From Nemertoderma westbladi (taxonomy: Eukaryota; Animalia; Xenacoelomorpha): 64,000 bases of DNA. Position numbers and translations under genes: made by a program. The notes beneath the pieces are model-generated. The model made no database searches. It was not told the DNA's origin and saw only the letters and a list, made by a program, of their open reading frames with translations. The stretch covers positions 1 through 64,000 of the forward strand of contig JAUCBJ010006713.1 of the NCBI GenBank assembly GCA_032718475.1. The letters run 5' to 3'. Below, one piece after another: positions 1 through 64,000 of the stretch; position 1 is the first letter of the stretch; the number at the start of each line of letters is the position of its first letter.

Positions 1-1702
1 GGAAATAAAACCGACAGAAATAGGTAAAATCTCAATAAAAATTCAGGGCTGCAGTCCCTGATTAAGTACTAAGACCTACCAGTATACAATAATCAAATCG
101 AATAATACTAAATGTACTTGTACAGCAGTACCGGTACCGGTGATGACAGTTAGGCCTACTGACCTACAAAGTACCGGTTCAGTTTTACCAGTCACTACGG
201 TAGTTTGCAACCTTATTGCCTACTGCAATAAGATTATAAACTGTTACTGTTCGAAAGAACAGTATTAAACTATATTTAATGCTTACACTGCAATACAAGT
301 AAACTGTTACTGTTCGCGCTTTTGAAGACCTTTAGCAGTTTAACCTGCCAAAATTTATATGTCTTTTCGTTAATTAAAACCACTTTAGCATACGACAATA
401 ATTTATGCTAATACGCAAAACATTAGCCGAAATCAGCCCATGCGCGATCATTCACCCGATGGATCTACACCCGGGAGACTGAATTCGGATGCTTGAATTG
501 TATTATTACAGTGTAAGGTTGTAGTGTATACCTAATGTATTATTCGATAGATCGTTAATAATTAATCTCTGACAGATATTATTGGCTTTCGGGAAATATT
601 AACAGTTCCTTTAGGACGTGGCGCTTTACCTATTTAAACAGAACTAAGACTTATACTAAACGCAACGATACTGCTGCTGATTAAAGTATAAAACGTATTC
701 TTTAGGAAATACTTTGTTACCAATCACAATCATACACACTATTCTGCCGACAGTCAGTATATTTGATCACACATAAAGAGAGCAGTAATTGACTCGCGTA
801 GGGTCTGCTAAATAACATTGGATTCAATACACACCACATTAATATAAATCGCAATTGTTATATATAGCCGGTCTCTCTAACCTGTAGTGTTATCAAGAAA
901 ATTGGGAATTGGGTGATTTATCCGTATTATCCAAATAGCAATATTTCCATCAACAAATATTTACAATTAATAACTGACGGTAAAATAACAGTACAAACAA
1001 TATGATTAATGAGTTAGTGAATGATTAAGTCAGGTGACACCGCCGGTAACAGTTTATACTTTCGATAATTCAAGCAGTTCTGCAGTTCACGGTACAGCAG
1101 TATCTATCCAAAAATGCCGGTGTTTCTGGCTTAGACAGCAATAACAACAAAAGTGACAACTCTCTCTCTCTCTCCCGTCAGAAGGTAACACTCTCCATGA
1201 TTTCCAGGAAAGCTACACGTCGACAGGAAAAACCGCCCTGATTGGCCCAAGCCAAACAAAGAACCACGCTGCCAATGGCTGTTTCCATGTCAGCAACCAG
1301 CTGCTAGATGTCGTAATATGAATCATCACGGCTAAGCTGTGAAAGGTGGTTTGTGCATTACAAGTTTTTGTCTTACCATGTCCGCTAAAACACGTATATA
1401 GCAGAATGATTTTTATGTCCGTTAAAACACCTGTAAAGGTACCTTGCGGGCGAGGGGAATATATATACAGTTAGAAAACCTTTTTTAGAGTATTCCAGCG
1501 CCGGGGGGGGAACTGGCCAGCCAAGGCAAACGTATCAGTTATCCCACAAAAGCTTTTACAGGCAGAATCCCGATTATTATTATTTACCGGAATGCTAATA
1601 GTAATACTCAAATCCGGTATCTGGAAGTTTAGATAGGCCAAATCTTAATGTACCGGTATCTTATGATAATAGGCCAAGTTATGTAGGCTTACCTAACAGC
1701 TG

Positions 1703-3231
1703 GGGTGGGTTGATGGACGCGCTATTAGTGGAAATGCGCTATTAGGATTAAAAGGGCTATTAGCACTAATACAGTAATAGTGCTATTAGTAAATAGCGAC
1801 TTTAAAAAGCGTTGCCTGAAACATTATTAATAGCCCTTTTTACTAATAGGATCATTAGTGCTAATAGGGCTTTAATAGCGCTATTAGTAATTAAATAATA
1901 ATTAATACCATCTCATCACTATAGCTCATCACTATTTCTAGAATTCAAGTTTGAGTATTAAATATTAATTGTAAAAAATAATAAAGGCCCGCAAGTAGTC
2001 CATTCAATCTAGGAAAAGAAGGGGAAAACGTGTAAACAAAAACTAATTTGCTAAAACTAAACTCCTTAACTTAAAACTAAAACTTTTATAACGCAATGAC
2101 AGAGATATACTTTTGCGTTTATAAATTGATTTATTTATTTACATAATTTCATACAAATTATATGTACTGTATGTATTACGGTCCTACAGTATTCGATCTG
2201 CGTTCGAATTAGAAATGTAGAAAATGTGATTAGAAAATAAATTTTTCTGTCACTAAAATGTATGATAGGAAGGAAATATATTTTGGGTCTTATGCTAAAT
2301 ATACGAATGAGACTCTCATTATACTACATACTAACTTAGACATTAAGATGGCGAAAAGAAATAGAAAGCCAGCATGGAATGACAAAGAACGAGCCCGTCT
2401 AGTGGAATGCGTTAGACCACCCCACGTCAATAAATAGTATAATAAAAGTAAAAAGTTGAATTAATAAATAAATATTAATTATGTATTAATTAATCATATC
2501 TCTTAAAATCGTCGCGAATGATATCTGAAATGTCTATAATAGCTGATTTATCAAACCGAAACCTTTGTCACTGAAAACCTCAAATGCAAAAATGGGTTGT
2601 TTTTACTTCTTAATACGCGCTCACGATTTAACTGCATTTGCGTTATGTTGTCAAGCATCAACATCAAATGCACTGTCATAATAAAAAATAAACTTGCTTG
2701 TGTAAGATACCGAAATAAAAACATTAAATAATACGAAATAATATATTTCTAGAATCTAATTAGTGTAATATACCGCCATGGAGTCAACCCTCTACGTTTT
2801 TTGGACTTCGTAGCTTTAAGTCACTTTTAGTGATCATTATAACTTCTAATATTGGTTCTAGTATAGGCCTAGTAAGATTATTCTAGAATATATTTGACAT
2901 TAAACATTGATGTATTCATTGTTCTAGAACAAATGTGGCCACAAAAAATTACACGATATTAATGATGTTATGGTACAAAAATATATAATGCATTATTGTT
3001 ATAGCCTTTAATAGCAATTAAAAGATGCTTCGAAGTAATTTTTAACCCCTATTAGTGGCTCCATAGAAAATAATTGTCTTACTAAAAGCGCTTTTATCAG
3101 TTTAGCAGACTAAAAGTGCTTTTAGGTTAAAAGGGTGTCAAGCAACCTTATTAAGCTAATAGCGTTATTTAAAGTTTTTTAAAAGCGCTTTTAACTAATA
3201 GGGTTTAAGTAGGGCGTCCAGCAACCCACCC
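1703..3231. mobile_element. Non-autonomous PIF/Harbinger-like DNA transposon
   Basis: TIRs GGGTGGGTTGATGGACGC (1703) / GCGTCCAGCAACCCACCC (to 3231), 17/18 match; 3-bp TSD CTG (1700-1702, 3232-3234); subterminal (gc)tattag/ctaatag motifs; internal Myb/SANT-like remnant. Confidence 0.75.
2348..2437 (+). pseudogene. Remnant N-terminus of Harbinger Myb/SANT-like DNA-binding ORF
   Basis: Hand translation MAKRNRKPAWNDKERARLVECVRPPHVNK* resembles the RxxxF/WxxxExxxLVxxV start of Myb/SANT-like domains; lies inside the Harbinger-like TIRs. Confidence 0.5.
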
Positions 3232-3422
3232 CTGAACTGCTGGATGCCTACTGTTCAGCTGGTAATCATACATGTAGCCCTGCTGATGTCGGTCAAAATC
3301 AACATCAGTCTATACTATAAACCACCCTATACCATCCGAATTAAATCAAAATATCGGTATCCAATATGAACCTACATGAATCCTACATGTTATGAATTGA
3401 ATTCTCCTACATGAATGAGACA

Positions 3423-3572
3423 TTTTATTTCGATCGCGATCTGTCTGCTTTTGAAAGAGAAAGAGCATTCAAAGCCCGCCAACGGAGACGTGAATTGCGT
3501 TTGAGACACCAACAACAATGCACAACCAGCAATGCAACGGCTGATTGTGACACGGCTTCGGCATTGGATTGA
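3423..3572 (+). pseudogene. LINE ORF1 C-terminal remnant
   Basis: FYFDRDLSAFERERAFKARQRRRELR...LD* resembles the 'xDLT/SxxERxxxxxxRxxRR' ORF1 tail of CR1/L2-group LINEs; ends 6 nt before the ORF2 ATG. Confidence 0.6.
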
Positions 3573-3578
3573 CCATCA

Positions 3579-6500
3579 ATGCTGAGGGCATTACCCGTGC
3601 CCACACGAATCCTGACAGTGTCGCCTGGGCCTATGCAGACCCGGGCAGCAACCCCAGCACCCACACCCACACGGACCATGACAGTGTTGCCCACGCCCAT
3701 GCGGAACCGGGCAGCAGCCTCAGCGCCCACACGGACCCTGACAGTGTCGCCTGCGCCCATACGGACCCTGGCAGCAGCCCCAGCGCCCATACGAACCCCG
3801 ACAGTGTCGCCCGGGCCTAGGCGGACCTGGGCAGCAGCCCCAGCGCTCTCACAGACCCTGACAGTGTTGACCGCGCCCATGCGGACCTGGACAGCAACCA
3901 CTGCGCCCACACGAACCCCGACAGTGTCGCATGCGCCCACGTGGACCAGGGCAGCAGCCCCAGCACACATGCCGCGGATCCAGGCAGCAGCCCCAGTGCC
4001 CACAACAACCCCGCAAGTGTCGCCCAAGCCCATGCGGACCCGGGTAGCAACTGCAGCACCCACACGGGTCCCTGCAGAGTCTTCTACACCAATACAAACC
4101 CACCACGATGATTTCAGGATGTTTAATTGTTCAGGAATGCATATTTCCCACCAAAATATACAAAGCTTATTGCCAAAAATAGACGAACTAAAAATAATCC
4201 TACATGAGGCTCCAATTGATATTTTAACCCTATCAGAGACTTGGCTCGATGATACCATCACCGATGAAGAGATACATATCCCAGGATACAAAGAACCTCT
4301 TCGGCGTGATCGAAACCGCCATGGAGGAGGTGTAGCCATTTATGTTTCTGAAATGTGGAATTACTCTCTGTGTACTGAAATTAATGATAATCTAGATAGT
4401 GAGGAGGGTCTGTTTTGTAAGATATATCTTCCACATACTAAACCCATTCTGATTGGATCTGTTTATAACCCACAAGATGCACATGCTAGCACATTCTACC
4501 GCAAATTGGAGACTGCTATTGGAGATACTAAAAACTATAATGAGATTTATGTACTTGGTGATACAAACACAGACACAACTGAAACAAAATGTTCAAAGGG
4601 CAAAAAACAATGTGGATTATCGTGTTCAACATTATCACAACGGACATTCTGCAATTCAATGGGATTTCAACAAATCATTAACAAACCAACCAGAGTAACG
4701 TCAACAACATCTTCCATATTAGACCATATATTTGTATCAAGCAAACAACTAGTATATGGGTCTGGAGTAATACATACGGGACTCAGTGATCATTATATGG
4801 TGTATATGACACGGAAAAGGTCAAAGTTAAAGAAAGCAGTGCATACCTATCGTATGTGTAGGTCTTTTAAAGAGTATACAAAGGAGACAGTCTCTTCAAT
4901 GATTCGATTTAACCATATCATTCAACATATAAGACAAGAAAAGGACGTGGAAAATGTATCTTCAGCTATAGTAAATGTATTGTCGGCAACCCTAGATAAA
5001 GTTGCGCCTAAACGATCTGTGCGGATACGAGTGGACTCACAACCCTGGATCAATCCGGAAATATTGCACAGTATTGCAGCAAAGAATAATGCACTAAAAA
5101 GTTTCCACAGGAATCCAACAAAAGTCAACGAACTGCATTACAAGGAACTTTTATATTCGAATAGATCTACAATTAAAACTGCTAAGTCTAATTACATAAG
5201 AGAGAAACTGAATGCGTATTGCAATGACCCAAAAAAACTCTGGAAGGAATTGAAATCTCTTGGAGGATCCTCGAAAAAAGCGCAGGCCAAAGGAGTTAAT
5301 AGCTTACAAATAGGAGGCAAGCTAGTTACAGACGAACTTGTAATTGCAGAGGAATTCAATAAGTATTTTACTACCATAGCTGATGAACTTGTAAACAGAC
5401 TTCCACCGAGTAAAGGAGTTTATGACCTTGCTGCTGTCAAGAACTATTACAGACACAAAGGCTTCCACAATAATACTTTTAGTTTACATAAGGTTAATAC
5501 AACTGAAATATTAGAAATTTTAAATAACTTGAAAATTGATAAGAGTGCTGGAATTGATGACCTACCGCCCCGATATATTAAAGACATTGCAAAGGATATA
5601 GCTGAACCCCTGACACACCTGATTAATGAATCAATTGACACATCAACATACCCCTCCTTATTTAAATTGGCCAAGGTAATACCAAGTTACAAAGCGGAAA
5701 CAAAGTTGGATAAAGAGAATTACAGACCTCTGTCACTCCTAACAATCTTATCAAAGGTCATTGACCAACCAATATACCTACAGGTCTATAATTACGTTGA
5801 AACTTATAAAATATTAGACCCCCTACAATCAGGATACAGGAAAGGATTTTCAGTGGAGACCTGCATGATGTATCTCAATAACTATATTAAAGAAGCTGTA
5901 GAAGAAGGCAAAGTAACAGGAGTGGTATTCATAGACCTTCGGAAAGCGTTTGACACGGTGGATCATGATATACTCCTCTCAAAGCTGAGTTTCATTGGTT
6001 TCTCGGACCCAACAGTTGCATGGTTTAAGTCATACCTGAGTGGTCGGCGTCAAGTTGTCTGTATCAGAGGTACACTCTCGTCTGTCAGAGAGCTAATAAA
6101 GCGGGGTGTCCCGCAGGGTGGAATACTGTCGGTTCTTTTATTCTTGATATATGTGAATGATCTAGACATAGTCTTAACCTCTCCCACGGATGTAAAGCGG
6201 TCATTGAAAGAGCCCAATGGTGACCATTCACGTACAGATGCAATATCCTCTGATGCATGTGTATCTCTAAAGCTAGCTGATGACTCAAACTTACTAGCCA
6301 AACATGACAATGCAGGAGCCTTATCTGTTGTGCTTTCTAGGACGTTGATCAACATTTATAACTGGGCGACAGACAACAGGTTAAGCTTAAATTTCAAAAA
6401 AACAAAATCTATCATATTCGGAACACATCAACGACTGGCAACAAGTGATGAGTTAAACGTTGTATGTAATACTATTCAAATAGAACAAGTGAAAACCATC

Positions 6501-7117
6501 AAATATCTTGGCTGTCACCTTGATATGGATCTATCTGGAAATTCCATGGCAACGCAAGTTATAAAAAGGGTAACAAAAACCTCAGATTTCTATACAGACA
6601 GGGGGCTGTTCTGAAGTCAGGCTTCAGGGGGGCCAACTATGTAATACAATTATCCAACCGCATCTAGACTGTTGCCTCGTGCTGGTATCCAAGTACATCG
6701 AAGAGATTGAGAGACCAGCTACAAGCATTACAACGTAAATGTTTACATAGTCGAACTCATATATCTAGCGAACATTACAACGAATTATCATGGTTACCTA
6801 TAGAATGGCGCATAAAGCAGCTCATAGCATCTCATATGTACCGGATCACGCGGACCCTATCACCCCCATACTTATCCTCACTCGTGCAATTCAACTCGAT
6901 CTCCATGAACCTCCGTGGCGGCAGCACACACGCAGTCGTCCTATCGCGGCACACGGCAACGGGCTGTGAGTGCTTCTCATATATGGGTCCATCCATATGG
7001 AACGCGCTGCCACCAGACATACGTAATGCCCTTTCTGTAGAGTCTTTTAAGCACCAGGTTAAACAACACTTTTTGAGTCAAGTAGTGCAGTATGAACATT
7101 CAATCTGGCAATTGTAA
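3579..7117 (+). pseudogene. LINE ORF2 (AP endonuclease + reverse transcriptase), frameshifted near 6580-6700
   Basis: APE motifs HQNIQSL, LSETWL, GGGVAIYV, LGDTN, LDHIF, SDHY; RT motifs NYRPLSLL, DLRKAFDTVDH, GVPQG, LADD, KYLG; C-terminus (LSWLPI...WNALP) continues in ORF 6707-7117. Confidence 0.9.
3590..4075 (+). repeat. GC-rich ~60-bp (2x30) tandem repeat encoding Pro/Thr/Ala/Arg-rich ORF2 N-extension
   Basis: About 8 copies of CCCACACGGACCCTGACAGTGTCGCC...GGCAGCAGCCCCAGCG. Confidence 0.85.
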
Positions 7118-8224
7118 ATATTATTCAGTTATTCGGCAGTTTTATCAGTGATCTACACAGAATGTATTTGTCTGACATTTCAAAAATTTATTTTTATTTT
7201 TTAGTTCAATTGTAATTTATTAACATATTTAGCGTTGCAAATAATATAGATACTGCAGTCACCAGACGGTTTTTTTTAGCCAAATTGTAATGTTTTCTTA
7301 TTTATTTTATTAATTTTGGATTCGGTATGGGGTTTTAAGATACTGTGGATTAAATACATTAACTATTTTCCAGTCTGAATGCTTGGTGCTTATTTTATTT
7401 TATTTTATTAATTTATATTTATTTTAATTGAACTTACTTCTAGGTTTTGGTGTTCCATATTCGCCTGTTTCACTCTTTTTTTCTATCGCGCCAATTTTTA
7501 GTCTAAATAATTAATTTTACTTCATGTGTTGTCTATCGCGCACTTTTTAACACTAATTTTAATTCACTTTTTTATATTGTACGCATTCTTAAATATTTAA
7601 TTTTAATTTATAAATAAATTTATGTAATTCCTACTTATACCCTCAAAATGTTGTGATTTTATTTACTGCACATACAGGACTTCCCACTATGTTTAATACC
7701 CGATTGTTCTTAAGCTAATATTTACTAGCTAGTTGTAATACCATTCGGATATTTTATCAAATTAATTTGTTATTTTTAAGTAATTTACACGCTGCGCTCA
7801 CTTTAATGCTGTGCTTTTTAAAGGGACCTCCATGGAAACGAGGTTTATCCTCATGGAGCTATCCCTAACATTGTATGTCTACAAGATAATCTATATTTTA
7901 TTTATGAACTATGCACTAGGCACTATTTCTTTTTTTAAATTATAATATTATCTAGTCGATTCCAAATTATGCCGGTTATTAGTGTATTATGTTATGTTTT
8001 ATATGTCTTACATTTTATATGGCTTATGTACAATGTTAATAAAAAAACTTCAAACTTCAAACTTCAACCAAGGTATGGCTATGGGACACCATGGAGCAGT
8101 AGGCCTACCGGTAACCAAAGCCATTTAAACCCCAGAACCGGGAATTTCTACCCGGCCCCATTGGCAGATTGGCGAAGTAGGAATGCCAGATGGCCAATAT
8201 AAATACAAAAACCGTAGCGAAGGG

Positions 8225-10200
8225 AGTGAAACTGGTTTCGTTCCACCTATTTGGAAATCGGCTATAGTTACCCCTTTAGTAAAGAAACCCAAACTAGACT
8301 TCTTGGTATTAAACAACAATCGCACAATCAGCGGCCTGCCATTCGTTTCCAAGGTTACAGAACGAGCAGTCCTCTCTCAAGTTAACCCACACTCTAAGTC
8401 TCATAGCCATCAACACAACCTCCAATCAGCTTACCGCCCTAATCACAGCACAGAAACAGCCCTTCTAAAGGTTCAATCCGACATTTTAAAAAACATGGAC
8501 AACCAATCGGTAACACTTTTAGTACTACTGGACCTAAGTGCAGCTTTTGACACCGTCGACCATACAAGATTACTTAACCTATTAAACTCGAATTGTGGTA
8601 ACTGTGGTTATTGCTATGATTGGTTCAAATCGTTCCTATCCAGACGCACGCAACGAGTTTCTTTTAATGGTGCTCTATCACATTCAAAAGACTTGGGTTT
8701 TGGCTTCCCCCTACTACTACTACTAGGATCGGCATGCTGCTTTGCAGCTGCATTATTAAGAATGCTGTGCCGGCTTGTCAACAAAATTGCACCGCCACAA
8801 CTCCCTATCACCCATGACATTTGCTCGATCATCCGCATCTTCAAGGCCAGTGTCCTTTAAGATGCGTCTCAAGAAAGTCATGGGCTGTCCACCATGCTTA
8901 TTCACTCCATGAGGCTGCCAAAGTACAAGATTATGCACTGGCTGGTCCTCACGGCGAAAGCAATGTCCTGCAAAGCGGAGGCGATTTTGTTCTATTGTCA
9001 AGCTTGGGAGAACCAATGAGACACCTCCAATGTTATATAGTGTCTGGTTGGAGATGTGTGCATTGTACTTGACACAATGAACCCGGCGTAGCATTCTTGT
9101 GAATGTGCCATCCAGAGATTTGGTGTCCTCAGCAGTTAGAGCCCAGCATGGACTCCCGTTGAGGAGTACTGGAACTACTGCTGCTCTAAATAATCGGACC
9201 TTAAGTTTCCGATTATTTCTCGATGACTTCCAAATCCTGGAAAGCCTATTCAAGGCTGCCCATGCCTTTCCCTTACGTATTCGAAGGTCCACACCTGACT
9301 TCCGGATCCATGATCCCAGGTAACAGAAGTCGTCGACATGCTCAAGCATACCATCCTTTGAGCTTATGCTCATCCGATCAGAGACTTGCTGAGGACTTTC
9401 GAAGTTAACTGTCAAATTTTTTTTTTCCCAGGGTCCCCCCAGGGTTCATGTTCCGCGTGTTATTTATTTTCTCATTACGCTAGTCCAATATTCGAAGTTG
9501 TCGAACGCCACCTGCCAGTCGCTGCGCACGGTTTCGCTGACGATCACCAGATGTACAAAGCCTTCCAGCCAATAGCGGGGTGCGATGAACAGTCGGCCCT
9601 CAATACAATGGCTGATTGTATCAATGACATTCGGAACTGGATGTTAGTAAACAAATTAAAACTTAATGATGACAAAACCGAATTCATAATTATTGGTACA
9701 CGTGCTCAACTCTCCAAAATAAATATAACATCTATTAACGTCGGTACCTTTACAATAAACCATGCGGACTCAGTGAAGAATCTTGGAGCCTGGTTTGACT
9801 CATATGACTATGGGGAAATTCATAAACAAAACCTGCAGCGCCGCGTTTTATCATCTTCATAATATTCGATCAATTCGGCAGTTCCTCGATACTAAATCCG
9901 CCAACACTATTGTCCACGATCTCATAACCAGTCGATTGGACTATTGCAACAGTTTACTTTATAACGCCTTTTACTTTAATACTTTTTTAACCAACTCCAT
10001 AAACTTCAGCGAGTCCAGAATGCCGCTGCTCGCCTAATAAGGTCAGTGGCAAAATTCGACCATATTACACCGACTCTATGAGAGTTACACTGGTTGCCAG
10101 TCAAGCTACGCACCGCATATAAAATTATCTTAGCTAACTTTCAAAGCCCTCAATAACCGAGCGCTGGTCTACATAACGGAAATGATCACGCTGCAGCACC
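8225..10200 (+). mobile_element. L2-clade LINE RT fragment, degenerate, interrupted by RTE
   Basis: WKSAIVTPLVKKP, QSAYRPNHSTETAL, LLDLSAAFDTVDH, then after the insert PQGS, FADD, KLNDDKTEF, SRLDYCNSLL, LHWLPV. Confidence 0.85.
8711..9415 (-). mobile_element. RTE-clade LINE 3' fragment
   Basis: FCYLGS, RIRKGKAWAA, LRFAGHCFR, DRELWR; (TAG)n tail at 8711-8726; a related copy lies at 62481-62748. Confidence 0.85.
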
Positions 10201-11237
10201 ATGACGTCACCTTCAAAGCAGAACCCCCTAAGTCGATTTTTGATGTTCTGAGATAATCGATAAAAACTGTTTATTTTTTAGAGAGATGCCTCAGTTTACT
10301 TGTTATTGTGTTTTTTGACAACTAAATATATATAGAATTCATATAACTAAACTTTCAATTTGATTTAGAATCACCTTTGAAATATATAGCGGTTTTTTTG
10401 TAAAAATCCTGACTGTGACTGGGTGTTTTGCCAAAACAAGGGGGAACACCATTTTCTGGTATTATCCCGATAGGGATATCCTAATACGATAGTTGCGGGG
10501 TATTGCCTAGAAAACAAGTTATCCTCAATTTGGCAAAACACCATAAGTCCGATTTTTTTTACAAAAAACACGCAAAATATATCAAATTATAGCCAAGGCG
10601 TATCGTGCGTCCTTAATTATTTAGTGCGTAGCGCGCACGTAATATATGTGCGCATTTGTTATTAGCTAATACGTGCTATCTAACATGTTAACTAGCACAT
10701 GATCAGGTGTTAGTATTACCTGTGAACGCAATAATAACAAATAAGCACATACAATACAGCTAACACACTTACGCACATGTTGGAAATTTTTGAGTTCAAA
10801 ATTGTAAAGGGCTCCATAAGTTTTTGATATTTTGGTATTAATTGCTTCTAAAATAAGTACGGGACTGTAGTTAGAATCATGTATCAATACAAATTGAACA
10901 AAATGTAGACAAATGCAGAACTATAAGAACAAAATTTAGATTCAAGCAAGCGGAACTCTAAGTACAAAATATAGCCATGGGTGGTAATCTACAGTAAGAA
11001 CAAAGTCTAGCTACGTCATGACGAATAATTAAAGACTGTTTTTTCTACAGTACGTGGCAACATTTTAACAAACTTGGTGAGCATGTCAAGTTGCCGATCA
11101 AGTTGCTCTATGTAAACGTGAAGTTTGTTACTGTAAAATATGCCTCATATACCGGAGACTAAAAGTTAATGTTACTCAAATAAAGTTGCTTGTTTCTGAC
11201 CAAGTTGTCCATAACGTCCGGAACCCCATAGCAACTT

Positions 11238-11491
11238 GAACACAAACATTAAATGAGGGACAGATATTTATCAGCGCCACCAACATTAATGTGGGACAAA
11301 CATTAATCAGGGGGACTAACATTAATGTGGGACATAAACATTGATGTGGGACACAAACATTAATGAGGGACACAAACATTAATGAGGTACACTAACATTA
11401 ATGAGGGACACAAACATTAATGAGGTACACTAACATTAATGAGGGACACAAACATTAATGACGTACACAAACATTAATGAGGGACACAAAC
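11238..11491. repeat. 21-bp minisatellite (ACAAACATTAATGAGGGACAC-type)
   Basis: About 12 tandem units; reverse complement of the array at 21328-21975. Confidence 0.9.
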
Positions 11492-12009
11492 GTTTCTAGT
11501 TTCCGAAAATACACCCTTTGTGATTCGGTCGCAAATGGCAACAAAGTTCCAAGTGTACTTGTTGTCCATATTTAGTTGTCTGAAGTATTCCCGAACAACG
11601 ATTACTCCAGTGTTCTGTAGAAGGTCTTGAGCGGTCAATATGAGCTCCTGATATTGTGGCAACGACTGTAGATACGGCTCATACGCAACGTGTGATGGGT
11701 CTACTGCCCAAAATCCATATCCCGCCTTAAATGGAAACCAACGCATCTGCGCTTGGATGTGGTAATCAGCCACACCTTCCCACTTATCTAGCATCTCCCG
11801 AAGTAGGTTAGCGCTATGGTTTTGGAAGGAATCATCTCGTAGTTGGCATCTCGCGCTACGATGTCCCTTTACTCCACAATATCCACATTGAGAAATGAAG
11901 ACGGTGCACGTGTGAAACGAATGGTCGGTCGGTCTCATTGCAGGTGAAAGTTGTGCGGCAGCACAAGGCACAATCAAAAATCGTGCGACGCGGTAGTGGA
12001 GGCGGTGCA

Positions 12010-15000
12010 TGCATGTCAGTAGCAGGCCCCATCGCTTGTGGGTCAGCCGTCCACTCTTTGCCTCAATCGGACCAAAACAATCCACCCCTGTATTTGGTGG
12101 GTCATATGCCTGCACTCTCGCTTCTGGGAGTTCAGCCATCTCCTGTTCCAATGCTCTGGCGTTCACCCTCTTGCAAACCAGACAGGCATCATACATAGTG
12201 CCTACTGCCCTGCTTGGCTGCAATAGAATGAATCGCTGTCTCGCCGCCGACAAACAGTGTAACTTTCCCGCGTGATGCAACCTCTTGTGTATATCCCATA
12301 GAATCGCTCTTTGCAATTCTATTGGGTGACTAGAGATTATCACTGGGAACCGAAACTGTGAGTTTATGTCGACAGTCTGGATTCTCAATCTATGACAAAT
12401 CAAACCCTTATGGATTAATGGACCCCATTTTCTAAGGGGTTTATAGAGAACTGGTCGTTGAGCCGATAATAGATAGAATTCTTTTGGGAAGGCACACATT
12501 TGATAGTACTTCAAATGCTTCAATTCCGCTTGATCAATCTCATCCTCTGTCAGAGGTTGTTTCAATTTCTGAATTCGCTCACTATTAGCGCTCATTTGTT
12601 CTCCTAAATGTTCCGAATGTTTTAAACAAAGGTACGAAATGTATCGGCTTAACCACGCAGTTCTTTTACAAATTGTCAGCCAAGAGGCAGACGAATTTAG
12701 TAATTTGTCATAAACACTGCATGACTCTAATGCCAGCGACGGTTGTCCGCTAACTAATGGAAGTTTCGAATCCAAACCCGCAGGTTTGGAAACCAAAGGC
12801 TCCATTGTGTCGGTCATTTTCTGTCCATCACTTACCAACTGTGACTCTGGTTTAGTCTGGTTAAGGGTGGTTTTACGTCAAAACTTACCCTTCCGGACCT
12901 AGTCGTCACGTAAGTCTGTAGGTCTGACAGGTCTCCAGGCCGCTCCAATAACTCTTCAGGCCGCTCCAATGACTCTTCAGGCCGCTCCAATGACTTGAGT
13001 TTAGCTTTCGACTTTGACTTGGAGATTTTCTCCACTTTGACTTCTGCATCTTCAGGCATCGGATTGGTCACTATCTTCAGTCGCTCTGGCCAATGTTCCT
13101 GTGTCCTCGTTAGAAAATCAGGCCCATGCAATCAAAACTCCTGGGACTCTTCCTGACAGAATTCCGCCGGCATTGCACCTCTCGAAGTTATGTCGGCCGG
13201 GTTCAACACTCCCGGACAATGTCTCCATTGTTCCTTCGTCGAAAAGTCGACGATCTGAGCGCGTCTGTTGGCCACAAATGTCTTTAGTGCAATATTGTCA
13301 GCTGCAATGTATACTAACACCAAGGATGCGTCCGTCCAATAGAATAAGGTCAATGTCGTGTCTAACTCCTCTATTATCTGCTTACTTACCTCGACTGAAA
13401 CTACTGCCGCCTGTAACTCTGCACGAGGGACAGTCATGTATTTGACTGGCATTGTCTTTGATCTAGACGTCACAAAAGCCGTCTCAAACTTGTCCTGACT
13501 TACCTCTCGGCGAAGGTAGGCTACCATACCAAAGCCGGTGTCACTTGCGTCACTAAATAAATGGAGTTCGAGATCAGCTGGGAATACCAGCTGATTCGGA
13601 AAGTAGGAACGGGGTACATCTATATTTTTCAATAGATGCAACTCGGCTTCCCACTCTCTCCACTGCTTTGCATGTATAGGAGATATTGGTTCGTCCCACT
13701 CTAAGTCGGATAACCAAATTTTCCTCATGCACGCTCGTGCCTGTAATATTACCGGACTGATAAAGTTCATCGGGTCAAATAGTCTACTTAATGTCGATAA
13801 GCAAATCCTCTTAGTCAAAACTTTGTCTGGACTACTGGGCTCAAATCTAACTCTTACCTGGAACTTATCCGAGTTCGGGTTCCAAGCGAGTCCCAGTACT
13901 TGCGCCATGGGGATGGGTTCTACCCCCAATTCTATGTCTCCGCTCCCGCGATCTTTCACCGGGAACGATTCTAATAGGGCCTCCGAATTAGTGGTGAACT
14001 TGGTTAGAGGAAAACCCCCTGTAGCCAAGCACTCCTGTAGGCCGTGAGCCACTTCTATGGCTTCCTCTGCTGTGTCCTTGGACACCAATCCGTCGTCCAT
14101 GTAGAAGTTTCTCAAGATGGACTCGATCACCTCTACTGGATACTTACCAATCTGGGCTGTTGCCGTTTTCTTTAGAACAAACAGCGTGCCGTTTGGACTA
14201 TCGCGGGCACCAAATATCCTAACATACATCTGGTATATAACCACTGGCCCGGATAAGTCTTCATTCTCAAACCAGAGAAATCGAAGGCTATCCTGGTCTG
14301 CCTTACAGGCTCTTACCTGGTGGAACATCGCCTCGATGTCACAAGTAAATGCGAATCGCCGCTGTCTAAAGCGTAACAGTATTCCAATCAAATAATTGTT
14401 CAGGTTGGGTCCGTCCATCAACTCTGAATTCAGGGACATACCTCTGTAGACTGCTGCGCAGTCGTTGACTACTCAGACTTTGTCAGGTTTGTCAGGGTGA
14501 GTCACATAGTGGTGTGGGAGGTAATAAGTCTGGTCTGTCACTAAGTCAGGGTCCTCTACCTTCCCAGCAAATCCCTTGGCGAAATAGTTGTTGATCTGGG
14601 CGCAATACTTCTCCCTAATGTCTGGATTCTTCAACAACCGAGCCCTTACTCCGTTCAATCTTTTCAAGGCTAAGCTGTAGTTGTTTTCCAACTTAGGAGG
14701 TTTTCGACGCCACAATATTCCAACTTCAAAATGTCCAGTCGGTAGCAGACGTATGGTATCTTCCATCATCTCCAGCGACCGTTTTTCATCAGTGGACATG
14801 GTTAGGTCATATCCACCGGGTTCCATTGCGTCCCTATCCAGCCATTCGACGGTTTTAGCTCCTGTCTCGAGGTCTTGGCGTATCAATTCCTTCTGCAATT
14901 CCTTCTCACTGTATTGGAAAATGTCTAGGTCTCGATATTTAGCCACTTGACCCTCCACTATGTCGGTATAAGTCAAAACGTTACTCAGATAAGTAGCGTG

Positions 15001-17936
15001 GGCCGCTGAACCAGACCCACGGGTCTGATAACAGTAGTCCTCGGGTTCACTATCTGTCCGGTCATTGTGAAGTGGTTCCGACAACCTAACATTATCGGGA
15101 ATCAACTCCTCGTCCGACTCGCTAACGTCACTATAATGGTCAATACAGGTTCTCCTAAACTCGTCTATGTCTGGTGGTTCTACTAACGGTGGTTCAGTTA
15201 TAGACTGTAATCCGTCGTATCTATCTATTGGCTTGTCGCCACCTGTAAACTCATAAGACATGGGTACTCGTGTATACCAACCTAGTATAGTCCTATGGGC
15301 ATGTGGTCCATTGACATGCGGCTCAGCTGGTCTCGTTTCCCATATTTGGTGTGCGATCAGCTGTTCTGCACCAATTAACATAGAAACATTCCTATAACCT
15401 ACCTGGTGTCTGGGTACTCTGAGCTTGTCAAAGTACTCCTGTGCTATGAGGTAGATTCACAATCCTCAACATGTCTAATGCGTTTGAAATAGCGTTCGCT
15501 AAGTTCAACAGCTCTAACGGAGTTGTAATCCTTCCGCCCTTACCCAAGTCTTCCACTATTGACTGTGCCATCTTGGTTTTATTCCCGTAGATGTCGCTAA
15601 GCGTCTTCATTGCCAACTCAAATGCTCTTTCATTGCCGACGAAGTTGTCAGCAATGACTCTAGGTTCTCGATGGAGCATCTGAAGCAAATAGTCGAACTT
15701 CTCGTTGGGAGTAAAGGTGCTGTTGGTTAGCTGCTCGTCGACATAGGTTTTGAAAGTTCTCCAATGTTTATGGTTGCCCATAAACTTCTGGGGTTGTTGC
15801 GTCGGCAATCCTTGCCTAGCAGCAAACTTATCTATGTCTCTAAGGGTTGCGTCGTTCTGGGTTAACAAATGGTTTAGTTCCGCAGGGTTGTTAAGTCTGT
15901 TCCTTTCCCGGGGATTCGAACTTACCTGCTCCGCGTCCGTCCTTCTTTCCTTATAGTTCCGGGACTTCTGACGTCTCATTTCTTCTTCTTCATCGCTTGA
16001 TTCTGTGTCAGTCCTTAGCGCTCGCGTTGGTTTGCGCGTCGAGGCCCTGACCCAAGCCTCCTGTATAAACTTTTCCGTCGAATTCTCGAAGTTAGGATTA
16101 TGTATATTAGGGACAGGTGTTCTTACCTGAGGTCTATGTGGTATAGTTGCCTCCGATATGCGTACTCGTTGATTTTGTTGGACTTTATCTGACTCAGGCC
16201 TGCTAGGATTAGAGTTACTTCTTACCTGGGCTGCTTCCTTTAACCGTAGGTTACTAAGCATGTCCGTTATAGGTTGTATGTGCGGCGATATAGCTTGCGC
16301 TAAACTGGCACTTAACTCATCCCTCGTAATAAATTCCTGGCTAGGGTTCTGTTGTATAGTCGGCTCTATCTGAGTAATCCGCTGTCTCTCATATGATCCC
16401 TCTTCCAGTTTAACCCGGAAGTTCTCCGTCGAACTGGGTCGGCGCTCCGTCCGCGTATTCCAAACCCGCGGGTTCGGTTCGCCCAATACTCGGCCCGTCA
16501 GAGTTTCTCCTCTAAATTCTCCGTTGTCACGTTCGGTGTGTAGTGGTGCGTTCTGATGACGTGGATCCTGCGCGATGGGTGAAGCACTAATACCAACTGG
16601 CGTGCGATATGTAGAGAATGGTTTAGCGATCCGTGTACTCGTAATAGCTGGACCGGGTATAGGAATTCTGGTCGTCGTCGACTCGCGTATAGTCGGAGTT
16701 CTCGCTTCCTGTTCGGCCTTCTGCAGTGCGAACGGTTCTCGCAACTCAGTACCTACACTCGCCCCACATTCTTCGAGCATTCGCATCCCCTTCTCGGCGA
16801 TTTCATTCGCCTTCCTAGTCCGTTCTTTGCTCTCTAAATTTAATCTCGCACTTTCTAACTGCGCCAGCTTGCGTTCCTCTTCTTCCCTTGCTCGTCTCGC
16901 TGCGCTCTCTTCTTCCACATGTGCCTTCTCTTCATACAACGCCCGTCGCTCCTTCTCGATCTCGCGTTCGCGTTCTTTGCGCTCGCGTTCAAGTTCGAGT
17001 TCGCGTTCCTTCTGTTCACGCTCGAGTTCCTTACGTTCGCGTTCGGCTTGAAGTTCGCGTTCTCTTTGTTTGCGTTCAAGTTGGAGTTCGCGTTCTCTTT
17101 GTTCGCGTTCAAGTTGGAGTTCGCGTTCCTTGCGCTCGCGTTCAAGTTGGAGTTCGCGTTCCTTGCGCTCGCGTTCCGCTTGCTCACGCTTACTTATTTC
17201 CTCCAACTCTCGCAACTTTGCGTCTAACTTCCGTGTGCGCTCCCGTTCCCGCTCGGCTTCCTTCTGTGCTTCCGATGCACGCAAAACTTCCGCCTGTTGT
17301 TCGTCTAGTCGGCGTCTTCTCTCTTCCGCCGAGTTGTGAGAAACAAGGGATCTAGCACATATTACCTTCCCTTGCGCGTGACTAACCTGGGAATCGCCAC
17401 TGTCTCTAGATGCGTTGTCGGGTGGAGTTAACGTTCTCTGTTGAATGTTTTCTGTCATCGGTAGCACCTGGCCTGGTACCACCACTCCGCTCTGCATCAG
17501 CCAGCTAGTAACTTCCCGTTGATATCTTCGCTCCTCCTTGTCTTGGATCTCTTCCTGCTCCACTAAGTCTCGCAACTCTGCGTCACTCACCTGAGTCGCC
17601 TGCGCTTGTGATGCCCATAGCAACCAGTTCTCCGTCCTAACTCGTCGGAATCGCTCCGATAACGCGCGGTGCTCCAACAAGGCTGCTAAAACCCTATCGT
17701 AAACCCTCGTCGCCACGTCGCTCGACTGAGACGCCACTGCTCTCTTTGCCAGGACTGCAAGCTCCTCCGTCTGTTTGAATAACGCTGAGTTGTTTCCTTT
17801 TCTAATCTCTACTAACCCTTCCCTTCCGATGTTCGCTGAGTCGGCTAACATCAGTAATGTTAGTGCTATCGTCAGTCGGCGGTCCAGCCGCCGTCTCATA
17901 GCTGTCCTTTAGTGCCTCCTTCTCTGAGGCACTCAT
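12010..17936 (-). pseudogene. BEL-1 gag-pol, disrupted
   Basis: ORFs 15428-17899, 14473-15381, 13132-14439, 12832-13131, 11474-12838 are colinear with BEL-2; stops at 14473 and 13132, a deletion removing the Zn knuckles and PR active site near 15440, and the integrase core is lost after LLLTCM. Confidence 0.9.
16960..17180 (-). repeat. 33-bp tandem repeat encoding (ERERKERELQL)n coiled coil in Gag
   Basis: Direct translation in ORF 15428-17899. Confidence 0.85.
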
Positions 17937-20900
17937 AGTCTAAATAATATTTGCCTTCCGGCAAAATATCTCGCAAAAGTTCGAGATATATATATAATTT
18001 AATCGAAATACGATTAAATTATTTGACAAATAATCAGTTGGTCCAAAATGTCAAAATAAATTCGCAATGCAATATTGTGAATTTAATAGGATATAGTTAT
18101 AGCAAATACTAGCACAATATTTAAACAAAAATATTATTCTATAGCTATTATAGCATTTAAATACCGGTATAGCATAAAATAACTTTGAATCTAATACAAA
18201 ATATTCAAAATAAACTTGCCACCCAAATATTTCTAATTTTGCATATATAGCTCTAATCAACGCAATTTTAATTTCAAATATTATATGTATCCACTAGCGC
18301 GTGGCTACATCTTCGGGTTGCGACTCTCTCTAACTCTCTCTCTAACTCGAGCGATTCAAAAACCATGGCCGGCTAAACCTAACTAACCTAACTAATAAAT
18401 TGAGTTCAGCTTCGCGTTAAACAACTGGTAATTTTTTACTGCTTCCACAAACACAATGGTGCCAACAGAACAACTAACCTTGTTTGCTGTGAGATTCCAC
18501 GTCCGCGTCCAAAGTTTCAGGCTCTTCGCTGATTGCAAACCGAACCCACAGACCCACACGAACCCCAAACTCAGAAGTCCCGTCTTGCCATGTATCTCCA
18601 GATGGTATAAAATAACTAAGCGGTTACCTAACATACCGGTACAAAATTCTAGATTTTATTACAAATAATTTTGACCGAAACTGAATTCTCGCAAACCTAG
18701 CTAAAATTTTCAAAAAACTTACTAATTACAGTTTGCCCTAAGGCCTAAGGAACTGCTGTATTCGCAATTAGTAAAAAACGCACTACCGTACATCCACTGT
18801 ATGCAGTACAGTAAGTAAAACAGTACACCAACCTAACAGCCTAATGATACTGTGCGTGGTACAGCAAAACAAATGTCTTTTCTACTGTACGCAGTAACAG
18901 CAATCAGCCTAATGTACTACTGTACTATTGTACGCGACCAGTGAATACAGTAATCTAAACTAACAGCCTAAGAATACACTCTATGTTCTACTGTACGCTA
19001 TAGGCCTACAGCAGACAATAATCGTGCTTTACTGTTACGAAGTAACAGTAAATTAGCCTAATGTACTACTGTACTACTGCATGCAGCAGCAAATAAAACG
19101 TGCTTTACTGTTAAACTAGTGTGTCACCTTCACTAACAGCAGAACTGTTGAACAGACAAATACCGGTATACTTCTCTGTTAACCTAATGAGTTCCCGCCT
19201 AACCAATAAGACACAAAGACTGCTCTACTGTTAAATAAAGGTGATCAGGAGCGTGCTATTACTAAATTGTAGGGCTGCTAAATACTAAACCGCTACTTAC
19301 CGTTGGATGGCGCTAATCTGCCGTCCGCTAATATATTTTACTAACTTTACACGGCTCCTGCAAAATCGCTTGTTCCTTTCTCTACCGATCGCTCGACAGA
19401 GAGCTAACTGTTCGAATCTATGAGCCACGCGGGAATAACCAAAACAATAAACCCGAGTCGGCTCCCTAAGCTTACTTAAGACGAGTGTGAGAGGTTTTAC
19501 ACTCAGAGTATATTCTTACGCCTAATCTTACTGTTAAAGTATGCCAATGCCTACGTCCTTTCTAATCGCGAATACTGGGGGTTCCCTAACGGAATGTGTG
19601 AATGCGAGAATACTTAAAATAACCAAAATAATGGTACAGTGCAATGTCTTTCAGTGGATAATACCGCTCTGGGTCTAAACTTGTCTGCGGCTGGCTTTAG
19701 GCCAGCAATTTACTAATGCGTGTTGCGTACTGAATACTGCTATCTAGCTTACTGCCCGCTAATTCAAATAACCGCTCAGCGTGAATAGTCTACGGTACTC
19801 TAATTATTACCTTAGCTACTCTCCGCTATGCTGCGTACTAATTCTTAATTTTACTAATTAATTACAGTCACAAATATGTAACAGCGTACTAATTACTAAG
19901 AGTTCCAGAATGCGCAATTCTAATTTATTACACAACAGGTTTCACTAGTAACAGCCTAAAATACTGTATTTACTTTGACCTAATCAGTAATTATTTACAG
20001 TAAACTAAGAAATATAAATCAATCAAGGGAAACAGCGCCTATCTAAGCATTCGTAATCTTAGGCAGACTTCAGTAACACACCAATCAGCGTCAGCAATCA
20101 CAGCTAGCAATGTGCAATTCGCAATTATATAATTCACAATGCAACTCGCGATTTTAAAGCACGCAGACCTCTCCCGGGTACATCTAAGGCTTCCTAACTA
20201 ACCCAATTCCTGCCCCCTAATGCTACAAAATAGAGACAAAATCTGGATCATCAGCCCCCTAATTACCGTACCAGCAAGCGGTCTCCACGCTACAACGCAA
20301 GTTACCCGACCGCAACGGTGACCCCCTGCCAGCGTTGCTCGCCTTTGAATCCTCCGCACTCCCGTCGTCGCTAACCCCCCGATGCGCCCACCGCCTACCG
20401 GTACCTTAGCCCTCCATCAAGATGAATAGCTACCGTAGCGGCGCATGCAAATCACAAAGTCTGACAGTCTCAGAAAATCCCGTAGGATTATTGCGTCGAA
20501 AGGAATTACATAGAACCATTAACAAAAGGGGTAGAAATCATAGTTCCGGTTGTAATTAGCAGTAATCATTGGGATTGATTGAGAAACACAAGCAAGAATA
20601 GTAGCACTAATGAATCATTTCGAGAAATTAATCGAAAAGGTAGAAATGCAGAAAATACGCACAAATTATACTCCTAAACTTAATGGATAAAGTGGCGCTA
20701 AATGTGTCTGGGTGGGTGGTGAGTAATGATGTACAGCTCTACCGGCAAACCGCCAATTTATAGGTGATTCGAGTGGGGTGATGCAATCGCTCTCTCATTG
20801 GCTCCCCAATCCGCGCTATCATTAGACCAACCTGGAAGCAGTTAGGCCAATAAGAAAGCCGGATCGTGAACCTATTGCTCCCGAAACCCACAAATCGTCA

Positions 20901-21327
20901 CCATATAAGGTAATTTTGCCGATGCTTAATTTAGCGGTACTAATAACATGATGCACAAAGGTTAATTTAGCGCAATTATAAAGAAATTAAAACCCGTGAT
21001 AGCCTCATCAAGGTTAATAACGGCAAGCCCATATCCAGGGTCCAACAAGGACTTGCTACCCTGGAACTATCTACTTATATCCTATTACAAAATTACATAG
21101 GTAGGGCTACATACTATACAAAATGGATGAATACAAATATATGGGCGTTTTATTTTCCTTATCTAAATGTCATCGCGCATTATCATGTCTTATCTAAAAT
21201 AATTATACTGCATAATGACTAATATTGTGTACAGTATAACGGCTAATAATGTGTACTGCATAATGACTAATATTGTGTATACAGTACAACGGCTAATAAT
21301 GTAGATACAGCGCCATATACCGTAACA

Positions 21328-21975
21328 GTTTGTGTCCCTCATTAATGATTGTATCCATCATTAATGTTTGTGTCCCTCATTAATGTTTGTGTCCCTTATT
21401 AATTCATTGTGTTCCTCATTAATGTTTGTCTCCCTGATTACTGTGTGTCCCTCATTAATGATTGTGTCCGTCGTTAATGTTTGTGCCCCTTATTAATGTG
21501 TGTCCCTCATTAATGTGTGTCCCTCATTAATGTTTGTGTCCCTCATTAATGTTTGTGTATCTCATTAATGATTGTATCCCTCATTAATGTTTGTGCCCCT
21601 TATTAATGTGTGTCCCTCATTAATGTTTGTGTCCCTCATTAATGTTTGTGTCCTTTATTAATGTTTGTGTCCTTTATTAATGTTTGTGTCTATCATTAAT
21701 GTTTGTTTCCCTCATTAATGTTTGTGTCCCTCATTAATGTTTGTGTCCCTCATTAATGTTAGTGTACCTCATTAATGTTTGTGTCCCTCATTAATGTTTG
21801 TGTCCCTCATTAATGTTTGTTTCCCTCATTAATGTTTGTGTCCCTCATTAATGTTTGTGTCCCTCATTAATGTTAGTGTACCTCATTAATGTTTGTGTCC
21901 CTCATTAATGATTATGTCCCTCGTTAATGTTTGTGCCCCTTATTAATGTGTGTCCCTCATTAATGTTTGTGTCCC
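21328..21975. repeat. 21-bp minisatellite (GTTTGTGTCCCTCATTAAT-type)
   Basis: About 30 tandem units. Confidence 0.95.
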
Positions 21976-22361
21976 AACCTTGCCCGTTTGGGCAAGCACG
22001 TATAATAACCTTGCCCGTTCTGGCAAGCACGTATAATAACACGCAAGCAGATATCTACCCTGCCAGTTTTAGCATATTAAACAATGAGTCGAGATATATA
22101 TTATTATGATTATTATTATGATTATAATACGAGAATTATAATATATGACAATGGCATACATGGATACATGAATACATTAAATTGCAATGGCTTGCATATT
22201 ATTTATAGACAATAAAATACAGTACGTGAAACCTATATACAGTATATACGTGAAAACTACAGAACTACGGTAGTATTATGTACTGTAGCTACTTAGTATT
22301 GAATTAACATACTACTGTAGGGGGGGGGGGGGGGGGGGGGGGGGACTGGACGCAATAAAAA

Positions 22362-22500
22362 TTAATCCCTCTCCAAGGTAAACTCGACGCAAATAACAGC
22401 GGATTACTCTCAAAAATAAGACTGTAACCTATTCTATTGTGCTTAGTTTATTGTTTTGGTTAAATTAACGTGCAACTGTAACCTGCTCCTTTCCCTAAGC
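22362..22500. repeat. Dispersed repeat fragment (related copies at ~49510-49610 inverted and ~52620-52790)
   Basis: Shared CCCTCTCCA...CGCAAATAACAGC and ACTGTAACCTGCTCCTTTCC / TTTATTGTTTTGG segments. Confidence 0.5.
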
Positions 22501-22879
22501 ATTGAGGCGGGATATTAATTCGCCAAGTCGGGTTTTGCGTGGTTATGAAGGGCCCACGATAAATTATTATGGTGAAAATGAGAATAAATAATGCATATTT
22601 TTCATTATAATAGTACACCAAAACTGTATCACACTTTAAATATTAAATATAGATATGATTATGCAATTTGTCTAACAATAAGCACTATAATGTAATATAC
22701 ATTAAATACAATGACAAATTACGTATAATAACAAACAATAATACAATAGGAAATCACCAAATATACTCGAATCGCAAATATATTAAATATTTTAATTAAT
22801 TTGTTCATTTATATAACACTAATACTAATTAAAATATGAATTACATCACGAAAATCCATTAAAAAATATAAAAAACGAC

Positions 22880-23320
22880 TAGAAAATATACACCGAATTG
22901 GTGTCAGAGTGGAAAAAAAGAGCCGATTCGGTGTATTTTCGAGAAAATTGAGTTCCTGAATCGGTGTACTAGAAAATACTGACCCAGAATCGGTGCTTCT
23001 GCAGGCTGTATGAATATATCACAAGCCCCCATTCGGGCTGTCGGGGTACAGGGAGTCCTGGATACCCTGATTCGGGGTATAATTTACATTAGATTTTCCG
23101 GTACAATATCGAAGCCGGAAGATTTCATTATTACTCCAAAGTTTTCTTATTTGTAGTACACACCAATGTGTATTCGAATATGTTAAAACGAAATTGCGGA
23201 ATTGAAATCTTCATATGTGGAAATGAAGGAGAAAAAATGTCTATGGGAGAACCCAGAATCGGGTATCACAAAACCCCGAATGGGGGTTTGCTTCTATACC
23301 CCGATTCGGGGTATTTTCCC
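22880..23320. repeat. Degenerate DNA-transposon remnant with repeated CCGA(A/T)TCGG palindromic motifs
   Basis: About 9 copies of ccgaatcgg/ccgattcgg-like motifs; termini not resolved. Confidence 0.4.
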
Positions 23321-23932
23321 TTACTGTATTACTACCCCTCCTTGGTGCAATCACGAGCTATGTTGCACCAAGGTATCTGACGTCTCTGTTTGAGACAATT
23401 GTGCTCTCTCTCTCTCCACACAATTTTTTTTTTTACAACCTCACTCTCACCTTACTCTCGGACCTCTCTGTCCCTTACTCTCTCTCGCGGACCTCATTGT
23501 CCCTTACTCTCTCTCTCACGGACCTCGTTGTCCCTTACTCTCTCACTTACTGCTCTCTCCCCACACTTGAATTGCACTCCTCTCACTTCCTCACGCGCCG
23601 ACACCTCCTCTCCATACTTCCCTCATACTCAACCCATTTGTTTGGTTCTCCGCCCCCTCCTGTCAGGCTCCCACATTCTCATCAGTGCGGCCGCACTTGA
23701 GAAATGGGATCCATCTAATGTCTCCACCTACCCCTGACGAGCCTCACCCTCCCCTTTTTGTGCCAGCGCACTCAAGAAGCGTGATTCATCTAGTGTCTCA
23801 TCCTTCTGTCATAGTCAATTGGTCCCCAGTCCCAGTAGTTAATTGGAAAAGGTTATATATGACTATAGTACATATATTGGTAGTACTTATATTACTTGAT
23901 TAATTATATACATACGTACATACTAATTGCAC

Positions 23933-24568
23933 TTAATTATTTGCACTTAGGAGTTCGTATTCGCCTTCCAGATCGATGGTTGGCGTTCTTTTGGTATCCT
24001 TGCCAAGTCCCCTGAGGGAATCCCCATAGACCCTCGAATATGCTACCAACTTCTTCCACCACTTGTACGGTGTGCCCACCTCTCTGTCCACTAGGTGTCG
24101 GCTACCATAGTGCACCAACTCGCCCTTCGGCCCTGGGTTGTCTACAAGACCCTCAAAGGCCACCTTAAAGGCTCTCCTGTGATCTAGAGGTGCTCCTGAT
24201 AGCAGAAACGCCGTCGGCTCTCTTCTGATAACCACGGCCTTGAATAGGTTTAATAAACCTATCATTATCCAATCCTCCTGTAAGATATATCTCTTCTGAT
24301 ATATCTTTATCGCTCCCCTTCGGATCTGATATATCTCATGTTTCCCTGGCCTCGCTCCCCATTTCAGCGAGTTCGCCAGTTCCGCTCCGTACTCCTCCTC
24401 GGATGTGCACCAGTCCATCGGCTTGTGGCAGACAAGCCCCATGAGCTGGCCCATCGCCACTGCTCCACAATGTCCTGTGCCCGCTCCATGCTCCTCCCGG
24501 AACTTGCCCCGTCCATCGGCTTGTGGCAGACAAGCCCCATGAGCTCGCCCATCCCCACTGCTCCACAA
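23933..24568 (-). CDS. Orphan ORF in putative BEL-3 3' region
   Basis: 211-aa ORF; C-terminal ~130 aa is non-repetitive; N-terminus includes a ~98-bp duplication (24413-24577). Confidence 0.3.
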   Translation of the reverse strand: MWSSGDGRAHGACLPQADGRGKFREEHGAGTGHCGAVAMGQLMGLVCHKPMDWCTSEEEYGAELANSLKWGARPGKHEIYQIRRGAIKIYQKRYILQEDWIMIGLLNLFKAVVIRREPTAFLLSGAPLDHRRAFKVAFEGLVDNPGPKGELVHYGSRHLVDREVGTPYKWWKKLVAYSRVYGDSLRGLGKDTKRTPTIDLEGEYELLSANN

Positions 24569-24699
24569 TGTCCTGTGTTCTCTACCACCCCCAAAATGCC
24601 AATTTTTCTTAGTTTTATTTTAATTTTCATCTATGCTGCCCCCTGTATGTGCTATCATCCTATCTACCTTGCTACTTCTTTCTTACTATGTGCCCTACT

Positions 24700-25195
24700 A
24701 CTACTATGCTATGCCTACATACCCTTTACTTTCTTACTACGTGGCGCTATCGGTGCCCACAACTTCTAACTTCTATGGTACTATGTACCCTAATACTGCT
24801 ACTATGGTATACCTACATACCATACCCTTCACTCTCTTACTACATGGCGCTTTCGGTGCCCACAACCCCTCTGCTACTACTTCTATGGTATACCTACATA
24901 CCATACCCTCTACTCTCTTACTACGTGGCGCTTTTGGTGCCCACAACCCCTCTGCTACTACTTCTATGGTATATCTACATACCATACCCTTCACTATCTT
25001 ACTACGTGGCGCTTTTGGTGCCCACAACCCCTCTGCTACTACTTCTATGGTATACCTACATACCATACCCTCTACTCTCTTACTACGTGGCGCCTTCGGT
25101 GCCCACAACCCCTCTGCTACTACTTCTATGGTATACCTACATACCATACCCTCTACTCTCTTACTACGTGGCGCTTTCGGTGCCCACAACCTCTA
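24700..25195. repeat. 81-bp tandem repeat, ~6 copies
   Basis: Unit ...CTATGGTATACCTACATACCATACCC...GGTGCCCACAACCCCTCTGCTACTA... Confidence 0.9.
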
Positions 25196-25214
25196 CGGTA
25201 CTATGCACCCTACT

Positions 25215-27478
25215 TGTAAGGGTCCAGTAGTATACCGCTTACCAGATCCTAGTAACGATGTATCTTACTATGAGACTCTAGTAATGTATACGGGCTTGTA
25301 CAGTATCTGGCAACAAATCCCAGTCCAGGATATCCAAACAAACAGATATAGTACACAAACGACTACTGGCGAGGAACAGAGCCTTGTATCTATTCTATGT
25401 ACGTGAGCGGGTCTAATGCCTACGTACTAGACAGAAGGATACCTGTCCTCTAACCGGTGAGGCAGATGTACAGTTACAGTAACAGACCAAACTCACGGGA
25501 AAACAATCCCCGCGCAGCGAATCCTAACTATCACTGACAGTCCTAAATACAGTAACTTGCCGCGGTGTGATTTATATGGGTTATATACGAACTAGGTGGT
25601 TAACAGACCTAGTGTAACAATGCTGATCATCCCTGTCGAAATCAGCCTAAAGGTCGTGCCTAAATGTAACAATAACTGATCCCCCTGTACGAAATCAGTC
25701 TAAAAGGTCAGGCCTAAATGTAACAATACCGTTGTCCAGACAAACAACAGTTTAATAACGAAAGTGAAATACTCCTTATCTTGCCGCAACTAAATCAGAT
25801 CCTAATTTTACAAATACAGACAATTTCCACCTAAAGTAATGTATAGTACGCTATAGCTAGTAGAACTTTAAGGGCAATATGTTTTAGGGCGTGTGTGTGT
25901 GGGTGTGTTACAAATAAAACAATTTCGTGTAATTCCTTTTACTAGGTTTTAGTGATTTTCTGACTAAATGATACCGTGCGCTAGCTACTAAAATAAACTA
26001 GTCGCGTTTGTAGAACTTTATACTCACGAATGACGTCAAAGCTCTCTCCTTCCTATCCACAACCCAATGGGCAACCACAGTGTTAGTAACTACACCCGTG
26101 ATCGGCACTAATACCAGATTCTGGTTGTAAGATAAGAATAGGGGTTAATCGCTACCGTACGTTAGCTGATCTGGTATACTAATTTAATTATAGAATTTTG
26201 TTGCTGCGGTAGTTAGCAGCAATACCTATCAGTACGTGGCAAGGCGCGGTAGGATATTAGTAAACCTCCCTAGGCCAAGCAGTGTGCCGGTAGCAGAAAT
26301 GCTCCTTGCCTGATCAAATAGCTAACTCCAGACAGGGGGGGGGGGGGGGGGGTACTAATGTACGTTTTACAAAGCGAACCGGTACCAAACAGTCAGTGCT
26401 ATGAATCACTAAATTATGGAACGTATGCTGTCCGTACCTAATATGTACTCGCGTACTGACGAATGGCAATAGTTCGCACCTGTAGGAAGTACAGGTTAAC
26501 CCAGGGATTCGTAGGACTTGACAAAGGGGGGGGGGGGGGGGGGTGTCTGGATATAATTATTTGATCCTAAATTTGCGGCGTCCAGTGCGGTGTCACGCTT
26601 ACCCTGATCTATAGGTCTTACGGCGGGCAAGGGCGTCGAACAAAGTCTTACCTTCTCACAAAGCGGGCGCTGCATAGCAAGTGGAGTATTTCGAAGGGGC
26701 AAAGGGGTTGCGCGGTCGATCCAATGTGGGCGCTAGCGTGTTGTGGACATCCCTTCCCTGCGTTGCTTACGGCCTAACGATCTAGGCTGCCATCTCCCTG
26801 ATGTTCGGCTGTCCCGAAGTTGGACCAAAAGAAAACATGTCAGGAATTTGCAGTATATTTACAGTTTTACAAAAGGGTTTATCAAATAAAGTTTCAACAA
26901 GAAACCGAAATAAACTAATAACAATTTAGGGCGATAACGAATAGTGTGCGTGATAACCGAAGGCAAACCGGCCTTTTATACTAGAAATTGCACATGGAAA
27001 CTAAACAGAATTTTCCACAGCTTCACAATTGAGCAATGAAGTGCTTCGTGCCCTATGATTGGCCCAGCTCATCGTTCAACGCAGTCCGGCCCTTACACTA
27101 ATCTGGGACATGGAATCCTAACAGAATTTTCCACTGCCTCACATTTGAGCAATAAGATAATTTATGCCCTATGATTGGCCTGGCTCATCATTCGCTACGC
27201 TGTACGCTTCTCATTGGCCTACCAATTAGCACCACACGAAAATAAATGGCCCCAAAATACAAATTTCCCGTCTGGGATTCGAACTCGTAACCTATGTAAT
27301 GTAACCAACGCCTTAACCATCTGACCACTACGCCACGAGAGTACCTAAAGGTTTTATGTGTACAAATATGAATAGGCATATTACATTACTGTAACTCAAT
27401 CAAAATACGTCGGATTTTCGAAAGTTTTTACGTTAAAGTTAAACTACAAATGCTACCTTATAGTGAAATAATTCATCA
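25215..27478 (-). repeat. BEL-2 3' LTR
   Basis: tgtaagggtcc...aattcatca, direct repeat of 38997-41253. Confidence 0.95.
27265..27342 (-). ncRNA. tRNA-derived Pol III cassette inside 3' LTR
   Basis: Minus strand: A box TGGCGTAGTGG, B box GTTCGAATCC, TCTCGT/ACGGGA acceptor-like pairing, T4 run downstream; anticodon arm not canonical. Confidence 0.55.
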
Positions 27479-28229
27479 CCGCTCCATGAAAACAGTAAGT
27501 AAGGCTGTTTTCACCAATCGAAATATAAAATATTTACAAACTATTTCTAAATTTACTGGTAGGGCCTAAAATATAAAATATAATCACTATCTAATTATTG
27601 CATACTTAATATTGCAGATACGGCGTAAATACAATCGATCGTACATACAAATACAAATTTACGAATTAACTTTAGTGCCTAAAATACAAAAAAAAGGCTT
27701 TCGGTTATCAAGATAAACAAATTAAACAAATCAGAACAAATAAATCAAACAAATCAAACAAATAAATCAAACTCTTTCGATAAATCTTTATATATTGTAA
27801 ATATACATAATAAACCTTCACCAAATTAAATCAGTTCAAATATAATATAAACATAATGCGCTAATAACTTTCAATAGTGTCCTCCTGACGATCTGAAAAG
27901 TTCGTCCTGCTGGTCTGGATATCTTCTCCTGAGCACTAATTGCTAACGGTAGGCTCGCAAGCCTTCCTTTCCATATCTCGTTCTTCCAAACCCAACGTCC
28001 GATATAAATACCCAAATATAATATCCAAATATAAAATATCCAATATAAATATCCAATATAACATCCAAATATAATATCTGAATATAATATCTGAATATAA
28101 TATCCTTTCTTCTCGCTTTCCTATTCCTTGGCCGACCGGGCTCGTCCACGTCCTCTATTGCGATTGGGTGGTGGTCGAGGTCGAACTGGGCTCGGACTTC
28201 GGCGTCGAGTTGTCGGTGGTTCCAAAACG

Positions 28230-28481
28230 CTAGGAAAGGGGACGACGGGAGATGAAACGACCGCCTTCTTGGTAACGCAGACTTTGGTGGTTTGGGCAAC
28301 GCGCTAATATCGGTTCGGGGTTCTCGCAAACGTCGCTGGCGTCGCATAACGCATCGTAGGTGTACAACGCTTTGAACTCCGCGCGTAACTCCTCCGCTGT
28401 TTTGTTATAAGCGTCCAATCGCTGTCGCGTGACGTTTGGGTCCGCCTTGGATTTAGCAAGCTTGGCTGTACTCCTAGCCAT
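28230..28481 (-). CDS. Small orphan ORF (83 aa, MARSTAKLAK...) in env position of BEL-2
   Basis: First in-frame ATG downstream of a canonical 3' splice site (CTAAC + pyrimidine tract + AG at 28580). Confidence 0.35.
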   Translation of the reverse strand: MARSTAKLAKSKADPNVTRQRLDAYNKTAEELRAEFKALYTYDALCDASDVCENPEPILARCPNHQSLRYQEGGRFISRRPLS

Positions 28482-29272
28482 ACTCTCCACTCCAAACGGG
28501 TTAAAGTTTTGGTCCCATATCGGTTGAACGGCGCCTGGTGCTCCTATTCCTGCGTGGATCCCTGATAATAGTGTTTCTACTAGAGGAAGCACAAACAGAG
28601 GTTAGATGTGAGGTGACTTAGAGTTTGTCGGCTTTTGGCTCAACTCTGCTCTAAACCCTAACCCATTTTGCCTAATGACTTCGGGTTCGCGTGATTTCGC
28701 ACTGGCTCCTAATCCAAAAAATTGTGCCGATAAAAAACGAATTCCGGGTAAACTAGCCGTGAGTCTAAAATACTCACCTTTTAATTTCCCAAACTACGTT
28801 TCCCAAGAAAATAATGCAGTCGAGAATTAATTCGGTCTAAATAATAGTAGACACGACTACGTAGAACAAGACCGATTTTCTTTTTCCAAAAAAAATTTTT
28901 CGGTAGGCTCGCAAGCCTTCCATCCGCTCTTGTCCTCCCCAATTTTAATTTTATCTAGCTGTATTCTAGAATTTGCTTTCACTGGAGAATCGTTTTTCTT
29001 AAATTTAAATCCAACTAAATGGATTTGTCTAATAATTTTTGAAAATTGTCTCACTTGTGGGTTCCAAGTGGAATTCCATTCCTACTGTACACACAATCCC
29101 GCTCCTATGTGATACATAAGGGTACTACCCTCCATGTTCACGTATAAAGACAATGGAATTCCACCGCTGTCTCTATCTACAGTGAAGAGGATTACAAATG
29201 CACGTACAGTAATACAAATACAAATAACTAAAATACAGTAGGTCTATGTGGCGGCCAACAAAGGTCCCACAT

Positions 29273-32200
29273 CTATTTACTAATATTGGGTGGAGATTTG
29301 TAGTCTCCCGTCTCGTTTCTAGTCTCCTCAAGGAGTACGAGACGTTGTACAGGTCTGTCTACGGTACGTCCGTCGATAGTCCGTACAGTAACTGTCCTCA
29401 CTACACCAGATGTAGGGTGCGTGGTCAAAATGACTCCAGTCAGCCAAAACCGTCTTTTCAGATTAGCTTCAGCCAATAAAACATGGTCACCACGTCTTAA
29501 ACATCGGGTATTTAGATACCAAGAGGTTCTGGTCGAAATAGAGGGCAAATAATATTTCTGCCATATTTCCCAGAATTTATTTGCAAGTAATTGAGTGATT
29601 TTCCAAGCCTTGTTGCCGTATCCGTCACTATCAACGGGTACCGAAATGGGCAACAATGTCGTCGGCGCCTGCATAAGCAGGTGCGCTGGTGTCAAGGCAA
29701 ACTGTACGTCGTTATTGTCTGGGATCAAAGCGATCGGTCTGGTATTTAAGATTGCTTCGATTTCTATTAGTAACGTCGTCAGTTGGTCGTCTGTCAAGAT
29801 GTGTTGCGTCGGTACGACTTTAGCCATAGCTGTCTTTATTGAGCCAATCAGCCTTTCCCAAACGCCGCCTCTCCACGGACTGTCTGGAGTATTGAAAAAC
29901 CAAACAATACGGTGAGGACGTAGTTCCTCGGAAATCTGGTTTTGGTCCAATTTTCTCAAAGCTCTGGTTATCTCGTTCCGTGCACCCACAAAGTTTGTCC
30001 CTTGGTCGCAGTATATGGATTTGACCAATCCACGTCTAGCGATAAATCGCCGTAAGGCTAGGATAAAGGCATTGGTGGTCAAGTCTGTCACTCGCTCTAT
30101 ATGGACAGCTCTGCTGGCCATGCAGGTGAAGATCAATCCCCAACGTTTTACCTGTACCCTTCCGCGTTTCGCGATTATGGGTCCAAAACAGTCTATCCCT
30201 GTCTCAGTGAAAGGGGGTCTAAACGCCTGTAATCTAGCTAATGGTAGTTCACTCATTTCTTGGTGTCCTATCCTCGCGTGCACCTTCTTACAAATAATAC
30301 AGTTCCGTGTTACCGAACTCAGTGCCTTACTAGGTCTAATCAGTACAAACCTCGAGCGTAAGTGTGATAGACAGTGGTGTCTACCTACGTGTTTGAGTTG
30401 TACATGTGCGTCCAGTATCATAGCGCGCTGTAACTCATGGTGTTGCGGTATGATGATAGGATACCTAAAGTCAAGTGCAAAGTCGATGTTTTGGAGTCTG
30501 GACTTGTGACAAAGTAAGCCCCGGTAAATAATCGGACTCCAACTCAAAATCGGTGAAGACTTAATCTGTTTACCTTGTTTGATCGCTGTGAACTCTCGTG
30601 CGAAATATCGCAATTGATAATGTCTAATGATATCAACTTCACAGTGGTCAATTTCCTTTAAGGTAAGTCTTCTAGGAAAGTCGCGTTTGCCTCTGGCATA
30701 TTGTCTCAATCGTTTGAGCCATGCTAACTTGCGGCACGCGTCAGTCCATGATCTAGTTAGGTTCACTATCCTGTCAACGTAAGTGTTAGTGACGTCATCG
30801 GGTAAGGTGTAGTCGTAGTGTGGATACTTGTCTGGACTTGGTAGGCCCACGGGCCTTCCGGTAGGTTTGTCTGAGTCCCCAAGTACGTCAATCTCTACGG
30901 TCTTACCTTTGCCGTCCGCACCTAATATGTCGACTGGCAGTAATGGTTTCAACTCTACAGTGTCAGTGTGTTCCTGTGAGCTTGTAAGCTTCCTAACCTT
31001 AGTCACCACTTTACCTGTAGGTAAGTCAAGTACCTTCTTCGAGCGGAGTGTAATCCCTGTGGCCACACCTCTGTCGTCCAAAGAAGTCAAATTTGGTACG
31101 TCTCTAAAAGTCCGCTCCAATGGGTCTTCTAATGGAGTGTCTAGTAGACAGTCTGGTGAAGCGTCTGGTGAACAGTCTGGTGAGACGTCTGGTGAGACAT
31201 AGCGCGGAACATCCGGCGAAATGTCCTGTCGTTGGTCCCAAAGTCTGTCTAGCGTAACTTCTGTCAGAAAGTCTGGTTCAAAGTCTGGTGGACAGTCGGT
31301 TGAGATGTCTGGTGAACAGTCTGGTGAGACGTCCGGTAGACATTCTGTCGAGAGTTCCATCAAACAATCTGGCGAACAATCCGGAGAACAATCTGGTGTC
31401 TCTTCTGGTGAATAGTCTGGCGAGTAATCTGGTGAACAATCCGGCGAAACGTCTGGTGAAATCTCCCGCGGAACATCCGGCGAAGGATTCATACAAGCGT
31501 CTGGTCGAGTGTCTGGCGAGACGTCTGGCGTAATGTCAGGTCTGGCGTCCAGGTCATCAGATTTCGTCCGTCCTTTTTTCCTCTTGACCTTGGCGTTGGC
31601 TTTCGCTTTAGACTTGACAACCTTGTCGAGTTTTATCTCGGCACCCTCTGGTATGGTGTTGGTTGTCGCGTCGAATAACGGTGGCCATTCGTCTGATGGT
31701 CGCTGTAGGAAATCGGGTCCTCTAAACCAAAAGGATTTATTGTCCGGTTTACAAAAGTCAAGTGGTTGCATCCCCCGTGACGCGATGTCAGCTGGGTTCA
31801 GCTTCCCTGGACAGTGACGCCAATCTTGTTTGAGCGACCGGTCTAGTATTTCAGCCCGTCTGTTGGCTACGAAAGTCTTGAACTCGAATGTTTCGTTGTT
31901 TATGTACCAAAGTACCAACGTCGCATCCGTCCAATATGTGACCTTCAAGTTAGCCTCCAGCTCGCGTTGAACTAGACTGACAATATTGGTGGATATCGTC
32001 CCGGCTTGCAGCTCCCCACGAGGTACAGTCATATACTTCAATGGCATTGTTCTAGCCCTTGAAGTAACGAGAGATACATCGTAGCTGTCCGATGTCACTT
32101 GTCGTCTAAGGTATAAAGTAACCCCCAATCCATCCTTGCTAGCGTCACTAAAGCTGTGAAGCTCTAAATCGGCAGGAAAGGTGGTTTGCAAAGGAAAGTA

Positions 32201-35200
32201 TACCCTCGGTATGGTATAGTCTTGTAGGAACGTCAGTTGGGCTTCCCAGTCCCTCCATCGCTCAGCTAACTTTTCTGGGATGGGATCGTCCCATTCCAGT
32301 CCGGCTTGCCAAATGCTGCGGAGTATGATCCTAGCATGTAGGATCACTGGACTAATGAAACACAATGGGTCATACAATCGACTCATAGTCGATAAGCAAG
32401 TCCTCTTAGTGAGAGGTCTAGTCCGATCGTTGGACCTTACACGTACCCTAAAATTGTCGGTGTTAGGGTCCCAACTAAGTCCTAGTACTTTGGTCGTCGG
32501 CAGTGGTTCTAGGTCTAAGTCTAAATCACCTCCGCTACGATCCATCGGGTCAAATGAGTTCACCAGTTCGGGTTCGTTGGAAGCGAACTTCGTCAGGTGA
32601 AATCCGCCCTCAGCGAGACAATCCTGGAGTTGGTGTGCTACGGTTGTAGCGCGCTCCAAGGTGTCACAACTCTTGAGGCCGTCATCCACGTAGAAATCTC
32701 GTTCCACGGTCCGAACTACTTCTGGGTCAAATTGGTCTCGTCTGTCTAATGCTGTCTGCTTCAAGGCGTACATGGTGCAGTTGGGGCTGTCCCTGGCTCC
32801 GAATACTCTTACCTGTATTTGGTAAGTTTCTGGCGGAAGTTGTAAGTTTCCGTCCGGATACCAAAGAAACCTCAAACTGTCCCTGTCCCGCTCCAAAGCC
32901 TTAACCTGGTGAAACATGGCCTCTACGTCACAGGTGAAAGCCACTTTGCGTTGTCTAAAACGCATTAGGACTCCCATGAGGTAATTATTCATATTCGGCC
33001 CGTCCATCAGTTCGCTATTCATAGACATCCCTTGGTAAAGCGCAGCGCAGTCGTTGACTACACGCACCTTGCCAGGTTTGTCCGGGTGTCGAACAAAATG
33101 ATGTGGCAGGTAATATGTCTGGTCTGTAGTTACCTCAGGATTTAACATCCTAATGGCGTATCCCTTTTGGAGATACGTCTGAAGTTGTGCATTGTATTGC
33201 ATATGGGCCGTCTCGTCTCGCAACAATCGCTGCCTTATTGATTTGAGTCGCCTCAAAGCAAGCGGGTAATTGTTAACGAGCTTAGGTTGTCCATTGCGCC
33301 ACAACATACCAACCTCATAGTGGCCATTCGCGGTCTGGCGAATGGTATCTCTCATAATATTTAATGACCGTTTTTCCTGTTCTGACATAGCGGTCTCGTA
33401 ACTACCGGGTTCTGCTGAGTCCTGTTCCAACCATTGTATGGTCCGTTCAGTCAGCAGTCGGTCAAGCGCTGCTTGCACTGCGCCATGGTCCTCGTCCACG
33501 TCTTCGTCCGCTGCGGTGGCTAGTGTCAATGTGTCTGGTAGGCTCGCAAGCCTTCCGGTGTCACTAGTCGGCGTCGAATTGTCGTGCGGCGGTTTGACAA
33601 CCTTTTGATCTGTCGGTAGGCTCGCAAGCCTTCCAAGATCAACGACCGGTGTCGAAGCCTGGTGGGTGGGGTCAATGACCTTCGGATTTTTCGGTAGGCT
33701 CGCAAGCCTTCCAAAATCCTCGTTCATCGAGTCATCCACAGCAACAACCCTCAGGTCTTCAGTAGTCAATACAACCTGGTCTACTGCAAGTAGTTGTAAG
33801 TCAGAGGTCCGTATGGTCGTGTCCAGATCGGTTACGTCAGTATCGGTGGCGTCTGCGTTAGTGACGCAAGTCTGTCGTAGTGCCGTCCGTACAATTGGAC
33901 CACGGGAGTGTGAAGGAGAATTATCTATCGTGTTAGTCAATAAACTACACGTACTCAAAACATCGTCCTCCTGGTCACTTACCTCTAGTGAACGTATTGG
34001 TGCTCTAGTATACCAACCTATGGGAGTTCTACATGCGTAGGGGTTGCCCGCTGTAATAACAGATGGGCGTGTCTCCCATACCTGATGTAAGTTAAACTGG
34101 TCTGTCCCAATTAACATCGCAATGGAACGATAATTGACAGGACATTCCGGTATTCCAAGGTGTCGAAAATACTTACGATCTTCCGGAGATTGCTCTGGCA
34201 CAGGGCCGAGCAAGTTACTAAAGTCCTTCGTAGCTGCAAAGGTCAAATTTCTTACCGGAAGTAATGAGCGCTCCTCCTTGCTGTGTTCCGCTTTGGAAAG
34301 AAGAGTGTCTAAAGTTAGTTTTACTCTCGTCACAGGAATCGCTCTCTTACCATGCATGCTGCTTACAGTATACTGAGCAGTCTTACCTTGACTCAAGTCC
34401 GTAACTACGTCGGCTACTTGTTCGTCGACGTAACTATGCGATGACGCAGAGTCTAAGATGGCGTATATACGCTTGCTCCCTCGGGTTCCGGTAATCTTTA
34501 TAGGAATCACGCTAAACCCTTTCAATTGGTTCTGTGTGAGGAGCGTTATCGATGGCTGTTCCTCACCTGCATGCACGTAGAAAGTGTCGTCTTTCTCCTC
34601 GTCCTCGTCCGATGATCCTGACTGATCCATACAATCGGTATAAAAGGTACGGATCTCGCGCGGCGCACACTCCTTATAAAGCGCGTCGCATCTAGCCGCT
34701 TTATCGGGATGCTCTCGTCGAAAGCGTCTGGTCGGAGTATGACTGGTTGTGTGAAGCAACGCGTCATGGTTACGTCCATACAAAGAACATGTATCGTCGC
34801 TCGGGCAATCCTTCCGGACGTGTCCTGGCTTCATACATCTCCAACAGGAATCTAGAGATCGGATTTGGAGTCTCCTCTCCTCGATCCCTAACTCTTTAAA
34901 GGCGCGACATCCACGTAGTTTATGTCCGCTTTGGTTTCTGCCGTTCCGCTCGCAGTATGAGCATCCCACAAAGTCCGCCGGCAACTGTTGTCGTGGCTGC
35001 GTGGTGCCGATAGGCGTCAGAACTTTAGAAGTCTCAGTAGGGGTGGCGTAAGTAACGGCTTTCGCGTTCGTCGGAAACGGTTTAGTCCGATTCGGCGCAG
35101 AAACAGTTATCCCTTCCGCCGCGATATGGTGATCGGTATAGTTCGATCGAGTCTCGATCACGGCCTCCCGTGAAATAAGTTGATAGACATCGGTGAGTTT

Positions 35201-38041
35201 TAATAACCCTCCGGCCTCTTCGCGCTGGTACTCGATGCGTCGCCATTCTCGTCGTAGTCGATGATGAAGTCGACCGATTATTCGAATGAGAACCGTCGGT
35301 GCGTTAGCGTACTCGAGTTGTCCAATGGACCGTAAAGTCCCTATAGCGTTCTTTATTTCGTCCGCGAGTCGTAAAAGGTCAATCGGTCTCGAAATGTTGC
35401 CTCCTCTGCAGAGGTCTTCAATGATGGATTTAGCCATGGCGACGTTACCGCCGTAAATCGAATACAAACGGTCGTACGCCAACTCGAAGGCATCGGGAAC
35501 ACCAATAAAGGTTTCCGCTAATCGTTTCGGCTCACCAGACAGGACTTGGAGCAAGTAATTAAACTTCTCCGTCGAGGTGAAAGCACACTTAGCGATCTGG
35601 GACTCTACGTAGTCTACCAGTGTGCGCCAGTGTTTCGCGTTGCCAGAGAACTTCGGCGGTTGCTGTGCCGGTAATCCGTGTCTAGCCGCGAATTTCGCAA
35701 TCTCGCTAACCAAATCCAACTGTCCGCGTCCCTGTTCGGCGGCGTCGTCCAGTCGTTCCCTTCCACGCGTTGTTCGTCGGTAGGAATTATTAACGGGATC
35801 TTCTTCTCGATGTGTTGGAGTCCGTCTAGTCTCCTGTTCTCTCCTCGGTGGTCGATGTTGTCTAGGTTGTTCCAACTCCACGCTGGTTCGTGATCGATCC
35901 GACGGTTGCGCTTCGAGTCGTTCTTCGAGTTGAGCTATTCTGTCCGTCATCTCGGTGAACTGTTTAGCGCTGATCGTTTCTGCTGGTTTCAACGTGGGTT
36001 TCTGTTGGGGTGTCTCTCGAGGTGGATTGTCGATGTATGGATTCGTCGACTTCTCCTCTCGTTTGTAATCCGCTGCCGCTCCAGTACGGAATATTTCCCG
36101 TTCCGTCGACTCCGAGTCGCTAGATGAGTCGCTGTCGTCCGGATAAGGTGGTTGGCGGGTTCGCGTCCGGCGTATTATTCTTGGTCGAGTTCGTTGTGGT
36201 CTGGGATCTACGGCTCTCCGTTGTTCGGTAGGCTCGCAAGCCTTCCACGAAGTCGTAGGTCTCGTTAAACATTGGGTGAGAGGTCTAGTAAAAACATCGG
36301 AGTTAAGCTCTACTGTAGGTTTATAAATGACTGGGTTCGCGCAGCACGTCACAGGTTTAACTTGTAATGGTTTACTCACCTGTTTAATGGTCATAAACGC
36401 AGGTTCCTCTCTTCCTACAAGTAGACTACGACTTACTGTAGGTGGACTAGTTATGTTACCTGCTAAAATTGGCGATGAAGTCGCCCTAGGTTGCGGTATT
36501 TCCGTCACAACAAACCTGTTGCCTTGCGTCGAACGCACAGGCGTTATTTCCTTAGGTTTCGTAACAAAGACCGGTTTTATCGGAGTCGTGGGTTTGAGCA
36601 TAGGAATAACTTGGGGAAAACGTTTACAGTAATCCTCGACGAACTCCTCTCCTCGATCTATCGCTCCCACGCTTCCTTCCTCGATCCGCTTCTGTATTCC
36701 GCGATATCGAGCTTCCATACGATCCAGGGCAGACAAGTCGTGTCCAGTTCGCGATCTCATAGATCTATCTCTCGCGTCGAGTTCGAGGTCCGCTTGCGCG
36801 TTCGCTGTCTCTCGCGATCTACGATTCAATTCGAACTGTAGTTGCATCTCCCTTTCGCGTCGATCTGCATCCTGTTGTTGTGCCGCTAACTCCGCTTCCT
36901 GTATAGCTAATCGAGCGTTTATTTGCCGCGCCTCCAACTTGGCCCGAGCGTCGGATGCTGCCTTTTTCCGTGCTAACTCGTCAGCTGCCGCCTGTCGTGC
37001 TAACTCGTCGGCTGCCGCTTCTCGCGCTAAGTCCTCCTCCAGTCTCCGCATCTCTGATGCTTCGAACTCAGCCTGCGCTTGAAGTTTCGCAAGTTTCGCT
37101 ACGTCTTCTCTACGCTGTCTTTCTCCTTCCATCGCAATCTGCGCCAATTGTCGTTGAGTTTCTTCCTCGGCGACTTGTTGTCGGCGTGCAACCTCCTGTT
37201 GTTGTTGAGTAATTCCAGACGCTGTTCTACTAACGTCGCCAACGTTGCCAACGTCGCTCCGTACGCTAACGAACGATCTATCCAGTGGTGGATGTTGGTA
37301 GGCTCGCGAGCCTTCCGTAGTGAGAACTTCCGTCGTCCCTCGCGGTTCGACTTCCGGTTCGTCGATCGGTACGCCGCATCTACGAAGAAAATTGGTCAGC
37401 GTTTCCAACCTTCCGTCCAGGCAGTAGAGTTCTTCTTCCTCTTCGGGTTGTAACAACGCGTCCGAAACTGACTCACCTAGCAGTTGGTCGAACTGCTCCT
37501 GTTGAGCCAATCTTATCACCGACTTAAACTGGATAAGGCTTTCTCTCGCACTTACCAATTTATCTACTATCTTTACCTGAGTAAAGTTGTCACCACGCAA
37601 CTCTGCAAGTTCGTACAAACCTTTTAGTTTATCTACGGAGGCATGTACCCTACTTTCTATTCTTACCTGTAAGGTGTAGAACTCGTATCTCGACATCGGG
37701 GCGGTTAACTCGCGTAAAACGCGAAAACCTTCTCCGAGGTTCCGAGTAATCTGGGCCATGTGTCCTCCTATACTTCTAATAACGTTCTGCTGGCTTCCAG
37801 TCGAACTTACCATGTCCGGTTCCCGTGATCTAGTCTGCGGGACGGTAAGGAAATCTTCGATTCTGCCGTCGCCACGCGTTGCGGCTTCCGGTATTTCCGT
37901 TCGGGGTACCGGCGACGCAAGCGGTGTGACATCGGTGGAATCTCGGGTTCTCCTTCTCGGTTCGTCTACTGTCGATCTGTCCGGGTCGCACGAGTCATAG
38001 TCGGTAGGTGGGTATCTCGTCGAATGGGGTGTGTCACTCAT
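29273..38041 (-). CDS. BEL/Pao Gag-PR-RT-RH-IN polyprotein (2922 aa)
   Basis: Gag LPAQQPPKFSG; knuckles CSYC..H..C, CWRCMKPGHVRKDC, CSLYGRNHDALLH; PR LDSAS; RT YLPHH, YVDD; RH FSDAS, WTDA, NPADIASRG; IN HHCC, GIDCFGP, CDQGTNF, GVWERLI. Confidence 0.97.
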   Translation of the reverse strand: MSDTPHSTRYPPTDYDSCDPDRSTVDEPRRRTRDSTDVTPLASPVPRTEIPEAATRGDGRIEDFLTVPQTRSREPDMVSSTGSQQNVIRSIGGHMAQITRNLGEGFRVLRELTAPMSRYEFYTLQVRIESRVHASVDKLKGLYELAELRGDNFTQVKIVDKLVSARESLIQFKSVIRLAQQEQFDQLLGESVSDALLQPEEEEELYCLDGRLETLTNFLRRCGVPIDEPEVEPRGTTEVLTTEGSRAYQHPPLDRSFVSVRSDVGNVGDVSRTASGITQQQQEVARRQQVAEEETQRQLAQIAMEGERQRREDVAKLAKLQAQAEFEASEMRRLEEDLAREAAADELARQAAADELARKKAASDARAKLEARQINARLAIQEAELAAQQQDADRREREMQLQFELNRRSRETANAQADLELDARDRSMRSRTGHDLSALDRMEARYRGIQKRIEEGSVGAIDRGEEFVEDYCKRFPQVIPMLKPTTPIKPVFVTKPKEITPVRSTQGNRFVVTEIPQPRATSSPILAGNITSPPTVSRSLLVGREEPAFMTIKQVSKPLQVKPVTCCANPVIYKPTVELNSDVFTRPLTQCLTRPTTSWKACEPTEQRRAVDPRPQRTRPRIIRRTRTRQPPYPDDSDSSSDSESTEREIFRTGAAADYKREEKSTNPYIDNPPRETPQQKPTLKPAETISAKQFTEMTDRIAQLEERLEAQPSDRSRTSVELEQPRQHRPPRREQETRRTPTHREEDPVNNSYRRTTRGRERLDDAAEQGRGQLDLVSEIAKFAARHGLPAQQPPKFSGNAKHWRTLVDYVESQIAKCAFTSTEKFNYLLQVLSGEPKRLAETFIGVPDAFELAYDRLYSIYGGNVAMAKSIIEDLCRGGNISRPIDLLRLADEIKNAIGTLRSIGQLEYANAPTVLIRIIGRLHHRLRREWRRIEYQREEAGGLLKLTDVYQLISREAVIETRSNYTDHHIAAEGITVSAPNRTKPFPTNAKAVTYATPTETSKVLTPIGTTQPRQQLPADFVGCSYCERNGRNQSGHKLRGCRAFKELGIEERRLQIRSLDSCWRCMKPGHVRKDCPSDDTCSLYGRNHDALLHTTSHTPTRRFRREHPDKAARCDALYKECAPREIRTFYTDCMDQSGSSDEDEEKDDTFYVHAGEEQPSITLLTQNQLKGFSVIPIKITGTRGSKRIYAILDSASSHSYVDEQVADVVTDLSQGKTAQYTVSSMHGKRAIPVTRVKLTLDTLLSKAEHSKEERSLLPVRNLTFAATKDFSNLLGPVPEQSPEDRKYFRHLGIPECPVNYRSIAMLIGTDQFNLHQVWETRPSVITAGNPYACRTPIGWYTRAPIRSLEVSDQEDDVLSTCSLLTNTIDNSPSHSRGPIVRTALRQTCVTNADATDTDVTDLDTTIRTSDLQLLAVDQVVLTTEDLRVVAVDDSMNEDFGRLASLPKNPKVIDPTHQASTPVVDLGRLASLPTDQKVVKPPHDNSTPTSDTGRLASLPDTLTLATAADEDVDEDHGAVQAALDRLLTERTIQWLEQDSAEPGSYETAMSEQEKRSLNIMRDTIRQTANGHYEVGMLWRNGQPKLVNNYPLALRRLKSIRQRLLRDETAHMQYNAQLQTYLQKGYAIRMLNPEVTTDQTYYLPHHFVRHPDKPGKVRVVNDCAALYQGMSMNSELMDGPNMNNYLMGVLMRFRQRKVAFTCDVEAMFHQVKALERDRDSLRFLWYPDGNLQLPPETYQIQVRVFGARDSPNCTMYALKQTALDRRDQFDPEVVRTVERDFYVDDGLKSCDTLERATTVAHQLQDCLAEGGFHLTKFASNEPELVNSFDPMDRSGGDLDLDLEPLPTTKVLGLSWDPNTDNFRVRVRSNDRTRPLTKRTCLSTMSRLYDPLCFISPVILHARIILRSIWQAGLEWDDPIPEKLAERWRDWEAQLTFLQDYTIPRVYFPLQTTFPADLELHSFSDASKDGLGVTLYLRRQVTSDSYDVSLVTSRARTMPLKYMTVPRGELQAGTISTNIVSLVQRELEANLKVTYWTDATLVLWYINNETFEFKTFVANRRAEILDRSLKQDWRHCPGKLNPADIASRGMQPLDFCKPDNKSFWFRGPDFLQRPSDEWPPLFDATTNTIPEGAEIKLDKVVKSKAKANAKVKRKKGRTKSDDLDARPDITPDVSPDTRPDACMNPSPDVPREISPDVSPDCSPDYSPDYSPEETPDCSPDCSPDCLMELSTECLPDVSPDCSPDISTDCPPDFEPDFLTEVTLDRLWDQRQDISPDVPRYVSPDVSPDCSPDASPDCLLDTPLEDPLERTFRDVPNLTSLDDRGVATGITLRSKKVLDLPTGKVVTKVRKLTSSQEHTDTVELKPLLPVDILGADGKGKTVEIDVLGDSDKPTGRPVGLPSPDKYPHYDYTLPDDVTNTYVDRIVNLTRSWTDACRKLAWLKRLRQYARGKRDFPRRLTLKEIDHCEVDIIRHYQLRYFAREFTAIKQGKQIKSSPILSWSPIIYRGLLCHKSRLQNIDFALDFRYPIIIPQHHELQRAMILDAHVQLKHVGRHHCLSHLRSRFVLIRPSKALSSVTRNCIICKKVHARIGHQEMSELPLARLQAFRPPFTETGIDCFGPIIAKRGRVQVKRWGLIFTCMASRAVHIERVTDLTTNAFILALRRFIARRGLVKSIYCDQGTNFVGARNEITRALRKLDQNQISEELRPHRIVWFFNTPDSPWRGGVWERLIGSIKTAMAKVVPTQHILTDDQLTTLLIEIEAILNTRPIALIPDNNDVQFALTPAHLLMQAPTTLLPISVPVDSDGYGNKAWKITQLLANKFWEIWQKYYLPSISTRTSWYLNTRCLRRGDHVLLAEANLKRRFWLTGVILTTHPTSGVVRTVTVRTIDGRTVDRPVQRLVLLEETRNETGDYKSPPNISK

Positions 38042-40748
38042 GTCTTATTATATACGTCAAGTACGGGTAATAAAATGTCAAGTGTCTGAATGTTGAGGTG
38101 TCAAACTTACCTTGGTATATATAGCTATATACCCTAACCGGTACAAATAAATCAACAAGTCAGAATGTCGAAATGTCAAAATGTCGAAATGTACAAATGT
38201 CAAACTTACCTTGATATATATATATATCATATATATACCCTAACCGGTACAAATAAACTAACAAAGTATATAATAAAATAAGTAGTAATCTAGCCTACCG
38301 GCTAAATTTGTACGAATAAGTGAGATAACGGTATACATTAACAAAATGTAGATCAACAAGTATAAACAATAGGCCAAACAGCAACGTCTAACGGGAAAAT
38401 ATGTACCAACAACACTACTAATAGACAGTGAAACCCACAAATTTTGAGTACTACTGTGCTTTCTTAAGTTTGAACGACGCGAGTCGTAAAACTTACGTTC
38501 CTTTGATCTTCCAGTCGTACAAATTCCCAAATACAAACCGGACGTGGGTCTTTCCGTTTTTCGGCGGCGCGGACGAATTTATTGTCTCCCAAACTTTGCG
38601 AAAAGCGGTCTAATCCTCGAAGCGGTCCAGAAATGAGTCCTTGAGTCCTGAAAAGGTCGAAGGTGAGAGTTTTACTTCTACGCTTACGAAAAATCTTCCT
38701 AGGTACCGTTACAAATTGGTCTTTAAACCCTATGTACCTTTTCAAGTACCGAAAAGTAACACCGCACACACACGGCGTAAAACAAAGTGCTACAAACTAA
38801 CTGTTAGCTAGTCAAATATTAAATACGAAAGTACTAGCTACCCTAAAAGCCTACTGAAGCAGGGGACGTTCTAAATTACTAAATTTACTAACCTTAAATT
38901 TTAAATATCTCCTACTTTCAATAGCTAGCAATTCTAAACTATACTATACGCTACGGCGGAAATACTATATACTAATTTATATAAAATACTTCCTACTGTA
39001 AGGGTCCAGTAGTATACCGCTTACCAGATCCTAGTAACGATGTATCTTACTATGAGACTCTAGTAATGTATACGGGCTTGTACAGTATCTGACAACAAAT
39101 CCCAGTCCAGGATATCCAAACAAACAGATATAGTACACAAACGACTACTGGCGAGGAACAGAGCCTTGTATCTATTCTATGTACGTGAGCGGGTCTAATG
39201 CCTACGTACTAGACAGAAGGATACCTGTCCTCTAACCGGTGAGGCAGATGTACAGTTACAGTAACAGACCAAACTCACGGGAAAACAATCCCCGCGCAGC
39301 GAATCCTAACTATCACTGACAGTCCTAAATACAGTAACTTGCCGCGGTGTGATTTATATGGGTTATATACGAACTAGGTGGTTAACAGACCTAGTGTAAC
39401 AATGCTGATCATCCCTGTCGAAATCAGCCTAAAGGTCGTGCCTAAATGTAACAATAACTGATCCCCCTGTACGAAATCAGTCTAAAAGGTCAGGCCTAAA
39501 TGTAACAATACCGTTGTCCAGACAAACAACAGTTTAATAACGAAAGTGAAATACTCCTTATCTTGCCGCAACTAAATCAGATCCTAATTTTACAAATACA
39601 GACAATTTCCACCTAAAGTAATGTATAGTACGCTATAGCTAGTAGAACTTTAAGGGCAATATGTTTTAGGGCGTGTGTGTGTGGGTGTGTTACAAATAAA
39701 ACAATTTTGTGTAATTCCTTTTACTAGGTTTTAGTGATTTTCTGACTAAATGATACCGTGCGCTAGCTACTAAAATAAACTAGTCGCGTTTGTAGAACTT
39801 TATACTCACGAATGACGTCAAAGCTCTCTCCTTCCTATCCACAACCCAATGGGCAACCACAGTGTTAGTAACTACACCCGTGATCGGCACTAATACCAGA
39901 TTCTGGTTGTAAGATAAGAATAGGGGTTAATCGCTACCGTACGTTAGCTGATCTGGTATACTAATTTAATTCTAGAACTTTGTTGCTGCGGTAGTTAGCA
40001 GCAATACCTATCAGTACGTGGCAAGGCGCGGTAGGATATTAGTAAACCTCCCTAGGCCAAGCAGTGTGCCGGTAGCAGAAATGCTCCTTGCCTGATCAAA
40101 TAGCTAACTCCAGACAGGGGGGGGGGGGGGGGGTACTAATGTACGTTCTACAAAGCGAACCGGTACCAAACAGTCAGTGCTATGAATCACTAAATTATGG
40201 AACGTATGCTGTCCGTACCTAATATGTACTCGCGTACTGACGAATGGCAATAGTTCGCACCTGTAGGAAGTACAGGTTAACCCAGGGATTCGTAGGACTT
40301 GACAAAGGGGGGGGGGGGTGTCTGGATATAATTATTTGATCCTAAATTTGCGGCGTCCAGTGCGGTGTCACGCTTACCCTGATCTATAGGTCTTACGGCG
40401 GGCAAGGGCGTCGAACAAAGTCGTACCTTCTCACAAAGCGGGCGCTGCATAGCAAGTGGAGTATTTCGAAGGGGCAAAGGGGGTGCGCGGTCGATCCAAT
40501 GTGGGCGCTAGCGTGTTCTGGACATCCCTTCCCTGCGTTGCTTACGGCCTAACGATCTAGGCTGCCATCTCCCTGATGTTCGGCTGTCCCGAAGTTGGAC
40601 CAAAAGAAAACATGTCAGGAATTTGCAGTATATTTACAGTTTTACAAAAGGGTTTATCAAATAAAGTTTCAACAAGAAACCGAAATAAACTAATAACAAT
40701 TTAGGGCGATAACGAATAGTGTGCGTGATAACCGAAGGCAAACCGGCC

Positions 40749-41000
40749 TTTTATACTAGAAATTGCACATGGAAACTAAACAGAATTTTCCACAGCTTCA
40801 CAATTGAGCAATGAAGTGCTTCGTGCCCTATGATTGGCCCAGCTCATCGTTCAACGCAGTCCGGCCCTTACACTAATCTGGGACATGGAATCCTAACAGA
40901 ATTTTCCACTGCCTCACATTTGAGCAATAAGATAATTTATGCCCTATGATTGGCCTGGCTCATCATTCGCTACGCTGTACGCTTCTCATTGGCCTACCAA
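40749..41000 (-). promoter_or_regulatory. LTR Pol II promoter: TATAAAA (40755-40749) preceded by duplicated CCAAT modules
   Basis: Two ~70-bp modules (AACAGAATTTTCCAC...CCTATGATTGGCC) ~116 bp apart plus a further CCAAT; the same arrangement is in the 3' LTR. Confidence 0.6.
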
Positions 41001-41040
41001 TTAGCACCACACGAAAATAAATGGCCCCAAAATACAAATT

Positions 41041-41117
41041 TCCCGACTGGGATTCGAACTCGTAACCTATGTAATGTAACCAACGCCTTAACCATCTGAC
41101 CACTACGCCACGAGAGT
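41041..41117 (-). ncRNA. tRNA-derived Pol III cassette inside 5' LTR
   Basis: Same A box/B box as 27265-27342. Confidence 0.55.
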
Positions 41118-42733
41118 ACCTAAAGGTTTTATGTGTACAAATATGAATAGGCATATTACATTACTGTAACTCAATCAAAATACGTCGGATTTACGAAAGT
41201 TTTTACGTTAAAGTTAAACTACAAATGCTACCTTATAGTGAAATAATTCATCACTACTACTTAGTGCTATGTACTATCTACTACTATTACTTTCTACTAT
41301 CTTACTACTTATTTATTATTTGCTTGTTATTTATTTATATTTTTTATTTTATGTGTGGGAAGGGCGTCTCGCCCTCATTCCCACCCCCCCCAGTCCAACA
41401 TATTACATATTGGATGACTCAATAACCTAAGGGTGATTCTTCCAGCAGGCAATTATCCCACTGCCCCACTATAGGTCCTCCTAATCTTCGCCCCACTCTT
41501 CTTCTCAATTCCAACTCTTTTGGAATTGACCTTCCCTTCTCCTTCACCCTTAAGTCGGGTCTTTCAGTCATGTTACTAATCTCCTCGTTGTCGTCCCCTG
41601 GCGGAAAAATGCCACCCTTCATCTTGTCGTCATTTGGCGGTAGAATGCCGCCCCTCATGTCATCCTTGCTGGTACATGCCACCTCTGCTGGCCTCCCTTA
41701 ATATGTGCGCGCTGGCATTAAAGCCCCCGATGACCCCCGGTCATCCTTCGGTACACGTAATGGGCAATGGCTTATCATTTAATGCCCCTTCGCACTCTGC
41801 CACCCCCTTATGCGTGTACAACATGCCCTCTCCCACTTTCCTGCCTCCTTTGTCACGTTTCATCATGGGCTTCTCTGCCCCTGGTCTAATCTTCCCACAT
41901 CCTCTCCCTTTCCACCTTGTCTTCTTACTCGACCTCCTCCTCATCGGTATGCCTCTCAACTGGACCGGTGCTTGTTCCGGACATCTCTCTGGACACCTCG
42001 CCGTCCACTCTTCGCCATCCCCATACCGATACTCCCCATTCTCCTCTGCCCTCGGCATCGTCTCCCCAAACACTACCCTTGGTGCCGTTCCTGGCTGCTC
42101 GCCCAGCCTGATCGTGCCTCCCGCGAAATCCATCGCCGGCTCCTCGTGCACCCAGGCCCGCTTGCCGGGTTTATCCCAGAATGCGCTCGCCCCGCTGGCC
42201 GTCACCACTCTCCCGCCCACCCAGTCCGTATCTGAGTGGCCGATCCTCTCAATGGGTGGCATCTCCCCGAACTCATCGTCATCCTCCTCCCTCGCTAGGA
42301 GTGGATCCTGACCCGGTAGCCCGGTAGATCCACTGTGCCCCTCTCCGCCTCGGTTTCCACCCGTAACCTTCCACCCCTCCTGCTCCCTTGGTGTCTTCCT
42401 TGCAAAGTCGCCCTCAGAGCCACCTGGTATGGGCATCATTTGCAATCCCGATGTCGACTGTTTCGGTGATCCCTCCGTCCATCCCAGTTCCTCCCCCAGA
42501 AACTCGCCCGAGCTCCCTGATCCCCACCTTAGCTCATCCAAGTCCTGGGCTTCGAACCCATACTCCTTGTTTTCTTCCTCGGCCTGCTTCTCGTATGGGT
42601 CCTCCCCATCGCCTGTTTCTGGTTTCTCCTCTGCTCCCTCGTCCTCCACTTCTCTCATTGTACCTGCGAACATGCACCCTGAGGATTCCGACACGTTGAA
42701 CGGAATTCTAGACTTGATTGGGCCGCTGAGTGT

Positions 42734-45700
42734 CTATCCAAATGGCGTGGAAATCGCCATTGGGCCTCTCTCTCCATCTTCGTCGAATAGGCATGAAAAC
42801 CTCCTGTGGGCTGTCGGGCAGTCCATTCCGACTATGAGAGATACTTTCGGGACGTCCAGTTTGGGCACGGAGAAATTGATATTGTCCAGGTAGTGGTATT
42901 GTTCGACCTTGCTCTTCGTGGGTCGCCTGGCATTAATATTAATCGATTCTATTATTTGAATGGGATCGATGGTCGCCCCATAATCCCTGTCTGACGCTAC
43001 CGCTGATATTTTACAACGCCCCGTTCTCATCCTAAAGACTTCGTCTTTATTCGAGATAGTGGTTACCGCCATCTTACTTGGCCTCTTTTGTAACCCTATC
43101 TTTTCGGCCACCCAATCCTCCATTAGCGTGAACGCTGACTCCACTATCGATCAACATTAATGTTGTAACTGATTAGCCCGTCCTCTCCTGTTATTCTCAC
43201 TGGTACTAATTCGAGTAGTACCATTCTCTTTCTCTTTGCTCCCATCGTGCTCATAGCCATGGTTTGGCCTCCAGTCTCATCGTATCCTATCGGTGTTTCT
43301 CTACACTCTCCGAATCTGTGTCCTTCCACCACGCAGCGATAACATCCATTTGTATCCGCGTAGGCTACCCGATCTTGTTTAGGCAACGCTTGCCAATGCT
43401 TACAACTCATGGTCTTATGGGTTCCATCTCTATGCAATTGACATTCGTATCCTGGATTGTAGCATTCCCTGTATAGCCCTTCACGTATAGCGCGTAGATT
43501 CATATCTACCGGTTTAGTGTTTTGGTTATTTGGACTTGGCCTACTGGGTATGTTGGTATTATATTTGTTTGTGTTGTTATTTTGTTTCTGTCCCTGCCAC
43601 GGTGTGGCCCTACTCCCAACTAGGGTTCAACAGAAGGCACTTTATGGGGCCGAACCGAACCGAACCGAAGCAGGGCCAACTTCGGGCCGAACCGAACCGA
43701 ATCCGAACCGAAGTTCAGAAAGTTAGCAAGTTATGGTCATAAATTCGTATTTACGTCACTATACTGGCTGACTGGCAGTGGCAGACTGGTACCTATTTGG
43801 TCTGCTGACTTAGCGAGAAAGCTATGATTAATTAAAAAAATAAATACTACAAAATAAAATGGCAATATTTACATTACTATACATTACTAACCTAAACTAC
43901 TGTATACTTACTGTATGCATGCACTTACTGTATGCACCACATTTTCACCCGTAGTAAGCCGTACAGTAGTGACATCAAATTTAGAAAACCTCACTAAAAG
44001 TACAGGTACAGTCGGACAGTGGTGCAGACAATGGTGCAGACACTGGTGCAGACACTGGTGCAGACAGTGGTGCAGACAGTGGTGCAGACCGTGGTGCAGA
44101 CAGTGGTGCAGACAGTAGTGCAGACACTGGTGCAGACACCTGGTGAAAATACTGAAATACTAGAGTACCACAAAACACAATACCACCAGGCACTATTATA
44201 TTATATTTTATCATAGACTTTATTATCTACAAATATGCGAGTAACTACTGAAAGGTTCTACATGAAGTAGGGAGGACGTATGTAGTACAAGTCGGGGTGC
44301 GTGCTGGTGAATGTGCCCTGATTACAAATAATTAAAAGAGGTGTGTACGAAAGTAATTAATCGGTATTCCCGTTTTCATATAAACAATAATGTCTATAAA
44401 TTGTAAGCAGCAATGTCTCCAAGGAATGAGTTTTAAGCGACAGTGTGTGATTGTTTTTACATGACCTACTTTATACAGAGTATGTTTAATTTGTTTACCT
44501 TTACTGGAGCCACTGCTTATTACTGTATAATAAAACGAGCTCATTAAGTTATTGTCTCGTGCTGGGCAGCTGGGGATATACATTCACTAACTCCAGTAAG
44601 GTCTCAGGAATTCTTAGCCTGCGAGTATTCTTAGCCTGCGAGTATTCTTGGGTATTCTTAGCCCGCAAAACAATAACGTTTATTGTTTTGGTTCCCCCAA
44701 TACTCCTCTGAAACTGTGAAACCTGCTCCTTTACTAACCTGCTCGCCCCTTTACTGTCTGTACCAGTCTGCCAGTGTCTGCACCACTGTCTGCAGCAGTC
44801 AGCAGTGTCTGCACCAGGTGTCTGCACCGCTGTCTGCTCCACTGTCTGCACCAGTGTCTGCACCACTGTCTGCACCTGGTGTCTGCACCACTGTCTGCAC
44901 CACTGTCTGCACCAGTGTCTGCACCATACTGTCTGCACCAGTGTCTGCACCACTGTCTGCACCACTGTCTGCACCAGTGTGTGCACCACTGTCTGCACCA
45001 TAGGTGTCTGCATCACTGTCTGCACCATTGTCTGCACCACTGTCTGCTCTGCACCAGTGTCTGCTTAACGTTTACACTCCAAAATTAATTAGTACAACGA
45101 TGGACAGATTGATTAGTCTTACTGTCTTCTGGCAGTCTGGTCTTAGCTCAATCAGTCAATGTAATACTTGGAATATTTAGCAAAGTTTGCTCCGGGCTTC
45201 TGCAGTATCAATTGCAGAAGCCGAACCGAACCGAAATTGCCAAACTTCGGCCCGAACCGAACCGAAGCCGAAGCTTCTGTTGAGCCCTACTCCCAACTAA
45301 CTGTGGACTAGCAGTCCCCTGTGTGGCCGTATGTGGTAGCGACTGTCTCACTCTCGGGAATGCACCTGCCGGATTATGTTCGGGTTTAGGCCTGTTGTAT
45401 TCAGCTTTCGGCGCCTTCCCCAAACTATCCTCGCTGTAGACTGGGTCTGTAATCAACTCCGCCTCATAGTTAAGGAACTTTGACATCTCTTCTAGGCCTG
45501 GCTCCGCACCCTTCTTCTCCCGGGTGGAGAAGGCGATCTTTCTCCATTTGTTTCTTAGCCAGATGGGTAGTGCCTGCGCTATTGTGGTGTATGTTATGTG
45601 TATGTTATTCGATGCGTTGAGTTTGTAGGGCGCATCCAGGGTCTTCAGCACAATCAGCGCCTTTTCGACTTTATTCGCAAAAGTCTTGATGCTGACAGGG

Positions 45701-46140
45701 TTATCCTGTAGTCCACCTGATGGTATTCCCCTCAAGGTTTGCCGTATGATCTTGGCAGGGTGTCCGAATTCCCTGTCTAGGGCCCACCATGCAGTCGTGA
45801 ATCCACCCTCGATACCTTGATACTCCCTTACGATGTCGCACGCTGGGCCCCCTGTGTAAACTTGTAAATATTTTAGGCACTCCGCCTGTGTCAGGTTCTT
45901 TGTCAATATTTCGTTACTGTACATGCGTCGGAATTGCAGATATTCTTCCGGTCTGCTTCCATCGAATTTGAACGGCTCCACTGGTGGCAGCTCGAACCTG
46001 GTCTTAAGCGCATCGATGAGTGTTGCCATTCCCATCGCCTGTACTTCTAGTGGGCTTGATGGATGCTGTACAGACTCCCCTGCTGCTGTGTGCAGTTCGC
46101 CCGTCGGGCCTGTCGACCTCCTCTGCGTCGGATATATCAT
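42734..46140 (-). pseudogene. BEL-3 gag-protease, split by hAT MITE
   Basis: Removing 43621-45289 plus one TSD copy joins ORF 45208-46140 in frame to ORF 43144-43503 (...PQLVGS-RATPWQG...KPVDMNLRAI). Confidence 0.8.
43621..45289. mobile_element. Non-autonomous hAT element with inverted internal 12-bp arrays
   Basis: TIRs TAGGGTTCAACAGAAG / CTTCTGTTGAGCCCTA, 8-bp TSD CTCCCAAC, (CCGAA)n subterminal repeats, (GGTGCAGACAct)n at 44016-44140 inverted versus 44770-45062. Confidence 0.9.
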
Positions 46141-47812
46141 TGGGGGTAACGGTCCCCTCCATATCTCTGTATCACACGATCTATTCTGGTCCGAGGGGTT
46201 TGGGGTTTTTGCTCCTGGTTGAGTATATTGCTGATATTGTAATGGGAGAAAGTCCCCCCACCGGTGTTATATTTGGTATTGGGGTTGATGTTACCATGTT
46301 AGGGCCCATACACCTATCGGCAATAACTCCCCCCCTCTCCTGGGTATATGTTATGTCCTTGCATGTTATAGTCATACTGGTGTGCAGGTACCGGTACAGG
46401 CCTATCCACCTCTTGCCTACCTACCAGTATGTATGCCGCGACTTCCGGATCTAATCCCGTTGTCCGCGCTATCCTATCGCATACACTATCTCTTCCAGCA
46501 TGGCCTATAGTCTGATAGTATGTGCAGTAAGGCCTACAGTATGTCCTGCAGTCTGCCTGTGTCCTTCCGGACCGAAGTTTAATCTTCTCGAATATTCCAA
46601 GAAGTCCTTCCCGCGACTACCGTACTCTCGATCGGCAGCTATGTCCCGTCGGGAAGTTTCTCTTCGATCCCCTCTCCTGTTCTCGTCCTCGCGCCGGTAC
46701 ATCCTGTACCCTTCTCCTGGTGTGTGGTATATCTCACCAGGCTGCGTCTCTCCGGGGCGACGGCAACTCGTCTCCCTCTCTCCTCCGTAGTTGACGGCCG
46801 CCCTCCGCTTGGTCTACCGTATCGTCCCTCGTCATCGAATCCGGTGTGGCAGGCCAATACCGTCGTGTCACGGCCTCACGGATCGTTTGGTTGGTGTCGT
46901 CCGGGGTCCGCGGCGGCGTTCTCTCTCCCTCTGATAATCGGGGCTCCCTTTCGCTCATCTTCCTGTCTTTGCAGTCACAGTTTGTTGGCAGTTGGTCAGT
47001 TTATGACTGTGACGGGATCCTAAGATCCCGACCGGGTTAGATTCGTACGCGTCACCATTCTGCTGGCAGTTATGCTAAGTCGTTTTGGCCGAAGGCCGTT
47101 GGGGAAAACAATAGAGTTTCTGTTTCTCAATATTGATAGTCCAAACGATAATAGCACAATCGGTAAATCAGTAATGACACAGATATAATAGCAGAAAATA
47201 CACAGATTGATTGCTGTTGTTAGTGGCGGTGACGGTCATAAACTATGACCGGTCTGCAACTGAGTAACTAATGAACTGACCGGTAAATCAGTAGTGCAGA
47301 ATAATATATGATTAACACACACGGATTTTGATTTCACCTCTTACTGTACTTGGCCCTCTGTACCCAATGGATGCTTTCCTATCTCTAATCATGTGCTTCC
47401 CTCCCCGCTATTGGCTAATATACTAATTGTCACTTTGGCACTCCCTGTGAGTGTTTCCCCCTGCTGCTAGCCTCTACTAGCTGTATTCCTTCCGAGGTGG
47501 TTTGACCTCTCACCTCTCTCTGTGGCTTCAGGGCTTGTGCCCCCCCCCCCCCCCCCCCCCCCCAATGTTGGTTATGAGGCGAGATTAATATTGGTAATCT
47601 CGTATCCCCAACTTATTGGTGAAATGCCACTGGTCCCATTTTCTGGTGGGTAATGAAGTGGAATTGAATCCGCTTACATATTGATCAAAGCTTGATTGGC
47701 AGATTGCATTTCTCAATATTATATTTTATACAGCATTGATAGATCAGTAGATACCAGTCTGCTGGTAAGCCTAAAACAGTACAATATATTAAAATAATCG
47801 ATTTGATTTTTG

Positions 47813-48878
47813 GGGTAAATCTTTTCGACCTATGCGTAGCTACGCGTAGTTTGTAACTTCCATTCCTGTCATTTACCGGTAGGGCCAGACTTACTGCCTT
47901 TTTAACAACTACGCGTAGGTGTTTTAAAACTACGCGTAGTTATTTTGGAACTACGCGTAGGTATTTTGAAACTACGAGTAGGTGCTACGCGTAGCAGTCC
48001 TGATAACAATGATTTTTCATTTCAGGTCCGGTAGGGTTGAGTTGTTAGGCAAGTATCGGTATATGTCAGGTATCTGATTATCAGACAAATGTAATAACAG
48101 AATCGGAAACTCATATCTCTACATACAGCACTGGTAATAAATAATATTCGGCTCTTTCACATACAAACACAGGATGAATAAAAAGTAGACTTAAAATTCA
48201 CGTCTCATGATTCAAAGTAAGTTGTTACCATTGGATTATTTAAATATTCTACAGTAGTAAGCTACCAATCTACCGGTGAAGTGGTTAAACAAAAGCTGAT
48301 AAATACTGCATATAATTCAATTGTTTGGTCAAATAACAAGTGCAACCAATCATGGTAGACAATTTAGTCTCCCCCTTCCCTTGTCAAGGGGTTAACATAT
48401 TAAATATATCCTTGCCCTATCGTGAACAAAGGCAATAAAAAGCATAGAGAATCGATAAGAACCATCGGCCTATTTCCTTTGTAAACTATTTTTGAACTCT
48501 AAACATTATTACCGGTAACACATTTTAGCACCCACAACGCATGAAGTGAAGAATATGTAGTCTTAGCGTATTCCTCTATATAGAGTATACAGGTATAGGA
48601 TGCATTACTGTTGAAAGCATTTGATGGTTGTGGGTTGTTTATTGAACATACCGTATTGTCTTATTTTAGTACTGACTCTCTTGGAATACGTAGGCCTACT
48701 AATGATAAACGACGTATAGGCATAGTTATGGGTAGCACCTATGCGTAGTTAGACGTAGCACATATGCGTAGGTCGCGTAGGACCTACGCGTAGTTAATGT
48801 TAAAACTCTGAAACTGGTGATATATGACCCAATGTTGCGAACTACGCGTAGCTACGCGTAGGTTGAAAAGATTTACCC
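47813..48878. mobile_element. MITE, possibly MULE-like
   Basis: Long TIRs GGGTAAATCTTTTC(G/A)ACCTA(T/C)GCGTAGCTACGCGTAG; many CTACGCGTAG palindromes; TSD degenerate. Confidence 0.75.
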
Positions 48879-49176
48879 GCGTTTTTGTTATAAATATTAG
48901 TCAGTCCAGCAGGCAGCAGGCAGGCAGCAGGAGTCCAGCTGCCAGCAGTGAAGTTTTATTGTTGGCTTACTGGCTTAAAGTTAAGTACAGAAACTCTAAA
49001 GTCTTTAGTCAGTGGGTTTCATGCATAGAACCAAAATATTTTTGTCATCAGAAATTTAAAAAAAACAAGCAATTTGGCTCTTTTTTGTGATCAAAAACCT
49101 AAAAACCTAGTTTTAGACTTTTTTCTAATTTTAGGTTTTTGACAAAAATCGACAAAAACCTAGGTTTACAAAAACC

Positions 49177-49782
49177 GGGTACTACGAATTACCCAAAAAA
49201 AACACAAAAATACACAAAAAAACACAAAAAATTACACAAAAAAAACACAAAAATACGCAAAAAAACACAATATTACCCAAAAAAACTACCCAAAAAGACA
49301 AAAAAAAAATGTTTTTCATAAACAATGCATCTACATTCTACAATAAGATTTAGGTTAATTGTAAGAAGAGTTTCACTTTTCAGTTTTCAATTTTCACTTT
49401 ATTCAAAATATTACATTTTGTTCATTTGAAGATTCCTTTAATGACCTACTGCCACCGGTTTACCGGTAAGCCTACCCACCCAGACTGCCAGACAGCATAC
49501 AAAATCAGATTTCTTAATTAATGGAAAGGAGCAGGTTACAGTAGCAGGCTTTTCTAACCAAAACAATAAACGATAACCAAAGAACACAGGTTACAGTCTT
49601 ATTTTTCCAACCCTATCACCTATAGGATATAAATTATTCTTGTCTTTTTGGGTAAGTTTTTTGGGTAATATTGTGTTTTTTTGTGTTTTTTGGGTAAATT
49701 TTTGTGTTTTTTTGTATTTTTTTGTGTTTTTTTGTGTATTTTTGGGTAATTTTGTGTTTTTTTTGGGTAATTCCTAGGACCG
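49177..49782. mobile_element. MITE with 8-bp TSD (Merlin-like), inserted near a hAT terminus
   Basis: TIR (G/C)GGT(A/C)CTA(C/G)GAATTACCCAAAAAAA; TSD CAAAAACC at 49169 and 49783; followed by the hAT-like end TTGCCAGCCCTG at ~49806. Confidence 0.7.
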
Positions 49783-49918
49783 CAAAAACCTACTTTGCCA
49801 GCCCTGGAACCTATACTGTATACCTACTGAGGACTAGTGGCGAAACTATACCTCTAGGCCTACTGTAAATACAGTTAGTTTTCACATCAAGGCACTCTCA
49901 TCTTACGTAAGCCTGGAT

Positions 49919-50776
49919 GGGGGTCCGACGAATTTGTACAAAAAAATACAACATAGTACAATATAGTACAAAAGAATACAAAAGAGTTCAATAAAGTGCA
50001 AAAATAGTACAAAAGAGTGCAAAAATAGTACAAAAGAGTACAAACGAGTGAGAAACGCTTGCAAAACGTGTATCCAAGTGTACCGGTAGTTAAAATCGTT
50101 TAGAGGGGCGCACATGATGTGCAAAATAAAACAAAGCATTGTCTGATTGTGGGGCGAGCCATGCATTGAGCGGGGGCTGATCTAGCTGTCTAGCAGTTGG
50201 AAAGTATTACAATACAATCTTATGAGTTTTAATGCAGCTTTTTGTGTTCAAAAAACGGTCCCAAGTACGCAAAATTGCAGAGGGAGAACTCAATAAAGTT
50301 GCAGATAGAGGCGTACATACAGACATACAAAGCCTATTACGTAGCATACAGTCTCTGAGTCTACTGGCAGACTGGTCTATCAGTCTATCCTTCAGTATAT
50401 GGACTACTTTAAGACTATGACCTAAATTTTGAGTCTCGTTTATAGGAGTTTTATCTACGGGACATTTTCATTACATTATCTACGGAAATTTTGGACGAAA
50501 TTTTAACCACTTATCAATTCTAGTGAAAAAACGATGTGGTGAAAATTTCAGCCCATTTGGTTTAGCCGTTCTCGAAATATTGATGTTTTACATTTGGCGA
50601 AATTCCAAAAACCAGTGAAATACATTATTTGAAGTGGTGTCTGCAGTTGATCTGATTATCAGTTTAATGTTAATTGTATGTGATTCTAACAGCACTTTAT
50701 TGTACGGTACTCTTTTGTACTATATTGTACTATTTTGTATTTTTTTGTACTTTTTTTGTACAGATTTGTCGGACCG
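49919..50776. mobile_element. MITE with 8-bp TSD (Merlin-like)
   Basis: TIRs GGTCCGAC(G/A)AAT(T/C)TGTACAAAAAAA; TSD GCCTGGAT at 49911 and 50777. Confidence 0.7.
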
Positions 50777-51626
50777 GCCTGGATTTATTATAGTAAGTTT
50801 AGTTTTGGACGTTTAAGAATAGGCCTACTACATGCGCAATACGGCCGCTATCGATTACGTTACTTATTACTGTATTATAGTTTTAGTTTGAATTAATCGA
50901 AAACTTCAACCGGCTGACCAGTAGCTGGTAGGCCAACAGTACATCAGTACATGCCTGCTGACGACAGCTTAATTGATACCGCACCGGTCAGCCGGTTTTC
51001 CTACTTAATTACTTACAGTATAATTATACTGTAGCAATGTTAGAATACGGTATTGTTTGTGTTTCCATCTCTGTGCTGCTATGTGTCACAATGAAAACAT
51101 TTAAGCCAATACAGCAATAAGAGGATTCAGGAAAGTTCCCTTTGGACCTATGTCTTTATGTAAATGATTGAGCCAATCAGGTTACAATTTTCTGGCTTCA
51201 GTCCGCCGTTTGTCCAGACAACAAAGAGTGGATTCTTACATTATAATGCTATAATTCAAATTGACCGCTATTTTGTGCTTTTAATTGACAATCCGCAGTC
51301 CGTAGTCCGCTATTTACATGCGCCCTATCTGTAGTACTGTAGTCCGGTATTCAGGTATTGCATCGTACCTGCGTACCGGTAACTAGGCTTCCTTCTGTCC
51401 TTGTATTGTACTGTCTGACTGTAGCCATTAGGCAGGTACCAGTAGGCTATTGCAGTATTGCTGTTATTGATATTGTTTAATTTGTGATTTGATTGTGGAA
51501 CTATCATCAATTACCTACCGTACCTGATTACCACATCGTTTGACACATCGTAATCATACTGTCATACATATGCGAGTACCGGTATACAAAGAGTCAACGA
51601 CAGTAACGAAACGACACGAATTATAA

Positions 51627-51935
<309 letters not shown>

Positions 51936-52497
51936 TGATAGGCCTACTTGTGAAAAAAAATGGTACAGGTACCGGTACCGGTATTTAGAAAATTTTCACT
52001 GATTTCTTTCATGCGTTCTCGAGATATCGCTGTTTGAAATTTGACCTAGGCCTATTTCAAGTATTTGCAAAAATCTCTGAAGCACATTATTTTATATTGT
52101 GTCTAAAATGTGTCAGAAATGTGTTATTCTTTCTGTCATTTTTCTGATAATAGTTTGTATGATATTTAGGGTGCAACAGCAAAAAAATGCTTGAAAAAAT
52201 GGCTTGAAATTTCACCCATATGACATCAGGACATTGTGCTATTCCCCTTCCCGGAAATTAAAAAATTACATTTCTTGTTGAGTTTAAAATTGTTTGCCAG
52301 CCGACTTTCTAAAGTGATTTTGATGGTCCACTTTATCCCACCTTTCGGTTAAATTAAACTATGCTGGGGTTAAAGTGAACCAAACAATCAAATTTTAAGC
52401 TATGGGCAGATGGGACAGTTTATTGCAAGATAATTGTTGAAAACATATAGCCAATACGCAGTTTGCTATTAACCTTTGTAAATATGATAATTGACCA

Positions 52498-53709
52498 TAG
52501 GACTGGCAAAAACCTACTTTTTGAATTTGAAAATATAGGTCTAGGTTAGGTTAATAGGTTTTAGTATAGGTTATTAGGTTAGGTTTTTAGGTGCATTTAG
52601 GTTTACTCCTATTATTATTCTTCAACCCTCTCCAGGGGAAAATCGTCGCAAATAACAGCCTGATAGCTGATTGCGCGCTAAAACGGAAACGTGTAACCTG
52701 TCAGCCTGTGCTATTGACTTTCTTTTATTGTATCGAGACGGGATTTGCGTCAATTAGGTACCCCCACCCCCGATTTTCGTTTATTGTTTTGGTTATATTA
52801 TAATACGGTACCGGTATACATCCGCAACTTTAACTCTAGTATCTGATAAATTGACCTTCCCTCTTGCTCTCACTGATCTACACCGTTCCCGTTCTCTGGT
52901 TGTCGTCGTGTGGGCCGGTATGAGTTGAGGGTCATTCAAAGTACATTGGTCATTCACACTGTGCACTGCTGCTGCTGCACTGGATAATAATAAGGATGTA
53001 ATGTAGTCTGGCAGTAATGAAACTGAAAGTAATGAGCCATAGAACGTAGTCATACAGTTAGGTGGAGGGGGCCTCGGTCTCTCACCTGTGCTAGTGTCTT
53101 TTGTTTACAGTACTATTTTGGTAAGAATGTAATAAAGTAATATAATGGTTTTGTTTAGAAATGGAAAAAATGAGGAAGCCGGGGGTTGAACCAGTGGTTC
53201 AACTCCAATTTATTTGTTAAGAATAGCCTGCCAATGTAACTAACCTGTTTCTTTCACCAATTATCTGATTATACTCATCTCCCTGTCTCTAGTCATGAAC
53301 TGAATAACAAAGCCATATACACTAGATAGCCAATCACAATTTTAAACTCTAGAATAGTCATACTGCCATAGCCATAGCCAATCACACACAATTATATTTT
53401 GCTGTAGGCCTATTCCTGTGGGGTATTCGTTCTCAGCATAATTATGCTGTACTTGGTTTCATTGACTGATCTAAATTTTCATGACTATGTGCAAACACAA
53501 TAATGCGTTATTAATTAAGTGTAATATGATTATTAAGAATGGCGAATTACTGAACAGTGAACAGCCGAATGAAAAATGATGGAGATAACATTGGGGGGGG
53601 GGGGGGGGGTTACTCGAGATTATGCGTTTAAATTGCTTAGAAACCTATAACCTTTTCAAAAATGCAGGTTTTTGGGTTCAAACCTAAAAAACCTAGGTTG
53701 CCAGCCCTA
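52498..53709. mobile_element. Non-autonomous hAT element in Rab14 intron 1
   Basis: TIRs TAGGACTGGCAA / TTGCCAGCCCTA; 8-bp TSD ATTGACCA. Confidence 0.85.
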
Positions 53710-54199
53710 ATTGACCATCAATGAAGGCTGCAGCAGAGTAGCAGACCCTATATTTTTTAAATTCCCCATAATGTTCACTTCACCCCACTTCACTACAAAC
53801 TGAACACATTATCAAATTTTAAAAAAAATTATCAATATCCTACTCTTAGGTCTACAAACCGACAACAAATGTATAGTACTGTACATTTATTTAATCGCTC
53901 TAGCTGTCGAAGACAAGGCTGGTGATACTAAATATACATGTACAAGTATTTGTAAATTAAGAGATGATCCCTTATTTCAGCCCACCAACGCATAACGCTC
54001 TTCTCGTCCCGTTTAGTTGGGATAATTGACATATAGTTACTAATCTACTTCTGAATTCTTATTAAAGTTAAAGTCCTTATCACCTTGCTGATAATGATCC
54101 AGCACGTTATCTATCAAAGCAGGACCTAACGCCCAAAGGACCAAATAACGTGGTACCCAGTTCTGTTTATGCATAAAGGTACCATATAGCTGATTCAAG

Positions 54200-54962
54200 C
54201 AGGGACATGATACGATACGATGCGAAAACGGATTTTCGTATTTCGTGTCGCAGTATTTTATTCGTATCGAATTTCGTATCGTATCATAAAAATTGACTTC
54301 TTATCGTATAATACGAATAAATATTTTTCGTATTTCGTATCGTATTTTCGTATCATATTATTTTGTAAATATTAATGTTTTCAACGGTAAAGCCAGAGAT
54401 CACACCACTTATTTATTTAGGGTTTTTCAAAATTGGTTAATAAATTAGGTTACAGGTTAGAGTTTTATTAGGTCAATAAAATGTGTAAGACATTATCGTT
54501 AAACACATTGTAATTAATTAACTGTAGAATAATGATAAAAAAGACCAATTTTAAATAAAGTTAGAAAAATTAGAGCTCTCCTTGTGAGGAAAACTCAAAT
54601 AGCATCTAACAGGGCAGGGCATGTTTATGATAAGGCATTGTATAGTGAGAGAATAAAGAAATGGCCGCATGGTAATATGGTAAGACCTACTCTACTATAT
54701 TAGCATGACTTCTTTTTGTATGTAACCAATACAATCATACTGGAACATTGAAATAAAAAATATTTGCATATTAAATATATATTTTTAATATTATTTTCTA
54801 AGTATAAAAAAAAAATACATATATTTTTTATTAACTCTTAAATAAAATACGATACGAAAACAATACGAAACTTTTTTCGTATTTCGTATTGTATCTTGGA
54901 TTTTTCGTAACGTATCGTATTTTTTCAAAATTGCATTCGTATCGTATCGTATCCTGTCCCTG
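54200..54962. mobile_element. Non-autonomous hAT element in Rab14 intron 1
   Basis: TIRs CAGGGACA(T/G)GATACGATACGAT; (TACGA)n subterminal repeats; 8-bp TSD GATTCAAG. Confidence 0.9.
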
Positions 54963-54994
54963 GATTCAAGGAAAAAAGTAGTGATATATAAAAA

Positions 54995-55074
54995 AATCCG
55001 GCATGGCCGGAATTTTTTTACAAATCCGGCTCCGGCTTGGCCGGTTTGAAAATCGTCAATCCGGCACATCCCTA
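54995..55074. mobile_element. Isolated hAT-like terminus
   Basis: ...ATCCGGCACATCCCTA (TAGGGATGTGCCGGAT on minus) with CCGG subterminal motifs; partner end not found. Confidence 0.45.
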
Positions 55075-55611
55075 ATTCTAGCCAACACCAACTTTAATGT
55101 GTGAGGTTGGAGACACTTAATTATTATTGCATTAATGTAGTGTAGCTGGTGTGTTGCTCGCATCCACATTTTTTAACAATAAAAATAATGTTACAGTTTT
55201 GGATAATACTGCATGCGTATATATATATACAAACTGTCTCTAAAGTGCTTTAAAGTGTCTATGTCTTTCTATGTTTATTCGTACAAGTTCAATGGTGTAA
55301 CAAACCACGTGTCTCAGAACACTAAGTACCCTAACGATCTACTTACACAAGTCTCGATCTAATTATTGATGAATTAGTAAAGTTTATAGTAAATGATTAT
55401 TTTCAGCGCCCATGTAAATTTCTCAACCGAATATAATTGGCTGGTGCATTTTCACTCCCGTGGCTGACTTCCCAAACCCCTTTATAGTGATATCTCAATT
55501 TCACTTTTCTAAATATTCACAGAACTGCAGCATTTTCTTGAAAATAATCAATAATAACACAAATAATAGGCCTAACACAACCTTTATCTCTAAATCGTAA
55601 TTTATAAATAA

Positions 55612-55869
<258 letters not shown>

Positions 55870-56426
55870 TAGATAGGCCTATTATATTGCATGTAGGCTG
55901 GCTGGCTGTCAGTATGGTTGCGAATCCAATGGAAACAATTTATTTGGATCAATACGAGAATCGCAACTACGGACTAGTTTTCAGGCGGACACTGAAGGTT
56001 TGTACCATGAGGTATTACATAGAATTTCGAACTCCAAAAAAACGTGAATATAGTCAGGCCGCAGCGTACAAACGGAACCCGATTTCGAGAAATATAATCC
56101 CAGAGCCGATTTATTTAGACTGTGTCAGAGAGATGTCTAATCTGGTGTCACTGATGACAATTCAACATAAGTATTATTTGTTTATTTTTTCTATGAAAAG
56201 TTGCTGTGATATTTGCGTCAACCTAAATTATAACTGTAAACCGTTTGCGTTCACCGATTAGGCTCATCTTTATTCATTCTTAACTGTAAGATAGCGATGG
56301 CGCCACACTTACTCTCAAGGTTTAAATCCCGAAAAAGCCTATCACTTTATTTTGTGAATGTCTCACATTTAATTAGTTTAAAAGAGTCTATAATTTATTA
56401 AGCAAAATAAAATATTGTTGTTACAG

Positions 56427-56707
56427 GAAATAAATCTGATTTGGAGGCACAGCGGGATGTTACGTACGAGGAAGCCAAACAATTTGCGGAAGAGAACGGA
56501 CTCCTATTCCTGGAAGCCAGTGCCAAAACTGGCGATAATGTAGAGGAGGCCTTCCTTGATACCGCGCGCAAAATATACCAGAACATCCAAGACGGGAGTT
56601 TGGACTTAAATGCCGCCGAGTCTGGGGTGCAGCACAAACCCTCGGCACCAATCCCCGGTCGGAACTTAGCGGAGGCCAACCAGAGGAAAGAGAATTGTAA
56701 TTGCTAG
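56427..56707 (+). CDS. Rab14: Rab14 coding exon 3
   Basis: Acceptor TTACAG|; [20 protein letters not shown]...EASAKTG...[17 protein letters not shown]...CNC* (CXC prenylation motif); spliced CDS 169+198+281=648 nt = 215 aa. Confidence 0.97.
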
Positions 56708-56749
56708 TCCATGAAACGGTGTAGTACGGGGGGGGGGGGTAGGATGGGT

Positions 56750-56955
56750 TGACGGACGGATGGACAGACAGACGGACAGGCGGACGGTCAGACGGATAGA
56801 CCGACGGACGAACAGGACAGACCGACGGGACAGACCGAAGGATAGACCGGCGGACAGGCGGACGGTCAGACGGATAGACCGGCGGACGGACAGGACAGAC
56901 CGACGGACAGACCGACGGGACAGACCGAAGGACAGACCGACGGACAGACCGACGT
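56750..56955. repeat. Compound (GACN)n tetranucleotide repeat just after the Rab14 stop codon
   Basis: GACG/GACA/GACC units with a ~70-bp higher-order duplication. Confidence 0.85.
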
Positions 56956-57607
56956 AGAAACGTTCCACCGACCCGAAACCCAATCCTATAGTCGAATGTA
57001 TTACAATTTATTTTAAGGAGGATTGATACTATCCTTTGCGAGTCATTCCATTCAATTCACCAGCTTTGTTTGGCCGTAGAACTTCTGGATAAACCCAAGG
57101 CTTCCTGTGAAACAGAAGGAACACTTCCATGTTCTAGTGATACATCACAACTCGTATTAGTTATATAACTTATATTATCTCAATTATTATAATTAGTTAT
57201 ATAAGTTCTAGGAATTGATCTCAATGTTGATCCCAAAGGTAACAATAAAATCGAATGCGAACAATATACAACTTTATAATTCCGATAATTTCTTTGCCAA
57301 AAATTATTAAATTTGTATTTATTGAATTAAAAGCAAAAATTAATATTTTAATGATTAATTTTGTATTATCGCTCAGAACATCCGTAAATTATTTACTATA
57401 TAAATCAAAATCAAAAATATATTAAATGTTGTTAAAAATTAAAATGAATCAAACTTATGTTTAGAATGGGGTGTTGGAAACTCCACTGAAGCTCCAGGAA
57501 GCCTTGGCTGTTCGTTTCCTTACAAAATATTATCGGATGGTTCGGGTCAATGTTTGTTGGTTTTTTTCTTCATAAAACATAACAGTTGACGAACCGCTAT
57601 AAAGTTT

Positions 57608-58357
57608 AACCGCTGTCTGTATGCTACCAACCGCTGTCTGTATGCTACCAACCGCTGTCTGTCTGTATGCTACCAACCGCTGTCTGTATGTATGCTACTA
57701 ACCGCTGTCTGTATGTATGCTACCAACCGCTGTCTGTATGTATGCTACCAACCGCTGTCTGTATGTATGCTACCAACCGCTGTCTGTATGTATGCTACCA
57801 ACCGCTGTCTGTATGTATGCTACCAACCGCTGTCTGTATGTATGCTACCAACCGCTGTCTGTATGTATGCTACGAACCGCTGTCTGTCTGTATGCTACTA
57901 ACCGCTGTCTGTATGCTACTAACCGCTGTCTGTATGCTACCAACCGCTGTCTGTCTGTATGCTACCAACCACTGTCTGTATGCTACTAACCGCTGTCTGT
58001 ATGCTACCAACCGCTGTCTGTCTGTATGCTACCAACCGCTGTCTGTCTGTATGCTACTAACCGCTGTCTGTATGCTACCAACCGCTGTCTGTATGCTACT
58101 AACCGCTGTCTGTATGCTACCAACCGCTGTCTGTATGCTACTAACCGCTGTCTGTATGCTACCAACCGCTGTCTGTATGCTACCAACCGCTGTCTGTATG
58201 CTACCAACCGCTGTCTGTATGCTACTAACCGCTGTCTGTATGCTACCAACCGCTGTCTGTATGCTACTAACCGCTGTCTGTATGCTACCAACCGCTGTCT
58301 GTATGCTACCAACCGCTGTCTGTATGCTACCAACCGCTGTCTGTCTGTATGCTACCA
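57608..58357. repeat. 21/25-bp minisatellite (AACCGCTGTCTGTATGCTACC)
   Basis: About 33 tandem units with 4-bp indel variants. Confidence 0.95.
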
Positions 58358-59655
58358 AAAGAATCGCTAATATTAGTTTCTCATTCAATTATGTAAAGCT
58401 GGTGAGGTTTATTTCTATTTATTTATAGAACAATATAAAACTTGTAAACCTTCCTCTGAGTTAGAACCCTGACGGTGTATTATTTATTTATTATGTTAAT
58501 GTTTTTAAACAAAAACATAACCGTAATGTTATTTTATTACGGTAATTGTTAACCACTGTTCATTTTTATTCCAACAGCTTTGATTAATTATCATACCTTT
58601 TGCAGCTACTAAATATGTTTAATTTATAATTAAATTAACTAATTAATACTCCCATATAGTAATATTAATAAATTAAATAATATATATTTTGATGTAATAC
58701 CGTTTTTGTTCGTGTAGACTGTTGTAGGTCTGGTATTTTATGTCAGCCCTCACGTATCCTCGACAGATATGTATTCATTGTAGTATTTACTCGTTTAATA
58801 TTGCAGCTTTAATAACTTTATTATTTAAGGCTTTTATTTTTATTAACACTATGACGGTTTATACAGCGAGTTGCAGACTGGCCTACATTGCTGGTGGAAA
58901 CTAATTTGGTGGGAAATTACATGAAAGTTTATTGAATGATTTTGTCCTTCCCTATTAATAACTTCCTAATAAATTAATGTTAACCCCAATAATACAATAT
59001 ATTAGTGGGGGGGAACATCAACATAAATATTGTATTTTTGAGGGGGAACTAGGTAAACTGGAGATTATTTTATGTCTTATGACATTCCAATTAAATAATA
59101 ATTGAATTTAGTTTAAAAACGGATGGGACTCACTTTCACCGCCCTTTTAGATTAATTTATCCCCAAATACAAATAAGATATATAAGATATATAAGTAGTA
59201 CACTAACGCTGTGAGTTATTGGTTCGCATGGTTAAATTTTACAAAGAGGTCAAGGGAGCTGTCCATATTTTAACTTTTTCAGAACAAATTCTGACGGGGT
59301 TGGATCAAAAAATGTCCAAACACATCACATATGGTTAGCTATAACTCCTATTTCAGTAGAATTTTGATATCCAATATAAGTAATGCACACCAGTTTTATC
59401 ATATTAATACAATGTAAAACATCCACTGCACGTTCGCGTATATTTCGACGTACACAGCAATTCAATTACAGAAGTTTCATTACTTGCTTAGGTATAATGG
59501 TGTAGCAGATAACACAATGAGCAAACAAACCATCCAGAAACGCGGTTTTATACGACTCTTTCTCGTCGTGTCTTTCGTTGTACCCAATCTGAAACCGTTG
59601 AGATCTAAATCTCGAAGAAAACAACGACCAAAAACTCAAATGTCGCCGTTCCTAG

Positions 59656-60003
59656 GGGGCCGGCCAAGTATGACGTCTGCACTTTTCCCCAAAATGTTGA
59701 CCCCCTCCCTCCCCTAAATCAGATGTCATCAGATAGGCGTTGAACCCCCCCCTAAATCAGATTAAAAAACTTTTCGCGTCCTAATCACTGAAACATGGTG
59801 AACTGAAACAGAAGTGCTACGGGCCTTCGGGGGCTTCGAACAATTAAAATAGGCAAGCTATTTACTCTTCTGCTATATCTCTTCTAGCACCTATAAATGA
59901 ACATGCTGACGTCAGATTTTGGCTGACCCCCTCCCCTCATCAGCACGTTATCAGATTTTCCCAACCCCCTCTAAAAGTGCTGACGTCATACTTGGACGTC
60001 CCC
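59656..60003. mobile_element. MITE with 3-bp TSD (Zator/Harbinger-like)
   Basis: TIRs GGGG(C/A)CG(G/T)CCAAGTATGACGTC(T/A)GCACTTTT; TSD TAG. Confidence 0.8.
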
Positions 60004-60889
60004 TAGGTATAAATTTAAAAATAAATTTACATTTATAAAACACCAGTATCTATTTTATATGGTAGCTTAATTTTTATAGACTGGGCGCTTAAGGTTATGT
60101 GATTAAAAATATCAATATTTTACTATCAAAAATGTCTACATATTTACGCTCATGATTAGCTGACTCATAACAGAAAAACCACCTCAGTCTTAGTCCATTA
60201 CTCGAAACGTGATTGTTTGCTATAGGAATTTCTGCCATTATTACAGCAGTTTGTATAACTTTGGTATCATTTCTAACCATAATTCCTAACCTACCGTAGA
60301 TTACATTCTATACTAACTAAATAATCTATACTCCATAAATTTTTGTCGTATACCATTTGTTTATTGTTTTTGTGCTGCCTGATTTTGTAACAGTCTAATT
60401 TCTAAATATTTCTCTAATTATTATTAATTTAAAAAGTTTATACTTTTCTGAAACGCACGTTCGTGTAATGTAGTTTTAGTAAAAATAATGTCTGATCGTA
60501 ATTAGTTTTTTGTTAGTTAGTGCGTAAATAAATGTTATGTTTCTCATCGGGGGTATACCAGTGTGCAGGAATAATATTTATTTACTAAAGTGAGCAATGG
60601 ATCCGATGACTTGCTCACTTGGTTAATAAATCCCATTATTTTTGGTGGATTATAGTTATGTGATGTACCGGTAATGTAGTTTCAGCTTTTAGCTGTATTC
60701 CTATCATCCGTTTATATGTCATTCAAGTATATAAATTTATTGATCATTTTAGTAAATTATATCGCAATTTGACTATTTCTGCATCTAATTCTGTAATAAA
60801 TTATTGATCCTAGAAATATCTTATGTTAATTTTGAAATCTTATTTTCATCTAAAAGCTGAGCTCTCTCAGATTTAATTAATTGTGAGAA

Positions 60890-61913
60890 CCGCCGCCAAT
60901 CAGGGCCGTTTGAAACGGGATCAGGTCAGCCGCCAGTCAGGGCCGTTTGAAACGGGATCAGGTCAGCCGCCAGTCAGGGCCGTTTGAAACGGGATCAGGT
61001 CAGCCGCCAGTCAGGGCCGTTTGAAACGGGGCCATTATTGGAGAACCATGGTCAGCCGCCAGTCAGGGCCGTTTGAAACGGGATCAGGTCAGCCGCCAGA
61101 CAGGGCCGTTTGAAACGGGGCCATTATTGGAGAACCATGGTCAGCCGCCAATCAGGGCCGTTTGAAACGGGATCAGGTCAGCCGCCAGTCAGGGCCGTTT
61201 GAAACGGGGCCATTATTGGAGAACCATGGTCAGCCGCCAGTCAGGGCCGTTTGAAACCGGATCAGGTCAGCCGCCAGACAGGGCCGTTTGAAACGGGGCC
61301 ATTATTGGAGAACCATGGTCAGCCGCCAGTCAGGGCCGTTTGAAATGGGACCATTATTGGAGAACCATGGTCAGCCGCCAGTCAGGGCCGTTTGAAACGG
61401 GATCAGGTCAGCCGCCAGACAGGGCCGTTTGAAACGGGGCCATTATTGGAGAACCATGGTCAGCCGCCAGTCAGGGCCGTTTGAAACGGGATCAGGTCAG
61501 CCGCCAGACAGGGCCGTTTGAAACGGGGCCATTATTGGAGAACCATGGTCAGCCGCCAGTCAGGGCCGTTTGAAACGGGATCAGGTCAGCCGGCAGTCAG
61601 GGCCGTTTGAAATGGGACCATTATTTGAGAACCATGGTAAGCCGCCAGTCAGGGCCGTTTGAAACGGGATCAGGTAAGCCGCCAGTCAGGGCCGTTTGAA
61701 ACGGGATCAGGTAAGCCGCCAGTCAGGGCCGTTTGAAACGGGATCAGGTAAGCCGCCAGTCAGGGCCGTTTGAAACGGGATCAGGTCAGCCGCCAGTCAG
61801 GGTCGTTTGAAACGGGGCCATTATTGGAGAACCATGGTAAGCCGCCAGTCAGGGCCGTTTGAAACGGGATCAGGTCAGCCGCCAGTCAGGGCCGTTCGTA
61901 ATGGGACCATTAT
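60890..61913. repeat. Two-unit minisatellite (37-bp and 52-bp units sharing a ~33-bp core)
   Basis: Core GGTCAGCCGCCAGTCAGGGCCGTTTGAAACGGG followed by ATCA or GCCATTATTGGAGAACCAT. Confidence 0.95.
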
Positions 61914-62086
61914 TGTCAACAATGTCACAATGAGTCTAGTGAAATCATGTAATGGTTATATGAAAATGTGAAATATTCGTTTGGATTACACTTGGGGTAT
62001 TTTTCAAATTAGTTGCAGGCGTCTCTGCCACATTATAAGCTATTTACTAATATTGTTATAATTCAATTTTAAATATAATCAGATTT

Positions 62087-63079
62087 GAGGCCATCCATAA
62101 ATGACGTCACGCTGGACAGGGGGGGGGGGGTTGGTATTTCGTGACGATTTGTGACGAGGGGGAGGGGGGTGTCCGCAATATCGTGACGTCACATTATAAG
62201 TTTCCGATAAAATTACTGTATATTAAATACATAACGTGTATACTTGTATACTATTAAACGTGTATACTATTAACGTGTTTACTATTAAACTATTACCTCT
62301 TCCAATGATAACCATAAAATCTTACCTTACGACCTTTACTGCCCCTCCATATTTGGTAAAATTAGAGAGTGTGTTTGTAAAGAATGTCATCTTTTTGAAT
62401 CGAAATTTTTACTAAAAATCTTACATCCCTTCATGGTAGCGGTAGTTCCAAAACCCGTTTTGAATATCAATCACCTGCGACTACTACTAGGATCGCATGC
62501 TGCATTGCAGCTGCATTTTTAAGAATGCTGTGCCGGCTTGTCGACAAAATTGCGCCGCCACAACTCCCTATCACCCATGACATTTGCTAGATCATCCGCA
62601 TCTTTAAGTCCAGTGCCCTTTATAATGCGTCTCAAGAATATCATGGGCTGACCACCATGCTTATTCACTTCATGAGGCTGCCAAAGTAAAAGATTATGCA
62701 CTGGCTGGTCCTCACGGCGAAAGCAATGTCCTGCAAAGCGGAGGCCGATCCCCTGCGAACACATACCCAGTAGCTGATGTCCCACCAATGGCCATTATAA
62801 GCACGACAGACCACCTGCAGTGCCCATGGGAGCATGTCTGAAAAACTCGTATTACTGTAATTCAGTAATTTGTAATATTAGTTTATATCTATAGTTTATA
62901 GTTGACAAATTTATTCCAGATTTATTGTTCTAATAATATAAGAGTAATAATTTAATTTTATTTAGTGTGACGTGACATAGGGGAGGGGGGGGGGTAGCCA
63001 TTTCGTGACGATTTGTAACGAAAGGGGGGGGGGGTCAAAAATGTCTTTAAAAAACGTGACGTCATTTATGGATGGCCCC
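62087..63079. mobile_element. Zator-like MITE containing an RTE fragment
   Basis: TIRs G(A/G)GGCCATCCATAAATGACGTCACG; 3-bp TSD TTT. Confidence 0.8.
62481..62748 (-). mobile_element. RTE LINE 3' fragment (same family as 8711-9415)
   Basis: LRFAGHCFRREDQPVHNL...DRELWR; CTACTACTAG tail. Confidence 0.85.
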
Positions 63080-63149
63080 TTTGTTATTGTATTAATAAAA
63101 CCATTAACAAGCAGAATTGTTTTTATTTATAACGAACCTGCAGGCCAGG

Positions 63150-64000
63150 GTAGTTCTTGGCAAGATTTGAGCCGTTCAAAACACGATGTGGTTATGTATA
63201 TATAGGATAACCATCCAATATCTCAAAAACTCAAGCGGGTACGCAAAGATTTTAAGAGCAAACGAATTTGAACGAAGAGCAAACAAATGAATTTTGGTTG
63301 CGCAGAAGACTGTATACATAGAGAAGGATATACACCCGGCGGTACGACGAGAGAGAGCAAGGTTGCATGAAGTAGAAAACAAAGAGAAAGAGAAACCTGA
63401 AAACCAAGGATGTCGCATTGTTTACGACTACAGAGCCGGCATCGTGTATCGGGATGGTACGATTATTGACCGTTATCAGCCAAAGTTCTTTCAATAGCAC
63501 AGGCCCGACAACAGTCAATACAGTTCTACTAGTATTTATGGTGATGGGAATGATGATAATAGTAAGCCTAATAACTTGTTGAAAATACTTTCTTGGAATA
63601 TAGGAGGTGTAAGGGAAAAATTACTAAACTCCAACTGTCTTAATTATTTACAGAAATTCTTTTTAATTTGGCTTTACGAAATAAAGCCTGGGTATAACTG
63701 TATCTTGTTCGGGATATCAGAACTCAGCTAAAGATGATCACAGGGGGGGGGGGGGGGGGCTTTTAATAAAAAACTATTTAGTGGGCGACATCGAATTAGT
63801 TGATACTAGTTTCATTGGATTTATATTAGCAAGATTTCATTCACTCGGACAGTACGAGTTTAGCGGCGGTTACATCGAACCAAAAGATTCGCTATTTTAT
63901 GACGATAAATTATGGGGGGTTCTTCAGGGACTTTGCTTAGGAGATAGAGAGAAACGGCTTGTGTTTGGTGACCTTAACGCAAGAGTTTATCATCCGAAAA
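63150..64000 (+). mobile_element. Degenerate LINE: ORF1 C-terminus and start of ORF2 endonuclease (RTE-X-like)
   Basis: VYIEKDIHPAVRRERARL...KPENQGC...DRYQPKFFQ* then LKILSWNIGGVREKL, G-rich segment, VFGDLNAR (APE motifs); continues past the window. Confidence 0.65.

Follow-up and report, generated by a model that had tools for sequence, protein, structure and literature searches.

The repeated hairpin characterized here lies within a BEL/Pao LTR retrotransposon of 16,039 nt, which is read from the minus strand of the window (the whole 64-kb stretch of DNA that was analysed). All copies of the hairpin fall inside this element, the main parts of which are as follows.

38997..41253, minus strand: 5′ LTR of 2,257 nt, bounded by TG...CA, with CCAAT boxes at 40994, 40955 and 40839 and a TATA box at 40755
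29273..38041, minus strand: gag-pol polyprotein, a single open frame of 2,922 amino acids from the first ATG
25215..27478, minus strand: 3′ LTR of 2,264 nt, bounded by TG...CA

The polyprotein contains a DUF1759 Gag core, a CCHC knuckle, a protease motif, a reverse transcriptase (RT) with YVDD, Peptidase_A17 (the RNase H region), HHCC and core integrase domains, and DUF5641. This domain set, the TG...CA LTRs and a short target-site duplication (5 bp, at 25210–25214 and 41254–41258), together with homologues that have the same Pfam set, assign the element to BEL/Pao, LTR retrotransposons described as confined to animals (PMC3601003). The LTRs are 99.2% identical (10 mismatches and 7 gap bases) and the polyprotein is open, indicating that the insertion is recent. 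Domain content and order, LTR termini and the 5-bp duplication are those of BEL/Pao (Semotivirus), whereas the 2.26-kb LTRs, a 3′ ORF, the lack of a TGG-starting primer site and the repeated hairpin set this element apart, as does a polyprotein about 700–1,300 amino acids longer than those of the best 120 of 397 homologues (1,593–2,219 amino acids; 37–46% identical in the RT region). No shorter homologue was found for the N-terminal 780 amino acids of the polyprotein, and an exact-sequence look-up in the protein collection found none of three sequences. In the open polyprotein, an insertion of about 140 codons between RNase H and integrase (31116–31552) consists of a 12-nt (S/T-P-D-x) repeat, and homologues do not align there. 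The element RNA is predicted to be approximately 14–15 kb long.

No TGG-type primer site follows the 5′ LTR, as judged from the sequence of the element. The 10 bases after the CA of the 5′ LTR (38987–38996, minus strand) are the exact complement of an LTR-internal 10-mer at 40263–40272 (also 26482–26491), and such a complement occurs in 9 of 3,000 shuffled LTRs. The arrangement recalls self-priming as in Tf1; here it would need an internal cut, given that the site lies about 450 nt after the TATA-predicted start. Near its start, the LTR also contains A and B boxes of the tRNA type (41110 and 41059, respectively) within 41050–41110 (minus strand), and at the matching place in the 3′ LTR, possibly a Pol III promoter or a tRNA-derived piece. 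No tRNA genes were found by ARAGORN and no tRNA by Rfam (25000–41500). Only a short polypurine tract precedes the 3′ LTR.

Several other repeats share the window. Two broken BEL/Pao elements (11474–17908 and 41741–46266) lie on the same strand as the studied element, which may have inserted into or beside the second of them. Arrays of one 19-nt unit, inverted and about 10 kb apart (11258–11504 and 21301–22026), flank the BEL/Pao element at 11.4–18 kb and could be the ends of a foldback-type element. Non-LTR retrotransposon ORFs occur on the plus strand at 3573–6614 (endonuclease and RT) and 8129–8860 (RT fragment), and two AT-rich 10-nt arrays are found at 49177–50771 in inverted arrangement (49198–49307 with 49634–49743).

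The hairpin motif is 20 nt long and is present in eight copies, given here in the 5′ to 3′ order of the element.

37297..37316, minus strand: copy 1, loop CGCG; frame 2; N-terminal extension, amino acid 243 of the stop-to-stop frame; aligned by 0 of 120 homologues
36227..36246, minus strand: copy 2, loop UGCG; frame 1; N-terminal extension, amino acid 600; aligned by 0 of 120 homologues
33693..33712, minus strand: copy 3, loop UGCG; frame 0; protease–RT linker; predicted lower stem 33684–33719 with a 2-nt 3′ bulge
33615..33634, minus strand: copy 4, loop UGCG; frame 0; predicted lower stem 33605–33642 with a 2-nt 3′ bulge
33537..33556, minus strand: copy 5, loop UGCG; frame 0; third unit of a 78-nt triplication
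30840..30859, minus strand: copy 6, loop CGUG; closing pair C–G in place of U–A; frame 0; RNase H–integrase linker
28902..28921, minus strand: copy 7, loop UGCG; 3′ of pol
27948..27967, minus strand: copy 8, loop UGCG; 3′ of the small ORF, 470 nt ahead of the 3′ LTR

Six copies are identical (27948, 28902, 33537, 33615, 33693 and 36227), the seventh (37297) has one mismatch and the eighth (30840) has four in a two-strand scan. Scanning both strands of the 64-kb window at up to 6 mismatches recovered these eight copies and their reverse readings and nothing else, and each of 100 shuffles of the window gave 0 matches. A covariance model built on the eight copies scored them at 32.7–37.4 bits each, with the next distinct place in the window at 10.5 bits. 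All eight are co-oriented, neither LTR nor the 5′ leader contains one, and the 48 kb of the window outside the element contains none; the scan and the model thus confirm a preliminary description that had reported eight co-oriented copies, spread over three frames and the 3′ region, with none in the LTRs or elsewhere in the window. The copies at 33537, 33615 and 33693, spaced 78 nt apart, form one triplication (33537–33712), so that the number of independent sites is six rather than eight. The first copy lies 1,681 nt past the 5′ LTR, inside gag, and the copies span 9.4 kb with site-to-site gaps of about 1–2.7 kb.

Six copies lie inside the ORF, four in frame 0 (30840, 33537, 33615 and 33693), one in frame 1 (36227) and one in frame 2 (37297), and two (28902 and 27948) lie 3′ of the polyprotein stop. 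The preliminary description had placed all ORF copies in inter-domain linkers, which is correct for the four frame-0 copies; the other two, at 36227 and 37297, precede the Gag core and belong to the N-terminal extension. Residues encoded at the ORF copies are aligned by 0–8 of 120 homologues (best 120 of 397), compared with approximately 105–120 of 120 in the core domains. Given the use of three reading frames and the two non-coding sites, protein selection is excluded as the explanation of the motif, as had been claimed. A resemblance to a p53 half-site, judged by eye, was dropped because its core is lost in the 30840 variant, and Rfam covariance models gave 0 matches at E values up to 1 over 25000–41500.

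All eight copies are predicted to fold alike in 50-nt context, as ((.(((((....))))).)), that is, two G–C pairs, an A–A mismatch, five pairs and a tetraloop. When the sense strand is folded with 200 nt of context, pair probability exceeds 0.5 in six of the eight and is about 0 for 27948 and 33537. Sixteen of the 20 columns are invariant, and both adenines of the mismatch and both loop guanines, the latter exposed in the predicted hairpin, are kept in 8 of 8 copies. The preliminary description had read the 30840 copy as a compensatory change; the swap of U–A for C–G is present, although this lone change in the 20-mer is not significant (reached by 162 of 500 shuffles). The loop variants UGCG, CGCG and CGUG all fit YGYG, which displays two guanines and would allow self-pairing with G–U pairs; with three variants and three transitions behind it, the shared pattern is suggestive only. 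By computation, passing from separate hairpins to a duplex gives two main-type copies 15.5 kcal/mol of added stability on the sense strand and 7.7 kcal/mol on the antisense strand, and mixed pairs with the 30840 variant gain 7–10 kcal/mol; the advantage of the duplex is to a degree general to such hairpins, antisense strand included.

Constraint on the motif was assessed within the triplication and across the family. Host sequencing runs contain many diverged family copies (16,282 contigs from run X1, 1,656 of them less than 90% alike), and variant shares were taken from runs X1, X2 and X3 (X1 and X2 are one sample; X4, guessed to be RNA, was left out). The variant table covers 33490–33760 at a threshold of 2% and holds 28 rows at 27 places, with four outer-flank variants left out of the test. 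Within the triplication, 26 of 58 spacer bases differ (45% divergence), whereas the motifs differ at 0 of 20, twice. Family variants of at least 2% occupy 1 of 60 motif positions versus 22 of 116 spacer positions (Fisher p 0.0005), a comparison in which contigs of other copies raise motif depth up to about twofold and so dilute variants there; with the spacer threshold raised to 4% or 5%, the depletion has p 0.03 or 0.06. Synonymous-capable sites vary at 0 of 24 in the motif versus 9 of 40 in the spacer (p 0.01), and CpG positions at 1 of 9 versus 10 of 23, with loop CpG sites at 0 of 6 at 2%. The sole motif variant turns the first G–C pair into G–U on the sense strand, at a CpG. Contigs with loose ends fit at a motif and then run into flanking sequence that does not resemble the window, the outcome to be expected were the motif retained in diverged subfamilies.

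Two units of the triplication also provide evidence on the form in which the motif acts. Units 33615 and 33693 share one predicted lower-stem register with a 2-nt bulge, forming 8 of 8 and 7 of 8 pairs, respectively. The six differences between their stems sit in three pair positions, two of them compensatory and one broken (chance 0.007, for a register picked after the folds had been seen), and four family variants in the 33615 stem make up two complete compensatory pairs (0.015, with variants unphased). In the 33693 stem, two family variants keep a G–U pair and one (33715) breaks a pair; each of the three triplication units varies at the predicted bulge base +3. A lower stem as a general feature of all eight copies was rejected (flank-shuffle p 0.52). 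As lower-stem pairing is kept while the sequence changes, a folded single strand is favoured over a double-stranded DNA site. Three of four one-sided stem changes keep a sense-strand G–U pair, two of them at CpG sites, and the sense strand is weakly indicated, rather than the antisense, as the one that folds. The invariant A–A mismatch and loop guanines would suit recognition, not palindrome repair. Spacer divergence beside identical motifs, the synonymous-capable sites and the compensatory lower stem in two units support the multi-site nucleic-acid-level element that had been proposed, and selection for the motif as one or another kind of nucleic-acid element is, in our view, very probable.

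The region between pol and the 3′ LTR, and the 5′ leader, contain further features that bear on the fate of the RNA.

38105..38212, minus strand: two perfect predicted splice donors, with intron first bases 38209 and 38110, in the 5′ leader just ahead of the gag ATG
28230..28481, minus strand: 83-amino-acid ORF of no known family, with a predicted splice acceptor (28580) and a 5-codon upstream ORF (28518) ahead of it
28035..28112, minus strand: AT-rich 13-nt repeat, candidate place of a ninth hairpin copy in other family members

The 83-amino-acid ORF has no Pfam match at E values up to 0.01. Four matches were found among 1.84 billion representatives, each resting on 7–17 short stretches, and a pairwise check of the best one exposed a repeat artefact; in the Atlas the best value was 0.76. 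The accessory protein of the preliminary description therefore has no credible homologue, although a strong predicted splice acceptor does lie ahead of it. The splice-site scan, a prediction from sequence by consensus pattern, gave a single strict sense-strand acceptor in the 16-kb element, at 28580, and two acceptors and three donors on the opposite strand by the same rules. Splicing from 38209 or 38110 to 28580 is predicted to remove seven of the eight hairpin copies as an intron. Between pol and the small ORF (28632–29100), several one-base indels differ among family copies and a donor-like site occurs at 28777; the 3′ gene structure may include another exon or be in decay. The small ORF region has the lowest summed depth in runs X1 and X3, depth here not being copy number.

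Copy number may differ among family members. Five joints set a motif beside 28034 and 28107–28121 (28034>28900, 27971>28113, 28921>28107, 28929>28121 and 27969>28111, among 15 of 167 joints), and a further one puts a motif of the CGCG type close to 28307 (among the same 15 of 167 joints; 12 of 79 between-letter rows). The joint sides are only 21–25 nt, a length that repeats can produce. A ninth copy thus appears to be present at 28035–28112 in other family members; if the joints are right, copies come and go, a turnover that redundant, additive sites would be expected to show.

Among the sequences examined, the motif appears to be specific to this family. The two other BEL/Pao elements in the window, one of them 56% identical over RT–RNase H, have no copy. 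For a wider comparison, the best 80 of 515 confirmed BEL/Pao metagenome loci were used (53 clusters; median 7.1 kb, many without 3′ regions and LTRs). None of the 80 has a motif match at up to 3 mismatches, the closest being 4–5 mismatches in three loci on the antisense strand, and the best covariance-model score is 14.9 bits; conservation in relatives outside the family, which had been put forward as a check, was thus not found in these loci. Copies of the hairpin form five clusters in this element, whereas in 83 control sequences no dispersed hairpin of any sequence has more than two clusters. None of 120 homologue proteins (best of 397) carries any of the three peptide readings of the motif. 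A degenerate form of the motif had four single matches in 2.9 million viral contigs, about the chance level by a rough estimate, and these contigs yielded no relative of the element's RT (62 pattern matches, none confirmed). Close relatives outside the family that could give covariation were found neither in the viral contigs nor in the protein collection.

Our preferred reading, which is plausible and tentatively held, is that of a repeated RNA hairpin bound by the element's own Gag for packaging or compaction, possibly with a role as a dimer contact. The hairpin would act on the genomic RNA as a repeated site for the Gag zinc knuckles, and Gag-bound hairpins would mark the unspliced RNA for packaging and make it more compact. 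Two copies could, by prediction, pair through their YGYG loops and extend to a near-complete duplex, giving dimer or cross-link contacts like those of Ty1 SL1. Seven of the eight copies are predicted to be intronic and so missing from a spliced 3′ mRNA, and many copies may have been gained because the RNA is far longer than that of relatives. A more elaborate form, in which the single 5′ packaging and dimer signal has been replaced by a barcode of eight to nine hairpins, read by Gag and pairing copy to copy, so that the RNA becomes cross-linked to itself and its partner as a packaging-ready condensate told apart from spliced RNA and sibling families, is doubtful as a whole.

Packaging signals of other retroelements offer points for and against a Gag-read hairpin. 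The element encodes a CCHC knuckle. In Rous sarcoma virus (RSV), the UGCG loop of SL-C is reported to be bound by a zinc finger of the nucleocapsid (NC), and the same source reports that this loop had no effect on the specificity of whole Gag in vitro (PMC5035970). SL-C and the present motif are both short UGCG-loop hairpins in a retroelement with CCHC knuckles; RSV has one copy within a 5′-leader junction, whereas here eight near-identical copies occupy coding linkers and the 3′ region, and we take the 4-nt loop match as a lead, not as homology. HIV-1 NC is described as binding loop guanines of tetraloop hairpins (PMC7599994). The motif shares predicted loop guanines with the psi-type NC-binding hairpins of retroviruses and differs from them in lying outside the 5′ leader. 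Ty1 SL1 reportedly passes from hairpin to extended duplex with Gag (PMC6844567). Like Ty1 SL1 (PAL1–PAL2) and retroviral dimer initiation hairpins, the motif is self-complementary, with a computed duplex more stable than two hairpins; Ty1 has one site in the 5′ UTR, in contrast to eight interchangeable ones over 9.4 kb with a fixed A–A mismatch here, and dimer initiation hairpins number one or two near the 5′ end, unlike the arrangement seen here. Being absent from the leader and repeated almost exactly, the motif falls outside the psi-type and dimer classes as defined.

The lack of a copy in the 5′ leader, the site of the retroviral and Ty1 signals, also counts against Gag as the reader, as do the at least one copy that would remain on the predicted spliced RNA and the absence of the motif from the 56%-identical sibling and the 80 other BEL/Pao loci. 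A review of Ty1 and Ty3 describes most of their internal sequence as dispensable in trans, a further point against, and considers that scattered sites probably contribute, while leaving these undefined (PMC4974528). Dispersed packaging sites are reported for enteroviruses (enterovirus-E; PMC7793301). Such signals of single-stranded RNA viruses resemble the present motif in having many genome-wide sites that overlap coding sequence; they are described as degenerate and as coming from selection experiments, unlike the 80–100% identical 20-mers of this retrotransposon.

The reader of the hairpins could instead be a host RNA-binding protein or the product of the small ORF, which, much like Rev/RRE or multi-copy zipcodes, would govern how unspliced RNA leaves the nucleus, persists, is translated or becomes localised in the germ line. 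Multi-copy localisation elements inside coding regions are known, for example in yeast ASH1. The structural and constraint evidence fits this explanation equally, and the sole strict sense acceptor ahead of the small ORF, with two perfect donors ahead of gag, would make seven of eight copies intronic. We nevertheless regard it as possible though unlikely: the small ORF has no homologue and belongs to no RNA-binding family, stands behind an upstream ORF and lies in the region of lowest summed depth in X1 and X3, the acceptor rule yields two matches on the opposite strand as well, and a site for a host protein might be expected in other elements of the host, yet two siblings lack the motif.

Another explanation is that the motif serves as double-stranded DNA, a palindrome for a dimeric factor (an enhancer, insulator or anti-silencing protein) placed along the integrated element. 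Its 8-bp inverted repeat with a 4-bp spacer has a DNA folding energy that is equal on both strands, and the absence of variants from the six loop CpG sites could also be explained by protection from methylation. High-copy palindromic motifs specific to one retrotransposon group are described in Sireviruses, as here, but those are reported to have a CGG–CCG core and to cluster in the LTR and before env (PMC2829016), an arrangement not found in this element, in which the motif avoids the LTRs and occupies all three frames. That the LTRs and the vicinity of the promoter are free of copies, that half-site asymmetry is kept in 8 of 8 copies in a single orientation, and that the lower stem changes sequence yet keeps its pairing, which a sequence-reading DNA factor does not need, render a DNA site rather improbable.

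Little credence can be given to a functionless motif that was spread and kept uniform by template switching of the reverse transcriptase or by gene conversion at a small palindrome. The confinement of ORF copies to stretches absent from homologues (0–8 of 120 align; best 120 of 397), the origin of three copies by tandem duplication, a copy number that seems to differ among family members, the capacity of palindrome repair to yield symmetric changes and the restriction to one family all agree with it. Conversion would, however, need identical 20-nt end points at each of six unrelated sites, repair would erase the A–A mismatch that is kept in 8 of 8, paired lower-stem changes lie outside the shared sequence, and direct repeats invite deletion, a cost. 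Finally, a role in reverse transcription, as RNA or single-stranded cDNA, is very improbable; the motif would then be a site of pausing, strand transfer or internal plus-strand priming that aids copying of a very long genome. In favour are a 5′ arm with six purines in a row, the short 3′ polypurine tract, the spacing of copies at 1–2.7 kb and a fold that is equally possible as DNA; against it, the motif is unlike the 3′ polypurine tract and no deep joint cleanly links two distant copies (among 15 of 167 joints).

Cis-acting hairpins of retroelements are known; their exact repetition across several reading frames was not found described in the literature searched, which included few subscription journals. 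In that literature, RNA selection and handling in BEL/Pao, a whole animal retrotransposon superfamily, is close to unstudied. The exact 20-mer and its natural variants mark the sites and name the changes that are tolerated. Whatever the reader proves to be, short oligonucleotides and a single protein domain offer a test of distributed RNA recognition in a retroelement. An element of this kind would bend the linkers of its protein in three reading frames so as to accommodate an RNA signal.

Follow-up and report, generated by a model that had tools for sequence, protein, structure and literature searches.

Self-priming of the Tf1 type uses a primer of 11 nt. In the Tf1/sushi group (Tf1, Tf2 and Tj1), no tRNA takes part; the primer-binding site (PBS) that follows the 5' LTR is complementary to the element's own R region, and cleavage by RT/RNase H frees the primer (available portions of PMC5341516, PMC4600332 and bioRxiv 2022.12.06.519325). 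The Tf1 primer is also described as being copied into the PBS of the cDNA (PMC11042837, in part). Outside this group, self-priming has been predicted from LTR-PBS complementarity in the plant elements Tcn1 (gypsy) and TAR/Houba/Osr-1 (copia) (excerpts of PMC6317226), and in the fungal GalEa copia elements the PBS is replaced by a non-tRNA hairpin feature, the "Conserved Hairpin Site" (excerpts of PMC5445492). BEL/Pao elements (ICTV family Belpaoviridae) are characterized by an 18-nt PBS for tRNA-Arg or tRNA-Gly, LTRs of 0.2-1.2 kb and genomes of 4.2-10 kb (PMC8742986). The PBS of BEL/Pao is not treated in the accessible parts of four surveys of these elements (PMC3118150, PMC554778, PMC6238403, PMC8220671), and a splice-built primer is absent from those of PMC3601003, PMC13524379, PMC4558846, PMC6934838 and PMC5445492. 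No report of BEL/Pao self-priming or of a junction-spanning primer was found in the literature searched, which consisted partly of excerpts and left subscription papers, Repbase and GyDB outside its scope, so that an earlier mention is possible. Here we describe a BEL/Pao element that, judging from its sequence and those of its relatives, is very probably primed from one of two sites within its own LTR.

A BEL/Pao element and its candidate primer-binding site

The element is an LTR retrotransposon of 16,039 bp at 41253-25215 in a 64-kb window (the whole stretch of DNA that was analysed); it and its features lie on the minus strand. Its 5' LTR (38997-41253, 2257 nt, TG...CA) and 3' LTR (25215-27478, 2264 nt, starting with TG and ending with CA) are 99.6% identical, with 10 substitutions and 7 gap columns in poly-C between them, and the element is flanked by a 5-bp target-site duplication, AGTAG (upstream copy 41254-41258, downstream copy 25210-25214). 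A short purine-rich tract before the 3' LTR (27479-27485) is the likely polypurine tract (PPT). One open frame (29273-38044, 2923 aa) encodes gag-pol with DUF1759, CCHC, protease, RT (YVDD), Peptidase_A17, integrase (zinc finger) and DUF5641; its unusual length is due to a long Gag region and to an in-frame tandem repeat of SPD-rich units between RNase H and integrase (31116-31484). The predicted TATA box lies at 40749-40755, with CCAAT boxes upstream, and would place the start of transcription near 40727.

The Gag-PR-RT-RH-IN order with Pao-type PF05380, DUF1759 and DUF5641 is that of BEL/Pao, as are the TG...CA termini, the target-site duplication and the PPT. The LTR (2257 nt) and the total length (16,039 bp) lie outside the ICTV size range, and the 18-nt PBS for a tRNA 3' end is lacking, there being no TGG. 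Because the protein evidence is firm, we read the missing tRNA PBS as a gap in the description of the BEL/Pao family. The element is young and intact, and hence some primer probably functioned recently. The family also appears abundant and varied, since thousands of contigs cover the LTR (5528 from run X1 and 2478 from run X2).

Directly past the terminal CA of the 5' LTR, the minus strand reads GTAGGAAGTA (38996-38987) and not TGG, as an earlier sequence-only reading of this DNA had reported. We annotate a candidate non-tRNA PBS of 10-11 nt adjoining this CA (38986-38996), which starts with GT as in 24/25 listed relatives. An exact complement of GTAGGAAGTA, which the same reading had placed in a hairpin of the LTR, is indeed located there (40263-40272); as also claimed, its 3' end falls on the first base past the LTR, and it lies 483 nt downstream of the TATA box at 40755 (~480 nt had been given). 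The chance of such a match, put at 0.002 in that reading, was about right, as recomputation gave ~0.003. The 10-mer recurs in the 3' LTR (26482-26491), and no further copies of the complement were found in the window. A complement of at least 10 nt arose in 16/5000 Markov copies of the LTR, for 10/2998 random GT-starting 30-mers set against the LTR part downstream of the TATA box, and at 3/932 leader start positions, one of which is the PBS itself. Long-range complements of 9-11 nt within the LTR are estimated to occur in about the number expected by chance. No PBS substitutions were seen among the 40 variant rows listed (251 more exist).

The LTR boundary on which this register depends is favoured by one contig of X4, tentatively an RNA run, that begins precisely at 38997. 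Moving the LTR end by 5-6 nt, which the PBS-like start of the 3' flank (A-GTAGG) had suggested, was ruled out, as TG...CA and the 5-bp duplication fit the called end. This flank shares five letters with the PBS, shifted by one position, which may reflect target preference or chance. Tf1 insertion at PBS-like sites is described as possible without integrase (PMC11042837, in part), whereas a target-site duplication is present here. GTAG-rich satellite surrounds the element (24700-25214 and 41254-41330). An unexplained go-back joint with 30 extra letters, resembling the flanking satellite and the PBS, spans the LTR end and PBS (38968-39003) in runs X1 and X2.

No tRNA genes were detected in the 64-kb window by ARAGORN, and an Rfam search over 38000-41400 returned a single chance match (E 0.67) and no known ribozyme. 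A tRNA-like stretch with A-box and B-box motifs is located in U3 (41048-41113), with a copy in the 3' LTR; neither ARAGORN nor Rfam called it, and it is possibly a captured SINE head.

Complements of the primer-binding site in related elements

An alignment search yielded 90 related loci (80 metagenome loci, the best of 514 confirmed, and 10/10 genome-contig loci), the best segments of which are 33-48% identical to this RT region. The same type of search found no related loci in viral contigs, scans for related loci with a single protein gave no match, and ARAGORN returned 0 records on the related loci. The 17-nt hairpin pattern had 18 viral matches with only short, weak LTR similarity, which were taken as chance.

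The sequence-only reading had held that a TGG PBS in other copies would speak against its proposal; among the 14 loci in which the 5' LTR end is fixed by both LTR copies, none (0/14) has TGG within the first 8 nt past the LTR. In these loci, short contiguous complements of the PBS start right after a pyrimidine tract and AG, and the complement resumes across a GTAAG-type donor. Across the 90 loci, the PBS of 43 is a 10-15 nt complement of the exon-exon junction of a predicted LTR-internal intron (67 to 536 nt), most commonly over 11 nt (24/43 loci). These loci fall into 24 families, defined at 80% RT identity, a number that does not count independent origins, given the kinship of the families and the probable derivation of many contigs from a small number of hosts. 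No call was made for 41/90 loci, many of which stop short of the LTR, and matches far from the LTR end, or lacking CA and a GT/AT start, were put aside as background. A contiguous 13-mer in L085, where the LTR end is undefined, was not counted, and L057, which fits only as a composite of its own two LTRs, stands outside the 43.

When candidate introns were ranked blind to the PBS, the matching junction (10-15 nt) came top in 6/14 loci and within the top three in 10/14, with splice scores that had been set by hand after the LTRs were seen and were therefore blind to the PBS, not to the idea. The ranking missed L032 and L057, where the scored LTR has a base change, L055, where a nearby donor outscored the matching one, and L075, where the LTR concerned is intron-less. 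Controls reached 10 nt in 0/4400 windows and in 1/132 cross-family cells. The 25 representatives carry 21 distinct PBS 10-mers, each matching its own junction (by selection), and off-diagonal matches (20/600) occur only among five related families that have a common PBS. Between L086 and L087, changes in exon 1 are matched by changes in the PBS. Covariation of the PBS with an LTR-internal complement, which the sequence-only reading had proposed to test in related families, is thus present in 24 families, nearly all of which have an intron dividing the complement, a point not noticed in that reading.

Two LTRs are precisely intron-less, the 5' one in L063 and the 3' one in L075, with the intron present in the other copy or in L076. 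Such precise loss is expected from reverse transcription of a spliced LTR and provides DNA evidence that the intron is real, although the L063 and L075 contigs may be mosaics of copies. Overall, 24/27 families fit junctions; contiguous, intron-less complements occur in L050/L051, where they span 11 nt and include two matching changes, and in L030, where 12 nt pair at a distance of 6 nt from the CA. The related loci L065, L066 and L068 have no CA within 5 nt of the site. The predicted primer end lies 4-10 nt downstream of the acceptor in every listed relative. Together, these sequences indicate that the primer of this lineage is most likely built by splicing. As separate observations, a GCGT(T)CGAA-like or PBS-like motif occurs in U5, 40-65 nt before the LTR end, in eight loci (L009, L016, L026, L027, L040, L043, L057 and L062), and L081-L090 are BEL/Pao elements in contigs filed as bacterial MAGs, most likely through contamination with animal DNA.

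Top protein matches over RT-RH are 39-46% identical to the focal element, except for two arthropod proteins at 30-32%, and the named best matches are mostly from marine invertebrates, from which we would guess membership of the Sinbad/Sailor branch. A FastTree phylogeny of 69 RT pieces (unnamed and host-annotated relatives only; 5 loci were dropped for short matches) placed the focal element with a second BEL element in the window (support 1.00), then with an unnamed protein (0.95). Its grouping with the junction-primed L007, L062 and L027 had a support of only 0.58. All marine sequences formed one group, apart from two arthropod sequences (0.91), and the first split of the tree has junction families on either side.

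The second BEL element (11474 to about 21000) is broken, lacks a second LTR in the window and shares 57% amino acid identity with the focal element. It has a similarly long 5' region and a motif after the TATA box in common with the focal element, and is flanked by inverted 19-nt arrays (11240-11500 and 21300-21970). Its candidate PBS (18429-18439) is an 11-nt complement of the predicted junction of 20662 to 20005, with the donor 100 nt past the TATA box; the LTR end is not independently fixed. This is a post hoc fit, obtained by trying each CA in turn and allowing only donors ~80-160 nt past the TATA box, which gave one match (18439), and 1/150 nulls reached it. A third, decayed BEL-like element (41741-47560, DUF1759 at 45208-46266), in which the focal element appears to be nested, may have a tRNA-type TGG site near 47057, its LTR end not being fixed. 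The window also holds a LINE with endonuclease and RT domains (3573-6614, plus strand).

Two candidate primers and competing explanations

In the focal element, the best explanation, which we consider about evenly balanced on the sequence evidence, is that the primer for minus-strand synthesis spans a splice junction that joins an exon end at 40627 (or 40638) to 40297. The predicted exon-1 end (40627-40638) is complementary to positions 7-17 of the leader (5 exact pairs, or 11 with one bulge and one G.U), and the exon-2 part, TCCTAC (40292-40297), is the complement of PBS positions 1-6. Two candidate donors lie within 40621-40637, 118-129 nt past the TATA box (92-140 nt in 5/9 relatives with a TATA-like box), and the predicted acceptor is a poly-C/pyrimidine tract followed by AAG (40298-40318). 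Splicing from the GC site (GCAAAT at 40626) would give 11 exact pairs, or 17 with one bulge and one G.U, and a duplex of -16.9 kcal/mol; the GT donor (GTAAAT at 40637) would give 9 exact pairs and -13.8 kcal/mol. Of the random GT 30-mers, 1/2998 reached a match of 11 when the 6 GT/GC sites lying ~80-160 nt past the TATA box were allowed, and 3/2998 reached 9 with the single scored GT donor. The exon-1 side ranks best of 440 positions, and its score was equalled by 13/3000 shuffled leaders over the 6 sites and by 89/500 over all 440 positions.

The splice signals of this junction are poorer than in any representative. The donor +5 G is absent at both sites but present in 25/25 representatives (the search favoured such donors and admitted no others than GT), and the acceptor is AAG rather than the YAG of true acceptors in the representatives. 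Thus, where relatives have a strong GT-AG intron and 10-15 exact pairs, this element has 11 (GC donor) or 9 (GT donor) and an AAG acceptor. Stronger donors (40545, 40396 and 40377) and acceptors (40445 and 40261) lie in or beside the intron and would yield RNAs without the primer. Family copies include some with CAG acceptors and one variant without AG. About a quarter of X1 depth at 38983 (3515.6 of 13346.5) lacks one T of the leader run, so that pairing past 11 nt is not strictly kept. In one low-depth X1 row (depth 53.6), the leader extends the exact GC-junction match to 15 nt (by eye, plus strand), a row that a deletion between AT-rich repeats could also have produced. No intron-less joint over 40150-40800 was seen in X1-X4 contigs, which drop rare variants and so give no evidence either way. 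A junction primer also leaves an equally well-registered 10-mer as a coincidence or decoy, the two candidate primer ends being 29 nt apart.

This 10-mer is central to the leading alternative, to which we give real but distinctly less than even weight: the unspliced RNA would prime itself through the contiguous complement at 40272-40263 once the hairpin opens and RNase H cuts before AG, the 5' piece of ~465 nt serving as the primer. The split complement would then be a decaying relic of an ancestral junction primer, or a looped-out helper helix, and the hairpin would shield the site by masking the 40261 acceptor. Such priming offers 10 exact pairs plus an 11th G.U pair in exact register, has no need of the weak splice sites and accounts for the degenerate donor and acceptor; the intron-less contiguous primers of L050/L051 and L030 are precedents within the lineage. 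Its duplex with the PBS is predicted at -15.1 kcal/mol, but the hairpin (40259-40277, 7 pairs, -7.5 kcal/mol), which buries both the 10-mer and the AG/G of the 40261 acceptor, must open first. Pair probabilities in this hairpin are 0.91-1.0 in a 116-nt local fold, leaving the 10-mer locked with a pair probability near 1, and the duplex has probability 0 in the fold of the 1798-nt unspliced RNA (long folds are unreliable). Both primer sites are contained in a long stem-loop domain with facing poly-C tracts on its two arms (40094-40341, z -3.27), a domain that may serve as a binding site for poly(C) proteins or represent an old insertion.

The 10-mer also coincides with positions -12 to -3 of what looks like a canonical 3' splice site (CAG/G at 40261), of which it forms the pyrimidine tract. 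This site would close a predicted 117-nt intron (40261-40377, GG/GTAAGC ... CAG/G), the second-ranked pick, with a strong donor at 40377, the excision of which would remove the 10-mer and, with it, both candidate primer ends. The only common family variant within the 10-mer, at 40270 (3-4% of depth in X1-X3), retains a G.U pair with the PBS, which agrees with contiguous priming but says little, since C-to-T always yields G.U. In a diverged subfamily of X1-X3, stem and acceptor are retained but the loop is different, which counts against the 10-mer, and the exon-2 six-mer is changed as well; as the PBS of this subfamily is unseen, it decides nothing between the two primer sites. The fit of 24/27 families and of the sister element to junctions weighs further against contiguous priming, and from sequence the hairpin 10-mer is slightly less likely than the junction to be the primer. 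Hence, the earlier proposal of self-priming in a BEL element is supported by the relatives (0/14 with TGG and PBS covariation in 24 families), while the hairpin 10-mer that it put forward is only one of two candidate primers; neither the split complement nor the overlap with a 3' splice site had been noted in it.

It is improbable that a host tRNA half or other small RNA primes the element and that both LTR complements arose by chance or as by-products. Ty1/copia lineages are known to use half-tRNA primers (PMC6317226, in part), and BEL/Pao is described as tRNA-primed by ICTV (PMC8742986), but a few conserved tRNAs cannot supply 21 PBS 10-mers in 25 relatives, each matched to its own LTR. The 10-mer and its complement are also absent from seven supplementary files of PMC13524379, the legend of which lists a table of tRNA PBS 12-mers that covers 3' ends only and not halves. 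More improbable still is that the excised 40377-40261 intron primes through its natural 3'-OH end, which would need no endonuclease cut and carries the 10-mer 2 nt before a canonical-looking acceptor, since its terminal AG would be placed on the LTR's CA, leaving one mismatch, and would be copied as CT where both LTRs end in CA, so that trimming is needed, and since the primer end in the listed relatives is never upstream of the acceptor.

A proposed priming route and its relation to known systems

For a junction-spanning primer, the following route can be proposed. The transcript would begin near 40727, and removal of a cap-proximal intron of ~330 nt (40626, or 40637, to 40298) would join ...ATACT to TCCTAC. 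The leader, by analogy with Tf1, would fold back onto the PBS, with which the joint would pair over 11 nt, or up to 17 with one bulge. A Tf1-like RNase H cut after the final AC (40292) would create the 3'-OH of a primer of ~105 nt, and strong-stop DNA (38997-40291) would transfer to the 3' R. ATTAAA signals lie downstream of both primer sites, so that an R region for strand transfer would be available. An intron in R would separate the primer halves in DNA and in the 3' LTR, so that only the spliced 5' copy could prime; intron and exon 1 would be regained from the 3' LTR copy, which would have to be unspliced, and the intron would therefore be inherited. The hairpin would conceal the competing acceptor and the contiguous complement.

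The cap aids splicing of the first intron. Cap-assisted splicing of this kind could produce the asymmetry between a spliced 5' copy and an unspliced 3' copy. Copying of the primer into the PBS end of the cDNA, as in Tf1, would keep PBS and junction matched and explain their fast covariation. The two acceptors (40298 and 40261) are 37 nt apart. We tentatively propose, with confidence a little short of even, that a broad marine BEL/Pao lineage swapped its tRNA primer for one written by the spliceosome, and that the focal element is a derived form with two routes, in which a hairpin-gated choice of acceptor would switch the RNA between template and mRNA. If true, self-priming across a splice junction would add another means of initiating reverse transcription, would tie the replication of an animal retrotransposon to host splicing and would account for many BEL/Pao copies without a recognizable PBS. 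It would also pose a puzzle, as an intron that is spliced out of the 5' LTR must be retained in the 3' LTR.

Compared with Belpaoviridae (BEL/Pao, Semotivirus), the element agrees in the set and order of its domains, its single ORF, its TG...CA LTRs and its 5-bp target-site duplication; it differs in having no tRNA PBS and in its 2.26-kb LTR and 16,039-bp genome, both of which exceed the family profile. Tcn1 and TAR/Houba/Osr-1, like this element, lie outside Tf1, but they are not BEL/Pao, and no intron or junction is mentioned for them in the excerpts of PMC6317226. The GalEa hairpin lies after the LTR and has no LTR complement, according to the portions of PMC5445492 available, whereas the complement here lies inside the LTR.

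Conserved flanking "pretzel" helices of the Tf1 type were not found within 30 nt (mean z of -0.24, 0.42 and 0.08 for three 30-nt flank pairings in 23 relatives, with a z of -2.6 for the focal U5-leader pairing). Tf1/sushi elements are Ty3/gypsy chromoviruses, and this element, having BEL/Pao domains, is not a member. Tf1/sushi elements use the uninterrupted 5' end of their transcript as the primer, whereas the 3' end of the primer here would lie ~100 or ~465 nt from the probable start, and in most relatives the primer would span a splice junction. As in Tf1/sushi, however, the candidate PBS complements the element's own LTR RNA and is adjacent to the CA. Hence, on present sequence comparisons, the feature most likely acts like Tf1 self-priming in a BEL/Pao lineage, outside Tf1/sushi.
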